Source of the DNA: an uncultured Porphyromonadaceae bacterium | GTDB lineage: Bacteria > Bacteroidota > Bacteroidia > Bacteroidales > UBA12481 | Direction of reading: 5' to 3' | NCBI GenBank assembly: GCA_964355105.1 | Contig: CAYHCO010000003.1 | Location: forward strand, 5,577-69,576 | Length of the DNA stretch: 64,000 nucleotides | Part shown: in pieces, positions 1-64,000 of the stretch | How positions within the stretch are numbered: the first letter of the stretch is position 1 | How the letters are laid out: the number at the start of each line of letters is the position of its first letter | Position numbers and translations under genes: made by a program | The notes under the pieces: generated by a model | The model's input: the letters and a program-made list of their open reading frames with translations, nothing else | Databases searched by the model: none | What the model was told of the DNA's origin: nothing

Positions 1-842
1 GTATATCCCAGATCATTGTCGATATGGTAGGTTTCGATATAGGTCTTGAAACTTTGCGATCCGACCAACAGTTCAAGGTCAACCGAGGTACAGACCCTGG
101 AAATTACCCCAGCCGATTCAGGAGGGAAATTTACCGCCAGGGTGCGGAAAAACTGGTCCTGTGTGATTTTCTGGTGATGTAGTCCATCACCAACATTAAG
201 GTTGGCTTTGATCGTGAATTCCAGCTCCTTCTTTCGGGTGACATCGGAATATTCAGTATACCGGAATCTGCAACGGATATCATAGTACGCCTTTTTACTG
301 GTATAAAACTCCAGATAATAGGCTGTGCTGTCGCATAGGTTCAAGGTTTTGTAATTGTATACCGGATATTCGATTCGTGGGTTTCCAAATACGGGTTTTA
401 TCCGTGCATACGCAGGCTCCTCATTTTCGGGTGTATTTATCACCAGTCTGAGATAATCGACGATTCCCTGGTCATTGAAGTTTTCCGCCCAGTCATTCCT
501 GAAATAGGTCGACATGACCTCTTTGGTTTCATACGCATAACCTGACATTGACGAAAATACTCCGGTATCACGGGTGGTACCAACAGGTTTTAGCTCCGTC
601 TGCCAGATTAGGATACCCTTTTCCCAGGCCTCAAGGGTCACTTTCGCATTTTGATAATAGATATAGTGAGTATCCTGTGCCATTTGATAAGCATTCAGTT
701 TACCGTTGAAGGTTTTGGACAGCAATACTCTATACACGGAATCCGCCGAATGGAATATGCAATAGACTACCGGAACCGGTTTGTTGTCGGTTGCCAGTTC
801 GACCTCTTCCGAGCAGGAAAGAATTCCGGTTAAAATACCCAT
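1..842 (-). CDS. putative lipoprotein (DUF4249-like), truncated by window edge; paralog of 26814..27809
   Basis: Open minus-strand frame from ATG at 842 to the window edge; it is absent from the ORF track because it runs off the window. My translation MGILTGILSCSEEVELATDNKPVPVVYCIFHSADSVYRVLLSKTFNG... has the lipobox LSC. It aligns with LSCDNELVVQLPGTESLPVVYSVLE..VRVTKTF of 26814..27809. The frame stays open up to the TAA of the upstream gene without a canonical start, so the start is uncertain. Confidence 0.55.
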   Translation of the reverse strand, partial: MGILTGILSCSEEVELATDNKPVPVVYCIFHSADSVYRVLLSKTFNGKLNAYQMAQDTHYIYYQNAKVTLEAWEKGILIWQTELKPVGTTRDTGVFSSMSGYAYETKEVMSTYFRNDWAENFNDQGIVDYLRLVINTPENEEPAYARIKPVFGNPRIEYPVYNYKTLNLCDSTAYYLEFYTSKKAYYDIRCRFRYTEYSDVTRKKELEFTIKANLNVGDGLHHQKITQDQFFRTLAVNFPPESAGVISRVCTSVDLELLVGSQSFKTYIETYHIDNDLGY

Positions 843-881
843 GAGGATAAAATGATGGCATATCCCAAGTGTTTTTTCACA

Positions 882-1865
882 TTAGTCCTTTTTACATCTC
901 ACCGGTAAATACATCACTAACCTTTGATTGTTTTCAGGTCCCGAGTCTGGCTGATAACCTACGCTCCAAGTTTTCCAATCCCAATGAAAATAAAGATCGC
1001 CCGGGATAATCTGTCCTTCCGTTAATTTAAATCCGGATGACCAGAAACCAAAAGACCAGGAATAAAATCCCCATTGGCCGTCCATATAAAACTTCCAGAT
1101 ATTGTTCGAAATATCCAGACGGAGGCCTGATAAACCTTCGGGGCCATAAAACTTAATGGCGGAATACTGGCTCAGACCACTGAATAATTCATTGTATTCA
1201 TCGACTGTCGGGAGATGCCATCCGTCAGGGCAGATACCCTGCTTGGAGTTCAGGTTATAGTTCATCGCCTCCTGCCACCGATAGGTCCCGCCGATGGTAT
1301 CCCCATTGCCCGGTCCGCCCCAGCGGTACATCTCGATAACTCCATTGTCCGATTGCTCGGTCAATTGGTCAATGGTCACTCCATATCGCAGGTTCTCAGC
1401 CATCCACCATGAATCCCGGAGTTTGACGGTCCGGTAAAACTGTCCATCACGTGGATCGAGGAGTCTTTCGACATTTTTATTCATTCCGAAAACGGTGACA
1501 ACAGTTGAGGCTGTATCCATCATCCCAAAGAAATCAGTCACTTCAACAACAATCCGATATAATCCGGGATTAATGAAATAGTGGCCGATTGAGCTCTCGG
1601 AACTATAATCCGTGTCCCATGATGAATCCCCCTCAAAATCCCAACGGTAGGATAAGGCATTTGTCAATCCTTTATAATTTAATGATTTACTGGCATTCAA
1701 TTCGAATAATATGGTTGTATCACCAACCGCAGGAAAGGATGTCAGGCTGGCTGTTGGTGGAGGATTTTCCTTCGCGCACCCGAACAAAACCAAACTGAAT
1801 AATACAACCAAAGACAATGACTTCACTGCTTCGACAATCTTTATTAAAACTTGGGGGACGATCAA
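882..1865 (-). CDS. FISUMP-domain lipoprotein with N-terminal PKD-like domain
   Basis: Lipoprotein signal ..LVLFGCAKE. PKD-like segment (YRWDFEGDSSWDTDY..RIVVEVTD). LLDPRDGQFYRTVKLRDSWWMAENLRYG and CPDGWHLPT match the Fibrobacter succinogenes major paralogous domain signature. A GTG at 1826 (VKSLSLVVLFSLVLFGC) is an alternative start. Confidence 0.75.
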   Translation of the reverse strand: MIVPQVLIKIVEAVKSLSLVVLFSLVLFGCAKENPPPTASLTSFPAVGDTTILFELNASKSLNYKGLTNALSYRWDFEGDSSWDTDYSSESSIGHYFINPGLYRIVVEVTDFFGMMDTASTVVTVFGMNKNVERLLDPRDGQFYRTVKLRDSWWMAENLRYGVTIDQLTEQSDNGVIEMYRWGGPGNGDTIGGTYRWQEAMNYNLNSKQGICPDGWHLPTVDEYNELFSGLSQYSAIKFYGPEGLSGLRLDISNNIWKFYMDGQWGFYSWSFGFWSSGFKLTEGQIIPGDLYFHWDWKTWSVGYQPDSGPENNQRLVMYLPVRCKKD

Positions 1866-1885
1866 AGGTACGAATTAAAGGGCAG

Positions 1886-1916
1886 TCTGGCGCCTTCCTG
1901 GCATAAACGAAAAAAC
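1886..1916 (+). repeat. 31-bp direct repeat, left copy
   Basis: 30/31 identical to 2513..2543. Confidence 0.9.
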
Positions 1917-1985
1917 ACTTACCCGTTTGATGAGGTAAATGCCAGCACCTTTCTTTTTCATAACTTTACCGAAAATATTACCATT

Positions 1986-2195
1986 ATGACAACCATTGTA
2001 ATCAACGAAAAAACAAAGAAAGGACGTATCATCCTTGATTTGATCCGTGAAATGGGTGTTGGCGAAATCATCGAAAGTAAAAAGGCATCATCGCATATTC
2101 CGAACGATACAACCTTGAAAGCTATTGCGGATGCAGAGGAGGGAAAGACCATAAAATGCACCGACTTTGATGATTACCTCAGCAAAGTGAAATAG
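1986..2195 (+). CDS. putative antitoxin of YafQ/RelE-type module
   Basis: A 69-aa ORF from the internal ATG of track ORF 1851..2195. It ends 1 nt before the toxin ATG. Small and acidic C-terminus. The upstream part of the track ORF runs through a direct repeat and is unlikely to be coding. Confidence 0.5.
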   Translation: MTTIVINEKTKKGRIILDLIREMGVGEIIESKKASSHIPNDTTLKAIADAEEGKTIKCTDFDDYLSKVK

Positions 2196-2196
2196 T

Positions 2197-2472
2197 ATGT
2201 ACTCACTGGAATTCACAAAACAAAATCTCCGTGACCTAAAACTTTCGAGGAAGCGAAACCTTGATGAGGAAAAGTTAAACCAGGTCATCAAAATTCTGAT
2301 ATCGGGTGAGAAGCTGCCGGAACAATATAAGGATCATTCATTGACCGGGACTTTCAAGGGATTAAATGAGTGCCATGTTTCTCCGGATTGGTTACTGATT
2401 TACTCAAAAAAAAAAACCATAAAGCTGATCACGCTCATCCGCACGGGAACTCATTCTGACCTGTTCAGGTAA
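2197..2472 (+). CDS. type II toxin, YafQ/RelE family mRNA interferase
   Basis: 91 aa. ..KDHSLTGTFKGLNECHVSPDWLLIYSK...LIRTGTHSDLF matches the YafQ family signature (DH.L.G....REChI.pDwLLIY....L.RTGsHsdLF). Confidence 0.75.
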   Translation: MYSLEFTKQNLRDLKLSRKRNLDEEKLNQVIKILISGEKLPEQYKDHSLTGTFKGLNECHVSPDWLLIYSKKKTIKLITLIRTGTHSDLFR

Positions 2473-2512
2473 TCGTTTCGACTACCCGCTTTTCCTACAA
2501 ACATTCAAACCA

Positions 2513-2543
2513 TCTGGCGCCTTCCAGGCATAAACGAAAAAAC
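2513..2543 (+). repeat. 31-bp direct repeat, right copy
   Basis: 30/31 identical to 1886..1916. It overlaps the T-run of the tRNA-Asn terminator. Confidence 0.9.
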
Positions 2544-2570
2544 CTGACAGGTTTTGAAAACCTGTCAGGT
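2537..2570 (-). terminator. rho-independent terminator of tRNA-Asn (CCTGACAGG-family hairpin)
   Basis: Minus strand reads acctgacagg-ttttcaaa-acctgtcagg followed by tttttt. Confidence 0.7.
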
Positions 2571-2581
2571 TTAATTCTCTG

Positions 2582-2655
2582 CGCTCCATCCTGGACTCGA
2601 ACCAGGGACCCTCTGATTAACAGTCAGATGCTCTAACCGACTGAGCTAATGAAGC
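2582..2655 (-). tRNA. tRNA-Asn (anticodon GTT)
   Basis: Reverse complement gcttcat-ta-gctcagtcggttagagc-a-tctga-ctGTTaa-tcaga-gggtc-cctgg-ttcgagt-ccagg-atggagc-g. The 7-bp acceptor stem, D, anticodon and T arms all pair. No encoded CCA. Confidence 0.9.
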
Positions 2656-2668
2656 GTTTAAGAGGACG

Positions 2669-2676
2669 CAAATTTA
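2669..2676 (-). promoter_or_regulatory. Bacteroidota -7 box (TAAATTTG) for tRNA-Asn
   Basis: Reverse complement of caaattta matches TAnnTTTG, 13 nt upstream of the tRNA 5' end. Confidence 0.45.
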
Positions 2677-2724
2677 AAGCAATTTTTTGAAAAACCAAAA
2701 ACTGTTCTGAAACCCGCGAATCTT

Positions 2725-4575
2725 TTATGTTTCCGCGTTCAGAAAGCTCATCACTCGGCTGATAGAAATCGGTCCGCCGGGCGTTCCTGCAAGGACGCAA
2801 CAGGCTTCACAGGTGGTCAGGTAAGCAGGGTATTCCGCAGGATTGGCGGCCTCGGCAGGGATGAGATTGCGTGCACCGGTAAAATTGCCGACGGTCACGC
2901 GCCGCATAATGCCCCTGACATCAAACTGCTCATGATCGGCACAGGTCGGTTTCTCGCAATAGAGGCACCGGGAGGCTTCCTGCATAATTTCGCGCCTTGC
3001 CGGGGTCTCATCAGCATACCGGTGCTCAGGGAGGAAGGGCCGCTGAACCATCCTCACATATTCCTTCATCCCATATTGATGGCGGAAGAGCTCCAATCCC
3101 CGCTTTTTCAGGACGGCATTGGCTGCGGCGATGCCAGCCACGGTTACGGCCGGCGTGCCGGTACCCATCGTGGCCGATTCCCCGCAATAGAAAAGGTTTT
3201 TCCATTCACTGCGCGTATGCAGCCTTTTAAACATATGCTGACCGATCTGCTGCTTCGGACCAGCAACCGCTCCCCCGTTCTTGAGCAGGTAACGCTCTAT
3301 CGTTAACGGGGTGGCCAGGTCGGTAAGTATTACCGCCTCCCTGATCCCGGGAAACCGGCGTTCCAGAACAGCCATGAGCCGATCCTCTTCCTTCTTCTTC
3401 CCCAAAGCGTATCCCGACTGGTCACTGCGGTCCCAATCGCCAAAACTGGGTCCGATGGCCATAACCACGTGCGTGCCGGGCGGACAGATCGTACGGTCGT
3501 CAATACTGGGAATGTAAATGGTGATTTCGCTCTCGTCGATCTCATCGGGATTGCCCACCAGAAGCTCAACCGGCTGCGTACCTTCCGGTATGACACCGGC
3601 GTTAACGCAGGTATAGATCATCACCGACGGATAAGTTGGAATAGGATCCTTTACCCACGACACCTTGTGGTTACGAGCCTCTCTGGGAAGCAGCTTCCGG
3701 TAAAGATTCCACACCGTACCCGAATAAACAATTTCATCGGCCTCCAGGGTATCGCCGTTGTCGAGCCTGACCCCCGCCGGCTTGCCTGCATCGAAATTAA
3801 TGCCCACTACCTCCCTGTTCATGATCATCTTGCCGCCACATTCCTCTATCACTTTCTCTAACTTACCGGGTACAAAAACCGTTGATCCCGCTGGATAGTA
3901 GCTGCCGCCGTAATGATTGTCCACAAACATGATGGCAGCCAGGATGGCCGGAGTCTCGCTCACCGTAGTGTAACAATAGGTGGAGGTGAGCTTATTGAAG
4001 AACTTGAAGATTTCGGGATCGCTGAAGTACTTTTTCAGCAGGGATTCAGCGCTGCGGTTGAGGTAGGAAAGAAACCGGATATAGGAAAGCGGATGCTTCC
4101 GGATATTATGGAGCGCATGCCGGGGATCGGTCTCGTCGGGGGTTGTGAATGTCGGGCTGTCCACCATCACATCATGGTAAATCCTGGCCATATCAAAGTA
4201 AAACCTCCTGATATTGGATGCGTCCGACGGAAAAATATCGCTCAGCTCATTGATGAACTGATCAAGATCGGCAAAAAACCGGATGGTCCTGCCCCGGTAA
4301 ACCACCGTATACAGCATCTCATGTTTGATCATGTCGATCGGCTCTTCCAGACAGTTAAACACAAATCGATGGGGACTGAATCCCTTTTCGCCAAATCCAT
4401 AGAGCATCGAAGAGCCCTGGTCGAAGATCACCCCATCGCGCTTAAAAGTTCCGCAGGAGCCTCCCGGATTGTAATTATTGTCGATAACGGCAACGCGAAC
4501 ACCCCGCTTCGCCAGCAATGCGGCAGCCGTAAGTCCCGATAGCCCGGCACCAATGATCAAAGTGTCAAATTTCAT
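2725..4575 (-). CDS. FAD-dependent oxidoreductase (phytoene desaturase/CrtI-like) with C-terminal Cys-rich Fer4_20-like extension
   Basis: N-terminal dinucleotide fold DTLIIGAGLSGLTAAALLAKRGVRVAVIDNNYNPGGSCGT. C-terminal ~100 aa EASRCLYCEKPTC....VRGIMRRVTVGNFTGA....TTCEACCV resembles the helical Fe-S domain at the N-terminus of GltD/dihydropyrimidine dehydrogenase. Confidence 0.6.
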   Translation of the reverse strand: MKFDTLIIGAGLSGLTAAALLAKRGVRVAVIDNNYNPGGSCGTFKRDGVIFDQGSSMLYGFGEKGFSPHRFVFNCLEEPIDMIKHEMLYTVVYRGRTIRFFADLDQFINELSDIFPSDASNIRRFYFDMARIYHDVMVDSPTFTTPDETDPRHALHNIRKHPLSYIRFLSYLNRSAESLLKKYFSDPEIFKFFNKLTSTYCYTTVSETPAILAAIMFVDNHYGGSYYPAGSTVFVPGKLEKVIEECGGKMIMNREVVGINFDAGKPAGVRLDNGDTLEADEIVYSGTVWNLYRKLLPREARNHKVSWVKDPIPTYPSVMIYTCVNAGVIPEGTQPVELLVGNPDEIDESEITIYIPSIDDRTICPPGTHVVMAIGPSFGDWDRSDQSGYALGKKKEEDRLMAVLERRFPGIREAVILTDLATPLTIERYLLKNGGAVAGPKQQIGQHMFKRLHTRSEWKNLFYCGESATMGTGTPAVTVAGIAAANAVLKKRGLELFRHQYGMKEYVRMVQRPFLPEHRYADETPARREIMQEASRCLYCEKPTCADHEQFDVRGIMRRVTVGNFTGARNLIPAEAANPAEYPAYLTTCEACCVLAGTPGGPISISRVMSFLNAET

Positions 4576-4745
4576 AAGTCAGACTTCCTTGTTAATGATC
4601 CTGTTCTGTATAAAAGTAATAACAAAAAGAAAAGGTTAAGCCGGAAAAATCAAATTCGTAATTCCAACTATTTGACGAACAGCGGCTAATGGTATGGGAA
4701 TCCCCCTTTGAAATGGTTTAACTTTATGATTCGTTACGCAGAAAT

Positions 4746-6665
4746 ATGTCTTTCCGGATAAATAACACGCTGTATATTAAATATTTATACTTTCTGGCCT
4801 TGAGCCTGAACCTGTGTGTTTTTCCCCTGCCTGCCACTTCTCAGAACTCAGACAGTCTGATGAAAAGCATCAGTTCAATTAAAGATCAGCGACTTCAATT
4901 GTCTGAATATAAGAAACTTGCCAACCTGAACCTCACACATCCGGATCCAAATTCAGTGGTGCTTGCCAGAAAATATACTGATTTAGCCCAAAAATACGGA
5001 AGCGATCTGGATCTGGCAGATGCCTACCATTTTGAAGGCCTGACAAATAAGGCAAATGAGAATCTGATCCGGGCCATTGAGAGCTTTCTTTCTGAACAAA
5101 CCTTGCGGGAAAAACTCGCTGACAGCACCGGACTTGCCGAAAACTTATATTATCTGGGCGATTGTTACCGGGCAGTATTCGATCCTGTTCCGGCTGATGG
5201 CTATCTGGATAAAGCGTATTCTTTATATGAAAAGCTGAAAGATACAGCAGGTTTGGCAAAAACCCTGAACCGAAAGGCAGCTGTAAATATTGATTCTCAG
5301 GATCCCCAAAAGCTGGAAGTGGGATTTCTGCAGGCCCGCACTTCAAATGCCTTTGCAAGAAAAATTGGGAATTATGATCTGCAGGTTAGTAACAACGTTT
5401 TAATTGGCTCTTTCTATGGCCAGACAAATAAGCAGGAAAAGGCGCTTGAAATCCTGAGCGAAGCGAAAGAATTGTTGCCAAAAGCTCAAGAAAAATCTCA
5501 TATGGCTCTTGTTCTCAGCAATATCGCAACAATCTATAATAAAATGGGCAAGTATGACGAAGCCGTTATTTATGGGAAATTGGCTTGCCAGGATGCCTTA
5601 ATGAGCGGACTTCGGGTATACCAGTGGGCCGCCAACTGGTCAGTTTATGAGGCTTATAAAGGCCTTAACGAGGAAGACAGCCTCTACAAGTATTTGTCGA
5701 AATCACTAATGGCCAGAGTTAGCATTATTGATGAAGTAAGAGATAAACAGAAGACGGTCCTGATGCATAAATTTTTAAATGAGAAATTTAATTATGAGTT
5801 GCAAAGCCATAAAAAACAAAGCCGGCTGGTCCTGATTATCTTACTGATATCAATCTGCTCAGCAATTACGTTCATTGCCCTGATCCTGATCCGAAACAAG
5901 CGCCTGCGCCGGATAAATATCTTGCTGGCTGAACAAAACCAGGTGATAGAAAACCAAAAACTGGAGCTTACCCAGCTTACCCGACAGAAAGATAAATTCT
6001 ATTCTATCATCGCCCACGACTTAAGGAGCCCGTTCAACAGTATCCTTGGATTTTCAGAGATCCTCACGGAGGAACTGGGCGAAATCCATAATCCACGGCT
6101 TTATAAGATGGCGGAGAATCTTAACCAGTCCGCCATAAAGGTTTTTCAACTGCTCGAAAATCTTTTGCAATGGTGCCAACTCCAGGAAAATATATTGAAT
6201 ACCGAACCCGCGAATATTTCCCTGTCCACCCTGATTAAGAATATCCTGCCTGCGATGCAGGATATCGCAGCGAGGAAAGAAATCAAGATAAATTCTGATC
6301 TCGGGGATAGCCTCTATGTTTATGCCGACAAGCGAATGCTGTCTTCGGTATTAACCAACCTGTTATGGAATGCTTTAAAATTCACCCCTAAAAAGGGCAG
6401 TATCCAGATCAGCGCCACCCGGATTTCGGATAATATGACAGCCATCCAGGTGAAGGACAGCGGCATAGGAATGTGTGCCAAGATGGTTGGCAATCTTTTT
6501 GAATTTCATGCCAGTAATAACCGGCCCGGTATTGAAGGTGAACCCTCATCGGGACTGGGTTTGATGATCTGCAAAGAATTCACCGAACAGAACGGCGGCA
6601 GGATCAGCGTTGAAAGCGAGGAAGGTAAAGGAAGTATTTTCACAGTTACCGTGCCCTCAAATTAA
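4746..6665 (+). CDS. sensor histidine kinase with N-terminal TPR-like repeats (orphan)
   Basis: Signal/TM, then TPR-like helical repeats, then TM (LVLIILLISICSAITFIALILI). H-box FYSIIAHDLRSPFNSILGFSEIL. HATPase motifs (NLLWNALKFT, DSGIGM, GLGLMICKE). Confidence 0.8.
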   Translation: MSFRINNTLYIKYLYFLALSLNLCVFPLPATSQNSDSLMKSISSIKDQRLQLSEYKKLANLNLTHPDPNSVVLARKYTDLAQKYGSDLDLADAYHFEGLTNKANENLIRAIESFLSEQTLREKLADSTGLAENLYYLGDCYRAVFDPVPADGYLDKAYSLYEKLKDTAGLAKTLNRKAAVNIDSQDPQKLEVGFLQARTSNAFARKIGNYDLQVSNNVLIGSFYGQTNKQEKALEILSEAKELLPKAQEKSHMALVLSNIATIYNKMGKYDEAVIYGKLACQDALMSGLRVYQWAANWSVYEAYKGLNEEDSLYKYLSKSLMARVSIIDEVRDKQKTVLMHKFLNEKFNYELQSHKKQSRLVLIILLISICSAITFIALILIRNKRLRRINILLAEQNQVIENQKLELTQLTRQKDKFYSIIAHDLRSPFNSILGFSEILTEELGEIHNPRLYKMAENLNQSAIKVFQLLENLLQWCQLQENILNTEPANISLSTLIKNILPAMQDIAARKEIKINSDLGDSLYVYADKRMLSSVLTNLLWNALKFTPKKGSIQISATRISDNMTAIQVKDSGIGMCAKMVGNLFEFHASNNRPGIEGEPSSGLGLMICKEFTEQNGGRISVESEEGKGSIFTVTVPSN

Positions 6666-6675
6666 AGGTAACCAC

Positions 6676-6683
6676 TATATTTG
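6676..6683 (+). promoter_or_regulatory. -7 box TATATTTG, 5 nt upstream of the C10 protease ATG
   Basis: Matches TAnnTTTG. This implies a leaderless or very short-leader mRNA. Confidence 0.35.
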
Positions 6684-6688
6684 GCCCG

Positions 6689-9265
6689 ATGTTCAGACGG
6701 CTGTTCATAATATTCTGGTTAATACCATTAGCCCTTAATGCTCAGATTGATCCGGTGGCCAAGGCGACCCAGGTGGCCCGTGAAGTATTGAGTGGTGGTA
6801 ACCATTCGCTGAAAACCACCTTCATCCCCGATTCGGTCATTATTGCCGGCAAGCCCGAGAATCCATACGCTTATATCGTAACATTTAAGCCCGGGGGATT
6901 CGTGCTGGTCTCCAGCCAGGAATGCGGATCACAGGTTTTGGGCTACTCAAGCGACCAGGCTTTTCCATCCGATCCCGATCATCCCCTTCGCTCCTGGCTC
7001 ATCCCTCAATATCAACACCGGGTAACTCATAACACCGGCTTTAAAAGCAGCCAGGGTGCAACTTTCTCAACCGATCACCGCGTTTTGCCGTTGGTTTCCG
7101 CACAATGGGGCCAGGGAGATCCATGGAACAGGTATTGTCCCGTCGACAATTCAGGTAAAAATGCCCTCGTGGGTTGCGTAGCCGTAGCTATGTCGCAGAT
7201 TATGGAAAAGTGGCAATGGCCACCCAAGGGAACCGGACAGGCTACCTACACCCCGCTGCAACATGCTGAGTATGGAGAGATTACCGCAAACTTCGACACC
7301 ACTCGGTACAATTGGTCTCTGACCCACGACATTTATCCAACGGAAACCGCCGCCCTGGTACTTTACCATACCGGCGTATCCACATTTATGAATTACGACC
7401 CTGTGCTTTCGAGTACCAGCGTCGATCGTTATGCCGTACCTGCCCTGATAGAGAATTTCTCCTACAACCCGGGCATGATATTCCGCGAAATGGAAGGCAA
7501 CGACACCGATGAATGGATCAGAATGCTGCATCAGGAGCTCGACAATTCAAGACCGGTCCTGTACGCCGGAACCAGTCCGGATGGCAAGTCGAGCCATGCA
7601 TTCAACATCGACGGGTACCGCAACAACACCTTTTTCCACTTCAACTGGGGCTGGAACGGTGCCGGAAACGGCTGGTTCACTCTCGACGGGATGGCCGGCG
7701 GGGGGTCTGATTTTTCGACCTGGCAGGGTGCGATCTTTGGCATCCAGCCGAACTACATGCCACTTCACGATCGTCCCTCTTCCCTGGATGTGCTGGCCGG
7801 AGACGGTTTTATTCAGCTATTCTGGGAAAAGCCGGTCATTACCGATTTATCCCATTTTAATATTTACCGCGATGGCGTTAGAATCGGCCAGACCGGCGAC
7901 TCAAAATTCCGCGATTATGACGTCGTAAACGGCCAGTCGTATCAATATACGGTAACCGCTCAGTATCAGGGTGAATCTCCGGGGGAATCAGCCTCCGCAC
8001 CTGAAGTGACCGGATCGCCGTGGCAGCGTTTATTGCCGGGATATGTGCAGACGTTCGAGTTCGGCCCCGAAGGTTGGCTTATGCAGGATTCTACATCCGG
8101 ATTTCGCGTGGGATCTGCCTCCGGTTTCCAGATCGGGGGTAACAATGGCAGCGTGGCAGCCATCCGCTCCGAAGGTCACGATTCGGGTGAGCAGGTGGTC
8201 GATTACCTGACGAGTCCGGTTATTTATCCGGGCACCACCACCCACCTGGCTGTATCTTTCGATTACATGTTCAGGCAAAAATCAGGTGTGGATAAGCTGG
8301 CCCTCATGTGGCGTGATTTCACTACCGGCGAATGGCAGCTGCTGGCCAGTCTGGATTCCACAGGCTCCTACGCGGATTGGAAAACATTACATTTTTACCT
8401 GCCGCAAACCCCGGACAGTAACCCGATCCAGATCGCCTTTTACTATAACGACTTCTTTGGCCAGGGCTATGGCGCCGCCATTGACAACCTCACCGTTTAT
8501 GAAGTGCCGGAACTTACCATACCCTCATTTTCCTTTGATCAGACCGATCTTTGCCAGGCCCAGATGGTCACATTTACCGATCACTCCACCGGTCCGGTAA
8601 AAATCTGGGAATGGGATTTCGGCGAAGGGGCAGAACCCCGCTTTGCGTCCACCAAAGGTCCGCACCTGATCACTTATTCCATATCAGGCAAGAAATCTGT
8701 CAGGCTCTCCCTGAACCATCTGGACCATCTCACCCAGGCAGATGCACTGGCCATCCGTGACAAACCGGTAGCCTCATTCGATTATTCAAGAAAATTTCAG
8801 GATATCTATTTTACCGATAAATCGTCTTATTCTGAGCAGATATTCTGGATTTTCGGCGACGGCACCACTTCCACGCAGCGCGATCCCGTTCATACGTATT
8901 ACTCAAAAAACCTCTTTGAGGTGAAACAGATCGCCTCCAACGGAACCTGCGATCCCGATACCCTGACAGTGATGATCGACATGCGGAACGGCACCGGTAT
9001 CGATGAGAAAGAGTTGATTCCCGCGCTGACCCTTTTTCCCAATCCCACCCGCAACAAAGTGACCCTGCTGTGGAACACTGTACCACAGAACCCGATGAAT
9101 ATCAGAATAATATCCATAACCGGACAACTGTTTTACAGCCGTGAGTTTTCTCCCTCCCAGGAGTTAACTTTGGACCTCTCGGAGTTTCCGGTTGGATTAT
9201 ATATCTTGCAGATCGCTTCCGGAATCCTGATACGGAACGAGCAGATAATGAAGATTAACAACTAA
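6689..9265 (+). CDS. T9SS-secreted peptidase C10 (streptopain/SpeB family) with prodomain, FN3-like, MAM/choice-of-anchor-like and PKD domains and a T9SS C-terminal sorting domain
   Basis: Spi-type prodomain (GGFVLVSSQECGSQVLGYSSDQAF). Catalytic Cys context ALVGCVAVAMSQIMEKWQWP. His context HAFNIDGY...FHFNWGWNGAGNGWF. PKD (WEWDFGEG). CTD LTLFPNPTRNKVTLLW...GLYILQI. Confidence 0.8.
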   Translation: MFRRLFIIFWLIPLALNAQIDPVAKATQVAREVLSGGNHSLKTTFIPDSVIIAGKPENPYAYIVTFKPGGFVLVSSQECGSQVLGYSSDQAFPSDPDHPLRSWLIPQYQHRVTHNTGFKSSQGATFSTDHRVLPLVSAQWGQGDPWNRYCPVDNSGKNALVGCVAVAMSQIMEKWQWPPKGTGQATYTPLQHAEYGEITANFDTTRYNWSLTHDIYPTETAALVLYHTGVSTFMNYDPVLSSTSVDRYAVPALIENFSYNPGMIFREMEGNDTDEWIRMLHQELDNSRPVLYAGTSPDGKSSHAFNIDGYRNNTFFHFNWGWNGAGNGWFTLDGMAGGGSDFSTWQGAIFGIQPNYMPLHDRPSSLDVLAGDGFIQLFWEKPVITDLSHFNIYRDGVRIGQTGDSKFRDYDVVNGQSYQYTVTAQYQGESPGESASAPEVTGSPWQRLLPGYVQTFEFGPEGWLMQDSTSGFRVGSASGFQIGGNNGSVAAIRSEGHDSGEQVVDYLTSPVIYPGTTTHLAVSFDYMFRQKSGVDKLALMWRDFTTGEWQLLASLDSTGSYADWKTLHFYLPQTPDSNPIQIAFYYNDFFGQGYGAAIDNLTVYEVPELTIPSFSFDQTDLCQAQMVTFTDHSTGPVKIWEWDFGEGAEPRFASTKGPHLITYSISGKKSVRLSLNHLDHLTQADALAIRDKPVASFDYSRKFQDIYFTDKSSYSEQIFWIFGDGTTSTQRDPVHTYYSKNLFEVKQIASNGTCDPDTLTVMIDMRNGTGIDEKELIPALTLFPNPTRNKVTLLWNTVPQNPMNIRIISITGQLFYSREFSPSQELTLDLSEFPVGLYILQIASGILIRNEQIMKINN

Positions 9266-9278
9266 TTGCCTTTCACAA

Positions 9279-11822
9279 ATGAAAAGATTTTTCCTGCTGG
9301 CTTTAGGCCTGATGATTAGTCGCCTGATTTTTGCGGCTTACGAGGTAAACATTCCTCAAACAATTACACAGCCAAATGGGAAGGTAATCCAGTGCCTCGC
9401 TTCGGGGGATGAATTCTATCACTGGCTCCATGATGCGAAGGGATATACGATTGTCATGGATCCTGCTGACGGTTATTTTTATTATGGCGTAAGATCAGGA
9501 GAATACGTTATCCCATCGAAATATGTGGTGGGATCTGTTAATCCGGACCTGACCGGACTGGAAAAAGGAGCAAAAATTTCCGAGAGGCTGTACGCCGAGC
9601 GTCGGGAAAAATTCGAAACTCCGTTGAAATCAACCACCGGGACACCCACCAAGGGTTTGGTTAACAGCCTTTGCATCTATATCTCATTCGCGGATGACAG
9701 TGTTTTTACCCATGACCGTGCTTATTTCAAGGATCTATGGGAAGCCACTGACCATTCGTCCGTTCAGGACTATTTCAAGGAAATCTCCTATAATACACTC
9801 GACCTGCGGATCTCGCATTTTCCCGTTAGCCCCGATACCATCACCGTGAGTTACAAGGATATTCATCCCAGAAATTATTACTTACCGAAAAGTGCGGTCA
9901 ATCCTGAAGGCTACGATGGCGATAATGGCGAACGCGAGCACAGCATGCTGAAGAGAGCAGTGGAATTCATTCAGGGTCAGATTCCTGCTGATGTTGATGT
10001 GGATGTGAACGACGACGGGATTGTGGATAACGTTTGCTTCGTGATCAGGGGACAGGCATCGGCATGGGCTACTTTGTTATGGCCTCACGCCTGGGGCTTA
10101 TATTCTTACGATGTCAGAATCAAGAATGCAAAGATTAACGGTTATTTTCTGACCATGGAAATCGGATTCGGTTCCGGGACCATGTGTCATGAGTTAGGAC
10201 ACGTTTTTGGCGCTCCCGACCTGTATCACTATTCCAGCAGCGGGAAAACCGGACCGGACGCGGTTGGTGGGTGGTGCCTGATGTGCGCTTCGGCGGACCC
10301 GCCGCAGAGCATCTGCGGATTTCTGAAGTACAAATACAACCACTGGATTGATAACCTTCCCGAGATCTCAACATCAGGGGTTTATTCATTGAAACCGCTT
10401 AGCCAGCCGACCAACAACCTGTATAAGATCAAGTCGCCCTTCAGCAAATCAGAATATTTTGTTCTCGAATACAGAAAAAAGACCGGGCGTTACGAATCGT
10501 CGGCACCAGGCACCGGGCTTGTTGTTTACCGGATCAATCCCAATGCCGGGAACGGCAACGCCGGCGGTCCTCCGGATGAGGTTTACGTTTACCGTCCGGG
10601 CGGATCTCTCACAGCCGTCGGGAGTTTGGGAAGTGCAGCCATGTTCTCTCCGCAACGGAAAGCCATTAGCGACAAAACGGATCCCAACTCTTTCCTGTAC
10701 AACAGCGGACAGGGCGGACCCGGTGGTTTGGACATATCAAATGTTTCAACCGCAGGTGATTCCATCACATTCCAGGTAAGCATCACCAACCTGTTCCCGC
10801 CTACCAATCTGAGTTATACCGAAGCAACGGGTGTTGTGGACCTTACCTGGACTGCCAGTGCTGCCCAGGACCTTAAGGGATATAATGTGTACCGCGATGG
10901 TGCCAGGTATGGGAGCACAACTACCAATACCTTCCGTGATCAGGAAGTTACCATGGACTCAACATACAGCTATTCCGTGTCTGCGATTTATGAAGGACAA
11001 TTTACCGGAGAATCCGTCCCGAGCAATACCATTACCTATACGCCAAAAGGTATTATGACCCTTCCGTACAAAGAGGATTTTGAAAAACCCGGACACGGAT
11101 GGAAATTGAAATACAATGTTGAGGGTTTCATGTGGGGTGATGGTCCGAGCCTGTTGATGGAAGGTGACAACAAGACGAAATTCATCGGGGCTAGTTCCGT
11201 TGCTGCCGGAGCGGGTACCAAGTGTACGGATTATGCGATTACCCCCCGGATCAATATGTTCGGGAAAAGCGTGGTTTACGCACATTTTGATTATTGCCTG
11301 AAAAGATGGCAGCAACTGGACCACCTGAAAATCTTCTTCCGCAGAAACCGGAATGAAGCCTGGATTCCGATTCTGGAAATGCCAACCAGCGGGTTTGGGG
11401 CTGGATATAAATGGAAAAAATATAACCTTGAAATCCCTGCCGACAGTTATACCGCCGAAGCACAGCTGGGCTTCCAATATGATGATGGTACCGATATCGG
11501 ATATGGATCCGCCCTTGATAATTTTATTTTTGATGAGTCGGCTACCTCGGGGGTAGAGACATCTTCAGAAGTTTTGAAGGTTAACATGTTCCCGAATCCG
11601 GCAGGCGATGAGACCACGCTGGATATTTCCGGTAACCAGGGAGGCGATGTATCGCTGAAGCTGGTCACGATTGACGGCAAAGTGGTTTGGTCCGACATCC
11701 GTCACAATTACACGTCGGGACAGCAGCAGATCAATCTGAAAGGCCTGGCTTCAGGCATGTATTATATGGTTGTAGAAACCGAAAATGAGGTAACGATCAA
11801 GTCATTGGTCAAGCAGAATTGA
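9279..11822 (+). CDS. T9SS-secreted M6-family (immune inhibitor A-like) metalloprotease with FN3-like and MAM/choice-of-anchor-like domains and a T9SS CTD
   Basis: Zinc motif MCHELGHVFGAPDLY. LLWPHAWGLYS is typical of the M6 domain. FN3-like YNVYRDGARYGST...YSYSVSAIYEG. CTD MFPNPAGDETTLDI...GMYYMVVET. Confidence 0.75.
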   Translation: MKRFFLLALGLMISRLIFAAYEVNIPQTITQPNGKVIQCLASGDEFYHWLHDAKGYTIVMDPADGYFYYGVRSGEYVIPSKYVVGSVNPDLTGLEKGAKISERLYAERREKFETPLKSTTGTPTKGLVNSLCIYISFADDSVFTHDRAYFKDLWEATDHSSVQDYFKEISYNTLDLRISHFPVSPDTITVSYKDIHPRNYYLPKSAVNPEGYDGDNGEREHSMLKRAVEFIQGQIPADVDVDVNDDGIVDNVCFVIRGQASAWATLLWPHAWGLYSYDVRIKNAKINGYFLTMEIGFGSGTMCHELGHVFGAPDLYHYSSSGKTGPDAVGGWCLMCASADPPQSICGFLKYKYNHWIDNLPEISTSGVYSLKPLSQPTNNLYKIKSPFSKSEYFVLEYRKKTGRYESSAPGTGLVVYRINPNAGNGNAGGPPDEVYVYRPGGSLTAVGSLGSAAMFSPQRKAISDKTDPNSFLYNSGQGGPGGLDISNVSTAGDSITFQVSITNLFPPTNLSYTEATGVVDLTWTASAAQDLKGYNVYRDGARYGSTTTNTFRDQEVTMDSTYSYSVSAIYEGQFTGESVPSNTITYTPKGIMTLPYKEDFEKPGHGWKLKYNVEGFMWGDGPSLLMEGDNKTKFIGASSVAAGAGTKCTDYAITPRINMFGKSVVYAHFDYCLKRWQQLDHLKIFFRRNRNEAWIPILEMPTSGFGAGYKWKKYNLEIPADSYTAEAQLGFQYDDGTDIGYGSALDNFIFDESATSGVETSSEVLKVNMFPNPAGDETTLDISGNQGGDVSLKLVTIDGKVVWSDIRHNYTSGQQQINLKGLASGMYYMVVETENEVTIKSLVKQN

Positions 11823-12409
11823 TCGAAAAACAATTTCAGCGGCTAACTGATGAAGTCCGTGACTGCGCGCGGTGCGGACTTCATCAGAACCGGTCCCGAG
11901 CGGTATTTGGGACCGGGAATCCGTATGCCGAACTGATGGTGATCGGTGAAGGTCCGGGAGAGGAAGAGGATAAGCAGGGTTTGCCTTTTGTGGGCAAATC
12001 GGGGCAGCTGCTGGACAAGATACTCGGTGCCGCAGGTTTTTCGAGGAATGAAAATGTGTTTATTGCCAATATTGTTAAATGCAGGCCTCCCGAAAACCGC
12101 GAGCCCACCCCGGATGAGCGGTCTGCCTGTCTGCCCTTCCTGTTGCTTCAGATTGAGCTGATCCAGCCGTCGATCATTATTCTGTTGGGATCAACCGCAC
12201 TGAAAGGGCTGATCGATCCCGAAGGAAAGATCACACAGGTCAGGGGCAAATGGATGAAATGGGACCAGTTTCACGTGATGCCCACCTATCACCCGTCGGC
12301 ACTGCTGCGCAATCCCGATCTGAAGAAAGACGTGTGGGAAGACATGAAACTCGTAGTGCAGAAGTATCGCGAGCTGGTTGACCCGCAGCACCAAAGTCCT
12401 CACCTTTAA
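11819..12409 (+). CDS. uracil-DNA glycosylase, family 4
   Basis: CARCGL...VFGTGNPYAELMVIGEGPGEEEDKQGLPFVGKSGQLLDKIL and HPSALLRNP motifs. TTG start overlaps the preceding stop. Confidence 0.8.
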   Translation: MIEKQFQRLTDEVRDCARCGLHQNRSRAVFGTGNPYAELMVIGEGPGEEEDKQGLPFVGKSGQLLDKILGAAGFSRNENVFIANIVKCRPPENREPTPDERSACLPFLLLQIELIQPSIIILLGSTALKGLIDPEGKITQVRGKWMKWDQFHVMPTYHPSALLRNPDLKKDVWEDMKLVVQKYRELVDPQHQSPHL

Positions 12410-12440
12410 TAGGCCTCGCTAAAGCTCGGCTAATTATTAA

Positions 12441-12529
12441 TTAGCGCGAAGCGCATAGTTAGCGAGCGTAAGCGAGCCTATTAGCGCGAAGCGCCTTTTA
12501 GCGAACGGAGTGAGCCTATTAGCGCATGC
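12441..12529 (+). repeat. ~40-bp tandem repeat, 2.3 copies (TTAGCG-rich)
   Basis: ttagcgcgaagcgcatagttagcgagcgtaagcgagccta / ttagcgcgaagcgccttttagcgaacggagtgagccta / ttagcgcatgc. An inverted partial copy lies at 12409..12432. Confidence 0.8.
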
Positions 12530-12560
12530 TTATTATTTAGCCCAGCTAAATAATAAGCAT
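12526..12560. terminator. 16-bp perfect hairpin (bidirectional terminator candidate) overlapping the queA stop
   Basis: atgcttattatttagc-cca-gctaaataataagcat. It sits between convergent udg and queA. Confidence 0.6.
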
Positions 12561-13595
12561 CGCGTCGCCGTAGGTACCGAAACGGTACTTCTCTTTGATG
12601 GCGATCTGGTAAGCGTTCATCAGAGGATCGAATCCGGCAAAAGCCGCAACCATCATGAGCAGGGTCGTCAGAGGCAGGTGGAAATTCGATATCATACTGT
12701 CGGCAACCGAAAACTCGTAAGGAGGGAACAGGAATTTATTGGTCCAGCCGTTATAGGGCTTCAGGAATCCGTCGGTTGAAACCGAGCTTTCCAGGGTACG
12801 CATCGTGGTGGTGCCAACGGCACAGACATGATGGCGATTTTCTTTGGCGCCATTTACGATTTTGGATGCCTCCTCAGTAATGATGATCTGTTCGGAGTCC
12901 ATTTTGTGCTTGGTCAGGTCTTCTACGTCGACCGACCTGAAGTTGCCTAATCCCACATGAAGCGTGACGAAGGCAAAATCTATACCCTTAATTTCCAGAC
13001 GCTTCATTAATTCGCGACTGAAATGCATGCCGGCAGTTGGTGCGGCAACGGCTCCTTCATGTTTGGCGAAGATGGTCTGATAGCGTTCGCGGTCCTCGGG
13101 AACCACATCGCGCTTAATGAACTTAGGCAGTGGCGTTTCGCCCAGTTCAAACAGAGTTTTCTTGAATTCTTCATAAGGCCCGTCGAACAGAAAACGAAGT
13201 GTGCGTCCGCGGGATGTTGTATTGTCGATGACTTCGGCCACGAGCATGTCCTCCTCGCCGAAGTAAAGCTTGTTACCGATACGGATCTTGCGGGCCGGAT
13301 CAACCAGAACATCCCACAGCCTCTGTTCCCGGTTGAGTTCCCGAAGAAGGAATACCTCGATCTCAGCTCCGGTTTTTTCTTTATTTCCACGCAGCCTGGC
13401 AGGAAAAACGCGCGTATCGTTGAAAACCATTACATCCTTATTGTCGAAGTAGCCCAAAACATCCTTGAACACTTTGTGCTCTACTTCGCCGGTTTTGCGG
13501 TTCAGAACCAGCAACCGCGATTCATCGCGATTTTCAGATGGGTGTAAGGCAATAAGTTTGTCGGGCAGGGTATACCGGAACTTGGATAATTTCAT
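12546..13595 (-). CDS. queA: S-adenosylmethionine:tRNA ribosyltransferase-isomerase
   Basis: [31 protein letters not shown]... and a full-length QueA-like sequence (349 aa). Confidence 0.9.
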
Positions 13596-13697
13596 TCGTT
13601 AATAATTTATTGTTTCAAATAAAGTTGGCTTGTACTCATGGAGCCCTCAACTGAATTTCATTGCAATTCGCCAGCTTAGCTTATGAGGGGTTCATAA
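13596..13697 (-). repeat. copy A of a ~100-nt hairpin element abutting a start codon (queA)
   Basis: The reverse complement aligns with 63857..63957. Shared blocks are ttatgaacccctca, atgaaa, ttgagggctccatgagtac, agcca, ttgaaacaataaa and acgaATG. Confidence 0.8.
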
Positions 13698-13753
13698 AAA
13701 TATATTAATCTGGTAAGTTGCCTTTATACGGGGCAAAATCGAGTTTGTTGCGT

Positions 13754-14461
13754 TTATAGCAACATTTTTTGGAAGTCGTCGAATATCAATGCATTATCTA
13801 TTGTAAAATCCCCGCTACGCGTGCGCCTGAGCTCCGTTAAATGGGCTCCTGAACCTAAAAAAACGCCGAGATCGCGGGCAATCGACCGGATATACGTTCC
13901 GCGCGAGCAGGCAATTCTGACCTTCACATCCGGAAGGGAAAAATCGATCAGTTCAATCTCGCGGATATGCACCCGCTTGGCATCAAGTTCCTGGCTCTCA
14001 CCCCGCCGGGCCTTGTCGTAGGCACGCTCACCCTCAACTTTCTTGGCACTGTAAACGGGCGGAACCTGGTCAACATGCCCGGTCATGGTTTGAAGCGCAT
14101 CCAAAACCATCTCACGGGTAATATGCTCAAAGGGGAAAATCCCGTCGATCTCCTTCTCCAGATCGAATCCGGGAGTGGTGGCGCCCAGCCGGATGGTGGC
14201 GTAATATTCCTTTTCACCAGCCTGAAGGGCATCAATCTGCTTGGTAGCCTTGCCCACCGCAACGATCATCAGGCCAGTCGCAAGGGGATCCAGCGTGCCG
14301 GCATGCCCAACCTTCAGCTTTTTCAAGCCGTAACGCCGCGATAAAATCCCCCTCACCTTTTTTACCAGGTAAAAGGAAGTCCACTGATAGGGCTTGTCAA
14401 ATACAAGTATCTGGCCATCGAGGTATTCCTGGCCGGAGGTGGGAAGGGTTATTTCTTTCAG
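13754..14461 (-). CDS. truB: tRNA pseudouridine(55) synthase
   Basis: KLKVGHAGTLDPLATGLMIVAVGKATK catalytic motif. The conserved N-terminal region DGQILVFDKPYQWTSFYLVKKVRG lies upstream of the track ATG (14356) in an open frame with no ATG/GTG/TTG. The 5' end is placed provisionally at CTG 14461; the in-frame stop is at 14474..14476. Confidence 0.7.
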   Translation of the reverse strand: MKEITLPTSGQEYLDGQILVFDKPYQWTSFYLVKKVRGILSRRYGLKKLKVGHAGTLDPLATGLMIVAVGKATKQIDALQAGEKEYYATIRLGATTPGFDLEKEIDGIFPFEHITREMVLDALQTMTGHVDQVPPVYSAKKVEGERAYDKARRGESQELDAKRVHIREIELIDFSLPDVKVRIACSRGTYIRSIARDLGVFLGSGAHLTELRRTRSGDFTIDNALIFDDFQKMLL

Positions 14462-14520
14462 GGGTTTGGAGTTTCAGGGTTTCTTACTGCCTACTGCAAA
14501 CTGCCGACTGCCTACTGCTT
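14462..14520. repeat. heptanucleotide array (GGGTTTn then ACTGCnn units) abutting the uppP stop
   Basis: gggtttg gagtttc agggttt c tt actgcct actgcaa actgccg actgcct actgc, then tta (the stop codon of uppP on the minus strand). Confidence 0.8.
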
Positions 14521-15337
14521 ATTTCAAATTGCTGATTACAATTGACGCAAATCCAACTATCGTGCAATAAACGGCAAACCAGATGAGCTTGCCCTTCTTA
14601 ACCATGTTGATCATCCACTTGCAGGCAAACAATCCGGTGATAAAAGCGGCGATGAAGCCTACAATCAGATCCAGCGCACCAACTCCGCCACTCAGGCTGG
14701 CGGCACCCTCCTGGGCTGCGGAATGCATATCGAGCATCTCCTTGGCATTGGCACCGATAATCGGCACAATAACCATGAGAAAAGAGAATTCGGCCAGTTT
14801 CTTCTTATCGATCCCCAGCATCATTCCAGTGGCAATAGTAGTTCCCGAGCGGCTTAACCCCGGCATCACAGCAATGGCCTGGGCAACGCCGATAATGAAG
14901 GCGCTCACGTATCCCACTGGAATCGTATGCTCACGCTTGCCCATAAAATGTCCGATATACAGGAAGGCGGCGGTCAGCAAGAGCATGTACCCGACAAAAG
15001 CCATATCGCCGTTAAAAAATCCCTCCACCCAATCCTTCATGAGGAACCCGACAATGCCCACGGGAATCATCGATACGATAAGTTTTACGACATATTGCGT
15101 TTCCTCATTCCATTTGAATTGGAAAGAGCCCTTCAGCAATCTCATGATCTCGCTCCAGAAAATGATGATAGTAGCCAGGACAGTTGCCCCGTGTACGACA
15201 ACGGTAAACAACAGATTATCTGCTCCTTCAACTTTCAGCAAAGCTTTGCCCAATTCCAGGTGCCCGTCGCTGCTGATTGGAAGGAACTCGGCAATTCCCT
15301 GAAGGATGCCGAGAAGAAGTGCCTGCAGCCAATCCAT
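14519..15337 (-). CDS. uppP: undecaprenyl-diphosphate phosphatase
   Basis: GILQGIAEFLPISSDGHL and the SRSGTTI motif; multi-TM, 272 aa. Confidence 0.9.
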   Translation of the reverse strand: MDWLQALLLGILQGIAEFLPISSDGHLELGKALLKVEGADNLLFTVVVHGATVLATIIIFWSEIMRLLKGSFQFKWNEETQYVVKLIVSMIPVGIVGFLMKDWVEGFFNGDMAFVGYMLLLTAAFLYIGHFMGKREHTIPVGYVSAFIIGVAQAIAVMPGLSRSGTTIATGMMLGIDKKKLAEFSFLMVIVPIIGANAKEMLDMHSAAQEGAASLSGGVGALDLIVGFIAAFITGLFACKWMINMVKKGKLIWFAVYCTIVGFASIVISNLK

Positions 15338-15340
15338 GGG

Positions 15341-15628
15341 CTACTCTTCTTTCTTGGATTTTGGACGGTACATAATGGCAACGCCCTCAATGACAAAGCC
15401 TATCAGCACGATGATCGGTCCAAACGTCACCCTCCTGAAACTGAAAATACCGGGATCAAATTTTGCCGGATCATCCGAGCCGCCGCCTGCCATCAGAATA
15501 AAACCGATAACCAGTAAAACCAGTCCGGCTATCAGCAGCTGGTAATTCATCTTGCTGAATACAAATTTCGCCTGCTTCTTATGAGCTGGCTCCTCTTTTA
15601 GCTTGACAACCACTTTTTTATCTGCCAT
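15341..15628 (-). CDS. DUF3098-family small membrane protein
   Basis: 95 aa, two TM segments. It holds the conserved position between ftsX and uppP seen in Bacteroidota. Confidence 0.65.
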   Translation of the reverse strand: MADKKVVVKLKEEPAHKKQAKFVFSKMNYQLLIAGLVLLVIGFILMAGGGSDDPAKFDPGIFSFRRVTFGPIIVLIGFVIEGVAIMYRPKSKKEE

Positions 15629-15647
15629 TGTTGTAGATTAATTCTCG

Positions 15648-16526
15648 TTAAAAATAAAGCTTGTCGCGGTCGATACCCAGATATTTATTCACCGCGAGAA
15701 TGGTGGTGATGCCCGAAAGGATCATCCCCACTGCAAAAATCAGCAGTACCAGCATCGCTACGGTCATTGAATCGGTAAACTGTAAAACTTCCGGCATCTG
15801 CTGACGCGCGATGTAAATAACACCGAGGAGCAGCAGCGAGGCCAAGGCCGATCCGAACAGCCCGTTCATCAGGCCACGAAGGATGAAAGGCTTGAGAATA
15901 TACTTTCGGGTAGCCCCAACCAATTGCATCGTTTTAATAATGAATCGCTTGCTGTAGACCAGCAATCTGATGGTATTATTGAAAAGGGCAATGGAAATCA
16001 ACAGAAGGAGGACACTGAAAGCAAGAATCACTATGCTGATCTTTCGTAAATTCTCGTTCACCAGATTCACCATCGACTCCTGATAATATACCTCGTAAAC
16101 CTGCGGATTGGCGGCGAAAATCTTTTCGTATTTCGCTATGCTGTCTGGGTTGGCATAAGCCGCATGAAACTTGATATCGATAGACGCTTTGAGAGGATTG
16201 GTGCCCAGAAAATCCAGAAAATTTTCGCCCAGCTCTTTTTGCAGAGCCTGGGCAGCCACCTCGGCCGATACGTATTTCGTGGCCTTAACAGCCGGACTGG
16301 CATTGAAACTGTTCTGCAGCTGGATAATGTCGGGCTCGCGGATCTCATCCTTAATGATCACCGAAAATCCGATATTCTCCTTCACATAATCTCCGATCAG
16401 CCGAGCATTAAGAATAAGCAGTCCGAGCAGGCTCAGCAGGAGCAGAACCATGGCAATGCTGACCACCGTAGTAACGTAGGAATTTCTTAACCTGACTGTT
16501 GGACCCGTCTGCTGTTTATTCTTCAT
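15648..16526 (-). CDS. ftsX: cell division protein FtsX-like permease
   Basis: From the internal ATG (MKNKQQTGPTVRLRNSYVTTVVSIAMVLL..). One TM, a periplasmic domain and three C-terminal TMs (292 aa). The longer track ORF would run through the divergent promoter region. Confidence 0.8.
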   Translation of the reverse strand: MKNKQQTGPTVRLRNSYVTTVVSIAMVLLLLSLLGLLILNARLIGDYVKENIGFSVIIKDEIREPDIIQLQNSFNASPAVKATKYVSAEVAAQALQKELGENFLDFLGTNPLKASIDIKFHAAYANPDSIAKYEKIFAANPQVYEVYYQESMVNLVNENLRKISIVILAFSVLLLLISIALFNNTIRLLVYSKRFIIKTMQLVGATRKYILKPFILRGLMNGLFGSALASLLLLGVIYIARQQMPEVLQFTDSMTVAMLVLLIFAVGMILSGITTILAVNKYLGIDRDKLYF

Positions 16527-16594
16527 ACCTGTTTCAAATCCAGCGCCTAAATTACAAAGATTTGGGTAACCAATGGAAGGTGGCAGCAAATTGC

Positions 16595-16602
16595 TATTTT
16601 TG
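16595..16602 (+). promoter_or_regulatory. -7 box TATTTTTG upstream of the flippase gene
   Basis: Matches TAnnTTTG, 18 nt upstream of GTG 16620. Confidence 0.4.
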
Positions 16603-16619
16603 ATCAAAATCCTCCTTTC

Positions 16620-18122
16620 GTGGGCATCATTGAAAAACAGAGCATTAAGGGATCCATCTATTCTTATATCGGCGTTGCCATAGGATTCATTACTGCCGGC
16701 TACCTGATGCCGAATTATTTCAGCAAAGAGCAAAACGGGGTCATTGAACTTCTCACCTCCTATTCATTGGTTTTTGCCACCCTCGCAACCCTTGGCCTTA
16801 ACAATGTAACCGTCAGGCTCTTCCCGTGGTTTCGCAACAAAGACAATCATCACAACGGATTTTTCGGCATACTTTTCTGGGTCAACATGGCCGGATTCCT
16901 GCTGGCACTTATCCTTTACCTGATCCTCAGGCCCTGGATCCTGGGCGATACACCCGCCGGTACCGGTCTGTTCGCCAAATATGTAGATTACATTATTCCT
17001 CTCACTGCCTTTACCACCATCTACCTGGTCATTGATATCTATTATTCGGTTTTGATGAATGCCGTTCGCGGGATTTTTCTCAAGGAATTTGTTCAGCGCG
17101 TGATCCTGCTGGTGGTTATCCTGGGCTTCATTGCCGGCATTTTCCAGTTTAACGGAGTCATCCTGCTGTTTACCGTTGCCCTCTCAACTCCGGGAATCAT
17201 CATTGCAATTCTTCTGATGAAAGACGGTGAATTCAGGATTAAACCCCAGCCGGAATTTCTCACTCCGGAACTTAAAAAATCGGTGACCAGTGTCGCTTTT
17301 TACGGGATCACCATCGCTTTCAGCAATATCCTCATCCTCTATCTTGATCGCATCCTGATCAATGACATGCTCGGTCTGGGCGAGACCGGCACCTATGGCC
17401 GTCTAGCCTTTTATGGCACCTTGGTTTCCATTCCGATACGATCCGTTTCGAAAATTTCCGCGGTGATGGTCGGACAAAACTGGAAAGACGGTGACCATGA
17501 CGCCATTAACAAGCTTTATCGCGATACCAGCCTGCATCAGCTGATTTTCGGCCTCCTGATCTTCATCGGAATATGGGGAAATGTGAAAAATATTTTCCAC
17601 ATGATCCCCGATAGCTACTCCAACGGCCGTTACGTGATTTTTTGGATGGGAATATCTAACCTGTTCATCATGGCCTCGGGTATCAGCGGTTCCATCATGA
17701 CCACCAGCAGTCACTATCGACGCCTGGCGATGTTTGTCGTGTTTTTCGGGATACTTGTATTGGCAACAAACCTGCTCTTCATTCCGATGTTCGGCATTGC
17801 CGGCGCAGCGCTCGCTTCGGCTGTTTCGGCGCTGTTTTATGCAGGAATGAGATTTGTCTTCCTCTGGAGGCGTTATGGCATGCAGCCCTACACCTGGCAG
17901 CATGCGGGTGCGGTGGTGGTTGCCGCGCTCTCCTACCTGCCGGCCATCCTGATTCCCGACCTGTATCAGGCGGATCACCATTATCTGAGTTTAATCCTGG
18001 ATGTTGCGGTCAGAAGTGCCGCCATTTCCATTGTTTTTATAGGAGCCACCCTGATATTTAACCTATCTCCCGATCTGAACAGGCGTTGGAATGAGATGCT
18101 GGGATGGCTGAGGCTGAAATAA
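16620..18122 (+). CDS. polysaccharide (O-unit) flippase, Wzx/MOP family
   Basis: 500 aa, about 12-14 TM. N-terminus KGSIYSYIGVAIGFITAGYLMPNYFSKEQNGVIELL is typical of oligosaccharide flippases. It leads the sugar biosynthesis locus. GTG start. Confidence 0.7.
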   Translation: MGIIEKQSIKGSIYSYIGVAIGFITAGYLMPNYFSKEQNGVIELLTSYSLVFATLATLGLNNVTVRLFPWFRNKDNHHNGFFGILFWVNMAGFLLALILYLILRPWILGDTPAGTGLFAKYVDYIIPLTAFTTIYLVIDIYYSVLMNAVRGIFLKEFVQRVILLVVILGFIAGIFQFNGVILLFTVALSTPGIIIAILLMKDGEFRIKPQPEFLTPELKKSVTSVAFYGITIAFSNILILYLDRILINDMLGLGETGTYGRLAFYGTLVSIPIRSVSKISAVMVGQNWKDGDHDAINKLYRDTSLHQLIFGLLIFIGIWGNVKNIFHMIPDSYSNGRYVIFWMGISNLFIMASGISGSIMTTSSHYRRLAMFVVFFGILVLATNLLFIPMFGIAGAALASAVSALFYAGMRFVFLWRRYGMQPYTWQHAGAVVVAALSYLPAILIPDLYQADHHYLSLILDVAVRSAAISIVFIGATLIFNLSPDLNRRWNEMLGWLRLK

Positions 18123-18148
18123 TTTATCTTTGTAAAAACCGGATCATC

Positions 18149-18862
18149 GTGGCAGAAAAACTTTTACTTATCGGAGGCGGCGGACACTGCAAATCGTGTA
18201 TCGACGTGATACAGGCAGAAGGAAGGTTCGAGATTGCCGGGATCGTGGAGAATGCGGGGTATCAGGTTCCCGCCTTCGCGGGAATGACAGAGAAGGGTGA
18301 AGGTTCCCGCCTTCGCGGGAATGACAGAGAAGGGATTGGTGAGCTGGGAAGTGTAATGGGATACCCGGTCATCGGAACCGATAGTGAATTGCCTGAGCTC
18401 ATCAGGGTGTATAAAAATGCGCTGATCACCGTTGGCCAGATTCAGCATCCCGATATCCGGATAAAACTGTTTAACCTGATCAGGAGCATGGGCGGCCAGT
18501 TTCCGGTCATTATCTCTCCAAACGCCTATGTATCAAGGAACGCACTCGTCGGTGAAGGCACGATCGTGATGCACCATGCGGTGGTAAATACCGAGGCCGT
18601 TATCGGGGTAAACTGCATACTCAATACGGGTGCACTTGTTGAGCACGAGGCACACGTTGGTGACCACAGCCATATTTCCACCTATGCCATACTGAACGGG
18701 CAATGCAAGGTGGGAAGCCGCACCTTTATCGGCAGCCGCACGGTGTTGTCGAACAATACCGATGTGGCAGACGATACCCTGATATCAGCCGGCTCTGTCG
18801 TTCTGAGGTCGCTTGAACAACCCGGGACCTATATTGGCAATCCGTTAAGGAAAATCCGATGA
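18149..18862 (+). CDS. neuD: NeuD/PglD-family sugar N/O-acetyltransferase (hexapeptide repeat) carrying an in-frame repeat insertion
   Basis: KLLLIGGGGHCKSCIDVIQ..FEIAGIVE N-terminal fold. Left-handed beta-helix hexapeptides (GEGTIVMHHAVVNTEAVIGVNCILNTGALVEHEAHVGDHSHIS). GTG at 18149 is preferred over ATG 18104, which overlaps the flippase. Confidence 0.7.
   Translation: MAEKLLLIGGGGHCKSCIDVIQAEGRFEIAGIVENAGYQVPAFAGMTEKGEGSRLRGNDREGIGELGSVMGYPVIGTDSELPELIRVYKNALITVGQIQHPDIRIKLFNLIRSMGGQFPVIISPNAYVSRNALVGEGTIVMHHAVVNTEAVIGVNCILNTGALVEHEAHVGDHSHISTYAILNGQCKVGSRTFIGSRTVLSNNTDVADDTLISAGSVVLRSLEQPGTYIGNPLRKIR
18265..18334 (+). repeat. two tandem 33-bp palindrome-containing units (37-bp period) inside the neuD-like CDS
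   Basis: ggttcccgccttcgcgggaatgacagagaaggg occurs at 18265..18297 and again at 18302..18334. Each holds the hairpin ttcccgc-cttc-gcgggaa. Confidence 0.9.
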
Positions 18863-19860
18863 ACAACCATGTAACCATCATTGCGGAAGCCGGCGTCAAC
18901 CATAACGGAGATATCAGCACCGCTCTTAAAATGATCGAGGTAGCGGCGGTATCAGGTGCCGACTTCATCAAATTCCAGACCTTCAAAACAGAAAAGCTCG
19001 TTACGGCATCTGCACCCAAAGCCGCCTATCAGGAGATACAAACAGGGGCTGAGGGCAGTCAGTTCGGGATGCTGAAAAAACTCGAGCTCGACGAAAAAGC
19101 GCATATTGTCCTGATGGCCCATGCGCGTCAGAAGGGCATCAGGATGATCTCCACCCCTTTTGATGATGAAAGTGCCGATATGCTTAACCGGCTGAACGTG
19201 GAATTGTTCAAGGTGGGATCAGGCGACCTTACCAACATCTTGTTATTGAGGCAACTGGCCAAATTCGGTCGGCCGGTGATCTTGTCAACCGGTATGGCCG
19301 AGATGTCGGAGATCGGTCAGGCAATAGGTATCCTGGAAAAGGGCGGCCTGCCACGGTCGAAGATCACCCTCTTGCACGCCAATACTGATTATCCCACGCC
19401 CTATACCGATGTTAATCTGCGGGCCATGCTCACCATGGCGCTCGAATTCGGCATTAAAGTGGGTTATTCCGACCATACCGATGGGATTGAAGTCCCGGTG
19501 GCAGCCGTGGCACTCGGTGCTGCGGTGATTGAAAAGCATTTTACCCTCGACCGGAGCATGCCCGGCCCTGACCACAAAGCCAGTCTGGAACCGCAGGAGC
19601 TGCGTGCCATGGTGCAATCCATCAGGAATATCGAGCTTGCACTCGGCTCCTCCCGGAAAGAACCCAGTGAGGGAGAACGGAAAAACATGCCGGCTGCACG
19701 TAAGAGCATTGTAGCTGCCTGCCCGATACAAAAAGGTGAAGCTTTTACCGAGAAAAACCTGACCGTCAAGAGGCCGGGCATCGGGATCAACCCTTTGCGG
19801 TGGGACGATATTATCGGTACATTTGCCACCCGGGATTACCGGACTGACGAACTCATCTGA
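18859..19860 (+). CDS. neuB: nonulosonic acid synthase (N-acetylneuraminate/legionaminate synthase family)
   Basis: VTIIAEAGVNHNGDISTALKMIEVAAVSGADFIKFQTF plus a C-terminal SAF-like domain (KGEAFTEKNLTVKRPG). Confidence 0.85.
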   Translation: MNNHVTIIAEAGVNHNGDISTALKMIEVAAVSGADFIKFQTFKTEKLVTASAPKAAYQEIQTGAEGSQFGMLKKLELDEKAHIVLMAHARQKGIRMISTPFDDESADMLNRLNVELFKVGSGDLTNILLLRQLAKFGRPVILSTGMAEMSEIGQAIGILEKGGLPRSKITLLHANTDYPTPYTDVNLRAMLTMALEFGIKVGYSDHTDGIEVPVAAVALGAAVIEKHFTLDRSMPGPDHKASLEPQELRAMVQSIRNIELALGSSRKEPSEGERKNMPAARKSIVAACPIQKGEAFTEKNLTVKRPGIGINPLRWDDIIGTFATRDYRTDELI

Positions 19861-21014
19861 TGCGAAAAATCTGCGTTATAACTACAAACCGGGCTGAATA
19901 CGGCCTTCTGTACTGGCTGATGAAAGGCATACAGTCGGAGCCGGAATTCCAGCTCCAGGTGGTGGTCACCGGCGCCCATTTATCGCCCGAATTCGGCTCA
20001 ACGATCGACAGGATACGCGAAGAGGGATTTAAGGTGGACCGGAGTTTCGACCTGGAACTTTTTGGCGACAAGGTCCTCGACATCACGCATTCGCTGGCTC
20101 TGGCCATTGAAGGTTTCGGTGCCTCTTTTCAGACCCTGAAACCCGACCTGGTGGTCATCCTCGGCGACCGATTTGAGATCCTGGGAGCAGCCACCGCCGC
20201 GCTAATCGCCAATATTCCGGTTGCCCACCTTCATGGCGGGGAATTGAGCGAGGGAGCGATCGATGATGCCATCAGGCATGCCGTAACCAAACTTTCGCAT
20301 CTGCATTTTGCAGCAGCCGAATCTTACCGCAACCGCATCATCCAGCTGGGTGAGCAGCCCGACCGGGTATTCATGGTCGGCGGACTGGGCATCGACAATA
20401 TCAACAAGGTTAAACTACTGGAGCCGGCCGAACTGGAAAAAGCCATCGGATTTAAGCTGAACAAGCGTAACCTGCTGATCACTTACCATCCGGAAACGCT
20501 CGATCCCGGACAGGCAGGCCATCATATCGGCGAATTGCTTTCGGCACTCGACAAGCTGCCCGATACCAGCCTGATCTTTACCATGCCCAATGCCGATACC
20601 GGTCACCGGATTATCATACAGAAATTACAATCTTTCGTGATGACCCGCGAAGACCGGGCTATTCTGATTCCTTCGATGGGACAGCTCAACTACTTGTCGG
20701 CCATGAAGTTGGTTGATGCAGTAGTCGGCAATTCATCCAGTGGAATCATTGAAGCGCCCAGCTTCCGCATCGGAACCATCAATATCGGCAATCGCCAGGA
20801 CGGTCGGATACGCGCCGCATCCGTGATTGATTGCGACACCTCCGAAGAGGCTATCACCCAGGCTTTCAACGAGCTGTATTCACCCGAATTCCGGGAAAAA
20901 CTAAAGTCGGTGGAAAACCCGTACGGCAATGGCGGCGCTGCCGACAAGATTATTGAAGTCCTGAAAAAAGAGGACTTCAGCAAACTCATTATCAAGCGAT
21001 TCTACGATAAGTAG
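19860..21014 (+). CDS. neuC: UDP-N-acetylglucosamine 2-epimerase (hydrolysing), NeuC/LegG family
   Basis: MRKICVITTNRAEYGLLYWLMKGI...VVTGAHLSPEFG...VILGDRFE...HLHGGE. Confidence 0.85.
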   Translation: MRKICVITTNRAEYGLLYWLMKGIQSEPEFQLQVVVTGAHLSPEFGSTIDRIREEGFKVDRSFDLELFGDKVLDITHSLALAIEGFGASFQTLKPDLVVILGDRFEILGAATAALIANIPVAHLHGGELSEGAIDDAIRHAVTKLSHLHFAAAESYRNRIIQLGEQPDRVFMVGGLGIDNINKVKLLEPAELEKAIGFKLNKRNLLITYHPETLDPGQAGHHIGELLSALDKLPDTSLIFTMPNADTGHRIIIQKLQSFVMTREDRAILIPSMGQLNYLSAMKLVDAVVGNSSSGIIEAPSFRIGTINIGNRQDGRIRAASVIDCDTSEEAITQAFNELYSPEFREKLKSVENPYGNGGAADKIIEVLKKEDFSKLIIKRFYDK

Positions 21015-22066
21015 TGTATCAGATATCTGACATAAAGATCACTGAGTCGGTTTCCATCCGGGAAGCCATGCGGATCATCGATACCGGTGCGATGAAAATT
21101 GCCATCGTGGTTGATGAGGAAGGAAAGCTGATCGGAACGCTGACCGACGGGGATATCAGGCGCGGTTTGCTGAGGGGAATGGAAATGAGTGATCCCATCC
21201 GGGATATCTTTAACAGTCACCCGCTTTCCGTTAAAATATCGGACCCGAAAGAAAAAATCATCGAACTGGCAGTCAGCCGCAAAGTCTTTCAGGTTCCGGT
21301 GGTCGACGAAGATGGCAGGGTGATCCGGATGGCGGAGATCGACCAGCTCATCAAACAGGAGAAACATCCCAACACCGTGGTGCTCATGGCGGGCGGACTG
21401 GGATCGAGATTAAAACCGCTGACCGATAAAACGCCGAAACCGATGTTGCCGGTGGGCGGCAAGCCTATCCTGGAAACCGTTATCAGCCGTTTCAAGAAAC
21501 ACGGGTACACCAAGTTTGTGATCGCCCTCAATTATAAAGGCAATATTATCCGCAGCTATTTTGGCAACGGGCTCACCCTCGGGGTCGATATCACTTATCT
21601 GGAGGAAAACCAGCGCATGGGTACGGCTGGGGCTTTGGGATTGCTCGACAGGTCGCCGGATGAATCGTTTTTTGTGATGAATGCAGATATTCTTACGTTG
21701 GTCGATTTTGAGAGCCTGATGGATTTTCATAACCGTAATGCCGCCGATGCCACCATGTGCATCCGTGAATACGGGATGGAAGTGCCTTATGGAGTGGTGA
21801 GGCTGAATAAGGAAAATATCGTCTCCATCGAGGAAAAACCCGTCCAGCAATTCTATGTCAATGCCGGTATCTACGTCCTCACACCCCAAACCCTAAACCT
21901 AATACCTGCCGGCCAACCGATGGATATGACCGGTCTGTTTGAGAAAGCCGTTGAACGCGGCATGACTACCCTCTCCTTTCCGATCAGGGAATTCTGGATG
22001 GATATCGGAAAGCCCGAAGATTACGAACGCGCCAATTTTGATTATAACAGGCTGTTTCATGAATGA
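21014..22066 (+). CDS. CBS-domain-containing sugar-phosphate nucleotidyltransferase (PtmE-like)
   Basis: An N-terminal CBS pair, then VVLMAGGLGSRLKPLTDKTPKPMLPVGGKPILE (NTP-transferase G-loop). GTG start overlaps the neuC stop. Confidence 0.75.
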   Translation: MYQISDIKITESVSIREAMRIIDTGAMKIAIVVDEEGKLIGTLTDGDIRRGLLRGMEMSDPIRDIFNSHPLSVKISDPKEKIIELAVSRKVFQVPVVDEDGRVIRMAEIDQLIKQEKHPNTVVLMAGGLGSRLKPLTDKTPKPMLPVGGKPILETVISRFKKHGYTKFVIALNYKGNIIRSYFGNGLTLGVDITYLEENQRMGTAGALGLLDRSPDESFFVMNADILTLVDFESLMDFHNRNAADATMCIREYGMEVPYGVVRLNKENIVSIEEKPVQQFYVNAGIYVLTPQTLNLIPAGQPMDMTGLFEKAVERGMTTLSFPIREFWMDIGKPEDYERANFDYNRLFHE

Positions 22067-22775
22067 CAAGAGTCCGTATATCGCGATAATACCCGCCCGG
22101 GGCGGCAGCAAGCGTCTACCGGGGAAGAATACCATGATGATTGCCGGCAAGCCACTGATCGGCTGGACCATTGAAGCCGCCATTGAATCCGGCGTGTTCG
22201 GCAGGGTGGTTGTCAGCACCGACAGTTGGGAGATCGCCGTTTTGGCCGCACAGTTTGGCGCCGAGGTGCCGTTCATGCGGCCCGACGAGCTCACTCAGGA
22301 TCATACCCCGACGGTGGACGTGATGATTCATGCGGTGAATGAACTCTCGAAGGATGCGAATACTCATTGGACGCATGTGGCCTGTCTGCAGCCGACCTCA
22401 CCCCTGCGTACCGCCCAAAATATCAGGGAAGCCGTTCAACAGCTCGAGGAAAAACGGGCAGATGCCGTCATATCAGTTTGCAGATCAGAACATTCTCCAC
22501 TGTGGAGCAATACGCTTCCGAAGAGCCTCTCGCTCGAAGGATTCATTCCCCAGAACATTCAGAAGACCCCATCCCAGCAACTGCCAGCCTACTACCGGCT
22601 GAATGGTGCCCTCTATTTCTGCAGTATTGCCAGGATGATTGAGGAGCGGACGCTTTTTCTGAACTCAGGTGCGTACGCGTACGTCATGAGCCGGAAAGAT
22701 TCTATCGATATTGATGATCAGGTGGATTTCGACCTGGCAGCCATTTATCTGGGTCAGCGCGTTTCCCAGGGATAA
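22059..22775 (+). CDS. neuA: acylneuraminate (nonulosonate) cytidylyltransferase
   Basis: IAIIPARGGSKRLPGKNTMMIAGKPLIGWTIEAA...CLQPTSPLR. The ATG overlaps the upstream stop (atgaatga). Confidence 0.85.
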   Translation: MNDKSPYIAIIPARGGSKRLPGKNTMMIAGKPLIGWTIEAAIESGVFGRVVVSTDSWEIAVLAAQFGAEVPFMRPDELTQDHTPTVDVMIHAVNELSKDANTHWTHVACLQPTSPLRTAQNIREAVQQLEEKRADAVISVCRSEHSPLWSNTLPKSLSLEGFIPQNIQKTPSQQLPAYYRLNGALYFCSIARMIEERTLFLNSGAYAYVMSRKDSIDIDDQVDFDLAAIYLGQRVSQG

Positions 22776-23656
22776 GATTCCAGTTTTTTACGGTCGAAAG
22801 CATCAATGAAAGTGACAGAACTGGCATTGATGATTTTTACGTTTTGCGACAGCGCAAATTCCTGGATGAGGTGATAGCTGCGGAAAGTACGGTACAGGTT
22901 GTAAAAATAGTCGTGCAGGTTGGCCCGCTGAAGCGTTTCGGGATGGTGAACCGCCACTTTCCAGGGCTTTTTGTCGTAAAAATGGTTCTCTGCCGAGACC
23001 AGTTTCCCATCTTCCCCGATCTCGAGTCCCTGGTGCCAGGAATGATCGGCCCCGACAATGATTATGCTGCCGAATCCGCATGCCAGTCCGGCCATCAGGG
23101 CCCCGATCAGCACGTTCTGCGGTGGGGGCATCCCCATCTGCCGGCGGTACAGCCAATGCCTGACGGGTTTTAGTCCATCAACAACCGTGCGGTTCATGAA
23201 AGCAAACCGGATGGGAATACCTGAAGCGACCAGATCGCGGTGAAAACGGCTGTTCCGGCCTTCAGCAGGGCAAAAAAGAGTTAGCGGCCAGGTGGTCTTT
23301 TCGATGAGCGCCTTCTTGATCAGCTCACGCACTTCGGCAACACGCGGAATCGTGGTATCTGCGAAGTACCCGATATCTAAAAGAATGTAATACTGCGGCT
23401 TAAGTCGCTCGTATTCATCGCTTAACACAAACTGGTTGACGCACAGGAGCTGCTTGTTTTCAAAAAAGCCGGGATGATTCTGAAGATCAGACCGCAGGGA
23501 CGGTCCGTTGGCTAAAATTACCAGCTCCTTGCCGGAGGCTTTGATCCTGGTGAGATCTGAACTGAAGCGGAAACGGAAAAGCACTCTTATCAGACTGATC
23601 AGGGCTTGATAAACCGATTCGAAGAAGCGTTGTATTTTGAGTAAAGCGTAAAACAT
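22754..23656 (-). CDS. putative nonulosonate (sialyl-like) transferase, GT42/DUF115-like
   Basis: LVILANGPSLRSDL....LLCVNQFVLSDEYERLKPQYYILLD resembles the Cst-II/GT42 N-terminus (GNGPSL..RCNQFYFEDKYYLGKK). Later GFGSIIIVGADHSW compares with GYKEIYLSGIDF. The start is taken at internal ATG 23656. The 3' end overlaps neuA by 22 nt. Confidence 0.45.
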   Translation of the reverse strand: MFYALLKIQRFFESVYQALISLIRVLFRFRFSSDLTRIKASGKELVILANGPSLRSDLQNHPGFFENKQLLCVNQFVLSDEYERLKPQYYILLDIGYFADTTIPRVAEVRELIKKALIEKTTWPLTLFCPAEGRNSRFHRDLVASGIPIRFAFMNRTVVDGLKPVRHWLYRRQMGMPPPQNVLIGALMAGLACGFGSIIIVGADHSWHQGLEIGEDGKLVSAENHFYDKKPWKVAVHHPETLQRANLHDYFYNLYRTFRSYHLIQEFALSQNVKIINASSVTFIDAFDRKKLESYPWETR

Positions 23657-23705
23657 GACAGGCTTTTGTGCGAAATTAACTAATTTCCCATCCAAACCGA
23701 ACAGG

Positions 23706-24623
23706 ATGGACGAGACGATGAAAGGCGGCACCCGGCTCCAGGGCCAACCGGCGGCACGAGTGGCCGGACTACCCGTGATTTCGGTAATCACCGTGGTGTA
23801 CAACGGTCTGAGCCTGATCGAAAAAACTATCAGGAGTATTGTTTCCCAGACTTATCCCAATATCGAATATATAGTGATTGACGGGGGTTCCACCGATGGG
23901 ACCGTTGAAATCCTGAAGTTATACGAAGATCGGATCAGCTATTGGATAAGCGAACCGGATCGCGGCATTTACGATGCCATGAACAAGGGATTGGCGGCTG
24001 CCACCAGCGATTATGTGTGGTTCATGAATGCCGGCGATCTGATCTATTCCGACGATACAACCGAAAAGATCTTCGGTTCGGTCCGGGGGGATGGGTCGGT
24101 CGGAGTTGATGGGTTGGTCGGGGTGGATGGTTCCGGGATTAGTTTAACGCAAGCCTCCCGTGCGGCCATTTATTATGGCGACACGATGATTGTGGATCCG
24201 GAATACCGCGAGGTGGGTCTGCGCCGGCTCCGCCCCCCGGAAAATCTCACGTGGAAAAGCTTCAGCCGGGGCATGCTGGTCTGCCACCAGGCGATCATTG
24301 TGAGCAGGACGATCGCCGGGGAGTTTGATCCGCGGTACCGGCACTCAGCGGATTTCGATTGGGTCGTACGCGCGCTTATGAAGGCAGAAGTTATGGTTCC
24401 CCCCAGACTTCAGTCTGGGGGGAAGGCCGAAGTTATCGTTAACACCCACCTCATTCTCTGCGCGTTCCTGGATGGCGGCCATTCCAAGCAGAACATCGGC
24501 ATCAGCCTGCGGGAGCGGTTCGATTCCATGGTACGGCATTACGGCTGGGTTCCCACCATGATCCGGCATGTGCCAATTGCCATCAAATTCGTCTGGTATT
24601 ATCTGAGAAACAAACGCTTCTAA
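23706..24623 (+). CDS. family 2 glycosyltransferase with two in-frame repeat insertions
   Basis: ISVITVVYNGLSLIEKTIRSIVSQTYPNIEYIVIDGGSTDGT...YWISEPDRGIYDAMNKG (GT2 DxD region). The start is uncertain (23655, 23706 or 23718). Confidence 0.75.
   Translation: MDETMKGGTRLQGQPAARVAGLPVISVITVVYNGLSLIEKTIRSIVSQTYPNIEYIVIDGGSTDGTVEILKLYEDRISYWISEPDRGIYDAMNKGLAAATSDYVWFMNAGDLIYSDDTTEKIFGSVRGDGSVGVDGLVGVDGSGISLTQASRAAIYYGDTMIVDPEYREVGLRRLRPPENLTWKSFSRGMLVCHQAIIVSRTIAGEFDPRYRHSADFDWVVRALMKAEVMVPPRLQSGGKAEVIVNTHLILCAFLDGGHSKQNIGISLRERFDSMVRHYGWVPTMIRHVPIAIKFVWYYLRNKRF
24090..24143 (+). repeat. 18-bp tandem repeat x3 inside the GT2 CDS
   Basis: gatgggtcggtcggagtt / gatgggttggtcggggtg / gatggttccgggattagt encode DGSVGV DGLVGV DGSGIS. 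Confidence 0.8.
24380..24436 (+). repeat. in-frame 42-bp insertion unit: 15-bp duplication flanking a 10-bp-stem hairpin, inside the GT2 CDS
   Basis: gaaggcagaagttat (24380..24394), then ggtt, then ccccccagac-ttca-gtctgggggg (24399..24422), then gaaggccgaagttat (24422..24436). Protein reads KAEV-MVPPRLQSGG-KAEV. Confidence 0.85.
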
Positions 24624-24671
24624 CTGTTGATTATAAGATCATTATTAGCTAGATTCCAATCTGAAACTAAG

Positions 24672-24695
24672 CTGACAGGTCTATAAACCTGTCAG
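24672..24695 (+). repeat. CTGACAGG/CCTGTCAG hairpin (family copy)
   Basis: ctgacagg-tctataaa-cctgtcag, between the GT2 and M14 genes. Confidence 0.7.
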
Positions 24696-24710
24696 TTGTA
24701 AAATAAAGCC

Positions 24711-26714
24711 ATGAAACCCAGCCAACCCCCCCGGACTTTGCAATGCAACTTTTCTCCTTTCAAACTTTTCATACTTTACTTCCTGCCCTTCTGCCTTTTT
24801 GCCTTCCTGCCCTTATCTTCATCAGCCCAGGTTAAACCTCTCAGCACCGTTACCTGGCCCGAATCCGACAAGGATACCACGCATTACACCGTGAAGGGTT
24901 ACCGCCACGGAACCAGCGCATTTCCGCAGGTCAAACACAAGGAGGTGGAGTATACAGCCGGAGAAACACTCACCTGGGATCGGTATCACACTGTGGATGT
25001 GGTATATACCTGGCTGAAAAGGTGGGCTGAGAAATATCCCGAGCTGGTCGATCTGTATGAGGTGGGATTCAGTTATGAGGGTAGACCGATCCTGCAGGTT
25101 ACCCTCACCAATAAAAAGACCGGCAAGGATACCGACAAGCCGGCTGCCTTCTTCGAGGGTGGCAGGCATTCAGGTGAAGTCACCGCCACCGAGTCCGCCC
25201 TTTGGCTTCTAAATTATTTGCTGACGAATTACGGAAAAGATGCAGCAATAACTAAATTACTGGATACCAAATCGATATATATCAGACCCGAAAATAATCC
25301 GGACGGATCAAATATGTATCTGAATACCGCCCAAAGTAACCGGAGTACGGTGCGTCCAACGGATAATGATGGCGACGGTCTGCTGGATGAGGATCTGGGT
25401 GAAGACCTAGATGGCGATGGGGTGATCTATTCCATGCGCTGGCCCGATCTCGAAAAGGGAACCCTCATTCCCGATCCGCGCGACCCGTCGGGGCGGCTGA
25501 TGAAGCGGGTAGCCAAAGGCAAAGGTCTATGGTCGGGCGGTTCCGAAGGCTGGGATAATGACGGTGACGGGAAAATAAATGAGGACGGGGTCGGCGGTCT
25601 CGACCTGCATCGCAATTATCCGGAAAACTGGCGGCCCGATGAAAGAATGGATGCTACCGGCCGCGGATGGACGCAGGGCGGGGCGGGAGAATTTCCACTG
25701 AGCGAATCCGAGACCCGTGCCGTTTTCAGTTTTATGATCACCCATCCGAACATTTCGGTGGTCAATTCCATGGATACCCGGGTTCCCATGCATCTCCGCG
25801 GCCCCTCGACAGAGTTTTCGGCAAAGGGAATGTACGAAGCCGACCGGCATCTGCTTGAATATTACGATACATTGGGAATGAAGATCACCGGATATCCCTG
25901 GGCTGGAGATGTATATGACGAATACAACACCAAAGATCCGGTGAATGATTATACGGGAGACAGCGCCAAACCCGAACCGCTTTTCGGTCACGGTCCCGAT
26001 TTTGGATACAGCTATTTCGGAGCCGTCTGGTATGGCGATGAGCTATGGAACGGCGGACTGTACGCTGACCTGAACAAGGACGGAAAAAAAGATGAGCTGG
26101 ATATCCTTCTCTGGGATGACCGGGAGAATGGAGGTCGGGGTTTCCGGGAATGGACCACCGTGATGCATCCTTTTCTCGGCCCGGTAGAGATCGGCGGATA
26201 TCACCCCAAGTTTTTCGCCCAGAACCCACCACCACAGCACCTTGAGCCGTGGATCAGGAAACAGGCGATGTTTAACCTGGCCATGGCCGAGGATCTGCCG
26301 AATCTGGAATGGAAGTCCATTCAGGTCAGGAGGGCAAAAAGGCAAGAAGGCAAAAAGGAAAGTGATAAAATCATAAGCCAGAAGGACTCGGTGGATTATG
26401 TGGTTACGGTGAGCTGGGCAAATACCGCGCGTATTCCAACGGCACTCGATGTTGCCCAACGGGTGAAAATCGTGACTGAAGACCGCGCTGTGCTGGATTT
26501 CGACAAGAAATTGCTGGAGGGTGATGAGCCGAAAATCAAAATTGTGGATCCCAAATCTTTCGATAAATCCCGATACGCCCCGCACCTGTGGCAAAATCAG
26601 TCGGCCAGCGCCACTTTCACCGTCCGCGCCTATACCAAAGATCAAATCAAGGGCAAAGTGAAAGTTTTGTCGACACGCGGCGGCGTCTTGGAGAAGGAGA
26701 TTATTTTAGAATGA
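24711..26714 (+). CDS. M14-family zinc carboxypeptidase with Asp-rich calcium-loop-like insertions
   Basis: YHTVDVVYTWLKRWAEKYPELVDLYEVGFSYEGRPI...AAFFEGGRHSGEVTATES (HxxE zinc site). DNDGDGLLDEDLGEDLDGDG and DNDGDGKINEDG loops. Signal peptide ends ..LSSSAQ. Confidence 0.75.
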   Translation: MKPSQPPRTLQCNFSPFKLFILYFLPFCLFAFLPLSSSAQVKPLSTVTWPESDKDTTHYTVKGYRHGTSAFPQVKHKEVEYTAGETLTWDRYHTVDVVYTWLKRWAEKYPELVDLYEVGFSYEGRPILQVTLTNKKTGKDTDKPAAFFEGGRHSGEVTATESALWLLNYLLTNYGKDAAITKLLDTKSIYIRPENNPDGSNMYLNTAQSNRSTVRPTDNDGDGLLDEDLGEDLDGDGVIYSMRWPDLEKGTLIPDPRDPSGRLMKRVAKGKGLWSGGSEGWDNDGDGKINEDGVGGLDLHRNYPENWRPDERMDATGRGWTQGGAGEFPLSESETRAVFSFMITHPNISVVNSMDTRVPMHLRGPSTEFSAKGMYEADRHLLEYYDTLGMKITGYPWAGDVYDEYNTKDPVNDYTGDSAKPEPLFGHGPDFGYSYFGAVWYGDELWNGGLYADLNKDGKKDELDILLWDDRENGGRGFREWTTVMHPFLGPVEIGGYHPKFFAQNPPPQHLEPWIRKQAMFNLAMAEDLPNLEWKSIQVRRAKRQEGKKESDKIISQKDSVDYVVTVSWANTARIPTALDVAQRVKIVTEDRAVLDFDKKLLEGDEPKIKIVDPKSFDKSRYAPHLWQNQSASATFTVRAYTKDQIKGKVKVLSTRGGVLEKEIILE

Positions 26715-26813
26715 ATAGCAGGTTTAAAGGTCGAGATTCGAGCTTCGTCATTTTTACTTTGTTTTAACTAACTTTGAAAGTGTCCCCCGTTTGAATTTTC
26801 TCATCGATCAACC

Positions 26814-27809
26814 ATGAGGCTTCTTCACTATATCAGAACATTTCTGATGATCGGTCTGGCGGGACTCACCACCCTATCCTGCGATAACGAGCTGGTTGTT
26901 CAGTTGCCCGGCACCGAAAGCCTCCCCGTGGTTTACAGCGTACTCGAATTGCATCGGGATACCCTGTGTGTGAGGGTAACCAAGACTTTTTCCGTCGACG
27001 GCTCTGCCCTGAATTACGCCACGAACGAGGATTCCCTGTACTATCCGGAAGCCCGGGTATGGCTGGAGAAATGGAACGGCAACCTTCGCGTTAACAAGGC
27101 CGAACTCACCCGCGTAAACAGCGCTCCCCGGGAAAACGGGATCTTCACCAAGTCACCAAACTGGAACTACATCCTGGTGCGGTCGACCGAGACGGAAACC
27201 ATTTTTACCGGTACTGTTTCCACCCAGGAATACCATCTCACCGTTGAGATTCCCGGTAAACCGCTGATCTTTGCCAAAACCATGGCCTATCCCTCGGCAC
27301 GCCTCACCGCACCCCGACTGACCGCTACCCAGAATTTATTCCTCAATCCGCTGGAGTTTGCCTGGAAATCGGATGCACCCTATACCGAGCTGTACTTCAG
27401 ACTATCCTATACTGATGTTTATGCCGATACCAGCATGCCCAGGGTTGCCATCTGGCGAGAATATCATACCGCCAAACCCAATGACCCCTATCAGGATTTT
27501 ATCTTCGGGCAGGATATGATGAAACGTATTGCTGGTCAGATTAAAGCGGATTCCAGAGTCGACTATCGCCACATAACCGGATTACAAGCCGTGGTGGTGG
27601 GCATTCCAACCGACCTGTTCGACTATCGCCTGATGGTTCAGGCTCAGCCACCCGACCAGGCGGGGTATATCATAAGCAACATCGTTAACGGTCTGGGCAT
27701 GTTTACCTCTCAGACCATCAACGCTTTCGATCTGAATCCCGATCCTAAAACCCGGGATTCCATCATGGGCGGACAGTACACCAAACACCTGAATTTTAAA
27801 TGGTATTGA
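26814..27809 (+). CDS. putative lipoprotein (DUF4249-like); paralog of 1..842
   Basis: Lipobox LTTLSCDNE. N-terminal similarity to the truncated ORF at 1..842. Confidence 0.6.
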   Translation: MRLLHYIRTFLMIGLAGLTTLSCDNELVVQLPGTESLPVVYSVLELHRDTLCVRVTKTFSVDGSALNYATNEDSLYYPEARVWLEKWNGNLRVNKAELTRVNSAPRENGIFTKSPNWNYILVRSTETETIFTGTVSTQEYHLTVEIPGKPLIFAKTMAYPSARLTAPRLTATQNLFLNPLEFAWKSDAPYTELYFRLSYTDVYADTSMPRVAIWREYHTAKPNDPYQDFIFGQDMMKRIAGQIKADSRVDYRHITGLQAVVVGIPTDLFDYRLMVQAQPPDQAGYIISNIVNGLGMFTSQTINAFDLNPDPKTRDSIMGGQYTKHLNFKWY

Positions 27810-27810
27810 C

Positions 27811-28800
27811 ATGAAATTCAGGCTTTTGATATCAATATTGATCATCCGCACCCTCACTTCCTGCGAAACGGTAAATACGCCACCGATCCCTAATGCGTTT
27901 TCGATTCCCAAGATCGGAGATACCACCACCGTTTTCATGCTTGACGGCAAAAACTCCAGTGATAAGGAATGTTCCTATTTTGCCCTGAAATTTCGCTGGG
28001 ATACCAATGCCGACGGGATTTGGGACTCGGAATATTCCACAAAATCCAGCTATACCAGCCGGTTCATCCATACCGGCTACCAGAAATACATACTGGAAGT
28101 CGCTGATGATGAAGGCAGTACCGCCACTTACACCGATTCGGTTTTTATCCTGATAAAAAACAGCGTTTCCGATACCCTGACCGACCCCCGCGACGGTCAC
28201 CGGTACCGGATCGTGAAAATCGGTAACCGCTGGTGGATGGCTGACAACCTCAAATACGGAGAGCCCGTTGATGTGCAGATCCCTCTAACCGACAACGGCC
28301 AGCCGGAATACCTGTATTTCAATAACCGGGCAGATTACAGCCATTACGGCGGTCTGTACACCTGGGTGGAGGCCAATCTCTATCCTTCCAATTACGTATA
28401 CCGGGATATTTGTCCGCCGGGTTGGAGGATTCCTACGGTGGCCCAGTGGTCGGAAGTTCTCAAAAAATACTCCTCGCCCTACGATGTTTTGTATTATTTC
28501 GGGCCCAATTCCGTTGAAAATCTCGGCATCGGAATGAACGGGTATTACCGGTACGGAGATCCCGATACACCCATGAAAGGTGAATTCAAAGGTGATAGTA
28601 TCAATGTAAGATATTGGACATCAGCTTATACCGATATTGATTCCACGCGTTATTTTACCGGCATACACTTCACCCGCGATTCGAGCTACTTCGTTCAAAG
28701 CATTGTTCGCCCCGAGTGGATCTACCATCCCCGCTTTCCGGGATTCATTATCGGGTATAAAACCCCCGAAGCCTGTTACGTCAGATGCGTGAAAGAATAG
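27811..28800 (+). CDS. FISUMP-domain lipoprotein with PKD-like domain; paralog of 882..1865
   Basis: Lipobox LTSCE. FRWDTNADGIWDSEY...LEVADDEG (PKD-like). LTDPRDGHRYRIVKIGNRWWMADNLKYG and CPPGWRIPT (FISUMP signature). Confidence 0.75.
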   Translation: MKFRLLISILIIRTLTSCETVNTPPIPNAFSIPKIGDTTTVFMLDGKNSSDKECSYFALKFRWDTNADGIWDSEYSTKSSYTSRFIHTGYQKYILEVADDEGSTATYTDSVFILIKNSVSDTLTDPRDGHRYRIVKIGNRWWMADNLKYGEPVDVQIPLTDNGQPEYLYFNNRADYSHYGGLYTWVEANLYPSNYVYRDICPPGWRIPTVAQWSEVLKKYSSPYDVLYYFGPNSVENLGIGMNGYYRYGDPDTPMKGEFKGDSINVRYWTSAYTDIDSTRYFTGIHFTRDSSYFVQSIVRPEWIYHPRFPGFIIGYKTPEACYVRCVKE

Positions 28801-28912
28801 CCGACTGCCAACTGCCGGCTGCCAACTGCCTACTGCCAACTGCCGACTGTCGACTGTCGACTGCCGACTGTCTCGTCTTCCGGGTTACGCGTTACGCGTC
28901 TCGCGTCTCGAT
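28801..28912. repeat. heptanucleotide array, 16 units (10 nnnACTG/CTGCC-type + 6 CG-rich)
   Basis: A strict 7-bp phase from the nt after TAG 28800 through the 3' end of the minus-strand YfhO-like ORF. Confidence 0.9.
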
Positions 28913-31377
28913 CTCACTTCCTGGTACACCGTAAAACCAATGAGCAGCAATACCAGAAAACTGCCGATCAGACTGATCGTCTTGCCGGTTTTTAGCGTTT
29001 TCGGCTCGAAACGGAATTCTATCGAGTGCTGGCCGGCCGGAACTACCATTGCGCGTAGTGCGTAATCGGCACGGATATGATCAACCTTTTTGCCGTCGAT
29101 ATAGGCTTGCCAGCCATACGGATAGTAAATCTGGGAGAACACAGCCAGACGGTTATCGGTGGATTTTGATTCGTATTTCAGGTAATTCGGCTTGCACTCT
29201 TTCAGCGCGATCATGTCGGGCTCAGGGTTTGGCGACAACTGTGCCGGCAGGGAAGATAGCTTGTCGGTAAAGCGCTTATCAACAACTGCTTCCGATGAAA
29301 GCGGCGTAGTTTCAAGTGCATCCAATTCCTGGTTGGCATTCTCAACCCACTTGATACGGTCGGCAAACCAGGCATCGCCAAAAGCATGCGCATTCTTTAT
29401 CGGAGCCTGCGGCATGAGAATAACATACCTGGCGTTTAACATGTTCAGAACATTCATCGATCCTAAAGCGGCATCAAACTTTTCAAAAGTAGGGTTGTCC
29501 TGTTTTAGTGCCTCGAGAGCGCTGGCGTTGGGCACCAGGTACTTGCTGATCAGATCCTGGTAACGGCCGAGTTTTGCACCATGATAACCACCGATCGAAT
29601 TATGGAACCTCGAGGCCCGTGCACTCTGGAAAGTACTGGTGGTCATGTCGAGCACCCGGAACCCTTCCGTTTTGTCCTTTAAGATAAACTCATCAGCCGG
29701 AGATGCCTTGAAAGCCTGTTCAATCTGACGTTTGCTGATGAAATTGTCGCTGCCGAGGTAGCGTTTTCCCACCGACCACATATCTACCAGGATCAGGAGG
29801 GCGAGACCGATAAACAGGTATTCGCGCTTCATTTTTGATTTCAGGGAATACCACAGGATGCCGGCAGCTCCCAAAACAAATATCAGGGTTCTGAAAGCAT
29901 CGCGACGGGCAAGCGAGATTCGGTCGTCACGCAATGCAGTCTTGATCCAGTCGGGGAAGTTGGCGTCCGATGCGCCGGTAAATGAACCGAACATCGAAGG
30001 GATAACAGCAACCAGCAAGGCAACGCCACCCGCGATTCCGGCAGCATAATAAAGCTGTTTCAGTTTGACCGTAGCCTCTGTTCCCTGATCGGTAAACCAT
30101 TCCCTGATCGCCAGGAAGGCCAGCAGGGGTATTGCAAACTGGGCAATGATGAGCGTATTGGTCACATCGCGAAACTTGGAGTAGAGCGGGAAATTATTTA
30201 CAAAAAACTCGGTGAGGCCCATGAAATTGCGGCCCCAGGAAAGTAATATGGCAATGACGATGATGGACGCCAGCCACCATTTCTTCTTGCCCTTGACGAT
30301 AAACAGGCCCAGAACGGCAAGGAAAACCGATATGGCCCCGATATAATGCGGTCCGGAAGTACCCAGATATTGGCTGCCCCAGTAGGACAGGCCGCGCGTA
30401 TATTGTTTAGCCTGTTCTGCGGGTATCTGGTTGTTGATCATGGCTTTGTAAGTCTCGGATTCGGTTCCGACATCGGTGCTGGATCCACCACCACTGAAGT
30501 TCGGGATAAACAGGTTGATGGTTTCACCAACGCCGTAGCTCCAGTCGGTAATGTATTTCACGTCGAGTCCCTTGGTTTTGGTCTCGCCCGGGGTAACCAG
30601 TTCCGACTGCCCCCTGGTCGACTCTTTGCTGTACTCCTGCGTAGTGAGGAGTGCTGTCATGTTCGGCAGAATAGCCAGGACAAGCGCGATCAGCAGGGTG
30701 ACCCCGGATTTCATGAAGTGATCGAAATATTTTTCCCTGATGGCAAAGATCAGTTCAACAAGCATGTACACCAGGATGATCAATCCCAGATAATAAGATA
30801 CCTGCGGGTGGTTGGTGACCAGCTGGATCCCGAATCCCATGGCCGTGAGCAAACCTCCGGCCAGGTATTTTCTTTTGAAAACAAGGAAAACGCCCGCAAT
30901 CACCGGAGCCATATAGGCGATTGCATAGATCTTGCTCACATGACCCGCCGCGATCAGCTGCAGGTGATGGGAACCAAACCCGAATGCCACCGCGCCGGCC
31001 AGTGCAAGCCACTGACTGAGCTTCAGTGTTCGGAGCAGGAAATAGAATCCCAGCATGCAAACAAACAGGATAGCTACGGTATATCCGGGCAGGTAAAGCT
31101 TCAGCGCACGGAAAACCCAAAGGAAAATATTCCCCGACGGGGCCGATTTGATCTGGTAAGCAGGCATCCCGGAGAAGGCCGAGTTGGTCCATCCGGAATA
31201 TTCGCCGGTCTGTTTCTGGAACTGCTCAACCTCGTTGGCCATATTCTTAGCCTGAACGATATCGTTCTGATACAGGATCTTACCCTCAAAAACCGGACTC
31301 ATGAAACCAAGAGCCAGCACAGCCATGATGGCAACCATCAGCAATTCAGGCCAAACAGCGCGCAAAATATTTTTCAT
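28885..31377 (-). CDS. YfhO-family integral membrane protein (glycosyltransferase-like)
   Basis: 830 aa. N-terminus ...FEGKILYQNDIVQAKNMANEVEQFQKQTGEYSGWTNSAFSGMPAYQI is typical of Bacteroidota YfhO proteins. Many TM segments and a large C-terminal extracytoplasmic domain. Confidence 0.7.
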   Translation of the reverse strand: MKNILRAVWPELLMVAIMAVLALGFMSPVFEGKILYQNDIVQAKNMANEVEQFQKQTGEYSGWTNSAFSGMPAYQIKSAPSGNIFLWVFRALKLYLPGYTVAILFVCMLGFYFLLRTLKLSQWLALAGAVAFGFGSHHLQLIAAGHVSKIYAIAYMAPVIAGVFLVFKRKYLAGGLLTAMGFGIQLVTNHPQVSYYLGLIILVYMLVELIFAIREKYFDHFMKSGVTLLIALVLAILPNMTALLTTQEYSKESTRGQSELVTPGETKTKGLDVKYITDWSYGVGETINLFIPNFSGGGSSTDVGTESETYKAMINNQIPAEQAKQYTRGLSYWGSQYLGTSGPHYIGAISVFLAVLGLFIVKGKKKWWLASIIVIAILLSWGRNFMGLTEFFVNNFPLYSKFRDVTNTLIIAQFAIPLLAFLAIREWFTDQGTEATVKLKQLYYAAGIAGGVALLVAVIPSMFGSFTGASDANFPDWIKTALRDDRISLARRDAFRTLIFVLGAAGILWYSLKSKMKREYLFIGLALLILVDMWSVGKRYLGSDNFISKRQIEQAFKASPADEFILKDKTEGFRVLDMTTSTFQSARASRFHNSIGGYHGAKLGRYQDLISKYLVPNASALEALKQDNPTFEKFDAALGSMNVLNMLNARYVILMPQAPIKNAHAFGDAWFADRIKWVENANQELDALETTPLSSEAVVDKRFTDKLSSLPAQLSPNPEPDMIALKECKPNYLKYESKSTDNRLAVFSQIYYPYGWQAYIDGKKVDHIRADYALRAMVVPAGQHSIEFRFEPKTLKTGKTISLIGSFLVLLLIGFTVYQEVRSRRETRNA

Positions 31378-31379
31378 GA

Positions 31380-32924
31380 TTATTTCAGTAATAATTTCAT
31401 ATTTACCTTGGTACCAACCATTTCCCTCAGGGCGCTAATGGCAACCCTTTCCTGTTCCATCGTATCGCGGTTCCTGATGGTTACCGTATTGTCCTCACAG
31501 GTCTGGTGGTCGACCGTCACGCAGAACGGTGTTCCAATGGCGTCATGACGGCGATAACGTTTGCCGATTGAGTCTTTCTCGTCGTACTGGCAATAGAAAT
31601 CGAATTTCAGGTCATCGATGATCTGACGGGCAATCTCGGGCAGTCCGTCTTTTTTAACCAGCGGGAATACGGCAAGTTTTACCGGTGCCAGTGCCGGCGG
31701 GAGTTTCAGCACGGTGCGGATATCCGTTCCACCTTCGGCGGTTGGCGCCTCCTCTTCGGCGTAGGCGGCAGCGATTACCTGCAGGAACATGCGATCCACG
31801 CCGATTGATGTTTCAACGACGAAGGGCACAAAGGATTCGTTGGTTTCCGGATCGAAATAGCGGATTTTCCGTCCCGAAAATTCTTCATGACGGCTCAGGT
31901 CGAAATCGGTGCGGGAATGGATCCCCTCCACCTCCTTGAAACCGAACGGAAATTTATATTCGATATCTGTGGCGGCATTGGCATAATGCGCCAGCTTATC
32001 ATGATCATGAAAACGGTAATGTTCCGGGTTGAATCCCAAACCGCGATGCCACTTGATACGCAGATCTTTCCAATATTCAAACCAGGTAAGCTCCTCGCCC
32101 GGCTTCACGAAAAACTGCATCTCCATCTGTTCAAATTCACGCATGCGAAAGATGAACTGTCTGGCAACAATCTCGTTACGGAAAGCTTTTCCGATCTGTG
32201 CGATACCGAAAGGAAGCTTCATGCGACCGGTTTTCTGGACATTCAGATAGTTCACGAAAATTCCCTGCGCCGTTTCCGGTCTCAGGTAAATCTTCAGTGC
32301 ACCGTCGGCCGTGGAGCCCATCTCGGTGGAAAACATCAGGTTAAACTGCCTGACTTCGGTCCAGTTGCGGGTACCCGATACCGGGCAAACGATTTCGCTG
32401 TCGATGATGATCTGCCTAAGTTCGGTCAGGTCGCCATCATTCAAAGCTTTGGCAAAGCGTGCATGCAATGCGTCGATCTTGGTCTGGATTTCGGTAACCC
32501 TGGGATTGGTCTGACGAAACATGGTCTCATCAAAAGAATCGCCAAAACGCTTTTTGGCTTTTTCCACTTCCTTATCGATCTTGCCTTCCATCTTCGCCAT
32601 CTCATCCTCGATGAGCACATCGGCACGATAGCGCTTTTTGGAATCTTTATTGTCGATCAGGGGATCATTGAACGCATCCACATGTCCGGAAGCCTTCCAG
32701 ATAGTGGGATGCATGAATATTGCAGAATCAATTCCAACTACATTCTCATGCAGCAAAACCATGGAATCCCACCAATATTTTTTGATATTGTTTTTCAGCT
32801 CAACGCCGTACTGGCCATAATCGTAAACAGCACTCAGACCGTCGTAAATTTCCGACGACTGGAAAACGAAACCGTATTCCTTACAATGGGATACCAGTTT
32901 TTTAAAAACTTCTTCTTGATTCAT
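31380..32924 (-). CDS. glyQS: glycine--tRNA ligase (class II, homodimeric type)
   Basis: FKKLVSHCKEYGFVFQSSEIYDGLSAVYDYGQYGVELKNNIKKYWW. FRNEIVARQFIFRMREFEQMEMQFF (motif 2 region). Confidence 0.9.
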   Translation of the reverse strand: MNQEEVFKKLVSHCKEYGFVFQSSEIYDGLSAVYDYGQYGVELKNNIKKYWWDSMVLLHENVVGIDSAIFMHPTIWKASGHVDAFNDPLIDNKDSKKRYRADVLIEDEMAKMEGKIDKEVEKAKKRFGDSFDETMFRQTNPRVTEIQTKIDALHARFAKALNDGDLTELRQIIIDSEIVCPVSGTRNWTEVRQFNLMFSTEMGSTADGALKIYLRPETAQGIFVNYLNVQKTGRMKLPFGIAQIGKAFRNEIVARQFIFRMREFEQMEMQFFVKPGEELTWFEYWKDLRIKWHRGLGFNPEHYRFHDHDKLAHYANAATDIEYKFPFGFKEVEGIHSRTDFDLSRHEEFSGRKIRYFDPETNESFVPFVVETSIGVDRMFLQVIAAAYAEEEAPTAEGGTDIRTVLKLPPALAPVKLAVFPLVKKDGLPEIARQIIDDLKFDFYCQYDEKDSIGKRYRRHDAIGTPFCVTVDHQTCEDNTVTIRNRDTMEQERVAISALREMVGTKVNMKLLLK

Positions 32925-32949
32925 AATGATCTATCGGTATATCAGGCTC

Positions 32950-32957
32950 CAAAAATA
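32950..32957 (-). promoter_or_regulatory. -7 box TATTTTTG for glyQS
   Basis: Reverse complement of caaaaata, 26 nt upstream of the ATG at 32924. Confidence 0.4.
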
Positions 32958-32991
32958 GGGTAATTCCTTAATTTATCCGATTTTTGCACCA

Positions 32992-34554
32992 ATGGAACAT
33001 AAAACTGATTTTTTGGTAGTGGGCAGTGGCCTTGCAGGCATGTCGTACGCTCTTCAGGTTGCCCAATACGGGAGTGTGATACTGCTGAGCAAGACCAAGC
33101 TCGAGGAAACCAATACCTGGTATGCCCAGGGTGGTATCGCTTCGGTCATGTACGCTCCTGATAATCTGGAGAAACACGTGCAGGACACCCTCATTGCCGG
33201 CGACGGGCTCTGTAATGAAAAGATCGTGCGGATGGTTGTCAACGAAGCTCCGGAACAAATCAAGAACCTGATCGGCTGGGGCGCCAATTTCGACCGGAAC
33301 ACGGATGGAAAGTTCAATCTCAACCGCGAGGGAGGCCATTCCGAACATCGTATCCTTCATCACAAGGACAATACGGGCGCCGAGATCATGCGGGCCTTGT
33401 CGGCACGGGTGCGTACCCATCAGAATATCACCATCATAGAAAATTCCTTTGCCCTCGACCTGATCACGCAGCATCACATGGGTACTCCCGTTTTCCGCGG
33501 AAATCCCGAGATCGAGTGCTACGGGGCTTACACTTTTGATATTAAAAACAGGCGGATCGATACCATTCTTTCCAAAGTCACCCTCCTGGCTACCGGAGGC
33601 AGCGGGTACATCTACCAGACCACCACCAATCCGCCCATTGCCACGGGCGACGGCATCGCCATGGCATACCGCGCCAAGGCATACGTTGACCATGTCGAGT
33701 TTTTCCAGTTCCATCCCACCAGTCTGTACAATCCCGGCGAACGCCCGTCATTCCTCATCTCAGAAGCGGTGAGGGGAGCCGGCGGCATCCTCAAAACCCA
33801 GGATGGCGAGGAATTCATGAACAAGTATGATCCGCGGGGATCACTGGCCTCCAGGGATATCGTGGCCCGGGCCATCGATACCGAACTGAAAAACCGGGGC
33901 GAGGATTTTGTCAATCTCGATTGCACCGGAATCAGCAAGGAAAAATTGCTCACCCATTTTCCGAATATCTACAATAAATGCCTGTCACTGGGTATCGACA
34001 TGACCAGGGATCCCGTTCCGGTGGTGCCGGCGGCACACTATTTTTGCGGCGGCATCCGTACTGATGAGAACGGGCAGACCACCATCCGTAACCTATACGC
34101 TGCAGGCGAAGTGGCCTGTACCGGTCTGCATGGCGCCAATCGTTTGGCATCCAACTCTTTACTCGAAGCTGTCGTTTTCGCACACCGCGCGGCGGTCGAT
34201 TCCGGCAGCAAGTTGCCGTACCTCAAACATCAGGAAAGCATTCCGCCATGGAACGATGAAGGAACCCGGAACCCTGACGAAATGGTTCTTATTACCCAGT
34301 CGACCCGGGAATTGCAGCAGATCATGTCGAATTATGTGGGGATCGTCCGGACCAACGCCCGTATGAAAAGGGCCCTCGACCGTATTTACATCCTTTACCG
34401 CGAAACCGAGGAACTGTACGGCCGTTCAACGGTCTCGGTGAAGCTTTGCGAACTGAGAAACGCCATCAAGGTAGCCTACCTCATTGTCAAGCATGCCCGT
34501 CAGCGCAAGGAAAGCCGGGGGCTGCACTATAATCTGGATTATCCGAAAAAATAA
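32992..34554 (+). CDS. nadB: L-aspartate oxidase
   Basis: DFLVVGSGLAGMSYAL...YAQGGIASV...HPT...GLHGANRLASNSLLE. Confidence 0.9.
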   Translation: MEHKTDFLVVGSGLAGMSYALQVAQYGSVILLSKTKLEETNTWYAQGGIASVMYAPDNLEKHVQDTLIAGDGLCNEKIVRMVVNEAPEQIKNLIGWGANFDRNTDGKFNLNREGGHSEHRILHHKDNTGAEIMRALSARVRTHQNITIIENSFALDLITQHHMGTPVFRGNPEIECYGAYTFDIKNRRIDTILSKVTLLATGGSGYIYQTTTNPPIATGDGIAMAYRAKAYVDHVEFFQFHPTSLYNPGERPSFLISEAVRGAGGILKTQDGEEFMNKYDPRGSLASRDIVARAIDTELKNRGEDFVNLDCTGISKEKLLTHFPNIYNKCLSLGIDMTRDPVPVVPAAHYFCGGIRTDENGQTTIRNLYAAGEVACTGLHGANRLASNSLLEAVVFAHRAAVDSGSKLPYLKHQESIPPWNDEGTRNPDEMVLITQSTRELQQIMSNYVGIVRTNARMKRALDRIYILYRETEELYGRSTVSVKLCELRNAIKVAYLIVKHARQRKESRGLHYNLDYPKK

Positions 34555-34624
34555 GGCAGAGGGCAGAGGGCAAAGGGCATAAATTGGGAATAAGGAATAG
34601 GGAAGAGGGAATAGGGGAGGTTGG
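34555..34624 (+). repeat. heptanucleotide array (GGCAGAG-type, 10 units) starting right after the nadB stop; left arm of an inverted pair
   Basis: ggcagag ggcagag ggcaaag ggcataa attggga ataagga ataggga agaggga atagggg aggttgg. Confidence 0.85.
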
Positions 34625-34761
34625 ACAATGGTCCTGTATTTATTATTTGATTCCCCCACAGAAGGTTGGCGCATTGGATATTACGGGGATTCTTACTTAC
34701 TTGGCGACACTGCCGGCATCTTACGGGCCCGTCAATAAACCTTAACCAGACTTAGTCCTAA

Positions 34762-34811
34762 AACCTTTTCCCTATTACTAATTTTTGCCCTTTGCCTTCT
34801 GCCTTCTGCCC
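34762..34811 (-). repeat. inverted partner array (…TTTGCCC TTTGCCT TCTGCCT TCTGCCC) ending in the trpS stop codon
   Basis: Reverse complement gggcagaaggcagaaggcaaagggcaaaaattagtaatagggaaaagg aligns with the left arm 34555..34610. Confidence 0.8.
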
Positions 34812-35803
34812 TAGAAAGTCCTGAACCCAATAATCTCCCTGACATCCTTCAAGGTTGCGGATGCGCTGATGCGGGCTTTCTCGGCGCCCATCTTAACCAC
34901 TTTTGCCAGGTAGGCATCGTCGGACTGGATTTCGAGGATGCGTTCGCGGATCGGTTCGGTGAGCTTAATGATATCGGCGGAGAGCTGTTTTTTCAGGTCG
35001 CCGTAGCGAATGGCGCATTTGGCGTATTGCTCGCGGAAAAACACCACGGTGTCGGGCTCACTGGCCACTTCCATCAGCTGAAAAAGGTTTTCGATTGCCT
35101 CCGGCGGCGTCTGGTTCATTTGTGTGGGACCGGCATCGGTAACGGCACCCATCACTTTCTTATGAATGGTTTTGGGATCGTCGGCCAGGTTGATGGCGTT
35201 GCCTTCGGATTTACCCATCTTGCCTGATCCGTCGAGACCCGGAATCTTGATCAGGTTTTTTGAGAAACTGAACCCTTCCGGCTCGGGAAAATATTCAGTC
35301 TCGTAAATAGTATTGAAACGGCGGGCAAAACGGCGGGCCATCTCGATATTCTGCTCCTGATCCTTGCCCACCGGCACCTTATTGGCCTTGTGGATAATGA
35401 TATCCGTAGCCATCAGCACGGGATAAGTGAGTAATCCGGCATTGACGTTATCGGGCTGTTTCCTGATCTTTTCCTTAAAAGTGGTCGTACGCTCGAGCTC
35501 GCCGATATAGGCGTTCATGTTCATCAGGAGGTACAATTCGGCAATTTCAGGAACATCGCTCTGTACATAAAGGGTGGCAATCTCGGGATCGATGCCGCAG
35601 CCGAGGTATTCCGACAGAACGGTCCGAACATTGGCATGAAGATCACCCGGATGCGGGTGCGTGGTGAGCGAATGCCAGTCGGCAACAAAAAAATAGCAGT
35701 TATACTCGTGTTGCATCCTCACAAAATTCTTTATTGCCCCGAAATAGTTGCCCAGATGGAGGTTGCCGGTCGACCGGATTCCGCTTAATACCGTCTCTTT
35801 CAT
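34811..35803 (-). CDS. trpS: tryptophan--tRNA ligase
   Basis: From the internal ATG: MKETVLSGIRSTGNLHLGNYFGAIKNFV (HIGH-type motif) and the KMGKS motif (GSGKMGKSEGN). Confidence 0.9.
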   Translation of the reverse strand: MKETVLSGIRSTGNLHLGNYFGAIKNFVRMQHEYNCYFFVADWHSLTTHPHPGDLHANVRTVLSEYLGCGIDPEIATLYVQSDVPEIAELYLLMNMNAYIGELERTTTFKEKIRKQPDNVNAGLLTYPVLMATDIIIHKANKVPVGKDQEQNIEMARRFARRFNTIYETEYFPEPEGFSFSKNLIKIPGLDGSGKMGKSEGNAINLADDPKTIHKKVMGAVTDAGPTQMNQTPPEAIENLFQLMEVASEPDTVVFFREQYAKCAIRYGDLKKQLSADIIKLTEPIRERILEIQSDDAYLAKVVKMGAEKARISASATLKDVREIIGFRTF

Positions 35804-35830
35804 GCTAATTCTGTTCTGTTTAAACGGTCG

Positions 35831-35838
35831 CAAAGATA
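35831..35838 (-). promoter_or_regulatory. -7 box TATCTTTG for trpS
   Basis: Reverse complement of caaagata, about 27 nt upstream of ATG 35803. Confidence 0.45.
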
Positions 35839-35865
35839 GAAATTCCTCCTTTAGTGTGGTTTGAT

Positions 35866-35873
35866 TACCTTTG
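35866..35873 (+). promoter_or_regulatory. -7 box TACCTTTG for rbfA
   Basis: Matches TAnnTTTG, 32 nt upstream of ATG 35906. It argues against the TTG start at 35861. Confidence 0.45.
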
Positions 35874-35905
35874 ATATCGATTTAACCAGCGAGGAGGACC
35901 AAGAG

Positions 35906-36241
35906 ATGGAAACAACAAGACAATTGAAAATAGCCCGCCTGATTCAGAAAGAACTGGCCGAATTCTTTCGCGGGAACGACCATATAGCCGTTCACGGCAC
36001 CATGATTTCGGTAACCCAGGTGAGGATCAGTCCCGACCTGAGCCAGGCACGGAACTACATCAGCGTTTTTCCATCTTCGAAAGCCGCCGAAATAGTGAAA
36101 CTTCTTGAGGATCAGAATAAAATGATCCGTTACGAGCTGGGAAAAAAGATTGGAAAACAGGTACGGCATATACCCGAATTGCGTTTTTATGTCGACGATT
36201 CCATGGATTATGTGGATAGGATCAGCGAATTATTAAAATAA
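35906..36241 (+). CDS. rbfA: ribosome-binding factor A
   Basis: METTRQLKIARLIQKELAEFF...VTQVRISPDLSQARNYISVF...IPELRFYVD. Confidence 0.85.
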   Translation: METTRQLKIARLIQKELAEFFRGNDHIAVHGTMISVTQVRISPDLSQARNYISVFPSSKAAEIVKLLEDQNKMIRYELGKKIGKQVRHIPELRFYVDDSMDYVDRISELLK

Positions 36242-37476
36242 TGAACCTGCCGCTTTTTATTGCTTTCAGATATTTCAAGGCGCGCCGTTCCAGGCATATC
36301 ATAAATTGGATTTCACGCATCTCCGTAGCCGGGATTTCCCTGGCCACAATGGCGTTAATCGTCGTTCTCAGCGTGTTCAACGGTCTCGATCACCTGATCA
36401 GGTCGCTTTTCAGTTCGTTCGACCCCGATATTAAAATCACCGCGGTGGAAGGCAAGACTTTCCAAGCGGATTCGCTTTTTCTCAGCCGGCTCAAATCCGT
36501 TCAGGGAGTAGCGGATTATTGCCAAGTGGTGGAGGAGAATGCACTGCTGAAATACCGCGACCGGCAGGCGATCGCCACCATCAAGGGGGTTGGACCTGAA
36601 TTCACCAATATTTCCGGGCTCGATTCGATGATCGTCGACGGGGAGATCCTGCTCAACGATGAGGATAAGCCCATGGCAGTGATTGGCCGGGAGCTCGGCG
36701 GCGAACTGGGAGTCGGACTCAACTTCATCAATCCGGTTCATATCTACGCGCCCAAACGTTCCGGGAAGATCATGCTAAATCCGGTTTCATCGATCACGCA
36801 CAATTACATTTTTCCATCAGGCGTTTTTGGCATCCAACAGGATTACGACTCAAAATACCTGATTGTTCCGCTCGATTATGCCCGTAATTTCTTTGATTAT
36901 TCCGATCATGAAGTCAGCGCGCTGGAGGTGAAAGTCACTGACGAAAAGCAGGCCGGCGAGGTCATGAAAAAATTATCGGCACTTCTCGGCAAGGATTTCA
37001 CGGTTGCCGGCCGCCTCGAGCAGCATCAGGGTTTTTACCGCGTGATGGCATCCGAGAAATGGGCCATCTTCCTGATCCTGAGTTTTATATTAATGGTTGC
37101 CTCCTTCAATACCATCTCCTCCCTCACCCTGCTGATGCTCGAAAAAAAGTCGGACATGCAGGTCATGCGCAGCATGGGCTCGAGCCAGTCGAAGATCAGG
37201 CGGATATTCCTCTGGGAAGGTCTGCTGGTCACCGGAATCGGTATGGTCATCGGCCTGGTTCTTGGCGTCATCGTATGCGTTGTGCAGCAGCAGTTTGGCC
37301 TCCTGAGGTTTCCCGACAGCGGATCCTTCGTGGTCAATGTTTATCCGGTACGAATGCTGTTCACTGATTTTGTGCTGGTGACAGGCCTGATCGGGGTGAT
37401 AGGGTATTTTGCAGCCTGGATTCCGCTCCGCGTGATGAAGAAGCGCTATTTCGCTTCCGAATCGCTCGACGAGTAG
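36241..37476 (+). CDS. FtsX-like ABC transporter permease (LolC/E family)
   Basis: MNLPLFIAFRYFKARRSRHIINWISRISVAGISLATMALIVVLSVFNG. C-terminal FtsX domain with three TM segments. Confidence 0.8.
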   Translation: MNLPLFIAFRYFKARRSRHIINWISRISVAGISLATMALIVVLSVFNGLDHLIRSLFSSFDPDIKITAVEGKTFQADSLFLSRLKSVQGVADYCQVVEENALLKYRDRQAIATIKGVGPEFTNISGLDSMIVDGEILLNDEDKPMAVIGRELGGELGVGLNFINPVHIYAPKRSGKIMLNPVSSITHNYIFPSGVFGIQQDYDSKYLIVPLDYARNFFDYSDHEVSALEVKVTDEKQAGEVMKKLSALLGKDFTVAGRLEQHQGFYRVMASEKWAIFLILSFILMVASFNTISSLTLLMLEKKSDMQVMRSMGSSQSKIRRIFLWEGLLVTGIGMVIGLVLGVIVCVVQQQFGLLRFPDSGSFVVNVYPVRMLFTDFVLVTGLIGVIGYFAAWIPLRVMKKRYFASESLDE

Positions 37477-38459
37477 GCGGGCAGGTGCCCCCACCTTTCC
37501 ATGATATGGTCGAGCAACCGGTCGACCTCCTCAAACGTTTCCGCCTGCAGCAGTTTAACGCGGGTATCCCTGAAATCGGGCAATCCTTTGTAATACACCG
37601 AGAAGAACCGGCGCATGCTCCGGACGGCCCTGACCTCCGTGCGGCCGGCCGTTGCCATAAACAGGTGTTCACGCACCAGGTCGGTCTGCTCCGAAACCAG
37701 CACCGGGGGCAACAGTTCCCCGGTATTCAGGTAATGCTTCACTTCGCGGAACAGCCAGGGCCTGCCAATGGCAGCCCGGCCGATCATTACGGCGTCGACT
37801 CCGTAAGTATCGAAGGCTTGCTTTGTTTTTACCGGTGAATCGATATCCCCGTTACCAATGATCGGAATATGGATCCTGGGATTATTTTTCACTTCCCCGA
37901 TGAGTGTCCAGTCGGCATGCCCCAGGTACATCTGCGCCCGCGTCCGGCCATGGATCGTTAAGGCTGCGATGCCGCAATCCTGCAGCTGTTCGGCCAGCCC
38001 TACTATGATTTTGCTGTCATCGTCCCAGCCAAGCCGGGTTTTTACCGTGACCGGAAGTTTGGTGGCCTTAACCACCTCTGCGGTCATTTTCAGCAGATTG
38101 GGAATATCGCGGAGCATACCCGCGCCGGCTCCCTTCATGGCGATCTTTTTCACCGGGCAGCCGAAATTCAGGTCGATCAGGTCGGGCTCATACTCTTCAG
38201 CGATCTTCGCCGATTCCACCATGGAGGAAATCTCCTTGCCGTACAGCTGAATGCCGTAGGGATGCTCCAGCGGATGGATCTCCATTTTCTGCAGTGTTTT
38301 GTCGATCTTCCGGATCACCGCCTCCGAAGCCACGAACTCCGAAAACATCAGGTCGACCCCGTAACGCTTGCACAGCAAACGGAATGGCGCATCGGTCACA
38401 TCCTCCATCGGCGCGAGGATAACCGGCCTTTCTCCCAATTCGACTGATCCTATTCTCAT
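37446..38459 (-). CDS. dusB: tRNA-dihydrouridine synthase
   Basis: VILAPMEDVTDAPFRLLCKRYGVDLMFSEFV...DLNFGCPVKK...TIHGRT. Confidence 0.85.
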   Translation of the reverse strand: MRIGSVELGERPVILAPMEDVTDAPFRLLCKRYGVDLMFSEFVASEAVIRKIDKTLQKMEIHPLEHPYGIQLYGKEISSMVESAKIAEEYEPDLIDLNFGCPVKKIAMKGAGAGMLRDIPNLLKMTAEVVKATKLPVTVKTRLGWDDDSKIIVGLAEQLQDCGIAALTIHGRTRAQMYLGHADWTLIGEVKNNPRIHIPIIGNGDIDSPVKTKQAFDTYGVDAVMIGRAAIGRPWLFREVKHYLNTGELLPPVLVSEQTDLVREHLFMATAGRTEVRAVRSMRRFFSVYYKGLPDFRDTRVKLLQAETFEEVDRLLDHIMERWGHLPAYSSSDSEAK

Positions 38460-38463
38460 GCTG

Positions 38464-38471
38464 CAAAAGTA
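38464..38471 (-). promoter_or_regulatory. -7 box TACTTTTG 4 nt upstream of the dusB ATG
   Basis: Reverse complement reads ccctacttttgcagcATG. The same tgctgcaaaagtagg string recurs at 41915..41929. Confidence 0.4.
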
Positions 38472-38527
38472 GGGATTAAGCCGGACCTTCTGATTTTTTC
38501 CTTATAATTGAGCTTCAGATTACTTTG

Positions 38528-39733
38528 ATGAGAATGGCTTTCCCCCGGATTTTCCTGCTTGTTGTTTTCGTTTCATGCTTCTTCGGCGCCAGTGCCCAGG
38601 ATGAAAGAACGCAACTGCCGCTGATCATGAAAAAGTCCTTTTTCGAGCTGAACATCGGCAGCATCAATTATCCTTTTTCTGCACAAGAACTGGAGCCGGG
38701 CTATCAGCTGCAATCGGTCACGGTACCTCATACAGCAGTTCGGCTGGTACTTTTCGGCTATGAATTCAACAAGTACCTGGCTGCCCAGATCACCTACATG
38801 CGACCGGTACTTTGGGTGAAATACCAGTATCTAACCGGTGATGTCAGCAGCACGCGAACGGTTTGGATGAACGTTGCCGGCCTGACCCTCAAGCCACAAC
38901 TGCCTATCGGAAAGCATTTCTCTATTTACGGCGAAGGCGGGCTTGGCATCATCACCCGTCACGGATTCAACCATGCCGAGAATATGCCGGTGGTAAAAAG
39001 TGCCAATTACGCGACTACCCTCTGGGGCGCCGGCGTGCGCTACCACATCAACGATTACTGGTTACTGCAGATCATGGGAGCCTATTCCCCCGCCAACAAA
39101 AAAGCCAATCAACCCTATACCACCTTTATCTCACCCGGATTCTCCTACCGGCTTCACCCGGTCTCCGACAGTAAGAGGCAGCTGTCGGTAACCTCCGGCC
39201 GCACCTATCCGAAACACATGCTGAAAGTGGGTTTCTCGAGTAATATCCTTGGATATGGAGTCAACAATTTCCTCTCGGAAGGAAAGATCCCTGTTTTCTG
39301 GGGGGGTGAAGCGGAAGTAAAAAGCGGTGCATCGCTGATTTATCAGAGAAATGTGTTCCATACTCCCCGGGTTTTTTCCCTCGACTGGGGCTTTAACATG
39401 TCGACCTGGCAAACCAACGTAAACCATGACGGATTTTTCACACTGGCGCTCTTTCCGGTGTTCAGGTTCAATTACCTGCATCTCAAGAAGGCTGATTTCT
39501 ATTTTTACTATTCGGTTGCAGGCCCGTGCTTTATCTCGAAAACCACCCTTGACGGGCACCTGATGGGGGGAAAGTTCACTTTTCAGGACACCATGGGTAC
39601 CGGGATATTTTTCGGTGCGAAAAGAAATTTTATTGCTGAGATAAAGATCGCTCATTACTCCAACGGCAATCTTTATCCGAGGAACGATGCGGTAAAAATT
39701 CCCCTGTCACTCGACCTGGGATATGCCTTTTAG
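38528..39733 (+). CDS. outer-membrane protein: N-terminal beta-barrel domain fused to an acyloxyacyl hydrolase (PagL-like lipid A deacylase) beta-barrel
   Basis: Signal peptide ..FFGASAQ and alternating beta-strand pattern. C-terminal ..IAEIKIAHYSNGNLYPRNDAVKIPLSLDLGYAF resembles the H.SN(G/A)...N.G.N....GY.F end of PagL-like proteins. Confidence 0.5.
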   Translation: MRMAFPRIFLLVVFVSCFFGASAQDERTQLPLIMKKSFFELNIGSINYPFSAQELEPGYQLQSVTVPHTAVRLVLFGYEFNKYLAAQITYMRPVLWVKYQYLTGDVSSTRTVWMNVAGLTLKPQLPIGKHFSIYGEGGLGIITRHGFNHAENMPVVKSANYATTLWGAGVRYHINDYWLLQIMGAYSPANKKANQPYTTFISPGFSYRLHPVSDSKRQLSVTSGRTYPKHMLKVGFSSNILGYGVNNFLSEGKIPVFWGGEAEVKSGASLIYQRNVFHTPRVFSLDWGFNMSTWQTNVNHDGFFTLALFPVFRFNYLHLKKADFYFYYSVAGPCFISKTTLDGHLMGGKFTFQDTMGTGIFFGAKRNFIAEIKIAHYSNGNLYPRNDAVKIPLSLDLGYAF

Positions 39734-39824
39734 CATCCGGAACCGCCAGGGCATGCCGTAAACGAGGTACATATATATTATACCCCCGGATCCGAACATC
39801 ACGCGTGTTCTCTCTGTCGGGTAT

Positions 39825-40298
39825 TCAATAGTCAATCTTGATATGGGAATCGAGCCAGTCGTTGAACTCCTTACCCTGATCTTCAACATCGAGCTTCTCG
39901 AACGGGGTCAGCCGGCCGGCCGGCTCCCGTGCGATCTCTTCATACAGCTCGACATCGCGGAACCCCGCTTCTGCCGCATCCTGGCGGTCGGAAGCATATA
40001 CCACGCGGCTGATCCGCGACCAGTAAATGGCGCTCAGGCACATCGGGCAGGGCTCACAGGAAGTGTACAGGGTAGTCCCGGAGAGGTTAAAGGATTTCAG
40101 GTTCAATGCCGCCTGACGAATGGCCTGTATTTCGGCATGAGCAGTCGGATCCGGAATGGCAATCACCTGATTGGCGCATTCAGCCACCACTTCACCGTTT
40201 TTCACGACGACGGCGCCGAAAGGTCCGCCTCCGGTGGAAACATTGGTTCTGGCCAGCTGCACTGCGCGGGCAAGGAAAAATTTATCTGTCGTTTTCAT
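39825..40298 (-). CDS. guaD: guanine deaminase (CDA-fold, B. subtilis GuaD type) / nucleoside deaminase
   Basis: From the internal ATG: ..GGGPFGAVVVKNGEVVAE..DPTAHAEIQAIRQA...LYTSCEPCPMCLSAIYWSRISRVVYA..DAAEAGF closely follows the GuaD pattern. Confidence 0.65.
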   Translation of the reverse strand: MKTTDKFFLARAVQLARTNVSTGGGPFGAVVVKNGEVVAECANQVIAIPDPTAHAEIQAIRQAALNLKSFNLSGTTLYTSCEPCPMCLSAIYWSRISRVVYASDRQDAAEAGFRDVELYEEIAREPAGRLTPFEKLDVEDQGKEFNDWLDSHIKIDY

Positions 40299-41904
40299 GC
40301 GGGGTTTCGGGTATCGGGTTTCGGGTATCGTGTTTCGGGTTGGTTCCGTCGGCGAAGACGAAAAGGGAGTAAAAAACGGCGAAAAAAGCAACGCCGGCCT
40401 GGGTTTCAAGAGTATCTTCATTGATCATCGAAAGAAAGATGACCAGCAGAAACATGAGGATGAAATACTTGCTTTTTCCTCTTTCGATAAACATAGGCAG
40501 GAGAATGGCACTCATCAGGATGAGGAATCCTACAATCCCGAAGGTCAGGAGGAAGGTGAGAAACTGGTTATGAGCCCTTAACCTCCAGAGGGGTTCAAGC
40601 GGTGAATTCAGCTCGATATATTTCCGGTCGAACGCGGTTTTGGTATCGCCTGTGCCCACTCCAAAAACCGGATGATCCTTAAAGATGGCCCAGCCGGTTT
40701 TCAGGTATTCGAGCCGCTGGGTTACCGAGTGGCCGCTGGGGTTTGCCCCTTTACGGTACTGGTCTATCTCCCAGATGGTTTCGTACATGCGAACATCAAA
40801 ACTCTTCGGTTTTCGGTACATGCAATTGGCAAAACCGTTCTCTATCAGCCGAATATCATCCTTGTCGAGCAGGGACACCCCATATTCATCCTTGCGCAAT
40901 CCTTTCGAGGTGAGGTAGCGGATGAGCGTATACTTGATTTCCTGGCCCTTGAGGTCGCGACCATCAAAATCGAGGCGGCTCACCCGGTTCCAGGCTTCCC
41001 GCATTTCGGTCTCACACTGGTACCATCCCACCCGGTATCCGTTTTCAAGAAACGGATTGGTGGTATCGTGCCAGTAAGGATTTCCTTTCACAGTAGCCCG
41101 GTCGGGCTGCTCCTGCATTTCCCGCACCGTATAAAAGTCAGCCACCCGCCCGCTCAGATAAAATCCTGCCAGGACAGGCACAGTAAACAATCCGACCATC
41201 AAAAACCACCTGAGCATCGGGTCCGGCCTTTTCAGCCCCCAACGCAAGGTCAGGATCCATCCGCCAATGATCAGGATGACAACGCCGGTAAGCGATTTTA
41301 GAAGGAAAAGAAAGACCAACAGGCTGAGGGCACAGGGTATCAGAATCATTCTTAGCCTTGATGAGGAAAGGGGATCAAAAATGTATCGGAGGAGGATGAA
41401 TATCGCCATCACCACCATCAGGGCAAACCGGATATGTGAGATAAAAAGTACGGATTCACGGTCGCCGGTATACGTGGCCGGTCCGAAACCCATCATGATG
41501 CTCAGGCTGATCATGGCGCCGATCAGAACGGCGAAGGTGAAGGAACCGAGAATAAAGCGCATCTCGTTATTGTTCAATGGCCTGATACTGCCCAGAACCA
41601 GGGGCATCAGCAACAGGGGCAACTTGACTTTCACGTCATTAAGACCGTACGACAGATCGGAGGTATATAGAAGACCGGCTACCGGAACAAAGAAAAGCAG
41701 TGTGAAAATCAGGATCTGGGGCCGCATTTTTATGCGCCTCCATTTCTCGTCGAATTTACCTTCGGCAAGCCAGGTTACCGCAAGGAGTATCTGCGCGGCG
41801 CTGGCCAGGTATTTTGAAAGAGGCAGGCTGACCACGGTCACGAAAAGAAAAAACAGGGTAGCGTTCCTGAAAGTTACATGCCGTTTAATCAGATCGGGGT
41901 TCAT
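40282..41904 (-). CDS. O-antigen ligase (Wzy_C) family membrane protein
   Basis: From internal ATG 41904 (MNPDLIKRHVTFRNATLFFLF..). About 10 TM segments plus a soluble insert. Signature ..LWRLRAHNQFLTFLLTFGIVGF (HN..L...E.G..G type). The track ORF's upstream 147 aa cross a promoter region. Confidence 0.7.
   Translation of the reverse strand: MNPDLIKRHVTFRNATLFFLFVTVVSLPLSKYLASAAQILLAVTWLAEGKFDEKWRRIKMRPQILIFTLLFFVPVAGLLYTSDLSYGLNDVKVKLPLLLMPLVLGSIRPLNNNEMRFILGSFTFAVLIGAMISLSIMMGFGPATYTGDRESVLFISHIRFALMVVMAIFILLRYIFDPLSSSRLRMILIPCALSLLVFLFLLKSLTGVVILIIGGWILTLRWGLKRPDPMLRWFLMVGLFTVPVLAGFYLSGRVADFYTVREMQEQPDRATVKGNPYWHDTTNPFLENGYRVGWYQCETEMREAWNRVSRLDFDGRDLKGQEIKYTLIRYLTSKGLRKDEYGVSLLDKDDIRLIENGFANCMYRKPKSFDVRMYETIWEIDQYRKGANPSGHSVTQRLEYLKTGWAIFKDHPVFGVGTGDTKTAFDRKYIELNSPLEPLWRLRAHNQFLTFLLTFGIVGFLILMSAILLPMFIERGKSKYFILMFLLVIFLSMINEDTLETQAGVAFFAVFYSLFVFADGTNPKHDTRNPIPETPHENDR
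40302..40350. repeat. heptanucleotide array (GGGTTTC/GGGTATC units)
   Basis: gggtttc gggtatc gggtttc gggtatc gtgtttc gggttgg ttccgtc. On the minus strand it is read as the C-terminal tail ..NPKHDTRNPIPETPHENDR of the ligase-like ORF. Confidence 0.85.
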
Positions 41905-41921
41905 TTTTGCTGAATATGCTG

Positions 41922-41929
41922 CAAAAGTA
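41922..41929 (-). promoter_or_regulatory. -7 box TACTTTTG for the ligase-like gene
   Basis: Reverse complement of caaaagta, 18 nt upstream of ATG 41904. Confidence 0.4.
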
Positions 41930-42013
41930 GGTTTTACACAGGTGCAATTTAATAAGTTGTCCGGTTTTGAGTCAGGATAAGAATTAAAATCAAGTTTATT
42001 TGTATAAAAAACC

Positions 42014-42952
42014 ATGTATTCGGTCGGAATATTATCTGGGCAGGAAAAATGGCCGGAAGTTCTTGCAGAAATGCTGAAAACTTCCGGGTCCAATGTTTCC
42101 GGCTGGGTGAACCCCCAGGTATCTCCGCCGTCGGACACGCAGCAGCTGATTGATTTTTCCGACCTGATCTGGATTCCTGAAAAGATCAGCGGAAGCATGG
42201 AAGAAGCCATCCAGGTGATCCGCGGATCACGCCATCTGTCGCTGGGCTTCCCGGTTGTGGAGTTCATGGAAGAGGCACCGGGCATGGTCAAGCTGGCGCA
42301 TGAGGCCCGGGTGCAGGTGCAGATCGGGCATCCCGACTGGTACAACCCGGTGGTCCGGAGCGCGTTGAATCATATTTTTCAGCCCCAGAGCATCCGATTT
42401 ACCGATCATATCCCCGAATGGCCGGAAAAGGAGAGTTACATTCACGTTTTCAAAACCATCGTGGCCGACCTCGATCTGGCGCTGGGCCTTGCGGGCAGCA
42501 CGGTTCGAAGGATCAGGCCGCATGTTTCGAGGCTCCTCGACGGGACCGCAATCCAGATCGACATTCGGGTAGAGATGCATAATGGAACCGTTATCAGCCT
42601 GGAGATCAGGAAATTCACAAATATCGCCAGCAGGCGGATCGAGATCCTGCAACCTGCCGGCATCCTGAATATCGACCTGTTAAACGGCACCAGCACCTCG
42701 GAAGATTTCGGAATTCACGGTGGCAGAAAGCAGGCAAAGGTCTTATGGCCGGTTGCCGGAAAACCCGGAGAAGCCGGATTTCAGGATACACCCTCCGGAC
42801 CCACCGGTCAGAGCGACGAGGAGGCTGCGCGGCAATGCCTGAGTTTTATCCATGCGCTCGAGAAGGGCAGGCACTCACTTTCAAGCCTGGAGGGCGGTTT
42901 CAAGGCTCTCGAGATCACCCGTCAGATCGAAACAGCGGTGGGCAGCTTCTAA
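42014..42952 (+). CDS. hypothetical protein (weak Gfo/Idh/MocA-like layout, no intact GxGxxG)
   Basis: A 312-aa ORF with no competing conserved ORF on the other strand in its 3' two-thirds. No confident motif. Confidence 0.45.
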   Translation: MYSVGILSGQEKWPEVLAEMLKTSGSNVSGWVNPQVSPPSDTQQLIDFSDLIWIPEKISGSMEEAIQVIRGSRHLSLGFPVVEFMEEAPGMVKLAHEARVQVQIGHPDWYNPVVRSALNHIFQPQSIRFTDHIPEWPEKESYIHVFKTIVADLDLALGLAGSTVRRIRPHVSRLLDGTAIQIDIRVEMHNGTVISLEIRKFTNIASRRIEILQPAGILNIDLLNGTSTSEDFGIHGGRKQAKVLWPVAGKPGEAGFQDTPSGPTGQSDEEAARQCLSFIHALEKGRHSLSSLEGGFKALEITRQIETAVGSF

Positions 42953-43041
42953 CATTCCATCATTCAGACCCCTGGCTCTTTAATGAACAGAGTTTTCAAC
43001 AAATTAAAAGTTGATAAACTTGGTACGTTTAAAAAAAGTTG

Positions 43042-43049
43042 TATTTTTG
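43042..43049 (+). promoter_or_regulatory. -7 box TATTTTTG for the rplM operon
   Basis: Matches TAnnTTTG, about 68 nt upstream of GTG 43118. Confidence 0.45.
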
Positions 43050-43117
43050 CACTCCAATTCGTTCGAGCCTAACTCGACTTATTGATTTTCAGCTATTAAT
43101 TTTAAAGGACGGATATA

Positions 43118-43567
43118 GTGAATACGTTAAGCTACAAGACGGTCTCAGCCAACAAGGCAACTGTTAAAAAGGAATGGGTTGTGATCGACGCAACCAACGC
43201 TGTGTTGGGCCGTTTTTCATCGGAAGTGGCCAGCATCCTTCGCGGAAAGAACAAGGCCAGCTACACTCCTCACGTTGACTGTGGAGACAATGTTATCGTT
43301 ATCAACGCCGAAAAAATCCGGATGACCGGAAACAAGATGAATGACCGGGTTATCTGGACATACTCAGGTTTTCCTGGCGGTCAGAAAGAGCGTACACCTG
43401 CCCAGATGATGGCAAAAGATCCTACCCGCGTGGTTGAACACGCTATTAAAGGCATGCTGCCAAAGAATCGCCTCGGCCGCGAAGTTTTCAGGAACCTGCA
43501 TATCTATGCCGGCGCTGAACACCCGCACGTAGCCCAGAACCCGAAATTTATTGAATTACAAAAGTAG
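43118..43567 (+). CDS. rplM: 50S ribosomal protein L13
   Basis: KEWVVIDATNAVLGRFSSEVASILRGKNKASYTPHVDCGDNVIVINAEKI. GTG start. Confidence 0.95.
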   Translation: MNTLSYKTVSANKATVKKEWVVIDATNAVLGRFSSEVASILRGKNKASYTPHVDCGDNVIVINAEKIRMTGNKMNDRVIWTYSGFPGGQKERTPAQMMAKDPTRVVEHAIKGMLPKNRLGREVFRNLHIYAGAEHPHVAQNPKFIELQK

Positions 43568-43578
43568 AACTAAGATTC

Positions 43579-43965
43579 ATGGAACTGATTAACACTATTG
43601 GTAGAAGGAAAGCGGCAGTTGCCCGTATTATCATGAACGAAGGAAAAGGACAGATCACCATCAACAAAAAAGATCTGGCCGAATATTTTCCAATCTTCCA
43701 GCTTCAGCATATCGTAACCCAGCCGCTCAATGTTCTTGAAGTAGCCGGTAAATATGATATCCGCGTAAACCTCGATGGCGGCGGTATCAAGGGACAGGCC
43801 GAAGCTCTCCGTCTGGCAATCGCCCGCGCTCTGGTTGAAATCGATCCGGAGTGTAAAAAACTTCTCCGCGCCAATGGATTCCTTACCCGTGACCCAAGGG
43901 TTGTTGAACGTAAGAAGCCAGGTCAGCCGGGTGCAAGGAAACGCTTCCAATTCTCAAAACGCTAA
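43579..43965 (+). CDS. rpsI: 30S ribosomal protein S9
   Basis: GRRKAAVARI....GGGIKGQAEALRLAIARAL...LTRDPRVVERKKPGQPGARKRFQFSKR. Confidence 0.95.
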   Translation: MELINTIGRRKAAVARIIMNEGKGQITINKKDLAEYFPIFQLQHIVTQPLNVLEVAGKYDIRVNLDGGGIKGQAEALRLAIARALVEIDPECKKLLRANGFLTRDPRVVERKKPGQPGARKRFQFSKR

Positions 43966-44070
43966 TATCTCTATCACAGAGTATAGTTTAGTATCTAAAC
44001 CTGAAGGACTTGCGGACTTCCGTAACTACCGGCAGGTTGCTTAAACAGAAGGTAAACTAGAATAATAATT

Positions 44071-44904
44071 ATGCCCAGAACAAATTTTCAGGAATTGCTT
44101 GATGCAGGTGTACATTTTGGTCACCTGAAACGTAAGTGGAACCCAAACATGGCTCCGTACATCTTCATGGAGAAGAACGGCATCCATATCATTGACCTCC
44201 ACAAAACCGCTTTTAAAATTGATGAAGCAGCCGAAGCCATGAAACGGATTGCTAAATCAGGGCGGAAGATTTTGTTTGTTGCCACCAAGAAACAGGCAAA
44301 AGAGATCGTAGCTGAAAAAGTTACCCCAACAGGAATGCCTTTCGTTACAGAACGCTGGTCGGGCGGTATGCTCACCAACTTCCCTACCGTAAGGAAAGCT
44401 GTGAAGAAAATGATCTCCATCGACAAGATGGCTACCGACGGCACTTTCGACCATATGTCGAAACGTGAACGCCTGCAGATCACCCGTCAGAGGAACAAAC
44501 TGGAAAAACTGCTCGGCAGCATCAAGGACCTCACCCGTTTACCGGCAGCCCTTTTTGTTGTTGACGTATCCAAAGAACATATCGCCGTTAACGAAGCTCA
44601 CAAACTGAATATCCCGGTATTCGGAATGGTTGATACCAATTCGGATCCTGAAAAAGTTGACTTCGCCATCCCGGCTAACGATGATGCTTCCAAATCTATC
44701 GCACTCATCTGCGGTATTATGTGCAAAGCCATCGAAGAAGGCCTCGAGGAAAGAAAGGCTGAAAAAGATAAAGAAGAAGCTGTGAAGCCGAAAAAATCGG
44801 AAACTGCTGAAGAATCAGCCCGCCCAACGGTAGGTAAGAAGCCAATGCGCAAGCGTATCTCCGCTGACGTAGCAGCAGATGGCGCTGATGATGATTCCGA
44901 ATAA
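44071..44904 (+). CDS. rpsB: 30S ribosomal protein S2
   Basis: LLDAGVHFGHLKRKWNPNMAPYIFMEKNGIHIIDLHKT...RWSGGMLTNF. Confidence 0.95.
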   Translation: MPRTNFQELLDAGVHFGHLKRKWNPNMAPYIFMEKNGIHIIDLHKTAFKIDEAAEAMKRIAKSGRKILFVATKKQAKEIVAEKVTPTGMPFVTERWSGGMLTNFPTVRKAVKKMISIDKMATDGTFDHMSKRERLQITRQRNKLEKLLGSIKDLTRLPAALFVVDVSKEHIAVNEAHKLNIPVFGMVDTNSDPEKVDFAIPANDDASKSIALICGIMCKAIEEGLEERKAEKDKEEAVKPKKSETAEESARPTVGKKPMRKRISADVAADGADDDSE

Positions 44905-44926
44905 ACTGCTAAATTCTTAAAAAATC

Positions 44927-45757
44927 ATGACTGAAATTAAAGCTTCTGAGGTAGCCAAACTACGTCAAATGACCGGTGCCGGTATGATGGACTGTAAGCA
45001 GGCCCTCACTGAAACCAATGGTGATTTCGACCAGGCTATCGATATTCTCCGGAAAAAAGGACAGAAAGTAGCAAACAAAAGAGCTGACCGCGAAGCTACC
45101 GAAGGTGCCGCCATTGCAAAATGCAACAGCGAGCATACTTTTGGAGTTGTGCTGGTGCTGAACTGCGAAACCGATTTCGTTGCCAAAAACGAAGATTTCG
45201 TAAAAAAAGCCCACGCATTTGCTGAAGCTGCCATTGCTAAGAAAGTCACTACACTGGAAGAGCTGAAACAGCTCCACGTTGACGGACATTCCATCGAAAG
45301 CGAAGTAACCAACATGACGGGGATCATTGGCGAAAAAGTTGATATCGGATTCTTCAAGTCTCTCGAGTCACCTTTCGTAATGCCTTATATCCACCCGGGT
45401 AACCGTCTGGCTACTCTGGTTGCCATGTCGAAAAAGGTTGCCGACGAACAGCCGGCCAAAGACGTTGCCATGCAGGTTGCAGCTATGGCTCCGGTAGCCG
45501 TCAATAAAGACAAGATCCCACAGGCGATTATCGACAAGGAACTGGAAATCGGCCGTGCCATCGCACTCGAGGAAGGCAAGCCAGCCAATATCGTTGATAA
45601 AATCGCTGAAGGCAAACTGGGTAAATTCTTTAAGGAAAACACCCTGCTAAGCCAGGATTTCATTAAAGACCACAAAACTTCAGTAAGTGATTACCTGACA
45701 CATATCGACAAAGACCTTACGGTTATCGATTTTGTGCGGTACACCCTGAACGACTGA
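44927..45757 (+). CDS. tsf: elongation factor Ts
   Basis: VAKLRQMTGAGMMDCKQALTETNGDFDQAIDILRKKG...NCETDFVAKNEDF. Confidence 0.95.
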   Translation: MTEIKASEVAKLRQMTGAGMMDCKQALTETNGDFDQAIDILRKKGQKVANKRADREATEGAAIAKCNSEHTFGVVLVLNCETDFVAKNEDFVKKAHAFAEAAIAKKVTTLEELKQLHVDGHSIESEVTNMTGIIGEKVDIGFFKSLESPFVMPYIHPGNRLATLVAMSKKVADEQPAKDVAMQVAAMAPVAVNKDKIPQAIIDKELEIGRAIALEEGKPANIVDKIAEGKLGKFFKENTLLSQDFIKDHKTSVSDYLTHIDKDLTVIDFVRYTLND

Positions 45758-45789
45758 TGAAACACTTCCGCTTGCGGATATGATACCTG

Positions 45790-45820
45790 AAAATCCCGGT
45801 CACCACCGGGATTTTTTTTT
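45790..45820 (+). terminator. rho-independent terminator after tsf
   Basis: atcccggt-cacc-accgggat followed by a T-run. Confidence 0.75.
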
Positions 45821-45846
45821 ATCTTTCGGCGATCATTCCCAATCCT

Positions 45847-46557
45847 ATGGCAACATTTAAAAGAATCCTTCTGAAATTATCCGGGGAATCCCTGATGGGC
45901 CAATCGTCCCATGGAATCGATACCGCACAGCTGGAAAGTTTCACGAGCCAGGTAACCGAAATCCGGAACCTTGGCGTTCAGGTGGGCCTCGTGATCGGCG
46001 GCGGAAACATTTTTCGGGGTCTCTCGGGTGAAAAAGCCGGGTACGACCGGGTAAAAGGTGATTATATGGGAATGCTGGCCACCGCCATCAACGGTCTCGC
46101 ACTCCAGTCGGCCTTCCGGCAGTCAGGCACCCCATCGCGACTGTTTACCTCTATTCGGATGGAACCGGTAGCTGAATTCTGGAACCGCGACAAAGTCATC
46201 GACGCGCTGGAAGCCGGCGAGGTCTGCATTTTTTCAGCAGGCACCGGCAATCCGTTCTTTACCACTGATACCACGGCAGCCCTTCGCGGTGTGGAGATCG
46301 GTGCCGAGGTACTCATCAAGGGTACCCGTGTCGACGGGGTATACAGTGCCGATCCGGAGAAAGATCCCAAAGCGGTCAGGTTCGACTCGATCACTTTTGA
46401 TGAAGTGATAACCCGCAACCTGAAGATCATGGATCAGACGGCTTTCACATTGTGCAAGGAAAACAACCTGCCGATACTGGTGTTTGACATGAATACCCGC
46501 GGCAATCTGAAACGGTTGATTTCCGGGGAAAATATTGGCACCATCATCAAGAAATAA
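45847..46557 (+). CDS. pyrH: UMP kinase
   Basis: RILLKLSGESL...VIGGGNIFRG...GMLATAINGLALQ...GTGNPFFTTDTTAALR. Confidence 0.95.
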   Translation: MATFKRILLKLSGESLMGQSSHGIDTAQLESFTSQVTEIRNLGVQVGLVIGGGNIFRGLSGEKAGYDRVKGDYMGMLATAINGLALQSAFRQSGTPSRLFTSIRMEPVAEFWNRDKVIDALEAGEVCIFSAGTGNPFFTTDTTAALRGVEIGAEVLIKGTRVDGVYSADPEKDPKAVRFDSITFDEVITRNLKIMDQTAFTLCKENNLPILVFDMNTRGNLKRLISGENIGTIIKK

Positions 46558-46593
46558 ATAATTTTACCTTTTTGAATTCTAACGGAAAAGGCC

Positions 46594-47157
46594 ATGAACG
46601 AAGAAGTTGAATTGATCCTCGAGGATACTGAGGAAAAGATGGATCGGACCATCAGGCATCTCGACAATGAACTGTCGAAAATCCGCGCCGGCAGGGCAAA
46701 TATTCATATGCTGGACGGAATCATGGTAAATTATTACGGCACTCCCACCCCGCTCACCCAAATCGCTAACGTTAATTCACCCGATCCCCGCACACTGGCC
46801 ATCCAGCCCTGGGAAAAGAACATGATCGATCCGATTGAAAAATCGATATTGGCCGCCAATCTGGGGATGACACCCATGAACAACGGGGAGATCATCAGGA
46901 TAAATATCCCGATGCTTACCGAGGACCGGCGCCGCGAACTGGTTAAAAAAGTCAAGGTTGAAGGGGAAAATGCCAGGATCGGCATCCGCAACAACCGCCG
47001 CGACGGCAATGAGCAGCTCAAGAAACTGATCAAGGACGGTCTGGCTGAAGATGAGGAAAAAGACGCTGAAAAAACGGTCCAGGAAATGACCGACAAGTAT
47101 ATCAGGATAGTCGACGACAGGCTCCTTGCCAAAGAAAAAGACATAATGACGATCTGA
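46594..47157 (+). CDS. frr: ribosome recycling factor
   Basis: KIRAGRANIHMLDGIMVNYYGTPTPLTQIANV...IPMLTEDRRRELVK. Confidence 0.95.
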   Translation: MNEEVELILEDTEEKMDRTIRHLDNELSKIRAGRANIHMLDGIMVNYYGTPTPLTQIANVNSPDPRTLAIQPWEKNMIDPIEKSILAANLGMTPMNNGEIIRINIPMLTEDRRRELVKKVKVEGENARIGIRNNRRDGNEQLKKLIKDGLAEDEEKDAEKTVQEMTDKYIRIVDDRLLAKEKDIMTI

Positions 47158-47174
47158 CCCTGCGAAGGATCCAC

Positions 47175-49085
47175 ATGATTCCATCTAAAAAAAGCACTTT
47201 CTCACTGCTGAGCAAGATCAACAGTCCGGCTGACCTCAAGAAACTATCTGAAGCCGACCTGCTCGACGTGTGTCGTGAGCTCAGGGATTTCATTATTGAG
47301 GAGGTTTCCTGCAACCCGGGGCATCTGGGTGCCAACCTGGGGGTGGTGGAATTAACCGTTGCATTGCATTACGTTTACAATACGCCTTACGATCAGCTGA
47401 TCTGGGATGTGGGCCATCAGGCTTACGGCCATAAAATATTGACCGGCCGGCGGGATGTTTTCCCAACCAACCGGAAATTCAAGGGGATCAGCGGCTTTCC
47501 GAAAATGTCGGAAAGCGAGTATGACTCCTTCGGCACCGGGCACTCCTCCACCTCCATCTCGGCAGCTCTGGGAATAGCCGTTGCAGCCCACCGGAAAGGG
47601 GAAACCGACCGTAAAACGATTGCCGTCATCGGCGACGGGGCACTCACCGGCGGAATGGCTTTCGAAGGACTCAACAATGCCGGCATCGAGCGATCGAATA
47701 TCCTGGTAATCCTGAACGACAACAATATGGCCATCGATCCCAACCATGGCGCCCTGAACGATTACCTCATGGATATCACCACCTCCGGGGCCTGGAACCG
47801 GTTTAAGGGTGATACCTGGAAGATTCTGGGCGTATTGGGAAAGATTGGTCCGGATGCACGCCGGATGGCTCAGACCCTCGAGACGGCCATCAAGCACATG
47901 ATCCTCAAGCAGAGCAACTTGTTCGAATCACTGCATTTCAGGTATTTCGGACCGGTCGACGGCCATGACGTGCTCCACCTTGTGAAGATCCTCGAGGACA
48001 TGAAAAAGATCGAAGGACCCAAATTGCTGCATATCCTTACCAAAAAGGGCAAAGGCATGCCGCTGGCGGAAATCAACCAGACGGCTTACCACGCTCCGGG
48101 CATGTTCGATAAGGTAACCGGGGAACTAATTGAAGAAGAGCCGACTGGCTTTCCGCCAAAATATCAGGACGTATTCGGGCATACGCTGCTGGAGCTGGCC
48201 AGGATGAATCCCAGGATCATGGGCATCACGCCGGCCATGCCTTCGGGATCGTCGATGAACATGATGATGGAGGAAATGCCCGACCGCACTTTTGATGTGG
48301 GCATAGCCGAGCAGCATGCCGTGACCTTCTCAGCCGGACTGGCCACGCAGGGATTCATCCCGTTCTGCAACATATACTCGTCGTTCATGCAACGGGCTTT
48401 CGATCAGGTTATTCACGATGTAGCCATTCAGAAACTTCCTATTATCCTGTGTCTCGACCGCGGGGGCCTGGTAGGCACCGACGGGCCCACTCATCACGGG
48501 TCGTTCGATCTGGCATACATGCGCATCATTCCGAACATGATCGTATCGGCGCCGATGAACGAGGAAGAATTGCGCAACCTGATGTATACCGCGCAGGCGG
48601 ACAATCACGGACCTTTCATGATCCGCTATCCGAGGGGACAGGGCGTGATGAGTGACTGGAAAAAGCCGTTCAGCCTCATCCCGGTTGGTAAGGGACGCAT
48701 GATCTCCGACGGCAGCGGGGTAGCCATCCTTTCCATTGGCCATCCGGGCAACCTGGTGACCAAAGCCTTGTCATTACTGGAAAAAGAGGGCATCAAGCCC
48801 GCACACTTCGATATGCGTTTCGTTAAACCGCTGGATGAGGAACTTCTGCACGAAATTTTCGCGCGGTTCAAAAACATTGTCACCGTTGAGGACGGTACGG
48901 TCACCGGTGGTTTCGGAAGTGCCGTAGGCGAATTCATGATTCAAAACCAGTATGCCGCCCGGATAAAAATTCTGGGAATCCCTGATCACTTCATCGAGCA
49001 CGGCACTCAGCGCCAGCTATATAAGGAATGCGGTTTCGATCCCGAGGGCATAGCCAATGCCGTCCGCGAAATCCTGCCTGCCTGA
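47175..49085 (+). CDS. dxs: 1-deoxy-D-xylulose-5-phosphate synthase
   Basis: GHLGANLGVVELTVALHYVYNTPYDQLIWDVGHQAYGHKILTGRRD...IGDGALTGGMAFEGLNN. Confidence 0.95.
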   Translation: MIPSKKSTFSLLSKINSPADLKKLSEADLLDVCRELRDFIIEEVSCNPGHLGANLGVVELTVALHYVYNTPYDQLIWDVGHQAYGHKILTGRRDVFPTNRKFKGISGFPKMSESEYDSFGTGHSSTSISAALGIAVAAHRKGETDRKTIAVIGDGALTGGMAFEGLNNAGIERSNILVILNDNNMAIDPNHGALNDYLMDITTSGAWNRFKGDTWKILGVLGKIGPDARRMAQTLETAIKHMILKQSNLFESLHFRYFGPVDGHDVLHLVKILEDMKKIEGPKLLHILTKKGKGMPLAEINQTAYHAPGMFDKVTGELIEEEPTGFPPKYQDVFGHTLLELARMNPRIMGITPAMPSGSSMNMMMEEMPDRTFDVGIAEQHAVTFSAGLATQGFIPFCNIYSSFMQRAFDQVIHDVAIQKLPIILCLDRGGLVGTDGPTHHGSFDLAYMRIIPNMIVSAPMNEEELRNLMYTAQADNHGPFMIRYPRGQGVMSDWKKPFSLIPVGKGRMISDGSGVAILSIGHPGNLVTKALSLLEKEGIKPAHFDMRFVKPLDEELLHEIFARFKNIVTVEDGTVTGGFGSAVGEFMIQNQYAARIKILGIPDHFIEHGTQRQLYKECGFDPEGIANAVREILPA

Positions 49086-49158
49086 AATTATCAGGCTCGG
49101 GCAAAAATAATCCGGGAAAATCCTTGTACATTTATACTTGAACTTAACCTGTGAAATT

Positions 49159-49920
49159 ATGACCTCTTTGATTCAAGCCGTTATCGTAGATGATGAAGAG
49201 AACAGCCTCGAGGCGCTTTCCATCCTTCTTCAAAGATATTGTCCTGATGTGCAGGTGGTTGGATCTGCTCAAACCGTTGAATCGGCCATTGAGCTGATCA
49301 ACAGGATAGAACCCGAACTGGTTTTTCTCGATATTGCTTTACCGGACGGACAGGGTTTTCAGGTTCTTGAAGATGTTGAGTTTACAGATTTCGAAGTGAT
49401 ATTTACCACCGCCTACGACCAGTATGCGCTCAAGGCATTCGACTTTTCGGCACTGGATTACCTGCTGAAACCCATCAGTACGGAAAAACTCCAGCAGGCT
49501 GTCGACCGGTATTCCAAGATCCGCAAGGAGGCAAAATTCGGCGACCGGGTATCTGTTTTGAGAGAAGGGCTCTCCAACCGGAACGAACGTATCATTCTCT
49601 CCTCAATGGACGGATTTGATGTGTACAAAATCGCAGATATCATTCGCTGTGAAGCGAATGGCAGTTATACGACCTTTTTCATCAAGGGAGGGCAGCGCAT
49701 CGTTACCTCCAAAACCCTGAACAATTTCGAAAGGCTGCTGACCGATCTGACCTTTGTAAGAGTCCACAGCAAGCATCTGATTAATGTTGAATACGTAAAG
49801 AAATATGTCTCCGGCCGCGGAGGATATATCATTTTCGAGGATGGCAGCCAGGTCGACGTGAGTGAGCGCAAAAAGAAGGAGTTCATCCAGCGCATGCGGG
49901 GACATGCCAGGACTACTTAA
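49159..49920 (+). CDS. LytTR-family response regulator (orphan)
   Basis: Receiver domain AVIVDDEENSLE...LVFLDIALPDGQGF. C-terminal LytTR DNA-binding domain (..IIRCEANGSYTTFFIKGGQRIVTSKTLNNFERLL....FVRVHSKHLINVEYVKK). Confidence 0.85.
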   Translation: MTSLIQAVIVDDEENSLEALSILLQRYCPDVQVVGSAQTVESAIELINRIEPELVFLDIALPDGQGFQVLEDVEFTDFEVIFTTAYDQYALKAFDFSALDYLLKPISTEKLQQAVDRYSKIRKEAKFGDRVSVLREGLSNRNERIILSSMDGFDVYKIADIIRCEANGSYTTFFIKGGQRIVTSKTLNNFERLLTDLTFVRVHSKHLINVEYVKKYVSGRGGYIIFEDGSQVDVSERKKKEFIQRMRGHARTT

Positions 49921-49928
49921 TCTTTATA

Positions 49929-49972
49929 CCTGACAGGCTTTAAAAACCTGTCAGGCATAAAAAACCTGTCAG
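49929..49972 (+). repeat. CCTGACAGG/CCTGTCAGG hairpin plus an extra CCTGTCAG half-site
   Basis: cctgacagg-ctttaaaaa-cctgtcagg-cataaaaaa-cctgtcag. Confidence 0.75.
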
Positions 49973-49992
49973 CTCTAAAATAAAATATTTCG

Positions 49993-50000
49993 TATCTTAG
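49993..50000 (+). promoter_or_regulatory. near-consensus -7 box TATCTTAG upstream of T9SS paralog 1
   Basis: The same octamer lies at the equivalent position upstream of paralogs 2 and 3 (52393, 54794). One mismatch to TAnnTTTG. Confidence 0.3.
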
Positions 50001-50035
50001 GTTCATCTAATATCTATCACCAAACATTCACTTAT

Positions 50036-52273
50036 ATGAAAAGATCTACACTACTAATTCTGATGTTGTCTTTGATGGTCATGGCCTACGGACAAAAGGT
50101 CAATGTCAATCAGGGCAAACCCATTGCCTTCGGCTCCGAATTGATCACCCCGGTTCCTCAACCCGCGGTATCTTTACTAAAAGCCGGTGGAGAAGTGTTT
50201 TATAAAGAAACTTTCAACTGGAAAAATGCTGCAGATCCAAAAGGATGGACCGCTCCTGCAGGGTTCCAGATTGTAGAAGAAACCGACTTTGGCTGTCCAT
50301 GGATTTGGCGGGCTGGTACCGACAGTATCAAGGGTGAGTTGACTTTTGAACCGGGTCATGCTTACTCTCTTACTCCTGAAGACGGCTATTTCGTTTTACC
50401 CATGGACGAGTATAACTACGTGGATGGGATCAGTACGGCTAACGGCGTCATCTCCTGGTTCCAATTACCCGAGCTCGATTGCTCAACACATCCCGGAGTC
50501 ATTTTAACCTTCAGGCAATTTTTCCGTCTTTATCCAAACACAGATGTTAAGGTTGCCGTTTCAAACGACCTTGGGGTTCACTGGGCAAACTATAATGTGT
50601 CCTTTGATACAAGAACCAGTATTTTCTGCAAAAATCCTTACCCGGAATTAAATATCTCCGAGGTTGCCGCCGGTATGCCTAAAGTTTGGATCAAGTTTAT
50701 CTGGAACGGTATGAGCCGGTATTTCTGGTGTATTGATGATATCGAACTGTTCGAAAGTTATGACAACGATATTATGATGGAGGGTACCTGGTCGTATGCG
50801 ATCGACCTTGATAATGCCGATAACAATGAAGGATTTGTTTACATGACTCCTTTATCGCAGATCGGGGTTGACAACTTTGGAGGCTACACCTTCGCCGGTG
50901 CCATGCTCAACGCAGGGCTTGATGACCAGGAGGATGTTAACCTCAATGTGAACATCTTAAAAAATGGAGTATCGGTGTATGATGAGAATTCCGTATCCAG
51001 GGATATCTGGTCGATTCAGCGGGATACTTTCCCCGTTACCAAAATTTACAATCCTGACGGGTACGGCGCCTACGAAATGACTTTAACCGCCAAGGCTAAG
51101 CAGACGGATCAAAGACCATTAAATAACAAATACTCTGACACTTTTTACATTACCGACAGTATCTATTCCGTTTGCGACTGGGAATTCGAAGAACATGCCA
51201 GTACGGCCGCCTGGGGGAACAATGACGGTGACTATATGGGAATAGCCTACGATATTAAAAAACCCGTTGAGGCTAACTCAATTTCCTGTATGATCATGCA
51301 GAGGCCAAAGAATAAAAAAGCCAGTACCCAGGTTGGTTATAATTTTCAGTACTGGATTTTCAAATGGGATGCCGGCGAAGGTGCCTGGGTGGAAGCCATC
51401 ATGTCGGAATATACCGAAGTAACCCAGGAAATGATTGACACCTGGGTGACTCTGCCTCTTCAGAAAGATGGTGAATCCGAATTTTTGGAACCTGGATTTT
51501 ATGTTGCAGCTATCCAGACATTCCACGGCGGCGGTGCTGGAGCCAGTAACAGGGTCTTCCGGTTTACTATCGGCGCCGATCAGAGTCACAGATTCGCATA
51601 TGGAAAAACACTATTCAAGCGTTACAACGATGCCGACTGGTCACAGAACGATGAGCTTGGAATGGTTCGCCTCAACATCAACAGCACCGGCGCACCAAAA
51701 ATAGCAGACGTTCAGTTTAATGTCGATATGACCCTGCCGATATCCAATGGCACATTCAAACCGGCTTCCGATTTTGTTGATGTAGCAGGTACTTTTAACA
51801 ACTGGGGATCATCGGATCACATGACCGATGGGGATGGTGACGGCATTTATACCCTATCGATCCCGGCTCAGAATGTATTTTCAAAAATTGAGTACAAATA
51901 CCGCATCAACGGCAACTGGAATACCTCCGAATTCCCGTCTGGCGGACCAAACAGGGTTTACCGTGTTTCCTACTATAACGCAACCCATGATGTATACAAC
52001 AACGGCAAGAGCCTGACCGTCGACGCCAATTCTCTGACCTCGTCGATCAATGCTTATCCGAACCCGACCACCGGGCAATTCACTCTGGCTGTAACGAATA
52101 CCCAGGTTGTGGATCTGAATATCCAGGTAACTAATATCCAGGGACAGGTTGTATATCAGAACATTGCCAAGTCGGTCCTGAACCATCAGGAAAATATCGA
52201 CCTGAGTGCATTTGCTAAAGGGATGTACTTCCTGAAGGTGAACAACCAGGTTATGAAGCTTCTGGTTGAGTAG
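50036..52273 (+). CDS. T9SS-secreted protein, paralog 1: choice-of-anchor-J/MAM-like N-terminal domain, CBM20/48-like domain, T9SS C-terminal sorting domain
   Basis: Signal peptide. EVFYKETFNWKNAADPKGWTAPAGFQIVE..WIW. VDVAGTFNNWGSSDHMTDGDGDGIYTLSI..EYKYRINGNW (carbohydrate-binding-module-like). CTD INAYPNPTTGQFTLAV....GMYFLKVNNQ. Confidence 0.7.
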   Translation: MKRSTLLILMLSLMVMAYGQKVNVNQGKPIAFGSELITPVPQPAVSLLKAGGEVFYKETFNWKNAADPKGWTAPAGFQIVEETDFGCPWIWRAGTDSIKGELTFEPGHAYSLTPEDGYFVLPMDEYNYVDGISTANGVISWFQLPELDCSTHPGVILTFRQFFRLYPNTDVKVAVSNDLGVHWANYNVSFDTRTSIFCKNPYPELNISEVAAGMPKVWIKFIWNGMSRYFWCIDDIELFESYDNDIMMEGTWSYAIDLDNADNNEGFVYMTPLSQIGVDNFGGYTFAGAMLNAGLDDQEDVNLNVNILKNGVSVYDENSVSRDIWSIQRDTFPVTKIYNPDGYGAYEMTLTAKAKQTDQRPLNNKYSDTFYITDSIYSVCDWEFEEHASTAAWGNNDGDYMGIAYDIKKPVEANSISCMIMQRPKNKKASTQVGYNFQYWIFKWDAGEGAWVEAIMSEYTEVTQEMIDTWVTLPLQKDGESEFLEPGFYVAAIQTFHGGGAGASNRVFRFTIGADQSHRFAYGKTLFKRYNDADWSQNDELGMVRLNINSTGAPKIADVQFNVDMTLPISNGTFKPASDFVDVAGTFNNWGSSDHMTDGDGDGIYTLSIPAQNVFSKIEYKYRINGNWNTSEFPSGGPNRVYRVSYYNATHDVYNNGKSLTVDANSLTSSINAYPNPTTGQFTLAVTNTQVVDLNIQVTNIQGQVVYQNIAKSVLNHQENIDLSAFAKGMYFLKVNNQVMKLLVE

Positions 52274-52283
52274 TAGCGTTTTT

Positions 52284-52318
52284 TATACCTGACAGGTTTT
52301 AAATACCTGTCAGGTATA
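52284..52318 (+). repeat. CCTGACAGG-family hairpin (13-bp stem)
   Basis: tatacctgacagg-ttttaaata-cctgtcaggtata. Confidence 0.8.
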
Positions 52319-52324
52319 ATGTTA

Positions 52325-52355
52325 AAAACCCCGGAAAGATATTCCGGGGTTTTTT
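52325..52355 (+). terminator. rho-independent terminator after paralog 1
   Basis: aaaaccccggaa-agata-ttccggggtttttt. Confidence 0.8.
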
Positions 52356-52392
52356 ATAAACCCCTGGCTGATGTTGTATAATTAAAAAAATA

Positions 52393-52400
52393 TATCTTAG
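52393..52400 (+). promoter_or_regulatory. near-consensus -7 box TATCTTAG upstream of paralog 2
   Basis: Lies within the conserved spacer ctgatgttgtataattaaaaaaatatatcttagttccac shared with 54760..54805. Confidence 0.3.
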
Positions 52401-52437
52401 TTCCACACTAGCTAAAAACATTTAACCCTACCCGCTT

Positions 52438-54675
52438 ATGAAAAAATTTACACTATTAATTCTGATGTTGTCTTTGATGGTCATGACCTTCGGACAAAGG
52501 GTCAATGTCAATCAGGGCAAACCCATTGCCTTCGGCTCCGAATTGATCACCCCGGTTCCTCAACCGGCGGCATCTTTGCTTAAAGCCGGCGGTGACGTGT
52601 TTTACAAAGAGACTTTCAACTGGAAAAATGCTGCCGATCCGAAAGGGTGGACCGCCCCGGCAGGATTCCAGATCGTTGAAGAAACCGACTTTGGTTGTCC
52701 ATGGATTTGGAGGGCAGGTACCGACAGTATCAAGGGCATGCTGACTTTTGAACCCGGCCACGCCTACTCTCTTACACCTGAAGACGGCTATTTCGTTTTA
52801 CCCATGGACGAGTATAACTACGTCGACGGGGTCAATACTGCTAACGGAGTCATTTCCTGGTTCCAATTACCCGAGCTCGATTGCTCAACACATCCCGGAG
52901 TCATTTTAACCTTCAGGCAATTTTTCCGTCTTTATCCAAACACAGATGTTAAGGTTGCCGTTTCAAACGACCTTGGGGTTCACTGGGCAAACTATAATGT
53001 GTCCTTTGATACAAGAACCAGTATTTTCTGCAAAAATCCTTACCCGGAATTAAATATCTCCGAGGTTGCCGCCGGTATGCCTAAAGTTTGGATCAAGTTT
53101 ATCTGGAACGGTATGAGCCGGTATTTCTGGTGTATTGATGATATCGAACTGTTCGAAAGTTATGACAACGATATTATGATGGAGGGTACCTGGTCGTATG
53201 CGATCGACCTTGATAATGCCGATAACAATGAAGGATTTGTTTACATGACTCCTTTATCGCAGATCGGGGTTGACAACTTTGGAGGCTACACCTTCGCCGG
53301 TGCCATGCTCAACGCAGGGCTTGATGACCAGGAGGATGTTAACCTCAATGTGAACATCTTAAAAAATGGAGTATCGGTGTATGATGAGAATTCCGTATCC
53401 AGGGATATCTGGTCGATTCAGCGGGATACTTTCCCCGTTACCAAAATTTACAATCCTGACGGGTACGGCGCCTACGAAATGACTTTAACCGCCAAGGCTA
53501 AGCAGACGGATCAAAGACCATTAAATAACAAATACTCTGACACTTTTTACATTACCGACAGTATCTATTCCGTTTGCGACTGGGAATTCGAAGAACATGC
53601 CAGTACGGCCGCCTGGGGGAACAATGACGGTGACTATATGGGAATAGCCTACGATATTAAAAAACCCGTTGAGGCTAACTCAATTTCCTGTATGATCATG
53701 CAGAGGCCAAAGAATAAAAAAGCCAGTACCCAGGTTGGTTATAATTTTCAGTACTGGATTTTCAAATGGGATGCTACAGAAGGTGCCTGGGTTGAAGCCA
53801 TCATGTCGGCATATACTGAGGTAACCCAGGAAATGATTGACACCTGGGTAACAGTGCCACTGGAAAAAGATGGTGAATCCGAATTCCTGGAACCGGGGTA
53901 TTATGTTGCAGCTATCCAAACTTTCCATGGTGGCGGGCTTGGCGCCACTAACAGTGTCTTCCGGTTTACCATCGGGGCCGATCAGAGTCACAGATTCGCA
54001 TATGGGAAAACACTTTTCAAACGATACAACGATGCTGACTGGTCACAGAACGATGAACTTGGAATGATCCGTCTGAACATTAACAGTACGGGCGCGCCAA
54101 AAATAGCAGATGTTCAGTTTAATGTCGATATGACACTGCCGATATCCAATGGCACGTTCAAGCCGGCTTCCGATTTTGTTGATGTAGCCGGTACTTTTAA
54201 CAACTGGGGATCATCGGATCACATGACCGATGGGGATGGTGACGGCATTTATACCCTATCGATCCCGGCTCAGAATGTATTTTCAAAAATTGAGTACAAA
54301 TACCGCATCAACGGCAACTGGAATACCTCTGAATTCCCGTCAGGCGGGCCGAACAGGGTTTACCGTGTTTCCTATTATAACGCAACCCACGATGTGTACA
54401 ACAACGGCAAGAGCCTGGCCATCGATGCCAATTCGCTGACCTCCTCGATCAATGCTTACCCGAACCCGACCGACGGACAATTCACTCTGGCGGTAACGAA
54501 TACGCAAGTTGTGGATCTGAATATCCAGGTAACCAATATTCAGGGACAGGTTGTATATCAGAACATTGCCAAGTCGGTACTGAACTATCAGGAAAATATC
54601 GACCTGAGTGCGTTTGCCAAGGGAATGTATTTCCTGAAGGTGAACAACCAGGTTATAAAGCTATTGGTTGAGTAG
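52438..54675 (+). CDS. T9SS-secreted protein, paralog 2 (same architecture as 50036..52273)
   Basis: 745 aa, colinear with paralog 1 and identical in its central third. T9SS CTD INAYPNPTDGQFTLAV. Confidence 0.7.
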   Translation: MKKFTLLILMLSLMVMTFGQRVNVNQGKPIAFGSELITPVPQPAASLLKAGGDVFYKETFNWKNAADPKGWTAPAGFQIVEETDFGCPWIWRAGTDSIKGMLTFEPGHAYSLTPEDGYFVLPMDEYNYVDGVNTANGVISWFQLPELDCSTHPGVILTFRQFFRLYPNTDVKVAVSNDLGVHWANYNVSFDTRTSIFCKNPYPELNISEVAAGMPKVWIKFIWNGMSRYFWCIDDIELFESYDNDIMMEGTWSYAIDLDNADNNEGFVYMTPLSQIGVDNFGGYTFAGAMLNAGLDDQEDVNLNVNILKNGVSVYDENSVSRDIWSIQRDTFPVTKIYNPDGYGAYEMTLTAKAKQTDQRPLNNKYSDTFYITDSIYSVCDWEFEEHASTAAWGNNDGDYMGIAYDIKKPVEANSISCMIMQRPKNKKASTQVGYNFQYWIFKWDATEGAWVEAIMSAYTEVTQEMIDTWVTVPLEKDGESEFLEPGYYVAAIQTFHGGGLGATNSVFRFTIGADQSHRFAYGKTLFKRYNDADWSQNDELGMIRLNINSTGAPKIADVQFNVDMTLPISNGTFKPASDFVDVAGTFNNWGSSDHMTDGDGDGIYTLSIPAQNVFSKIEYKYRINGNWNTSEFPSGGPNRVYRVSYYNATHDVYNNGKSLAIDANSLTSSINAYPNPTDGQFTLAVTNTQVVDLNIQVTNIQGQVVYQNIAKSVLNYQENIDLSAFAKGMYFLKVNNQVIKLLVE

Positions 54676-54683
54676 GAGCGTTT

Positions 54684-54718
54684 TTTAGACCTGACAGGTT
54701 TTTAAAACCTGTCAGGTC
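54684..54718 (+). repeat. CCTGACAGG-family hairpin (13-bp stem)
   Basis: tagacctgacagg-tttttaaaa-cctgtcaggtcta. Confidence 0.8.
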
Positions 54719-54725
54719 TAATGTT

Positions 54726-54756
54726 AAAACCCAGGAAAATTTTCCTGGGTTTTTTA
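54726..54756 (+). terminator. rho-independent terminator after paralog 2
   Basis: aaaacccaggaaa-at-tttcctgggtttttt. Confidence 0.8.
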
Positions 54757-54793
54757 ATAAACCCCTGCCTGATGTTGTATAATTAAAAAAATA

Positions 54794-54801
54794 TATCTTA
54801 G
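54794..54801 (+). promoter_or_regulatory. near-consensus -7 box TATCTTAG upstream of paralog 3
   Basis: Equivalent position to 52393..52400. Confidence 0.3.
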
Positions 54802-54838
54802 TTCCACGCTAACAAACACCTATTTTAAACACTCGCTT

Positions 54839-56752
54839 ATGAAAAAATCTACACTACTCCTTGCATTTTTCGTGCTGATTGCAGTCGGCACGACGATGGC
54901 TCAGACCCCGGGAACAAAGGGGAACGGGCAAGTATTTTACTCTGAAACATTCGGTTGGGAAAACCCTGCGGATGATAAAGGGTGGACAGCACCTGCAGGT
55001 TATTATTTCCTCGACCCCACCGATGTCGGGTACAACTGGAAATGGCAGCCTGGAACACAGGGATTCGTCAGTATCTATACTCAGGATCCACCTTTGAATT
55101 CTACAACCAAAGACAATGGATTAATCTCAATTTTCCTGGAAGAGCTGAACTATCAGTCGGGAACTATGCTGACCACATCGGTTGACAACTCCATCGGCTT
55201 CCCGACCCTGAACTGCAGCACCCACTCTTCGGTTATCGTCAGGTACCAGACCCACTTTATGGCCTATTCGCAGGCCAATATGTGGCTTGAGGTATCCGTT
55301 GACAACTGGGTGCACTCGGCAAATTACAACGTTAACTTCGGATGTGCGCACAAGGACCGCCCCTCGGACAAGCCAAAAGGCGAACCGGCATTGCTCGAAA
55401 TGAACATTTCCGATGTTGCCGCCGGCATGCCGGAAGTCAGGATGCGTTTGCACTGGCTGAATACTCACATGTATTACTGGGCAGTTGATGATTTTACGGT
55501 TTCCGAGGCATGGAATAACGACCTGAAAATGAATTATGTTCAGATGGAATGGGATGACAGCAACGACGAAACCAGGATGTCCTGGATTGCCAACATTCCA
55601 AAATCACAGCTCGACGGAACCGGCGGATTCCTGAATTTTGAATCCAGTGCCCTGAACTTCGGCGAATACGATCAGGAGAAAGTTTACCTGGATGTCGATG
55701 TTACTAAAAATGGCACCAGTGTGTTCCATAAAATGTCGGACCAGGCAGATGTTTTCGTTCTGAACGTTGATACCGCCCAGGTTGCAGACAAATACTCTCC
55801 GGCAGAATATGGCCATTACAAGGTCAATTATGAATTCAAGGCGAAGGATGCCGATCAAAACCCGGAAGACAATAAAAGAGAGGTATTCTTTAACGTTACC
55901 GACAGCGTTTATTCACGTTCCGGTGCAGTTAACACCTTGAGCTGGTCGATGAACAAGGAGTCCTACAACACTCCGGATGCTGAGGAAGTGAACCATTTCT
56001 GCGGATCCATATTCCCCATTTTCAAGGATTGTGAAGTCAGTTCCATCTCGGTTTTTATTACGGGTGGGTTGGCTGACCCGATGTTGAATTACCGTTTTTC
56101 ACTGTACTTCCAGCAACCGGGTGAGGCTATTGAAGCATCACCGGAAATCCTGGCTACCGAAACCGTTCAGCTCGATTCGGCTGATTTCAATACCTGGGTT
56201 ACGATGGATCTGGGAAAAGACGGCGAATCGGAATTCCTGAAAAAGGGTGATATTGTTTATGCCGGTATTACTTTCGACAATACCCATCCCAACCACCTCG
56301 ATCGAAGGAACAAGGGTCTGGAGATCGGAACCGACAACACCGTAAAACTTACTGAGTCTTCAACTGTAGCCATATACCGGGGAGGTTCAAGAACCGGTGT
56401 CGGTGACTTTTTCGGTAAGCGGAACCTGATGATTCACATGAACCTGAACGATCACGGCAACCGCATCGACGGCGTCGACCTGACTGCAGCTGCCGCATCG
56501 ATGGGCCAGAATTATCCGAACCCGTTCAAGAGTACCACTACCATCGACTATGAGCTGACGGACGGATCCGATGTAACCTTTGAGGTTATGGATCTTACCG
56601 GACGCAAGGTTATGGAAGTGAGGAACGGCATGATGCCCGCAGGCAAGCATACCTTCAGCCTCGAAACCGGTAACCTCGATGCAGGGGTGTATTTTTATAC
56701 CCTGAAGGCTGGGAATTTTGTCCAGACCAAGCAGATGGTTATTGTGGAATAG
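54839..56752 (+). CDS. T9SS-secreted protein, distant paralog 3 (choice-of-anchor-J/MAM-like N-terminal domain + T9SS CTD, lacks the CBM-like module)
   Basis: QVFYSETFGWENPADDKGWTAPAGYYFLDP..WKW parallels paralogs 1 and 2. NISDVAAGMPEVRMRLHW..YYWAVDDF compares with NISEVAAGMPKVWIKFIW..YFWCIDDI. CTD MGQNYPNPFKSTTTIDY...GVYFYTLKAG. Confidence 0.7.
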   Translation: MKKSTLLLAFFVLIAVGTTMAQTPGTKGNGQVFYSETFGWENPADDKGWTAPAGYYFLDPTDVGYNWKWQPGTQGFVSIYTQDPPLNSTTKDNGLISIFLEELNYQSGTMLTTSVDNSIGFPTLNCSTHSSVIVRYQTHFMAYSQANMWLEVSVDNWVHSANYNVNFGCAHKDRPSDKPKGEPALLEMNISDVAAGMPEVRMRLHWLNTHMYYWAVDDFTVSEAWNNDLKMNYVQMEWDDSNDETRMSWIANIPKSQLDGTGGFLNFESSALNFGEYDQEKVYLDVDVTKNGTSVFHKMSDQADVFVLNVDTAQVADKYSPAEYGHYKVNYEFKAKDADQNPEDNKREVFFNVTDSVYSRSGAVNTLSWSMNKESYNTPDAEEVNHFCGSIFPIFKDCEVSSISVFITGGLADPMLNYRFSLYFQQPGEAIEASPEILATETVQLDSADFNTWVTMDLGKDGESEFLKKGDIVYAGITFDNTHPNHLDRRNKGLEIGTDNTVKLTESSTVAIYRGGSRTGVGDFFGKRNLMIHMNLNDHGNRIDGVDLTAAAASMGQNYPNPFKSTTTIDYELTDGSDVTFEVMDLTGRKVMEVRNGMMPAGKHTFSLETGNLDAGVYFYTLKAGNFVQTKQMVIVE

Positions 56753-56780
56753 GTGCATTTTAAAAAAATTCAACGCACGA

Positions 56781-56814
56781 AAAAACCCCGACATTGTTTG
56801 TCGGGGTTTTTTTT
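56781..56814 (+). terminator. rho-independent terminator after paralog 3
   Basis: aaaaaccccgaca-ttgtt-tgtcggggtttttttt. Confidence 0.8.
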
Positions 56815-56821
56815 ATCTTTG
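56814..56821 (+). promoter_or_regulatory. -7 box TATCTTTG for tRNA-Leu
   Basis: Matches TAnnTTTG, 15 nt upstream of the tRNA 5' end. The spacing is similar to the tRNA-Asn case. Confidence 0.45.
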
Positions 56822-56836
56822 CCGCTCTATCCTTTT

Positions 56837-56920
56837 GCCCAGATGGCGGAATCGGTAGACGCGCTGGTCTCAAACACCAGTAACAGCAATGTTGTGCCGG
56901 TTCGACCCCGGCTCTGGGTA
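56837..56920 (+). tRNA. tRNA-Leu (anticodon CAA)
   Basis: gcccaga-tg-gcgg-aatcggtag-a-cgc-g-ctggt-ctCAAac-accag, long variable arm taacagcaatgttgt, gccgg-ttcgacc-ccggc-tctgggt-a. Class II tRNA. The acceptor closes with one G-U pair. Confidence 0.9.
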
Positions 56921-56930
56921 CAAAAAGAAA

Positions 56931-56972
56931 GGCAGAAGGCAGAAGGCAGAAGGCAGAAGGCAGAAGGCACAA
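56931..56972 (+). repeat. perfect (GGCAGAA)x5 + GGCACAA heptanucleotide array 10 nt after tRNA-Leu
   Basis: ggcagaa x5 at 56931..56965, then ggcacaa. Confidence 0.95.
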
Positions 56973-56988
56973 GTAATTGGGCCTTTTT
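56964..56988 (+). repeat. 25-bp direct repeat, left copy
   Basis: 24/25 identical to 57981..58005. Confidence 0.9.
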
Positions 56989-57110
56989 CTTTTTTCAGGT
57001 GCCTTGACAGGTACGGTCGAACAAGCAATTTCCTTCTGAATAAGAAATCGGTCCTGAAGAAGGCATTTATTGGAGATTTGACCCGAAACCTGAGAAATTC
57101 GAAATTGTTT

Positions 57111-57118
57111 TATCTTTG
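57111..57118 (+). promoter_or_regulatory. -7 box TATCTTTG 8 nt upstream of the MNT gene ATG
   Basis: Matches TAnnTTTG. Confidence 0.4.
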
Positions 57119-57126
57119 ATACCAAG

Positions 57127-57450
57127 ATGGATACGGAACAATTATTATCTGAAATCACTGAACTCCTCAAACCTTATGGTATTGAGAAGATAATCCTGTT
57201 TGGTTCATATGCTTCCGGTTTGCAAAAAAGCGGCAGTGACATAGATCTTCTGGTGATTAAAAAAATTCCTGCAAGCGAGACACGAAATTTCAGGATACAG
57301 CTTAAGAAGGCTCTTTGGAGGGAATTTTCCAATTTCAACTATTCGTTTGATGTTTTGGTGGATGACGAAAAAAGAATCCAGGAACGGATCGCTATCGGGG
57401 ATTTGTTCTATAAGGATATTTACACCAATGGTAAGGTAATATATGCCTAA
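57127..57450 (+). CDS. minimal nucleotidyltransferase (MNT) domain protein, antitoxin-like partner of HEPN
   Basis: KIILFGSYASGLQKSGSDIDLLVI equals the GS-x(9-10)-DxD polymerase-beta-type NTase motif. 107 aa. Confidence 0.8.
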   Translation: MDTEQLLSEITELLKPYGIEKIILFGSYASGLQKSGSDIDLLVIKKIPASETRNFRIQLKKALWREFSNFNYSFDVLVDDEKRIQERIAIGDLFYKDIYTNGKVIYA

Positions 57451-57829
57451 TCAGGTTTATGCGCTTGAATGGCTGGCCCTTGCCAAACGCAATCTTGAAA
57501 CTGCGGCCATTCTGTTGCGCGAAAACCACTACACTGACAGTATCGCTATTGAAATTCATATGGCACTTGAGAAATCATTCAAGTCGATATATGCATATTT
57601 CGGGATCACCATCCTCAGGACACATTCCTTAACCCTTCTATTTAGTTTTGTTTCAGAAAAAATGTCTTTACAGAACATTGATATCGAAGACATTATAATA
57701 ATCAGTGATTATTATGAAGCTGATCGTTACCCGGGCCCAAAATACAATCAACCTTCCAGGTCAGAAGTTGAGCATTACTATCTTTTTGCTAAAGAATTAG
57801 TTGCGGAGATTGAAGCCTTTCTATCCTGA
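57443..57829 (+). CDS. HEPN domain protein (toxin-like partner of MNT)
   Basis: 128 aa. LEWLALAKRNLETAAILL...ALEKSFKSIYAYFGITILRTHSLTLL resembles the (K/R)THDL region of PF05168 HEPN proteins. 8-nt overlap with the MNT gene. Confidence 0.75.
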   Translation: MPNQVYALEWLALAKRNLETAAILLRENHYTDSIAIEIHMALEKSFKSIYAYFGITILRTHSLTLLFSFVSEKMSLQNIDIEDIIIISDYYEADRYPGPKYNQPSRSEVEHYYLFAKELVAEIEAFLS

Positions 57830-57980
57830 CATCCCGATCTGTTTCATAAATGAGGCCTCAGCCTTATGCCCTGATATTTTCATAATGCTCAGGACCGGAA
57901 CTTCCTCTAAACAAGCAATGGTTGGCAGCAGGCAGTCTGCAGAAGCTAGACGGCTTGCCCCGGACTTGATCCGGGGGCAA

Positions 57981-58005
57981 AAGGCACAAGTAGTTGGGCC
58001 TTTTT
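57981..58005 (+). repeat. 25-bp direct repeat, right copy
   Basis: 24/25 identical to 56964..56988. Confidence 0.9.
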
Positions 58006-58035
58006 TTATTTGGACCTTTGTTAGATAAAACTTCT

Positions 58036-58043
58036 TACCTTTG
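58036..58043 (+). promoter_or_regulatory. -7 box TACCTTTG (with TTTG at 58017..58020) for the THX gene
   Basis: Matches TAnnTTTG, 29 nt upstream of ATG 58073. Confidence 0.45.
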
Positions 58044-58072
58044 CAGCCTCATTATAAATCACATCATTGATC

Positions 58073-58183
58073 ATGGGAAAAGGAGATAAAAAAACCAAGC
58101 GCGGCAAGTTGTTCATGGGATCTTACGGAGTTTCCAGGCCAAAGAAATCGGAAACCAAACCGGTAAAACCCGAAACCAAGTAG
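58073..58183 (+). CDS. 30S ribosomal protein THX
   Basis: Below the ORF-track size cutoff. My translation MGKGDKKTKRGKLFMGSYGVSRPKKSETKPVKPETK matches the Thx pattern GKGD.R...GK...G.YGK.RP.K. Confidence 0.8.
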   Translation: MGKGDKKTKRGKLFMGSYGVSRPKKSETKPVKPETK

Positions 58184-58235
58184 AGACGCGTAATTGTTTC
58201 TGCTGATTAAACCGCCTCGGTAACGACGCAATCAG

Positions 58236-58667
58236 ATGAATTCGAGCGAAGTCAAACAAGAACAGTTCGACCGCCGTTATCTGCGCATGGCGCGGATATG
58301 GGCCGAAAACTCCTATTGTATCCGACGTAAGGTGGGCGCATTGATCGTTAATGAACGGATGGTTATTTCCGACGGTTATAATGGCACTCCCACCGGTTTT
58401 GAGAATATCTGTGAAGATGAAGATGGCAGCACAAAGGCCTATGTGCTTCATGCTGAGGCCAATGCAATCACCAAAGTCGCCCAGAGCGGCAACAGTTCCA
58501 AAGGGGCAACCCTTTATACCACAGCATCCCCCTGTCTGGAATGTGCCAAACTCATCATCCAGGCGGGTATTGTCAGGGTTGTTTACGGCGAAGAATACCG
58601 CATTACTGACGGGCTCGACCTATTAAAACGCGCCGGCATCAGTACCGTATTCCTGTCGGTTGACTAA
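58236..58667 (+). CDS. deoxycytidylate (dCMP) deaminase, ComEB-like
   Basis: FDRRYLRMARIWAENSYCIRRKVGALIV...DGYNGTP...HAEANAI...ASPCLECAKLIIQAGIVRVVY. Confidence 0.85.
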   Translation: MNSSEVKQEQFDRRYLRMARIWAENSYCIRRKVGALIVNERMVISDGYNGTPTGFENICEDEDGSTKAYVLHAEANAITKVAQSGNSSKGATLYTTASPCLECAKLIIQAGIVRVVYGEEYRITDGLDLLKRAGISTVFLSVD

Positions 58668-58681
58668 TTCCTTCCACCAAC

Positions 58682-60298
58682 ATGCCAGGTAAAAATTCCA
58701 GATTAGCTATTTGGCTTCCGGTAGCGCTTGCCTGCTGCCTGGTGACCGGCATGTATATCGGCAACCATTTTCAGCGCCAGTCGGGGCACGGCCAGATGCC
58801 GGCGAAAATATTCACCCGGCAGGACAAGCTTTCATCCGTTCTCGACTTTATCCAGAGCAACTATGTGGATTCCGTGAAGATGGATTCGATTGAGGAAGCC
58901 ATGATCCCGGTAATCCTGGAAAAGCTCGATCCTCACAGCATTTATATCCCACCGCGCGAATTATTGGAGGTCAACGAAACCCTGCGGGGTAATTTCGACG
59001 GTATCGGGGTGCAGTTCAACATGCAGAACGATACGATTTTGGTTATCCAGGCCATCAAGGGCGGTCCATCGGAAAAAGCGGGCATTTTGCCGGGCGACCG
59101 GATAATCAGTGTCGACGGCATAGCGGTTGCCGGAGTAAAAATGCCAGAAGACAGCATTGTCAGCCGTCTGAGGGGAGAAAAAAATTCCGAGGTGAAGGTC
59201 GGGATTTACCGTAAACGCACAAAAGAAAAGATCGTTTATACCCTGAAGCGCGGGATCATCCCGGTATCCAGCATCGATGTTGGATACATGATCACCCCAA
59301 CTATCGGGTATATCAAGATAAATACCTTCTCGCAAACCACCTACCCGGAATTTCAGGAAGCCCTCTCGAAACTGAAGCGCTCAGGGTGCAAGAAACTGAT
59401 CATGGACCTGCGGGGCAATTCAGGAGGCATCATGGATCCGGCCATACGCATAGCCGATGATTTTCTCGAAAAAGGTAAGCTGATCGTATACACAGAGGGT
59501 TACTCACGCGCCCGCGAAGAATTTCGTGCCACGCAGGAAGACAGCGGCGAAGACCTCGGCCTGGCTATCCTGATCGACGAAGGTTCAGCCTCAGCTTCGG
59601 AAATCGTGGCCGGTGCCGTCCAGGATAACGACCGCGGATGGATTATCGGCAGACGGTCATTCGGCAAGGGACTGGTTCAGGAGCAGGCTGTTATGAACGA
59701 CGGATCGGCACTGCGACTCACAACCGCCAGGTATTACACCCCAACGGGGCGATCGATCCAGAAATCCTACGCCAAGGGATTGAATGAGTATTATCACGAT
59801 ATCGCACAGCGCTACAAAAAAGGCGAATTCCTGGTTGCCGACAGCATTCACTTCATCGACAGCCTGAAATACACCACACCGGGCGGTCGCATTGTTTATG
59901 GAGGTGGCGGCATCATGCCCGACTATTTTGTGCCATACGACACTTCCGGAATTACGCCATTCTTCCTGAAAATTAACGGTGCCGGGCTGATTTACCGGTA
60001 CGCGCTTACCTATTCCGATATACACCGCGATGAACTTTCGGCTTTTAACCGCCTGGATGAGTTCGTGGATTATCTGGACTCGAAGGATGTTCTGGGATCA
60101 TTTAAATCACACATCGCAACACTTGGCTTTACTCCTTCGGCTGCCGAATGGAAGGAATCAAGGCTCATTATACGCACCCAGCTGAAAGCCTATATCGCCC
60201 GGAATTTCCTCGATAATGAGGGATTTTATCCGATTATCCAGACCATCGACAATACCCTGTCGCAGGCCGTTGAGGTGCTGAAGAAAAAAGCCCCTTAA
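58682..60298 (+). CDS. S41-family C-terminal processing peptidase with PDZ domain
   Basis: PDZ GIGVQFNMQNDTILVIQAIKGGPSEKAGILPGDRIISVDG. Catalytic region LIMDLRGNSGG ... GSASASEIVAGAVQDNDRG ... SFGKGLVQ. Confidence 0.85.
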   Translation: MPGKNSRLAIWLPVALACCLVTGMYIGNHFQRQSGHGQMPAKIFTRQDKLSSVLDFIQSNYVDSVKMDSIEEAMIPVILEKLDPHSIYIPPRELLEVNETLRGNFDGIGVQFNMQNDTILVIQAIKGGPSEKAGILPGDRIISVDGIAVAGVKMPEDSIVSRLRGEKNSEVKVGIYRKRTKEKIVYTLKRGIIPVSSIDVGYMITPTIGYIKINTFSQTTYPEFQEALSKLKRSGCKKLIMDLRGNSGGIMDPAIRIADDFLEKGKLIVYTEGYSRAREEFRATQEDSGEDLGLAILIDEGSASASEIVAGAVQDNDRGWIIGRRSFGKGLVQEQAVMNDGSALRLTTARYYTPTGRSIQKSYAKGLNEYYHDIAQRYKKGEFLVADSIHFIDSLKYTTPGGRIVYGGGGIMPDYFVPYDTSGITPFFLKINGAGLIYRYALTYSDIHRDELSAFNRLDEFVDYLDSKDVLGSFKSHIATLGFTPSAAEWKESRLIIRTQLKAYIARNFLDNEGFYPIIQTIDNTLSQAVEVLKKKAP

Positions 60299-60349
60299 AC
60301 CATTTATCCTCTGCTCTGTCCAAAGAGCAAATACTTAACAGAGGATATC

Positions 60350-61027
60350 ATGAAAAACATAAGTTTAAAAACCGCCGGTTTGGTGACCGCTTTGTTCTTT
60401 TTAACCGGAATGATGACGGTAACCATAGCCCAGCAGGGTCATATGAGGTTTCGGGGCGGAGCAGGCGAAGGGAGCACAGGTCGCGGTGAAATGCTCAAGC
60501 TGACCGAAGATCAGAAAAAGCAGATGCCGGAACTCAAAGCCAGGTTCCAGGAAGAATCAACCAGGATCAAAAATCTCATCCGGGAAAAACAGGCTCATGT
60601 TAAAACCCTGGTCGATACCGAAAACAGGGATCCAAAAGATCTCAATAAAACTATTGACGACCTTTCAGCGCTTAGGGGCGACCTGATGAAAAAGGCTATT
60701 GAACACCGTGATGCCGTTAAAAAAATCCTCACTCCCGAGCAGATGAAGATCTGGCAACGCGCAGCACACCAGCGCATGCAGGGAATGGCTCCGGGAATGG
60801 GTAGAGGCATGGGTAAAGGCATGGGCAGAGGCATGGGCAGAGGCATGGGACAAGCGCCCATGACCCGCAGCATGCATGTCACCAGCGAGAACGGAGTAGT
60901 TACGGTTGAATCAAGTTCGGATAATTTTCAGGGAAAAGTTATTTCAGTCGAAGGCCATCCGATGAAGGTTGACAAAAAATCGAAAAAGAAGATCGGGGAA
61001 CGAAAGATCGAGAAAGAAGATCGGTAG
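60350..61027 (+). CDS. Spy/CpxP-family periplasmic protein (LTxxQ motifs) with a (GMGR)n repeat
   Basis: Signal/TM. LKLTEDQKKQMPELKARFQEE and LTPEQMKIWQ (LTxxQ). MAPGMGRGMGKGMGRGMGRGMGQ low-complexity tract (12-bp period at 60794..60853). Confidence 0.6.
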   Translation: MKNISLKTAGLVTALFFLTGMMTVTIAQQGHMRFRGGAGEGSTGRGEMLKLTEDQKKQMPELKARFQEESTRIKNLIREKQAHVKTLVDTENRDPKDLNKTIDDLSALRGDLMKKAIEHRDAVKKILTPEQMKIWQRAAHQRMQGMAPGMGRGMGKGMGRGMGRGMGQAPMTRSMHVTSENGVVTVESSSDNFQGKVISVEGHPMKVDKKSKKKIGERKIEKEDR

Positions 61028-61135
61028 ACGGTAGACGAGACACGAAACGCGAGACACGAGACACGGAAGACTGAAGACTGCCAACTGAAGACTGCCGACT
61101 GCCGACTGCCGACTGCCGGCTGCCAACTGAAGACT
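61024..61135. repeat. heptanucleotide array, 16 units (6 CG-rich + 10 GAAGACT/GCCGACT-type), beginning with the TAG stop
   Basis: gtagacg gtagacg agacacg aaacgcg agacacg agacacg gaagact gaagact gccaact gaagact gccgact gccgact gccgact gccggct gccaact gaagact. Confidence 0.9.
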
Positions 61136-61161
61136 AAAAACCGGGCTGAAACCCGGTTTTT
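61136..61161 (+). terminator. rho-independent terminator
   Basis: aaaaaccggg-ctgaaa-cccggttttt. Confidence 0.75.
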
Positions 61162-61189
61162 CAATTATATTTGGTCAAATTAAATTTCG

Positions 61190-62947
61190 ATGCTGAAATT
61201 ATCCAACAAACTGATATTGTTGATTTTACTGGCGATTATACTGCCGGCAGAATTCAATTTTTCTGTTGCTCAGAATAAGGTTGCCAGGTTTAAAATCGCA
61301 GTCACAACAGATGTTCACGGTGCCTACTTCCCGAACGACTGGTATACGGGCAAACCCCTTCCAGGATCTTTGGCGCAGGTTTCAAGCTGGGCGCGTGAGC
61401 AGCGCAGCCTGAAAGGGACGACATTGGTCATGCTGGATAACGGCGACCTGATCCAGGGTGATCCCGCATCGTATTATTCGAATTTCGTGGATAACGGAAA
61501 ACCCAATATTGCCGCCCGGATACTGAATTTCATGGGTTATGAGGCTGCAACCGTGGGAAACCACGACCTGGAAGCCGGTCACCCCGTGTATGACAAACTG
61601 GCGAAGGAATTCAATTTCCCCTGGATGGCAGGCAATTCGGTTAAATCGGGCAGCGAGGATCCCTGGTTCAAGCCTTATACAATATTGAACCATTCAGGGG
61701 TGAAAATCGCTGTAATCGGAATCATCACTCCAAAAATCCCCGACTGGCTGCCTCCGGCATTATGGTCGGGAATGGAGTACCGGGATATGATCGTTTCGGC
61801 CGGGAAATGGATGGATTATGTTCGTTCCCGTGAAAAGCCCGACCTGGTAATCGGCCTCTTTCACAGCGGCGTGGATCCCACTTACGGTCAGCAGTTGGCC
61901 GACAAACCCCTGAATGAGAACGCTTCCCGACTGGTCGCAGAGCAAGTTGCGGGATTCGATATTGTTTTCACCGGACATGACCACCGCACCTGGGACCTCC
62001 GGGTTGCCGGCCCGCAAGGGGATTCGGTCCTCATCCTGGGATCAGAAAGCCGTGCCGCTGAAATTGCGGTTGCCGACATCATGATGGAGAAAAAAGGCAA
62101 CCGATGGGTTGCCACCGCCATATCCGGCACGCACCGGCAGATGAAAGGCTATTCCCCGGATCCTGAATTCATGAACACTTTCCGTGGGTATATCGATTCC
62201 GTGCAACAATATGTTGACCAGCCCGTTGGCACGATCTCGGAAACTTTGAAATCCGACGACACCTATTTCGGACCTTCGGAATTCACCGGGCTGATCCACC
62301 GGGCACAGCTCGACCTTACCGGAGCGGAAATCTCCTTCACCGCCCCCCTGTCGTTCCGGGCAACGATTCCGCAGGGACCGCTGACCGTGAAAGATCTTTT
62401 CCGCCTCTACCGGTTCGAAAACCAGCTGTACACCATCAGGCTCACGGGCGCCGAGATTCTCGGGTACCTGAACTATTCCTATTCCCTCTGGATGAAAACG
62501 ATGACCGGCCCGGATGACCTGATGATCAACATGGAACAGCAGCCCGACGGGACCTGGCGTTTGAAGAATGCCTATTACAATTTCGATTCTGCCGCAGGCA
62601 TCGACTATACCGTTGATCTCTCCAAGCCTGTCGGGAAAATGGTGACTATATCACAAATGTCTGACGGCAAGTCGTTCGACCCTGGAAAAACATACCTGGT
62701 TGCCGTGAATTCCTATCGCGGAAGCGGCGGTGGAAACCACCTGAGCCGCGGCGCCGGTCTCACGAAAGAAGAAGTGGCAAAAAGACTGGCCGGCTCCTCC
62801 GATATGGATTTCCGCTATCTGCTCACCGGTTGGATCCGCAAGCAGGGCACAATTCACCCCTACCGCCCCGCTAACTGGAAGACCGTTCCGGAGGCCTGGA
62901 CGGGTCCCGCGGCCCGGAGAGATGCTGATCGGCTGTTCGGCAAGTAA
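61190..62947 (+). CDS. bifunctional metallophosphatase/5'-nucleotidase (UshA/CpdB-like)
   Basis: FKIAVTTDVHGAYFP...MLDNGDLIQGDP...ATVGNHDLEAG...FTGHDH. C-terminal 5'-nucleotidase substrate-binding domain. Confidence 0.8.
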   Translation: MLKLSNKLILLILLAIILPAEFNFSVAQNKVARFKIAVTTDVHGAYFPNDWYTGKPLPGSLAQVSSWAREQRSLKGTTLVMLDNGDLIQGDPASYYSNFVDNGKPNIAARILNFMGYEAATVGNHDLEAGHPVYDKLAKEFNFPWMAGNSVKSGSEDPWFKPYTILNHSGVKIAVIGIITPKIPDWLPPALWSGMEYRDMIVSAGKWMDYVRSREKPDLVIGLFHSGVDPTYGQQLADKPLNENASRLVAEQVAGFDIVFTGHDHRTWDLRVAGPQGDSVLILGSESRAAEIAVADIMMEKKGNRWVATAISGTHRQMKGYSPDPEFMNTFRGYIDSVQQYVDQPVGTISETLKSDDTYFGPSEFTGLIHRAQLDLTGAEISFTAPLSFRATIPQGPLTVKDLFRLYRFENQLYTIRLTGAEILGYLNYSYSLWMKTMTGPDDLMINMEQQPDGTWRLKNAYYNFDSAAGIDYTVDLSKPVGKMVTISQMSDGKSFDPGKTYLVAVNSYRGSGGGNHLSRGAGLTKEEVAKRLAGSSDMDFRYLLTGWIRKQGTIHPYRPANWKTVPEAWTGPAARRDADRLFGK

Positions 62948-62974
62948 GGCGGAAGGCGGTGCGGGGGGAGACCT

Positions 62975-63037
62975 CCCCAGACTGAAGTCTGGGGCTATCC
63001 AGAGAGAACGAGGATAGCCCCGGGTTGAAACCCGGGG
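62975..63037 (+). repeat. three abutting GC-rich hairpins
   Basis: ccccagac-tgaa-gtctgggg (62975..62994). gctatcc-agagagaacga-ggatagc (62994..63018). ccccggg-ttgaaa-cccgggg (63018..63037). The first is the reverse-orientation twin of the hairpin inside the GT2 gene at 24401..24420. Confidence 0.85.
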
Positions 63038-63129
63038 CAGTTGAGAATATCGATAATTATAGACTTGGAATTATGATCCGAAAACCATAATTTCAGCGAT
63101 TCTCTGACTCAGACTAAAACCTATATTTT

Positions 63130-63813
63130 ATGACAAGTTTCCTGAACTCATCCATCGGGAAAAAGTTCCTGATGAGTTTATCAGGGTTATTCCTGATATC
63201 CTTCCTGTTAGTTCACCTGATTGTCAACAGCATGATCCTGTTTGACTCCACGGGTGTTCTTTTTAACAATGCGGCTCACTTCATGGCCACTAACCCGATA
63301 ATCAGGGTGGTGGAGCCGGTACTGGCTATCGGGTTTATCCTGCACATCATTTATGCCGGTATCCTGACCCTTAAAAACCAGTGGGCCCGACCGGTCGGCT
63401 ATGCGAAAGAGCAAGCCGCAAACAGCAGTACCTGGGCATCGCGCAACATGTTCGTTTTGGGATCGCTGGTATTGATTTTCCTGGTCATTCATGTGGCAGA
63501 TTTTTTCTGGAAGATAAGGTTTACCGGCAGCGACCTGTTGGAAGGCAGTGGCGTTGAGGGGGTAGAAAACACTTACAAGCTGGTGACCACCCTATTTATT
63601 GAGTGGTGGTGGATCGATGTGTTTTACGTTTTCGGGGCCATTATTCTGGGTCTTCACCTGACCCATGCATTCTGGGCCGCATTCCAAACGCTCGGTCTGA
63701 GTGACATACGCTGGCGCAAGCGCCTGAATGTGATTGGATGGGTTTATACCATCGTTGTTGCGGGAGGTTTCGCGATCATTCCGCTCTGGGTTAAAATTTC
63801 ATCCATGTTATAA
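63130..63813 (+). CDS. sdhC: succinate dehydrogenase/fumarate reductase cytochrome b subunit (b558 family)
   Basis: MTSFLNSSIGKKFLMSLSGLFLISFLLVHLIVNSMILFD... Five TM segments, typical of Bacteroidota FrdC/SdhC. Confidence 0.85.
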   Translation: MTSFLNSSIGKKFLMSLSGLFLISFLLVHLIVNSMILFDSTGVLFNNAAHFMATNPIIRVVEPVLAIGFILHIIYAGILTLKNQWARPVGYAKEQAANSSTWASRNMFVLGSLVLIFLVIHVADFFWKIRFTGSDLLEGSGVEGVENTYKLVTTLFIEWWWIDVFYVFGAIILGLHLTHAFWAAFQTLGLSDIRWRKRLNVIGWVYTIVVAGGFAIIPLWVKISSML

Positions 63814-63856
63814 ACCGTAAGTGAGAACCTTCGGGTCCTATCAACAAAAAATACCA

Positions 63857-63957
63857 TTATGAACCCCTCAAGTGTAAAGGCTCGCAAAATAACATGAAAC
63901 TAATTTGAGGGCTCCATGAGTACGAGCCAATTAACTTGAAACAATAAACTTTTGACG
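63857..63957 (+). repeat. copy B of the ~100-nt hairpin element abutting a start codon (sdhA)
   Basis: Aligns with the reverse complement of 13596..13697. It sits between the normally tightly linked sdhC and sdhA. Confidence 0.8.
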
Positions 63958-64000
63958 AATGAAACTCAACGCAAAAATACCAACGGGACCGCTTGCTGAA
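63958..64000 (+). CDS. sdhA: succinate dehydrogenase/fumarate reductase flavoprotein subunit, 5' fragment (runs off window)
   Basis: My translation MKLNAKIPTGPLAE matches the usual Bacteroidota FrdA/SdhA N-terminus (MKL.SKIP.GPLAEKW). It follows sdhC. Confidence 0.7.

Follow-up and report, generated by a model that had tools for sequence, protein, structure and literature searches.

Within its reading frame, the neuD gene of an uncultured freshwater Bacteroidales bacterium carries two exact tandem copies of a 33-nt hairpin repeat, GGTTCCCGCCTTCGCGGGAATGACAGAGAAGGG. The repeat is most probably a selfish, non-autonomous hairpin element. It appears to have landed in a heptamer run coding for a loop of the enzyme and to have been duplicated in tandem recently, and would be translated as a tolerated, likely neutral loop. 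A stem of 7 bp, rich in G+C, a loop of 4 nt and the conserved foot ATGACAG make up the element, which has multiplied in this genus. One copy would have been inserted into a short in-frame GGGTATC run, already present in the loop between the N-terminal strands 2 and 3. This copy and a few flanking bases may then have been duplicated by replication slippage or unequal exchange, yielding a 37-nt period. Translation would result in a 22-residue, probably disordered surface loop tolerated by the enzyme, and as an insertion it is most probably selfish and neutral, and no adaptation. The family seems to spread by a transposition-like process that recognizes the hairpin shape over its sequence, and the enzyme is apparently no flanking RAYT. 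Tandem duplication, neutrality, loop disorder and mode of mobility are what we infer from the comparisons; the repeat, its frames, the intact gene, the added length compared with homologues and the in-frame habit across the genome were observed directly, as was the two-copy form in several independent sequencing runs and in RNA.

The repeat tract and its host gene

In the window, i.e. the entire 64-kb stretch of DNA analyzed, GGTTCCCGCCTTCGCGGGAATGACAGAGAAGGG occurs as two exact copies on the plus strand, copy 1 at 18265-18297 and copy 2 at 18302-18334. The context reads ...GGGGTATCA GGTTCCCGCCTTCGCGGGAATGACAGAGAAGGG TGAA GGTTCCCGCCTTCGCGGGAATGACAGAGAAGGG ATTGG..., with the 4-nt linker TGAA between the copies (18298-18301, plus strand). 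No further copy with up to three mismatches was found in the window, and none was expected from 100 shuffles. TRF identified a period of 37 nt, 1.9 copies and 100% matches. Both the exact search and TRF agree with the first-pass annotation of this DNA, which described a 33-bp palindromic unit present twice with a 37-bp period. The hairpin TTCCCGC-CTTC-GCGGGAA, recognized there in each copy, is located at 18267-18284 and 18304-18321. It has a perfect 7-bp stem and a 4-nt loop, and RNA folding of each hairpin is predicted to yield about -12.9 kcal/mol. In copy 1, positions 18267-18273 pair with 18278-18284 across the loop CTTC, followed by the foot TGACAGAGAAGGG; copy 2 is the same, with the frame shifted by one.

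Upstream of copy 1, a single GGGTATC heptamer (18257-18263, plus strand) is regarded as the remnant of an in-frame run, which fills the loop of hairpin-free orthologues. Three of these (L001, L002, L004) read GGGTATC AGGTATC GGGTATC GGGTATC AGGTG at this site. A strain of ~94% identity has ATC instead of GAA at 18299-18301, restoring GGGTATC across 18295-18301. Downstream of copy 2, the stretch ATTGGTGAGCTGGGAAGT (18335-18352, plus strand) probably represents the 3' tail of the repeat unit, its boundary being putative. In a comparison with the C43 arrays (...GACAGAGAAGGGATTGGTACGGAGGGAGAAGG...), it proved similar to the spacer in the 51-nt tandem units of this genome, and it takes the place of the heptamer sequence of the orthologues. 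Many other heptamer arrays were listed by TRF in the window.

Both hairpin copies are contained in the open frame 18104/18149-18862, which encodes a sugar acetyltransferase of the NeuD/PglD family (18149-18862, plus strand). The GTG at 18149 is the probable start, based on an alignment in which the orthologues begin at an equivalent M-x-E-K. The stop codon TGA (18860-18862) overlaps the neuB ATG at 18859. The genes are arranged in the order Polysacc_synt flippase, neuD, neuB and neuC, a surface-polysaccharide locus. The neuD product of 237 aa (database protein P0001) combines a PglD_N domain (PF17836) with a Hexapep domain (PF00132), i.e. a left-handed beta-helix. It obtained 179.5 bits with TIGR03570 (NeuD_NnaD, cut-off 160.8), the match being split in two stretches at the insert. 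All sequences of the orthologue alignment share the catalytic-domain motif E165-H166-E167. Judged from the family cut-off and this motif, the gene still looks functional.

The two copies are read in different frames, as VPAFAGMTEKG and GSRLRGNDREG, because 37 equals 36 + 1. Translation through the repeat predicts the peptides FEIAGIVENAGYQVPAFAGMTEK and EGIGELGSVMGYPVIGTDSELPELIR. The gene stays in frame because five of the six frames of the element are open and the net addition amounts to 66 nt. Initially, an open frame with the peptides PAFAGMTEKG and SRLRGNDREG from different frames had been noted; both peptides were recovered within the intact frame 18149-18862. The third forward frame of the repeat contains a TGA, and a third tandem unit would therefore truncate NeuD.

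DNA contigs of five runs contain the junction between copies 1 and 2; the runs stem from four studies (lake and freshwater metagenomes, 2020-2024). The 63-nt junction unitig (18268-18330) showed no differences in X1, X2, X3 and X7, and X4 contains an equivalent 67-nt unitig (18268-18334). Run X8 represents the ~94%-identical strain with the same two-copy layout and GGGTATC at the junction. The ratio of junction depth to unique-flank depth was about 1. The Logan contigs are interrupted by the repeat, which is expected of 31-mer graphs; such contigs offer no words unique to one-copy or three-copy alleles, so that the coexistence of these alleles would be invisible. In the metatranscriptome X21, the library of which may carry DNA, the neuD transcript contains the insert: a 67-nt contig is identical to 18264-18330, a contig of 193 nt spans the neuD-neuB junction, and a third contig corresponds to the transcript of another in-frame element copy. 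The two-copy form is no assembly artefact. The chimera considered as an objection in the first-pass annotation is not borne out, the junction being contained in several independent runs.

A contingency (phase-variation) switch has been considered, in which the gain or loss of units turns off the acetylation of a surface nonulosonic acid. The heptamer (7 nt) and the 37-nt unit each shift the frame by one. With a single copy the gene would be out of frame; a third in tandem would enter the TGA frame. The position of neuD in the surface-polysaccharide locus and the differing unit number among orthologues would also suit a switch. However, the same two-copy allele was found in the samples from 2020 to 2024 and in the ~94% relative, the junction-to-flank depth is near unity, and all 16 of the 16 nearest species-level neuD loci are in frame. 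Moreover, the element resides in normally essential genes (tsaD, gltX), where switching would be lethal. A switch function is very unlikely. Three truncated orthologue calls (P0037, P0049 and P0056) were examined as off alleles and rejected; one has its 5' end replaced, one is cut by a contig end, and in one the GTG start had been missed; none has a frameshift in the loop.

A recurrently occupied loop in NeuD

A database search yielded 3,249 homologues. From the GHCKSCID motif to IGTD, the window protein has a segment of 59 aa. It measures 37 aa in the closest relatives at species level, versus 33 aa in distant ones (Marinilabiliales, Anaerophaga and other phyla). An addition of about 25 aa had been estimated from the DNA alone. 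The extra loop is real, its size being 22 aa compared with the nearest hairpin-free orthologues or 26 aa compared with distant homologues. In the solved structure of PerB, 7 residues separate two aligned blocks, versus 34 in the window protein. This structure and the distant alignment agree with the short loop assumed for NeuD/PglD homologues, and unrelated taxa have no equivalent segment in the homologue alignment.

The in-frame heptamers GGGTATC AGGTATC GGGTATC GGGTATC code for the four residues that the near relatives have in addition (GYQVSGIGYQV); in another sublineage, all units read GGTTATC. Hairpin-derived peptides were detected at the same spot in 13 of 34 aligned close orthologues, about a third, with one or two copies each. 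They are read as GSRFRGNDKEG in frame 1, as VPAFAGMTEKG in frame 2 or reversed as VIPAKAGT/IP, and the underlying stems are TTCCCGC, TCCCCGC or TTCCGGC. These alignments suggest that the site already held an in-frame heptamer run before the hairpin arrived and that relatives hold other versions of the element there. A direct comparison is offered by L082 with one copy and L002 with none. L082 contains 31 nt behind the GGGT of heptamer 2 and has one unit less in its run, a net gain of 24 nt. These 31 nt separate GGGT from ATC and are bordered by GGGT on either side, which fits either a duplication of 3-4 nt or the heptamer register. A clear target-site duplication was not found beyond this possible GGGT/GGT repeat.

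In a tree calculated with the loop left out, the window protein groups with two hairpin-free proteins, which nest in a clade whose other members have one copy. Proteins with reversed copies group apart, in a clade of their own with good support. On this poorly resolved tree, at least two independent hairpin gains at the neuD loop would be needed, and further gains, or precise losses, are likely.

An AlphaFold2 model, calculated from the orthologue alignment, was of moderate to mediocre quality (mean pLDDT 69, pTM 0.50). The hairpin-coded residues P41-G64 were modelled as coil with a pLDDT below 50, located in the N-terminal domain between the strands 27-34 and 72-77. The PerB alignment breaks at the same loop. 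A fold search with the model ranked PerB, PglB (ATD) and PglD first, with poor superposition (TM ~0.35), and adds little beyond the alignment. The low-confidence coil between two strands, predicted for a single chain, suggests a tolerated surface loop, the point that the first-pass annotation wanted to have modelled.

Some extra sequence fills this loop throughout the clade, and internal copies of the element favor two Pro/Ala/Gly-rich frames genome-wide. Both observations would be in accordance with an adaptive, conserved functional segment of the NeuD subfamily, e.g. a partner-binding loop. However, the loop content is wholly different among close relatives, which have the heptamer-coded GYQVSGIGYQ, one or two hairpins, either orientation or other inserts. 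The same peptides are found in unrelated enzymes, and the segment is disordered in the model. An adaptive role of the loop is extremely improbable, and the neutral insertion of a selfish hairpin is preferred.

The repeat family and its proposed mobility

The host assembly consists of 4.40 Mb on 132 contigs with 48% G+C and is 97% complete. A pattern search of the whole genome identified 57 perfect hairpins followed by TGACA, and a profile built from these detected 68 family copies at E < 1e-3. The family consensus is GG-T(Y)CCNNC-NNNN-GNNGG(R)A-TGACAG. Six stem types occur (TTCCCGC, TCCCCGC, TCCCGGC, TCCCGAC, TCCTCGC and TCCCGTT), all fully compensated in a set that had been chosen for perfect stems. 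Copies are also organized in tandem arrays with a 51-nt period, and two classes of 5' arms were distinguished.

The location of the copies was scored by codon log-odds over 40 codons on each side, a home-made measure trained on the long ORFs of the genome and applied in place of a gene caller. The score placed 24 of the 68 copies in frame within genes; at gene edges, 22 extend an ORF, and the flanks of the other 22 are non-coding. Manual inspection revealed that neuD copy 1 and the GT1 copy had been under-called, raising the internal count to ~26-27. The genome-wide count that the first-pass annotation had envisaged is thus 68, divided into about a third each in frame within genes, at gene edges and in non-coding DNA. 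Profile matches across or flanking the element were obtained for a glutamate-tRNA ligase (gltX, two copies), tsaD, prmC (three copies), fcl (GDP-fucose synthase), pepN and a glycosyltransferase; seven host genes of in-frame copies were confirmed by profile matches. A second M1 peptidase gene harbors 2-3 + 5 copies. The internal copies are mostly read as PAFAGMT (9), VIPAKAG (8) or SRLRGND (5), and the Arg- or Cys-rich frames occur mainly at gene edges. The preference of internal copies for Pro/Ala/Gly-rich frames suggests a purifying selection on the translated frames.

Class A, defined by the stem TTCCCGC of the window copies, adjoins GGGTATC-like heptamers in 12 of 17 cases versus 6 of 51 in the other classes (p = 9e-6); the background rate, from random 64-nt stretches, is 10%. 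At several loci, and also in L082, the heptamer is broken by the hairpin in one and the same register, and other lake-metagenome contigs run from the hairpin into ATCGGGTATC.... Together with the heptamer array in the neuD loop, these results may indicate that gene conversion or template switching carries the hairpin from one GGGTATC array to another, with no transposition involved. However, only 3 of the 49 heptamer arrays in the genome hold a hairpin. Most copies, those with class B stems, have no heptamers, occupy unrelated loci and possess their own conserved 5' arm. In addition, the foot and the stem pattern are conserved phylum-wide, which suggests recognition by a protein. As an account of the whole family, gene conversion is improbable; for class A it is a partial alternative, which leaves the heptamer-free majority unexplained.

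The distribution among relatives favors the mobile element. Copy numbers range from 0 to 238 per genome in 19 genomes of the genus, from 0 to 25 in other genera of the family and from 0 to 1 in 16 other families of the order; a control with the reversed pattern gave 0-1 matches. At least one match was found in 68 of 300 Bacteroidota genomes sampled, with bursts of 111, 79, 59, 33, 30 and 29 copies in a few unrelated lineages and stems such as TTCCTGC. Mobile elements typically show such a patchy, bursting spread. In the complete congener G018, many copies are arranged as back-to-back inverted pairs, 75-120 nt apart. A replichore strand bias in G018 was considered and rejected, as the full list for two stem types had plus and minus copies interleaved and often paired.

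A canonical REP element, moved by a genome-encoded RAYT (TnpA-REP), would be the obvious candidate. Size, hairpin shape, high copy number, tandem arrays of period 51 and inverted pairs are REP/BIME-like. Genes for Y1_Tnp are present in the window genome and in most congeners, and were detected in 16 of 16 hairpin-rich versus 5 of 9 hairpin-poor genomes of the family (p = 0.01), a weak correlation that is probably confounded by other REP families. Furthermore, the RAYT subclass 2.6 of the Bacteroidetes is reportedly flanked by atypical secondary structures (PMC6006769). However, the hairpin foot contains neither GT[AG]G nor CGTC on either strand, the tag used to define REPs (PMC3733652, PMC6006769). 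None of ~40 Y1_Tnp loci, taken from the window genome, from 14 genomes of the genus or family and from 8 hairpin-rich genomes of distant lineages, was immediately flanked by the hairpin family. Where a Y1 locus has a flanking hairpin, it is one of other families, e.g. CCCCNNN-CTGAAG-NNNGGGG-TTAA or CCCCCGA-ATTTAT-TCGGGGG, and several have none. Some loci of these other families are classic REPtron arrays with a 51-nt period. The single Y1_Tnp gene of the window genome, cut by a contig end, is preceded by the hairpin CCCCAGAC-TGAA-GTCTGGGG, which belongs to a different family. In G007, three family copies are situated ~200 nt upstream of the Y1 gene, outside the inverted CCCC...GGGGTTAA pair of that gene, and G095 has 29 copies and no Y1_Tnp gene. 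At least 35% of the copies lie inside genes, unlike classical REPs. The assignment to REP/RAYT fails on the foot tag, the flanking Y1 gene and the extragenic location, despite a behavior like that of REPs and RPEs, and a canonical REP is distinctly unlikely.

Among the Y1_Tnp loci inspected in 23 genomes, no enzyme linked to the hairpin family was found. Tentatively, and with considerable doubt, the hairpin-plus-ATGACA pattern may be proposed to mark mobile single-hairpin elements that form a class across the phylum Bacteroidota, mobilized by an enzyme other than a flanking RAYT. GGGT^ATC within heptamer runs would be the homing site of one subfamily, and protein loops coded by such runs, e.g. 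the NeuD beta2-beta3 loop, would be recurrent landing pads, rewritten again and again in either orientation and frame.

Significance and comparison with known systems

Colonization of genes by in-frame palindromes is textbook knowledge for Rickettsia only and sporadic for REPs. Here, it is dense in free-living, uncultured freshwater Bacteroidales, affects the normally essential genes tsaD, gltX and prmC, and has struck one protein loop repeatedly across related species. The repeats yield spurious peptides (PAFAGMT, VIPAKAG, SRLRGND), inflate ORFs, break short-read assemblies and split profile matches, as seen for NeuD and PrmC. They also provide a natural experiment on which protein loops accept ~10-25 extra residues, and a starting point toward a new hairpin-specific DNA-processing enzyme. 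A literature search for the family or its peptides found no describing paper, and AFAGMT, PAKAGI, RLRGND and FRGNDG gave chance matches only.

Rickettsia palindromic elements (RPEs) are families of palindromes that lie in frame in numerous unrelated genes, some of them with housekeeping functions (Ogata et al., 2000, 2002, via PMC10969869). As related in PMC10969869, nearly half of the 44 RPE copies of R. conorii are located in ORFs. The first-pass annotation had likened the neuD insertion to this in-frame colonization, and the host genes neuD, gltX, tsaD, prmC, fcl, two M1 aminopeptidases, glycosyltransferases and others bear out the likeness. As far as that account of the RPEs extends, both systems share insertion in frame into many unrelated genes, housekeeping genes among them, apparently tolerant host proteins and peptides recurring in unrelated proteins. 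On the same basis, RPEs are set apart by size and architecture alone, ~100-150 bp (PMC10969869) versus a unit of 33-51 nt with one 18-nt hairpin. The hosts differ as well, an obligate intracellular alphaproteobacterium versus a free-living freshwater Bacteroidales. In contrast to the RPEs, the present element is often situated within heptamer runs and is read on either strand, in three frames or more.

Intragenic REPs tagged with GTAG/CGTC occur in several bacteria (Di Nocera et al., 2013, PMC3733652). The hairpin family resembles REPs as short, high-copy hairpins with compensated stems, present as singletons, tandem arrays and inverted dimers, some of them intragenic and adding 20-30 residues. 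It differs in the foot, ...A-TGACAG (TGTCA on the other strand) instead of GT[AG]G/CGTC, and in having no flanked Y1 transposase gene among the ~40 loci inspected. The intragenic fraction is far above the mostly intergenic pattern of REPs, with 24-27 of 68 copies in frame and 22 at gene edges. Heptanucleotide tandem repeats are related through the landing site, a GGGTATC run, but the neuD tract is a hairpin cassette inside such a run and no simple slippage array. MITEs such as the Correia elements of Neisseria are small, non-autonomous, structured and abundant, and are sometimes co-transcribed with genes. The hairpin element probably differs from MITEs, a single unit having no terminal inverted repeats, and no parent IS was found for it. 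Selfish palindromes read through in protein loops are known, and the element is not a new category of system. New are the hairpin family itself, the missing RAYT link and the heptamer-run landing site, which is repeatedly occupied in both orientations.

Expression and variation of neuD

The NeuD/PglD-family acetyltransferase gene neuD (window 18149-18862), which carries two hairpin copies in frame, overlaps the start of neuB. A metatranscriptome contig of 193 nt is identical to window 18771-18963 (0 differences) and covers the neuD stop and the neuB start. This RNA contig fits a co-transcription of the overlapping pair in situ. The neuD orthologue at locus L128 lacks the start codon. Unrelated sequence (positions 1-200) stands where the flippase gene and, downstream of it, the 5′ end of neuD would be expected, suggesting a rearrangement or a scaffold join. 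In the loop columns of the orthologue alignment, the proteins P0025 and P0027 have inserts of 30-50 aa at the same site, made of another sequence that is not the hairpin. The NeuD loop thus takes up insertions other than the hairpin too.

Hairpin copies in other genes

Three housekeeping genes, normally essential, contain one to three hairpin copies each in frame: tsaD (contig C35:17456-18568), gltX (C6:11933-13813) and prmC (C52:3341-4333). Profile matches extend across or flank the insert in tsaD and the inserts in gltX and prmC. An M1-peptidase-like protein of 765 aa with a signal peptide (C43:345-2639) has 2-3 copies close to the N-terminus. Five tandem copies with a period of 51 nt (VPAFAGMTEKGLVRRE x5) precede its C-terminal domain, which looks like a T9SS-type domain. 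Taken as a whole, contig C43 is a hairpin hotspot: more than 20 copies fall within 28 kb.

Other tandem repeats

A 38-nt tandem repeat (2.2 copies, window 12440-12525) with small palindromes of the GCGCGAAGCGC type belongs to a family other than the neuD hairpin. Heptanucleotide arrays are located at window 28800-28870, 34555-34616, 40302-40341, 56929-56973 and 61066-61135; their units include GCCGACT (ten times), GGCAGAG, GGGTTTC, AAGGCAG and GACTGCC. The genome holds 49 GGGTATC-like arrays of at least three units, one of which is translated in frame to GIGYQVSGIG in a glycosyltransferase gene (C68:5741-7132).

Hairpins and Y1 genes in related genomes

The complete 2.6-Mb genome G095, from the same class, harbors 29 hairpin+TGACA motifs with the stem TTCCTGC and yielded zero matches to Y1_Tnp, the RAYT-type transposase. 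Y1 genes of the genus are adjoined by a second REP-like family (L081 1336-1357, on contig C88 of the genome under study; L096 1240-2200; L101, L102 and L103). One form reads CCCCNNN-CTGAAG-NNNGGGG followed by TTAA, another CCCCCGA-ATTTAT-TCGGGGG. At L096 and L103, the loci with both flanks read, the copies to the left and right of the Y1 gene stand in inverted orientation to one another. With these inverted copies and arrays of a 51-nt period, the L096 locus is a textbook REPtron. On the 5.4-Mb chromosome of the complete congener G018, 81 of 91 TCCCGRC-type hairpin copies lie within 0.17-2.43 Mb. Back-to-back inverted pairs, spaced 75-120 nt, are common among them and resemble REPINs or BIMEs.

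Follow-up and report, generated by a model that had tools for sequence, protein, structure and literature searches.

How did a perfect DNA hairpin come to lie, in frame and between two nearly identical 15-nt direct repeats, inside a GT2 glycosyltransferase gene of an uncultured Bacteroidales bacterium, and does the duplication around it record the way in which such hairpins spread? We addressed these questions for positions 24380-24436 of a 64,000-nt stretch of DNA (the window) belonging to an assembly of 4.4 Mb in 132 contigs (48% GC, 97% complete). All genomes compared are metagenome assemblies, and the relatives are labelled uncultured Bacteroidales or 'Porphyromonadaceae' MAGs from lakes and groundwater.

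Structure of the hairpin unit in the GT2 gene

A nonulosonic-acid polysaccharide locus (NeuD / NeuB / NeuC / CBS-nucleotidyltransferase / NeuA) ends with the GT2 gene. Translation probably starts at the ATG at 23718, for a protein of 301 aa; orthologs align from approximately residue 22. A GT2 protein of 100% identity is encoded on a separate 13.4-kb contig, where the insert is present too. A first-pass annotation had described the segment as an in-frame unit of 42 nt bounded by direct repeats identical at 14 of 15 positions, and this structure is confirmed from the sequence. The same annotation gave the hairpin a perfect stem of 10 bp; the stem is indeed perfect, but a mechanical hairpin scan extends it to 12 bp, with ttccccccagac (24397-24408) pairing with gtctggggggaa (24413-24424) across a 4-nt TTCA loop. 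The whole unit reads gaaggcagaagttat, then ggtt-cccccc-agac TTCA gtct-gggggg, then (g)aaggccgaagttat. Because the two direct repeats (DR1 and DR2; Table 1) start 42 nt apart the reading frame is kept, and the protein reads KAEV-MVPPRLQSGG-KAEV across the unit, the insert spanning the 14 residues MVPPRLQSGGKAEV. The sole difference between the repeats, GCA versus GCC, is synonymous (both alanine). The hairpin region folds as RNA at -28.1 kcal/mol (z = -3.7 relative to shuffled sequences).

The first 11 nt of DR1 are 1.5 units of the genome-wide heptamer AAGGCAG, and its last 4 nt (ttat) are the start of the conserved tail of the hairpin family described below. DR2 is followed by the native cgttaacacc (I-V-N-T), which resembles the element tail ggttaacccc; every ortholog conserves the native IxNT. 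In the GT2 copy the AA of the tail consensus is changed to CC, and this CC pairs with GG at 24421-24422, lengthening the stem.

In an AlphaFold model of the protein (mean pLDDT 85.9) the insert is predicted to form a surface loop between the helix at residues 211-225 and the strand at residues 240-251, with a local pLDDT of ~63. A second variable loop, whose length differs among orthologs, falls below a pLDDT of 50 at residues 124-146 of the 301-aa model. The hairpin had been taken to be foreign to the gene, and distant orthologs (Marinilabiliaceae, Pedobacter, Mucilaginibacter and others) bear this out: they read ...ALKKT-DKIxNT... with nothing between.

Table 1. Positions of the GT2 gene, the parts of its hairpin unit and the intergenic hairpin cluster in the window
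Feature	Position	Strand	Details
GT2 glycosyltransferase ORF	23655-24623	+	PF00535 match, E = 3e-26
18-bp tandem repeat	24078-24130	+	2.9 copies; other variable loop of GT2
Direct repeat 1 (DR1)	24380-24394	+	gaaggcagaagttat; encodes (K)AEV
Element tail in GT2	24391-24400	+	ttatggttcc; alignment of 49 copies; family consensus (c/t)t(c/a)TGGTTAA
Spacer between DR1 and DR2	24395-24421	+	ggttccccccagacttcagtctggggg
Perfect 12-bp hairpin	24397-24424	+	ttccccccagac TTCA gtctggggggaa; mechanical hairpin scan
Family core 20-mer in GT2	24401-24420		
Direct repeat 2 (DR2)	24422-24436	+	gaaggccgaagttat; 14/15 identical to DR1
Intergenic family copy	62975-63006	-	TGAA-loop orientation on + strand; tail ctatccagagag
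Neighbouring hairpin, different stem family	63017-63038	.	gccccgggt TGAA acccggggc

A dispersed, genus-specific family of palindromes

The 20-nt core had been proposed to be a repeat with a twin in an intergenic hairpin cluster. It does have one further occurrence in the window, at 62975-62994 and oppositely oriented (0 occurrences expected in shuffled sequence), within the intergenic gap 62948-63129 and beside a hairpin of a different stem family; across the assembly 49 copies lie within two or fewer mismatches of the palindrome, where 0 are expected, which establishes it as a dispersed repeat. Alignment of the 49 copies defines a unit of ~30 nt consisting of a tail, (C/T)T(C/A)TGGTTAA, and the palindrome CCCCAGRC-TTCA-GYCTGGGG, often with ATT after it; the conserved tail of 9-10 nt abuts every hairpin. 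Stem position 7 covaries with its partner as A-T or G-C, and the stem variants AGAC/GTCT, AGGC/GCCT and GGAC/GTCC all occur with pairing preserved. With the exception of the GT2 copy, the sole intragenic one, the copies (48 of 49) are found outside long ORFs or at the edges of these, as a rule a short way upstream or downstream. The copies are mostly single or in direct arrays with periods of 39-44 bp or 41-51 bp and variable linkers, and form only four inverted pairs. The consensus element, read directly, is stop-free in three of six frames, among them the MVNPRLQSG frame that all orthologs use.

Exact palindromes range from 0 to 120 per genome across 19 genomes of the genus, with 120 in G016, 33 in G007, 29 in the genome under study (G000), 16 in G010 and 11 in G008; six species, including the closed genome G018, have no copy. 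Outside the genus, two of 42 genomes of the order contain a match, one copy each, with a palindromic TTAA loop. An Rfam search of the window returned two tRNAs only and no model for the hairpin. We conclude that this is a family of REP-like palindromes specific to the genus, selfish repeats of an ordinary kind. An intrinsic terminator was considered as a general reading of these hairpins and rejected, since a T-run follows some copies only and the GT2 copy is internal to its gene.

The first-pass annotation had further suggested that the GT2 unit and an insertion in the NeuD gene (18104-18862) belong to one family, as both run from ggttccc to gggaa. The NeuD gene carries two tandem 37-bp units, and its hairpin, TCCCGC-YTTC-GCGGGA followed by ATGACAGARAAGGG, belongs to a separate family of ~29 copies that are usually embedded in GGGTATC heptamers. 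The stem is different, and with respect to the GGTT ahead of the GT2 copy (+ strand) the conserved tail of the neuD family is on the other side of the hairpin. The likeness is coincidental: 'ggttcc' in GT2 is a mutated GGTTAA tail, while 'ggt|tcccgc' in neuD is flank plus stem. A single GT2/neuD family was therefore rejected, and the two share at most a tail-like ACAGAGA / CCAGAGA motif.

Association of the hairpins with a single-copy Y1 transposase gene

This genome contains a single Y1_Tnp (PF01797) gene, at the end of contig C88 and cut by the contig end; motif searches of the assembly in six frames did not find its C-terminal half elsewhere. A hairpin of the family lies ~140 bp upstream of the gene with its tail pointing toward it. 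In G013, the only exact copy in the 7-Mb genome lies ~245 bp upstream of a homologous Y1 gene and is oriented likewise. In G017, a CCCCGGCC-TGAA-GGCCGGGG hairpin lies on either side of the Y1 gene, and the CCCCGGCC stem is the commonest among the CCCCGG-type hairpins counted there. At 12 of 15 homologous Y1 loci no hairpin fitted the strict search pattern; when five of the 15 were rescanned for any GC-rich hairpin, G018 was added, where a CCCCGGTC hairpin follows the Y1 gene and CCCCGGCC is again the commonest of the CCCCGG-type hairpins counted. G005 holds four hairpin copies and gives no Y1 match in an assembly that is only 72% complete.

The pattern described for REPs and their transposases (PMC3116915) is of this sort: each genome has its own stem type, and the hairpin next to its single-copy Y1 gene is of that type. 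We compared the Y1 proteins with two models. Against the RAYT model NCBIfam NF047646 they score 26-27 bits, where the cut-off is 80, and against the IS200 model NF033573 they score 46-67 bits, where the cut-off is 55. Judged by sequence, the system appears to work like a REP/RAYT or an IS200-derived system, with Y1 proteins that fall outside the RAYT family by model score. The copies were probably made as single-stranded hairpin DNA by the IS200-like tyrosine (Y1/HUH) transposase, on which the spread of the family would then depend.

The 15-nt duplication is confined to the GT2 copy

Single-strand transposition of the Y1/HUH type leaves no target duplication. The 15-nt repeats at GT2 had been interpreted as the duplicated target of a small inserted element, a reading that predicts similar repeats at other copies. 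We therefore recorded the longest direct repeat between the two flanks of each copy, allowing one mismatch, in 60 nt per side in this genome and 40 nt per side in relatives. The value of 15 nt at the GT2 copy is beyond chance. Every other value of 12 nt or more in this genome reflects copies of the element arranged in tandem; single copies here have flanking repeats of 5-10 nt, and 16 single copies in G007 and G016 have repeats of 5-8 nt, with none of the 16 reaching 10 nt. Apart from the element's own tandem arrays, no flanking direct repeat accompanies any of the other 48 copies here. The census thus lends no support to the duplication as a footprint of the family: the lack of flanking repeats at other copies indicates that target duplications do not accompany its spread, in line with the expectation for Y1-type movement.

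It might still be argued that the GT2 copy is a classical miniature transposable element that entered an empty KAEV-IVNTHL site recently by staggered cutting, with a genuine target duplication of 15 nt (up to 19 nt). The direct repeats do abut the element and match at 14 of 15 positions, the only difference between them is of the synonymous kind expected of a fairly young duplication, and removal of the 42 nt restores the minimal length seen among orthologs. We nonetheless consider this account unlikely. It is at odds with the absence of such a repeat at the copies surveyed here and in the relatives. The ttat that ends DR1 belongs to the family tail, so that the supposed target and the element overlap. 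Two orthologs from the sister clade (P0003 and P0004, both of G014) carry the hairpin in the same frame at the same site with no flanking duplication. To our knowledge, moreover, the target duplications of bacterial insertion sequences are shorter than 15-19 nt. Taken together, the lack of other duplications and the presence of the segment in orthologs argue against the GT2 unit as a simple insertion that is recent, private and accompanied by a target duplication.

We also tried the possibility that the unit is a degraded 42-bp tandem array with a second hairpin after DR2. It was rejected, as only four of 17 positions match beyond nt 25, which is at chance level.

The GT2 loop is a repeat hot spot across the genus

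The first-pass reading of the insert required that orthologs not share its PPRLQSGG segment. Alignment shows that some do: at least ten other members of the genus carry (M)V(N)PRLQSG at the same site and in the same frame, and the hairpin occurs at this site, in one orientation and one frame, in at least 11 of 59 genus orthologs, the sister clade included. Their peptides include MVNPRLQSG (G014), MTNPRLQPG (G007, P0045) and MTNPGLQSG (P0013), and P0045 has three hairpin copies within three tandem 42-aa units. In this query's sister clade the hairpin is present in G014, and G002 has repeats only.

The hairpin is one of several kinds of repeat at this site. Three genus orthologs (P0035, P0044 and P0050) have the bare loop ALKKAEG-I-xNTHL, and all the remaining ones have between 5 and ~160 extra residues at exactly the site of the hairpin. 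The composition of the inserts was read from the DNA of seven genus orthologs. They contain heptamer arrays of AAGGCTC or GAAGGCA, read as KAQGSRLKAQG or KAEGRGQ; a purine-rich module, GGCAGAAATTAGGAAGAAG, read as AEIRKKN and itself dispersed in at least 40 copies in this genome; and repeats of the CATCAGCA type. Inserts can differ wholesale between close sequences, as in a near-identical pair in which P0034 has 69 residues and P0035 none. A close relative with an empty site was not found, the nearest orthologs being no more than 76-79% identical.

The native codons of the loop themselves resemble the usual flanks of the repeats, and we suggest that this homology lets the repeats be copied in again and again. 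The codons AAG-AAG-GCA-GAA-GG (KKAEG) amount to ~1.7 units of the heptamer AAGGCAG, which forms the second commonest heptamer array in the genome, and ATC-GTT-AAC (IVN) resembles the element tail ATGGTTAAC. Hairpins are also enriched near heptamer arrays: a strict array begins or ends no more than 60 nt from four of the 49 hairpins, compared with 0.14 expected at random positions, and at position 72320 of contig C3 (CAGAAGG)x4 directly precedes a hairpin.

The shared orientation, frame and site could alternatively reflect vertical inheritance of one ancient insertion in the ancestor of the genus, with the second KAEV arising through later slippage between AAGGCNG remnants and with no new copying in this lineage. 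Tandem duplications that contain the hairpin do occur in the loop, as in P0045. We find this history distinctly improbable, for four reasons. First, the 20-mer in GT2 is identical to the current genome-wide consensus although the gene around it has diverged by ~30% in protein. Second, ortholog stems differ by paired changes (the same three variants as in the family at large), and the stem type of each ortholog follows the family of its own genome, which points to re-copying or gene conversion; in G014 and G007, the genomes for which copies were listed genome-wide, the GT2 stem type recurs at other copies, and in G007 so does the tail of the GT2 copy, TATGACTAA. Third, on a GT2 tree built without the insert, hairpin presence changes at least eight times, at least three of these on well-supported branches. 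Fourth, slippage would not readily duplicate gttat, the non-repeat part of DR1.

A third account holds that the segment is kept for function, either as an mRNA hairpin that affects translation or stability or as part of a repeat-based switch that turns a surface-polysaccharide glycosyltransferase on and off or varies it. The stability of the predicted RNA hairpin, the maintenance of the palindrome by compensatory changes among orthologs and the position of the gene in a locus for nonulosonic-acid surface sugar fit such a role, as does the GT2 ortholog of G011, which is out of frame exactly at the repeat tract. The same hairpins are, however, maintained in intergenic DNA, so that the compensatory pattern is a property of the family and not of this gene. 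Many orthologs lack the hairpin or have a bare loop, the one frameshift, being in a metagenome-assembled genome, could be an artefact of assembly, and the tract here, at ~1.5 heptamer units, is too short for efficient slippage. We therefore regard a functional explanation as very improbable.

A model for the origin of the GT2 unit

The explanation that we favor, and think probable, is that the GT2 hairpin is a copy of the REP-like family, spread by the Y1 transposase, which came to lie in a hot-spot loop and whose flanking duplication arose by template switching or slippage. The native codons of the loop would act as a proto-repeat and make the site a hot spot across the genus, where heptamer arrays, the purine-rich module and hairpins would be repeatedly copied in, expanded and deleted, and inserts would survive only if in frame and stop-free. 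The 15-nt duplication would have arisen once, as a by-product either of template switching guided by microhomology or of slippage. In the former case the nascent strand would leave the gene after ...GAAGTTAT, copy TTAT|GGTTAA-hairpin-GG from an ectopic copy and rejoin at GAAGG, 15 nt upstream. Such a switch would explain why the tail was retained, why a 15-nt repeat is present and why repeats are absent elsewhere. The AA to CC double change in the tail looks like a templated quasi-palindrome correction against the GGAA of DR2.

Two observations count against template switching. Deletion of one repeat together with the hairpin leaves exactly the minimal ortholog length (KAEV-IVNTHL, compared with KAEG-IxNTHL in P0035 and P0044), and no donor copy with the exact junction gaagttatggtt is present elsewhere in the genome.

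A stronger version of the hot-spot idea is that the KKAEG/IVN loop is a dedicated landing pad whose native codons mimic the flanks of the intergenic repeats of the genus, and into which heptamer arrays and Y1-mobilized hairpins are repeatedly written. We think this quite unlikely. If it were true, repeats in the loop would switch a nonulosonic-acid surface polysaccharide of free-living Bacteroidales on and off or between variants, and the 15-nt duplication would mark a homology-guided route of insertion that is new to the literature.

Relation to known repeats and significance

Comparison with the REP, REPIN and RAYT literature (Nunvar 2010; Bertels & Rainey 2011, PMC3116915) places the family close to REPs. 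Like these, its members are short GC-rich palindromes present in tens to more than 100 copies, almost all extragenic and either single or clustered; the GT2 hairpin family is thus repetitive, extragenic and palindromic with compensatory variation, the properties by which REPs are recognized. It also resembles REPs in having a genome-specific stem beside a single-copy Y1 gene (G000, G013, G017 and G018) and in making no target duplication. As with RAYTs, and unlike multi-copy IS200 elements, the transposase gene is present once per genome, there being one Y1_Tnp match in an assembly that is 97% complete, with the gene cut by a contig end; unlike a RAYT, the Y1 transposase scores as IS200-like. 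The inverted doublets that characterize REPINs are scarce, as the copies are mostly single or in direct arrays. Classical REPs have a GTAG tag as their conserved flank. The present family differs from them in its conserved flank GGTTAA, in its uncultured Bacteroidales host and in having one copy that is translated within a gene.

Similarities extend to IS200/IS605 elements and to gene-less PATEs, which likewise combine subterminal hairpins with a conserved short adjoining sequence and lack target duplications. PATEs insert 3' of a fixed tetra- or pentanucleotide that the hairpin foot recognizes, and the tail of 9-10 nt next to each hairpin here may be either such a target or part of the element. 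As with IS200/IS605, movement would be by Y1/HUH single-strand transposition, and the Y1 gene of G017 is flanked by hairpins on both sides. The dispersed unit differs from IS200/IS605 and PATEs in being a single hairpin of ~30 nt and not a two-ended element, and Y1 is single copy here. The family is unlike MITEs, which have a target duplication of fixed length at every copy.

Palindromic elements that enter genes are known from Rickettsia, where units of ~100-150 bp code for a conserved peptide and very often lie within genes, with 44 insertions in R. conorii (PMC10969869). The GT2 unit is comparable in that a palindromic repeat lies in frame in a conserved enzyme gene and adds a peptide where the fold tolerates it. 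It differs in the size of its unit and in that one of 49 copies is intragenic, which sets the family apart from the Rickettsia type. Cyanobacterial STRR and SDR sequences comprise genome-wide tandem arrays of 7 nt and very small hairpin-forming dispersed repeats that occasionally lie within genes. The mixture of heptamer arrays with tiny, occasionally intragenic hairpins seen here is similar, in a different phylum and with different sequences. Small dispersed repeats (SDR) are also named in PMC3116915.

The family therefore belongs to a known kind of repeat and does not represent a new kind of mobile element. Its most notable features are the hot spot, shared across the genus, in a loop of a conserved enzyme and the unique 15-nt duplication. 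The data document REP-like repeats with an IS200-like transposase partner in a genus of uncultured freshwater Bacteroidales, where little has been described, and provide a clear natural example of intergenic repeat modules that are copied into a coding loop and translated. They also carry a warning for annotation: odd peptides of this clade, MVNPRLQSG and AEIRKKN for example, come from the translation of repeats. With 0 to ~160 extra residues among species, the GT2 loop should be useful for studying how enzymes tolerate repeat-derived insertions.

Repeat-derived sequence in the GT2 gene and its orthologs

Within the glycosyltransferase gene GT2, the hairpin tail carries CC at window positions 24399-24400, where the dispersed hairpin family has AA, and this CC pairs with GG at 24421-24422, just after the core, extending the stem to 12 bp. 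Such a substitution of both bases resembles the outcome of templated quasi-palindrome correction. The other variable loop of GT2, where a short tandem repeat lies, has a pLDDT below 50 in the structure model, and the length of this region varies in all orthologs of the genus.

In the GT2 ortholog of the relative G011 (loci L012 / L036), the reading frame shifts exactly inside a GGGCACA-type repeat tract of the hot-spot region, which measures 109 nt (1 mod 3); this frame change could mean that the gene is phase-variable or a pseudogene, or it could be an error of assembly. A purine-rich module, (GGCAGAG)n-GGCAGAAATTAGGAAxAAG...AAGAAATAAGG, has at least 40 copies genome-wide; in other species (genome G009; ortholog proteins P0015 and P0016) it also occurs within the GT2 loop, translated in frame as AEIRKKN.

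Repeats and motifs outside GT2

The AAGGCAG heptamer found beside the GT2 hairpin also forms an array next to a tRNA gene. The hairpin-plus-tail in neuD is a member of a different dispersed family, which has ~29 copies and usually GGGTATC heptamers as flanks. In the relatives G016 and G007, hairpins occur in direct arrays of four to eight with a regular period of 41-51 bp, and the five-copy array on G016 contig C54 lies immediately downstream of the GT2 gene of that genome. In three species the Y1 transposase gene has a conserved motif, TGCATCTATAT, 20-35 nt ahead of its start codon; this motif could be part of a promoter or mark the end of an element.

Coordinates of repeats and motifs in the window and in related genomes
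Feature	Position	Setting
18-bp tandem repeat, 2.9 copies, encoding GSVGVDGLVGVDG	window 24078-24130	other variable loop of GT2
Two tandem 37-bp units, AGGTTCCCGCCTTCGCGGGAATGACAGAGAAGGGTGA	window 18264-18334	in frame within neuD (18104-18862)
AAGGCAG heptamer array, 6.4 units	window 56929-56973	directly after tRNA gene 56837-56920
Purine-rich module, one copy	C3:79605	just past window end
Hairpin direct arrays	G016:C20:31395-31792; G016:C54:3804-3987; G007:C153:1905-2074	
TGCATCTATAT sites	L021 1440-1500; L116; L123	L116 and L123, upstream of Y1 genes

Follow-up and report, generated by a model that had tools for sequence, protein, structure and literature searches.

Heptanucleotide arrays at gene 3' ends in an uncultured Bacteroidales lineage: a convergent gene gap filled by a probable slippage-grown simple-sequence repeat

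In the stretch of DNA analysed here (64,000 nucleotides, hereafter the window), a gene for a Fib_succ_major-domain protein of 329 aa (27811..28800, plus strand; assigned from its ORF and from Pfam on the identical gene of the sister strain L001) converges on a gene for a YfhO-family membrane protein of 830 aa (28885..31377, minus strand; assigned from its ORF and its homologues). The entire 84-nt gap between the TAG of the first gene and the TAA of the second is a tandem array of heptamers, which follows the TAG at 0 nt. The gene content of the window is typical of Bacteroidota (Por_Secre_tail/T9SS cargo, Fib_succ_major and ribosomal genes by Pfam), and the closest named YfhO homologues belong to uncultured Bacteroidales or Bacteroidia MAGs. 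Pfam annotation of about 50 window ORFs returned housekeeping, T9SS and toxin-antitoxin genes, with no XisH/XisI, transposase or reverse transcriptase and no linked candidate enzyme for the arrays among them, and the only known structured RNAs that Rfam matched in the window are two tRNAs.

The sequence of 28801-28912 is exactly as it had been written in a first-pass annotation of this DNA. Ten ACTGCCN-type heptamers (CCGACTG and so on in the register of that annotation) occupy 28801..28870, as seen by Tandem Repeats Finder (TRF) and lag-7 identity; no strand is assigned to the block itself, and the G-rich form of its units (GGCAGTN) lies on the minus strand, the sense strand of yfhO. Two degenerate in-phase units, TCTCGTC TTCCGGG (28871..28884, no strand assigned), join this block to a series of CG-rich heptamers (28885..28912, minus strand, where they read ATCGAGA CGCGAGA CGCGTAA CGCGTAA; identified by translation and TRF). 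The CG-rich units encode the last 8 residues of YfhO (SRRETRNA) together with its TAA stop, and translation bears out the earlier statement that the minus-strand 830-aa ORF ends ...VRSRRETRNA* inside them, so that an unconstrained, basic C-terminal tail is spelled in heptamer units. The tract had been described as keeping a strict phase for 112 bp; units 11-12 are poorly related to their neighbours (unit-to-unit mismatches of 5 and 4, counted by eye), and a 10-unit ACTGCCN block followed by in-phase CG-rich blocks is the better description. The unit TCTCGTC resembles TCTCGCG, four units further on. Phase variation of yfhO was considered and rejected because the array touches the last 8 codons only; a change in copy number would give yfhO a different tail without silencing it.

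To describe the periodicity we compared each base with the base a fixed distance downstream. Over the 112 nt of 28801-28912, 80 of 105 bases recur 7 nt further on (lag-7 identity 76%), and each of the other lags from 1 to 20 that are not multiples of 7 gives 14-28% identity. When the whole 64 kb was randomised 50 times under a first-order Markov model, no 105-nt stretch exceeded 48 matches, and the periodicity of the tract is therefore far beyond chance. TRF reports 28800-28870 as period 7 with 10.1 copies and 84% matches, and 28884-28899 and 28895-28910 as period 7 with 2.3 copies each. By both measures the tract consists of head-to-tail 7-bp tandem copies longer than chance would give, as in the class of long simple-sequence repeats (LSSRs), and the view that such arrays are not codon-driven stands. 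The units are contiguous and lack the spacers of a CRISPR; no GGG run is present in the focal ACTGCCN array, which thus cannot supply the four or more G3 tracts spaced 4 nt apart of a G-quadruplex-type repeat; inspection of the focal gap found no REP-like palindrome, only heptamer units; and the array lies outside any inverted array pair.

The array is not an artefact of assembly, because an independent Logan assembly of a sister strain (L001), with approximately 10 substitutions in the adjacent 3' end of yfhO, carries the same 16 units with only two base changes. The first-pass annotation had named such an artefact as a condition that would refute its reading. Both base changes fall in the CG-rich units and alter the YfhO tail from ...ETRNA to ...GTRNA. 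No difference in unit number was seen at the focal array in this one other strain. Arrays are also present in JGI, ENA and NCBI assemblies, including a complete 5.4-Mb chromosome. An exact search of metagenome contigs for the array junction gave no match, and a protein-guided search of metagenome contigs gave a single locus, 64% identical and without an array.

Tracts of period 7 recur elsewhere in the window. A lag-identity scan of the 64 kb found 9 tracts of period 7, covering 425 bp, compared with 2 at period 8, 1 at period 12, 5 at period 14 (a multiple of 7) and none at periods 4, 5, 6, 9, 10, 11, 13 or 15, so that period 7 is over-represented relative to other unit lengths, as it is in the relatives. 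The nine tracts group into seven array loci, and TRF and the lag scan found arrays at all the other places where the first-pass annotation had reported them. The same annotation had them starting almost always near stop codons, and this holds for all seven loci, each of which adjoins a stop codon or the 3' end of a tRNA. Arrays occupy 0 of 8 divergent, 2 of 7 convergent and 4 of 38 tandem gaps in the window, always on the 3' side, showing the bias towards non-coding DNA near ORF ends and the depletion in divergent gaps that are expected of LSSRs.

The individual arrays vary in their units. At 14462..14518 (minus strand; TRF and gap inspection), degenerate GGGTTTN units and then 5 ACTGCCN units form an array that adjoins the TAA of uppP/bacA at 0 nt, with the G-rich strand on the sense strand of that gene. 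At 34555..34618 (plus strand; TRF and folding), GGCAGAG x3-4 and then GGGAATA x5 follow a nadB-like stop at 0 nt and form the left arm of an inverted pair, the right arm of which (34782..34810, minus strand; TRF and folding) consists of GGCAGAA x2 and then GGCAAAG and GGCAAAA, 0 nt after the trpS stop. The array at 40302..40341 (GGGTTTC/GGGTATC x5.7, of G3N4 type; TRF, no strand assigned) lies inside the last 20 codons of a Wzy_C-like ORF (40285..42345, minus strand) and 2 nt upstream of a deaminase ATG at 40299. Directly after the 3' end of tRNA-Leu(CAA), 56922..56973 (plus strand; TRF and Rfam) holds AAGGCAG x6.4 with 97% matches. A 16-unit in-phase composite at 61022..61135 (plus strand; TRF) comprises CGGTAGA x2, CGAGACA-type x4 and CTGAAGA/CTGCCGA-type x9; the TAG of a Metal_resist/LTXXQ gene falls within its first unit, and a canonical terminator hairpin (61136-61161) comes directly after it.

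A CTGCC/GGCAG core is present at six window sites, and the GGCAGAA arrays at three window sites have similar ends, GGCAhAAATTrG. Earlier, all the arrays had been placed in one word family. That is true of some, but 40302 (GGGTWTC), 34582-34616 (GGGAATA) and 61035-61065 (CGAGACA) belong to other families; the arrays at 40302-40341 and 34555-34618 do have the G3 tracts of the G-quadruplex type. The shorter runs inside the M14 peptidase gene, which had been counted with these arrays, have a period of 8 and not 7 by TRF: a CTGCC run, YTTCTGCC x4, lies in the signal-peptide region (24779..24811, plus strand; TRF and Pfam), and a GGCAAAAA/GGCAAGAA run lies in a linker (26333..26358, plus strand; TRF). 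The latter is orthologous to an in-ORF heptamer array that differs by 42 bp between two strains discussed below. No tandem copies of the STRR units CCCCAGT, TTGGTCA and CAACAGT were found on either strand of the window, and TAACTGA occurs there as two singletons and not in tandem.

To follow the arrays at orthologous sites, we compared ten syntenic loci with YfhO identities of 68-85%, one of them on the complete 5.4-Mb chromosome OW818688.1. Period 7, together with some period 8, is the dominant short tandem period in these loci, with one tract each at periods 9 and 10, and at least 18 canonical units occur at a constant period and with varying sequence. The arrays are a genome-wide habit of the lineage at gene 3' ends, as the first-pass annotation had supposed. 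The CTGCC block in the gap 3' of yfhO is found in the window and L001 only and is absent in L002, L003/L004 and L125-L132. The orthologous gap is 9 nt long in L130, is abolished by gene overlap in L128, holds a REP-like palindromic element and no array in L126 and L132, and holds (GTGACRR)n arrays in L003, L004 and L127. Because it is absent from all other relatives examined, the 10-unit CTGCC block (28801-28870) appears, from the sequence comparison, to be a recent, species-specific and dispensable expansion. ACGCGTA units and the ...ETRNA* tail are common to the window and L130/P0019, and this implies that the CG-rich part that encodes the YfhO tail is older. Many YfhO homologues end in ...KVTSDK*, the in-frame reading of (GTGACAA)n, which implies that heptamer arrays have repeatedly overwritten the unconstrained basic tail of YfhO.

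Two near-identical strains with identical YfhO proteins, L003 and L004, differ within their arrays. An exact 42-bp indel (6 units, preserving the frame) separates them at the in-ORF heptamer array of the M14 peptidase, and an exact 7-bp indel, with unit substitutions, separates them at the array 3' of nadB; the flanks are identical in both cases. Together with the orthologous gaps, these indels give the variation in copy number and sequence between relatives at one site that is expected of LSSRs, which at the focal array was not seen in the one other strain compared. The exact 7-bp and 42-bp indels bear what appears to be the signature of strand slippage filtered by selection on the reading frame, in keeping with the earlier suggestion of a slippage-prone tract. 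The array that follows yfhO in L127 and the one that follows nadB are inverted copies with 93% complementarity, which implies that arrays can also be copied between sites; the two form the gene-proximal ends of a dispersed repeat of approximately 750 nt with REP-like palindromes.

Beyond this clade, we scanned one genome per species (596 Gb) for (CTGCCNN)x4, reading phyla from the record titles, and found at least 120 stretches from other species, compared with approximately 1 expected by chance in a simple calculation. About 45 of the matches listed (about 40%) are cyanobacterial, including Nostoc, Okeania, Symploca and Microcoleus. The first-pass annotation had likened the arrays to the STRR heptamers of cyanobacteria, and CTGCC heptamers themselves are indeed common in that phylum. 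Acidobacteriota, Planctomycetota, Gemmatimonadota and Chloroflexota also appear among the matches listed, and the search for CTGCC heptamers in other Bacteroidota that had been proposed gave approximately 12 among them (including Saprospiraceae, Niastella, Mucilaginibacter, Flavobacteriaceae and two Bacteroidales MAGs). Across the 120 matches listed, period-7 tracts cover 14,985 bp, and no other period from 4 to 12 covers more than 1,149 bp. The commonest unit among the matches listed is AAGGCAG, which is also the unit after the window tRNA-Leu. In matches listed with a GC content below 0.55, 174 tracts were placed relative to ORF ends: 51 are no more than 10 nt from a 3' end and 10 are near a 5' end, 5' ends being less precisely called.

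We consider that the focal tract is probably a heptanucleotide simple-sequence repeat of the LSSR or STRR-like class, generated by slippage and tolerated at gene 3' ends. Misaligned strands at replication or repair would let an array arise and continually change size, 7 nt at a time; a point mutation in one unit would be re-amplified, giving in-phase blocks of differing units; and whole composite arrays would now and then be copied between sites by recombination. Arrays would persist only at tolerant sites: immediately behind a stop codon or a tRNA end, within C-terminal tails free of constraint and, as multiples of 3 units that keep the frame, in linkers. They would thus expand up to constrained sequence, and arrays that start 0 nt from stop codons and a convergent gap that is wholly filled would be the expected outcome. 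The data themselves show that the arrays are specific in period and position, undergo slippage-type indels and turnover, have dispersed copies and range widely across taxa; what we infer from this is slippage as the mechanism, why the step measures 7 nt, and that flanks erode as far as the constraint boundary. A polymerase-footprint account of the 7-nt step is, in the summaries given in PMC4679880 and PMC4692102, a published hypothesis and not a demonstrated mechanism.

Purely neutral slippage leaves three observations unexplained: the recurrence of CTGCC/GGCAG words between independent arrays and between phyla; the purine-rich character of the sense strand behind genes; and the retention of an inverted GGCAGAR pair between trpS and nadB in relatives down to 68% YfhO identity. 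Of 17 cases in which an array adjoins a gene 3' end in the syntenic loci, 15 show a purine-rich sense strand and 14 show G>C on it; orthologous arrays enter these counts and are not independent of one another. When the two arrays that abut two genes are left out, all 13 of the 13 singly assigned arrays are purine-rich on the sense strand. The convergent trpS/nadB gap of the window folds as one hairpin (-110 kcal/mol, z = -6.2) with 50-nt arms that are 84% complementary, and an inverted array pair abuts both stops in the window, L002, L129, L128, L131 and L003, with arm-duplex energies of -68 to -102 kcal/mol. The arms are built of GGCAGAR-type units in 5 of these 6 loci and of CTCAGTA on both arms in L003, where both arms have switched together: the duplex of the two L003 arms reaches -79 kcal/mol, whereas the L003 5' arm with the 3' arms of the other loci gives only -8 to -24. 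We used a cross-locus matrix of duplex energies because arm lengths and registers differ too much between loci for formal covariation. The purine-rich bias of the sense strand and the conserved inverted GGCAGAR pair make likely a secondary layer of selection, which would act on orientation and on hairpin formation by some arrays and would not have given rise to them. Some arrays may plausibly have a selected structural role, above all the trpS/nadB pair, and the yfhO-sense strand of the focal array may possibly have one.

A stronger version of this argument, which we regard as possible if on the unlikely side, takes the arrays in general as selected 3'-end elements, whose RNA or DNA-cruciform hairpins would terminate or insulate converging transcription or protect mRNA 3' ends, with slippage tuning the length of the stem. 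At the focal site, the GGCAGUN repeats of the yfhO transcript are predicted to self-pair through G.U into an interrupted hairpin of approximately 25 bp (28799-28862), followed by the U-rich CUAUUCUUUC; the minus-strand RNA of 28791-28922 has a folding energy of -46.1 kcal/mol (z = -2.0), matched by 5 of 200 shuffles, and no other terminator-like site was found in the focal gap. The plus-strand RNA, in contrast, is less structured than its shuffles (z = +1.2). With one strand weakly structured and the other unstructured, the terminator surrogate proposed in the first-pass annotation is only possible for this array, and scans for consensus terminators and promoters showed no enrichment over shuffles. 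The conserved and co-changing trpS/nadB hairpin and the purine-rich sense strands favour selection on 3'-end structure, as do the downstream coding-strand preference and inverted pairs that Rehm et al. also found (PMC4692102) and the precedent of the Nostoc tRNA-Leu intron, with heptamers in both hairpin arms of P6b (PMC3488679). However, the focal CTGCC block is missing in all other relatives, two of which have almost no gap, and L125, L126, L127 and L130 are without the inverted trpS/nadB pair. The array at 61076-61135 has a C-rich sense strand and its own canonical terminator behind it, and the concerted change of arms could arise equally from gene conversion or template switching between inverted repeats.

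Rather unlikely, in our judgement, is a further reading in which the arrays of this clade form an evolvable modular 3'-end system, with G-rich-sense arrays and inverted pairs as selected RNA or DNA hairpins that would terminate or insulate converging transcription, stems resized in 7-nt steps and arms that change together, and in which a shared period-specific mechanism, either generating or selecting, stands behind CTGCC heptamers across Cyanobacteria, Acidobacteriota, Planctomycetota and Bacteroidota.

An origin of the arrays from small mobile or dispersed elements (MITE- or REP-like), either as parts of them or as the footprints they leave on inserting at gene 3' ends, is improbable; the tracts would then be element termini and not repeats grown in place. 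The inverted dispersed repeats of L127, of which the arrays are the gene-proximal ends, would fit such an origin, as would the REP-like "GGGACGGGGTCCC...GGGATGACA" elements found in the same gaps in L003, L126, L127, L130 and L132 and the similar ends of the GGCAGAA arrays at three window sites. The focal gap, however, consists of heptamer units alone, with no REP-like sequence; neither terminal inverted repeats nor target duplications bound the arrays; nearby ORFs of the window encode no transposase; and strain indels are exact unit multiples inside arrays and not gains or losses of whole elements, those in ORFs coming in multiples that preserve the frame.

Very improbable is a role as sites for a sequence-specific DNA- or RNA-binding protein, such as the S1, Csp or CsrA-like regulators that MacGregor proposed for TAACTGA repeats upstream of start codons (PMC4679880): the CTGCC/GGCAG core at six window sites and in many phyla would suit it, but many unrelated units share the period only, the arrays (40302 excepted) lie downstream of genes and not at ribosome-binding sites, both orientations occur, and arrays are freely gained and lost between close relatives. 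The protein-binding array that the first-pass annotation had considered is thus unlikely in its sequence-specific form, because the period and not the sequence is constant across arrays.

The slippage-grown heptamer repeat that we favour bears on two questions that have stood since the description of STRR sequences in 1990, namely what heptamer repeats do in bacteria and why they step by 7 nt. The clade offers a compact comparative set, with many syntenic metagenomic relatives and the complete genome OW818688.1, in which one can see, at orthologous sites, indels of slippage type, heptamers running into C-termini, biased orientation and inverted arms that change in concert, and the choice between a passive repeat and a selected 3'-end structure is therefore testable. 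In practical terms, such arrays lead to spurious C-terminal extensions and to protein tails that vary between strains; they also break short-read assemblies and are usable as strain markers.

The STRR sequences of Mazel et al. (1990) are reportedly tandem heptamers dispersed in the non-coding DNA of heterocystous cyanobacteria. The arrays described here are likewise dispersed, non-coding heptamer arrays, and CTGCC-type arrays are frequent in Nostoc, Okeania, Symploca and Microcoleus among the matches listed. STRR in the strict sense differs, in that its defining units are not tandem in the window and the host of the window is one of the Bacteroidales and not a cyanobacterium. A second system, that of MacGregor (2015), comprises TAACTGA and mixed heptamer arrays in Beggiatoaceae, Cyanobacteria and five Bacteroidetes (PMC4679880), and the earlier statement that no equivalent had been described in Bacteroidota is therefore incorrect. 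As in the window, these are intergenic direct repeats of heptamers, with long mixed arrays in Gramella, Aequorivita and Elizabethkingia (PMC4679880), and the ACTG core is common to TAACTGA and the window units ACTGCCN, ACTGAAG and ACTGAGT. Most TAACTGA repeats are found a few nt ahead of a start codon (PMC4679880); the window arrays lie at 3' ends.

Closer in position are the GGGAATC/GGGGAYT heptamer arrays of Xanthomonas and Nostoc, for which no function has been established (Rehm et al. 2015, PMC4692102). Like the window arrays, they are heptamers near ORF ends with the G-rich strand on the coding strand downstream, are depleted between divergent ORFs, form occasional inverted pairs, and share intergenic sites between related species with variable length and sequence (PMC4692102). 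The window arrays at 40302 (GGGTWTC) and 34582 (GGGAATA) are of the same G3N4 type (PMC4692102). The focal ACTGCCN units, unlike the Rehm repeats, have no G3 runs, so that no G-quadruplex is possible, and both organism and unit families differ. For the trpS/nadB pair the match is the Nostoc tRNA-Leu intron, in which, according to 2002 work as related in PMC3488679, heptamers form both arms of a hairpin and vary in copy number. The inverted pair likewise has heptamers in both arms, and it lies between converging genes whereas the Nostoc repeats, in that account (PMC3488679), lie inside a group I intron; the focal array is unpaired.

Since neither the STRR units nor TAACTGA are repeated in the window, the focal tract is to be placed in the general class of heptamer simple-sequence repeats and not in those named families. 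Heptamers are the dominant long SSR in many prokaryotes according to Mrazek et al. (2007), who proposed polymerase slippage with a footprint of approximately 7 nt, as summarised in PMC4679880 and PMC4692102. The likeness to the heptamer LSSRs outlined by Mrazek (2007) and Huang & Mrazek (2014, PMC4060949) lies in the tandem 7-bp units, the excess of period 7, the intergenic bias, the patchy phylogeny and the presumed slippage. Set against those outlines, most of the window arrays begin right at a stop codon, several are translated into C-terminal residues, and the uncultured Bacteroidales clade is not among the taxa highlighted in the summaries in PMC4679880 and PMC4692102. Because the heptamer class is already known, Bacteroidetes included, its novelty here is limited; what is new is the lineage, and a clean comparative illustration of such repeats at orthologous sites.

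A long hairpin takes up the convergent gap between trpS and nadB (window 34552-34813); each of its arms is a heptamer (or octamer) array, the two being inverted relative to each other and touching both stop codons. This hairpin is kept in relatives as distant as 68% YfhO identity, and among the related Bacteroidales loci it lies at L002 4505-6794, L003 6331-6663, L128 6284-6714, L129 6464-6635 and L131 6521-6624. The L003 copy has its unit changed to CTCAGTA in the 5' and 3' arms alike, and nearly all of the 104-nt gap of L131 is a single hairpin with an arm duplex of -81 kcal/mol. As a separate observation, the loop of the hairpin in the complete genome OW818688.1 houses a group II intron (L002 4894-6710), which matches the Rfam families group-II-D1D4-3 and group-II-D1D4-1 and carries an RVT_1+GIIM ORF (5231-6628).

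At the focal array between the Fib_succ_major-domain gene and yfhO, we compared the window with L001, an independent Logan assembly of a sister strain. The two sequences are 100% identical across the Fib_succ_major 3' end and the block of ten CTGCC-type units, and past this block about 10 substitutions fall within the following 100 nt of yfhO (window 28890-28990 against L001 2119-2219). Because identity gives way to substitutions in yfhO, this comparison of sequences suggests a recombination boundary at or close to the array.

Repeats are also found within coding sequence. In the M14 peptidase gene, CTGCC/GGCAA repeats lie inside the ORF, at the signal-peptide and linker regions (window 24779-24811 and 26333-26358), and L003 and L004 differ here by a 42-bp (14-aa) indel between identical flanks (L003 15622-15654 against L004 9081-9150). 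The entire 3' third of the Metal_resist/LTXXQ gene is made of repeats; just 5' of its terminal heptamer array, inside the gene, are a 12-bp in-frame repeat (GMGRGMGK-type residues) and a 13-bp repeat (window 60797-60849 and 60979-61023). The tail of the Wzy_C-like ORF is encoded by a GGGTWTC array, and this ORF shares 18 nt with the beginning of the dCMP/tRNA-type deaminase gene that lies downstream of it (window 40282-40299); at this junction relatives have gaps of 6-20 nt or a 4-nt overlap.

In relatives, the heptamer arrays occupy the same 3' intergenic gaps as a REP-like palindromic family, GGTTCCCGC..GCGGGAATGACA / GGGACGGGGTCCCG..CGGGATGACA (window 18264-18334; L003 12720-12830 and 6420-6570; intergenic gaps of L126, L127, L130 and L132), which in L127 builds inverted dispersed repeats of about 750 nt on both sides of nadB-glyS-yfhO. 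The convergent UDG/queA gap lacks heptamers and holds 2.2 copies of a 38-bp non-heptamer unit, ATTAGCGCGAAGCGCATAGTTAGCGAACGTAAGCGAGCCT (window 12440-12525). Among neighbours of tRNA genes, a minimal nucleotidyltransferase/HEPN pair lies 3' of tRNA-Leu and its array (window 57127-57829), and a YafQ-family toxin gene adjoins tRNA-Asn (window 2197-2472).

A LytTR response-regulator gene (49138..49920) is followed immediately by three copies of the 18-mer ACCTGTCAGGCTTTAAAA (window 49928-49980). These copies lie upstream of two 745-aa T9SS-tail paralogues arranged in tandem (50036..52273 and 52438..54675), the second of which is followed by an inverted copy (54680-54717). Upstream of the M14 gene is the palindrome CTGACAGG...CCTGTCAG (24672-24695). 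The 18-mer copies and this palindrome may be LytTR operator sites.

Follow-up and report, generated by a model that had tools for sequence, protein, structure and literature searches.

Noncoding elements of about 100 bp at ATGAA gene starts in uncultured Bacteroidales are probably mobile and carry a replacement start codon

Why should two unrelated genes of one bacterium, sdhA and queA, be preceded by nearly the same 100 nucleotides, in the same orientation and in the same register with their start codons? Both sequences lie in the 64,000-nucleotide stretch of DNA analyzed here (hereafter the window), and the initial annotation had offered two answers. The first is a 5′-UTR regulatory or translation-initiation module, and the second is a small mobile element that either seeks out or generates the context of a start codon. 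The copy before sdhA (copy B), the copy before queA (copy A), and their parts are as follows.

63859..63963, plus strand: copy B, which extends from a 5′ ATGAA, once the start codon of sdhA, to the 3′ ATGAA with which sdhA now begins
63859..63863, plus strand: 5′ ATGAA of copy B, the old sdhA start codon and now codon 1 of a 12-codon mini-ORF (MNPSSVKARKIT)
63864..63870, plus strand: P1 5′ arm of copy B, CCCCTCA, invariant in 37/37 copies and shared by L063 and L069, two diverged relatives
63871..63905, plus strand: inner region of copy B, with the P2 hairpin (decayed in this copy) and an A-rich linker
63906..63911, plus strand: P1 3′ arm of copy B, TGAGGG, which pairs with the P1 5′ arm
63912..63923, plus strand: conserved CTCCATGAGTAC of copy B, containing a CAU that can pair with either AUG
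63924..63958, plus strand: 3′ part of copy B, a variable AT-rich hairpin region (P3) and a conserved tail, ...ACGA, directly before the sdhA ATG
63959..63961, plus strand: present sdhA start codon, the ATG at the 3′ end of copy B
13591..13695, minus strand: copy A, from its 5′ ATGAA to the 3′ ATGAA that starts queA
13593..13595, minus strand: present queA start codon, the ATG at the 3′ end of copy A
13632..13650, minus strand: core of copy A, TTGAGGGCTCCATGAGTAC, comprising the P1 3′ arm and the CAU segment
13684..13690, minus strand: P1 5′ arm of copy A, CCCCTCA, as read in the sequence

The two copies, each of ~105 nt, are identical at 84 of 106 positions over the element (79%), with the inner region as the most divergent part, and their flanks align at ~50%, which is the background level for such an alignment. 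The relationship first noticed between the sequences upstream of sdhA and queA is real by these measures. Indeed, the window contains the 19-mer TTGAGGGCTCCATGAGTAC exactly two times, against none in 100 shuffles, and a covariance model run over the whole window with filters off finds only the two copies, scoring copy A at 119 bits and copy B at 104 bits, with the next best match at 13 bits. Each copy represents a net insertion of 100 bp and both begins and ends with ATGAA, such that a 5-nt direct repeat brackets the element. The similarity between the copies extends into the first five bases (ATGAA) of sdhA and queA. The earlier description of an element that ends exactly at the ATG is accurate in that its body abuts the start codon, but the similarity continues through the ATGAA of the gene. 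Likewise, the earlier coordinates placed both copies correctly but were off by 1 to 2 nt, and the sdhC-sdhA spacer, given as 144 nt, measures 145 nt, as the sdhC stop ends at 63813.

If the element were an inherited leader, it should be present at the same genes in close relatives. SdhC homologues were taken from the protein database and their contigs were fetched for comparison of the sdhC-sdhA region. The closest relative (L043-L045, independently assembled from three runs) shares 97% amino acid identity in SdhC and 684 of 729 nt (93.8%) over sdhC and the spacer. It shares the 45-nt spacer with the window, ...ctatcaacaaaaaataccatt, followed directly by ATGAAACTCAACGC, without the 100 nt. At this empty site the spacer runs into ATGAAACTCAAC, with the junction ...ataccattATGAAACTCAAC. 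The window reads ...ccatt[ATGAA]CCCCTCA...TTTTGACGA[ATGAA]ACTCAAC at the same place, which is the sequence of the relative plus exactly 100 nt. Because a close relative carries the same sdhC-sdhA spacer lacking only these 100 nt, the element before sdhA is an insertion and not an inherited regulatory leader. More distant relatives have sdhC-sdhA spacers of 11 to 12 nt or an unrelated GC-rich hairpin.

The queA site gives a similar picture. It is empty in L049/L050 (QueA 97% identical), where it reads tttttttATGAAATT, and it is also empty in L051. In the 98% relatives L046-L048 it reads atatatttACGAATGAAATT, within which a “footprint”, tttACGAATGAAATT, matches the 3′ consensus of the element over 14 nt, with ACGA alone being diagnostic; a more distant relative has CAGA at the ACGA position upstream of queA. 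The L046-L048 sequence may be a 3′ remnant produced by a microhomology deletion, an ambiguous reading that turns on these four diagnostic bases. As a test of vertical inheritance, the element is absent at sdhA in a 97% relative and at queA in relatives of 95 to 98%. The queA gene of L051 (801-1889) has been annotated with 13 additional codons (362 aa), starting at a GTG that lies further upstream within the truB-queA spacer; this is probably a start-site miscall.

The collected loci also hold a second, GC-rich, REP-like hairpin repeat, GGAGGACCCnnGGGTCCTCC, which L019 (1689-1750) has as a tandem pair behind the stop of a gene. In an 86% relative (L039/L040), the 80-nt sdhC-sdhA spacer is made up of related hairpins, and nucleotides 63817-63846 of the window's own sdhC-sdhA spacer (gtaagtgagaaccttcgggtcctatc) look like a decayed copy of this repeat.

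The initial annotation had reasoned that a lack of further copies, or copies at random positions and orientations relative to genes, would favor a plain MITE. An 18-mer from the core was scanned as an exact match through one genome per species, covering 185,579 species. It returned 36 loci, comprising 31 true copies and 5 chance matches, and the true copies come from ~10 lake and groundwater MAGs of uncultured Bacteroidales/Porphyromonadaceae. Copy-bearing MAGs include JBAZTE01, CAINOB01, JBBQOG01, JBBAAF01, CAILAQ01, CAIXHD01 and QYQM01. An independent pattern (both P1 arms), scanned through JGI metagenomes, yielded more, for a deduplicated total of 37 distinct complete copies, 98 to 102 nt in length from ATGAA to ATGAA. 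Further copies are thus plentiful in MAGs and metagenomes, and neither of the two outcomes was found: the copies are mobile, but their register with a start codon is almost always fixed, because the target pentamer is itself a gene start.

The 1 to 6 copies seen per genome are an underestimate because repeats break assemblies, and several copies lie at contig ends. An nhmmer search over 508 kb of collected loci found no copies beyond those that already have the core, and scans of viral contigs, plasmids and phages found none. Identity reaches 98% between copies that precede different genes in separate MAGs, and a private subfamily was seen in one MAG. In L059, from another lineage with a 12-nt sdhC-sdhA spacer, a copy of a different subfamily is present at the sdhA start codon, and therefore the same start codon has been hit at least twice. 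Two diverged relatives, L063 (88 nt) and L069 (133 nt, between an L25/Ctc gene and pth, ending at the GTG start of pth), retain only ATGAA-CCCCTCA...TGAGGGCTCCA, and their inner helices (GGUAAU/AUUACC; CAGCU/AGCUG) are wholly different.

Partial 3′ ends were seen upstream of one copy in L019 (~2671-2692) and at a paralogue in L055 (~2944-2970). In these solo pieces, as in the queA sequence of L046-L048, ...TTTACGA, ...TTAGCGA or ...TCTACGA stands directly before ATGAA and the rest of the element is absent; they could be deletion remnants, nested insertions or duplicated gene starts. One contig binned as Methylococcaceae (L021, CAJAHC010000428.1) has the same copy and the same downstream gene as L014 of a Bacteroidetes bin, and is probably mis-binned.

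Preinsertion sites were rebuilt by joining the 5′ flank of each copy to the sequence from the 3′ ATGAA onward. The rebuilt target consists of a conserved ATGAA followed by A in 33 of 37 cases, and the remaining flanks are merely A/T-rich. Every one of the 37 copies lies between ATGAA pentamers in a single orientation, including four with single-base variants in which one pentamer deviates (GTGAA or ATAAA) and the two pentamers are unmatched. A long or otherwise credible ORF opens at the 3′ ATG of the element (GTG in two cases) in 33 to 34 of the 37 copies. Among the others, the true start in L033 is 7 nt further downstream, and the ORFs in L013 and L024 are doubtful. The downstream products are diverse and include QueA, SdhA, an endonuclease IV (Nfo)-like protein, Dus, an RfbA-like protein and many proteins with signal peptides.

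How much of this association follows from the target word itself can be gauged from the window, where ATGAA occurs at 19 gene starts, at 19 intergenic positions and 192 times inside genes, and ATGAAA occurs at 12 gene starts, at 7 intergenic positions and 53 times inside coding sequence; 36% of the window's genes begin with ATGAA. Because a 100-nt insertion inside a gene shifts the reading frame and would be lost, 50 to 63% of surviving copies are expected at start codons. The observed fraction is ~90%, with a binomial P of ~1e-4 to 1e-7 against a baseline taken from one 64-kb window and a sample in which some copies are orthologous. These values suggest that the start-codon bias comes mainly from the status of ATGAAA as the commonest gene start together with the loss of intragenic insertions, and that a modest extra preference for start codons may exist beyond target word and selection.

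Several other features of the window were recorded. Two tandem paralogues of 745 aa (50036-52273 and 52438-54675, plus strand), 97% identical and with CBM48-like, DUF3244 and T9SS C-terminal sorting domains, look like a recent tandem duplication; both start with ATGAAA, and the element is at neither. A YafQ-family toxin is found beside a tRNA gene (2197-2472 and 2582-2655), and a nucleotidyltransferase/HEPN pair beside another tRNA (56837-56920 and 57127-57829). Small integrated islands may account for these toxin–antitoxin-type genes next to tRNAs. Situated between copies A and B, but unconnected with them, is a cluster for sialic-acid-type sugar nucleotides (16707-24623) that encodes NeuB, UDP-GlcNAc 2-epimerase, a CMP-sugar cytidylyltransferase, an acetyltransferase, a flippase and a GT2 glycosyltransferase.

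All copies share a common layout, in which ATGAA-CCCCTCA is followed by P2 (YGAGC...GCUCR), an A-rich linker, TGAGGG-CTCCATGAGTAC, a variable AT-rich P3, and finally TTTACGA-ATGAA. The P1 stem is formed by CCCUCA paired with TGAGGG. With the element ends written as ATGAACCCCTCA... and ...ACGAATGAA, the parts that abut in the joined arrangement, TTTACGA-ATGAA-CCCCTCA, are the most conserved of the element. Inspection of the alignment finds no terminal inverted repeats, as the consensus ends, CCCCTCAYGAGC... and ...AATTATTTACGA, are not reverse complements. Predicted hairpins lie close to each end (P1/P2 at one, P3 at the other); they are dissimilar to each other, and P3 differs between subfamilies.

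The pairing of arms that was proposed from copies A and B is borne out, in that CCCCTCA can pair with TGAGGG and AUG with CAU, and the inner part has diverged. In minimum-energy folds, the old AUG is usually paired with the CAU of CUCCAUGAG, which lengthens P1. An alternative predicted helix, P4, pairs CAUGAGUA with UACGAAUG around the new AUG and includes tandem G.A; the equivalent segments are CAUCUU/AAGAUG in L063 and CAC/GUG in L069, where the start is GUG. An extra hairpin, GGCUC/GAGCC around CAUGAGUAC, is present in copy B and was set aside, as inspection of the alignment shows that it is not conserved in other copies.

The copies were folded and searched for compensatory changes, as the initial annotation had suggested. 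The P1 arms pair, but P1 is invariant; in the main family, P2 has one compensated pair, which is not above shuffles; and RNAalifold recovers P1 only. A count in P2 meant to tell the active strand favors neither one, as G.U pairs on the top strand are no more frequent than A.C cells, and no less, with the closing pair left out. The predicted stability of the folds is ordinary (z from -0.3 to -2.6). For the CAU/start-codon pairing, L063 and L069 provide four pairs in which both partners have changed, a value that none of 500 shuffles attained, in a comparison of two diverged sequences from which the structure was itself derived. We treat this covariation as only a lead.

These observations allow the leader reading to be weighed. 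If the element were a host cis-regulatory leader RNA (riboswitch-like, a thermosensor or a translation-initiation module) that controls the genes downstream and whose spread is secondary, then it would be expected always to lie in the sense direction and in fixed register with the start codon, as it does. The predicted pairing of CAU with the start codon, with the changes just described, and the fact that L014 and L036, two species-level MAGs, have both kept the element at an orthologous gene are also consistent with such a role. Yet the same sites are empty in close relatives and the downstream genes have no common function. Orientation and register follow automatically from an ATGAA target, and stability and covariation are as given above. 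At gathering threshold over the whole window, only tRNAs reach the gathering score in Rfam 15, and with E up to 10 the best local matches for the two copies have E of at least 1.5 (12 to 16 bits). Moreover, an A at position -3 is reported to favor initiation in Bacteroidetes, and the conserved -3 position of the element is C, which we count against a leader role. We therefore regard it as quite unlikely that the element is a host leader RNA. As an account of its origin, the regulatory module of the initial annotation is not supported, given the empty sites in relatives, the unrelated downstream genes and the lack of an Rfam match; the evidence instead shows the alternative that was named there, a small mobile element linked to start-codon contexts.

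What an insertion does to the gene can be read from the copies. The old ATG heads a mini-ORF of 4 to 15 codons (MNPS...), which is MNPS followed by a stop in about half of the copies, and the ORF of the gene opens at the regenerated ATG, behind ...AAUAAAUUAUUUACGA. The gene still begins with ATGAA because one end of the element is itself ATGAA, and the insertion is tolerated even inside the essential sdhC-sdhA operon because the start codon is regenerated. Neither a sigma-70-like site nor an intrinsic terminator was found inside the element, and just 2 of 37 copies have the Bacteroidetes -7 motif TAnnTTTG. A secondary effect on translation at the RNA level is possible, either by sequestration of a start codon by CAU or through the mini-ORF. 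We speculate that, within the mRNA, pairing of the conserved CAU with one or the other AUG may modulate the choice of start.

We consider it probable that these sequences constitute a family of ~100-bp noncoding, nonautonomous mobile elements of freshwater and groundwater Bacteroidales that target ATGAA, carry an ATGAA of their own and would be mobilized in the manner of IS200/IS605 elements. The element integrates in one orientation at ATGAA, usually ATGAAA, and ATGAAA (Met-Lys) is the commonest gene beginning in these genomes. The terminal ATGAA restores the gene start, preceded by the A/U-rich tail of the element, and the other ATGAA is left 100 nt upstream, where it opens the mini-ORF. Mobilization most likely occurs in trans, by analogy with known systems, with an IS200/IS605-type (HUH/Y1) transposase acting on single-stranded DNA. 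The flanking ATGAA would then serve as the transposon-adjacent target motif (TAM) and the terminal one as the cleavage motif encoded by the transposon (TEM), both reading TTCAT on the opposite strand, with the P1/P2 and P3 hairpins as candidate subterminal recognition structures.

We favor this single-strand model because the target pentamer equals the terminal pentamer, the predicted hairpins are subterminal and the empty site is scarless. IS200/IS605 elements insert 3′ of a specific pentanucleotide by way of single-stranded DNA, have subterminal hairpins and nearly identical TAM and TEM, and leave a scarless donor joint; their known TAMs include TTTAT and TTCAT, and gene-less, PATE-like forms are documented (PMC2806898; PMC10055086). 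TTCAT is the reverse complement of ATGAA. Against the model, a Pfam search of all 50 ORFs of the window revealed no transposase, whatever the kind, a tblastn search with two Y1 sequences as queries found no match in the 508 kb of collected loci, and neither the scan of species genomes nor that of metagenomes found a longer, autonomous element with the same ends.

The same 5-nt repeats might have been made by a double-strand (DDE-type) transposase, acting by cut-and-paste or copy-and-paste on a miniature element with extreme ATGAA specificity and a 5-bp target-site duplication. A small, noncoding, multicopy element, with a direct repeat around every copy and one repeat unit at the empty site, is what this mechanism would leave, and as the target and terminal pentamers are equal, the junctions and the scarless empty site would look identical. 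We give this explanation a low probability, as the ends (CCCCTCAYGAGC... versus ...AATTATTTACGA) lack terminal inverted repeats and the orientation is strict relative to an asymmetric 5-nt target. The four copies with unmatched pentamers also argue against a duplication, although they would fit later mutation equally well.

The third mechanism to be weighed is that of IS110/IS1111-type elements, whose DEDD recombinase is guided by RNA. Guide-RNA recognition in this family requires ~10 or more specific target bases, and the target here is conserved over ATGAA(A) only; a guide-RNA mechanism is unlikely with these 5 to 6 conserved bases. Both the recombinase and a long noncoding end are absent as well. 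The strong conservation of the abutted ends, TTTACGA-ATGAA-CCCCTCA, would suit a nonautonomous derivative of such an element, as would the targeting of translation-initiation signals (CATGNNNNNNTCTCCTT) by its family member IS900, as given in the IS900 passage of PMC8141618. On balance, we consider an IS110/IS1111 origin very improbable.

Returning to the single-strand reading, we entertain as a tentative extension that an IS200/IS605-like mini-transposon lineage has evolved to be translationally harmless, by both targeting and recreating the start codon, with a predicted fold that would hide either the orphaned AUG (by extension of P1) or the new AUG (by P4). If this were true, then the mini-transposon would be a natural 5′-UTR replacement device that swaps the native leader for a portable one, could retune the translation of any Met-Lys gene and could sit inside essential operons.

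For annotation, the consequence is that a long “conserved leader” before unrelated genes is here a transposon footprint and not regulation, which is a caution for motif hunters. Translation initiation in Bacteroidetes proceeds without Shine–Dalgarno pairing. Each insertion swaps the native initiation region for a standard one and adds an upstream mini-ORF, and the family in this way amounts to a natural experiment that offers isogenic pairs, with and without the element, for the study of Bacteroidetes initiation. If a transposase were found, then a target logic of 5 to 6 nt and a cargo limit of 100 nt would make a very compact targeting system. The route to harmless insertion also differs from self-splicing (IStrons) and from intergenic safe sites, in that the start codon is hit and its replacement is carried along.

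Among known systems, the element most resembles IS200/IS605 elements and PATEs, with which it shares single-orientation insertion next to a pentanucleotide, a near-identical motif at the far end, predicted subterminal hairpins, a scarless empty site, short noncoding derivatives, TTCAT as a known TAM, and ends that are not inverted repeats. It differs in that no cognate tnpA was found, in that the motif directly abuts the foot of a hairpin, and in that its hairpins are unlike each other, whereas the ends of IS200/IS605 elements usually bear similar hairpins. In addition, target, terminal motif and start codon are here one and the same and the interrupted gene is repaired, which is not described for that family in the literature searched.

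Insertion in the region of a start codon and in fixed orientation is shared with IS900 of the IS110 family. IS900, however, is autonomous and 1.4 kb long; its recognition motif of 17 bp takes in the ribosome-binding site, and insertion falls between this site and the ATG. The present element is noncoding, measures 100 nt, has a target of 5 to 6 nt and brings the start codon with it. The insertion motif of IS900, CATGNNNNNNTCTCCTT, combines start codon and ribosome-binding site, with CATG targeted, according to the IS900 passage of PMC8141618, in which Doran 1997 is cited by title.

Correia, ERIC, RUP, REP/REPIN and Rickettsia palindromic elements are likewise short, noncoding and multicopy with hairpin potential, vary in presence between strains and can change the expression of neighboring genes. 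However, those repeats have terminal inverted repeats or are simple palindromes, use short unspecific targets (e.g., TA) and lie at varied intergenic positions, or, for Rickettsia elements, in frame within coding sequence. We know of no repeat of these types that regenerates start codons. With classical MITEs the element has in common that it is short, noncoding, multicopy and polymorphic in presence, but not the terminal inverted repeats. Near-identical upstream sequences before nonhomologous genes have also been described as “putative mobile promoters” or promoter reuse in prokaryotes (PMC3575422). The present element differs from these in that it has no consistent Bacteroidetes promoter motif or sigma-70-like site and is also found inside an operon.

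Small nonautonomous insertion elements are well known, and the literature searched holds no description of one that regenerates start codons; landing on a start codon with a replacement start codon and leader appears to be undescribed. A parallel in design is the IStron, a group I intron combined with an IS605-type transposon, which is likewise a mobile element built to make insertion into genes harmless. Rfam gave no ribozyme match for the present element. IStrons are kilobases long and splice themselves from the RNA, whereas here the start codon is duplicated and the gene is given a new leader.
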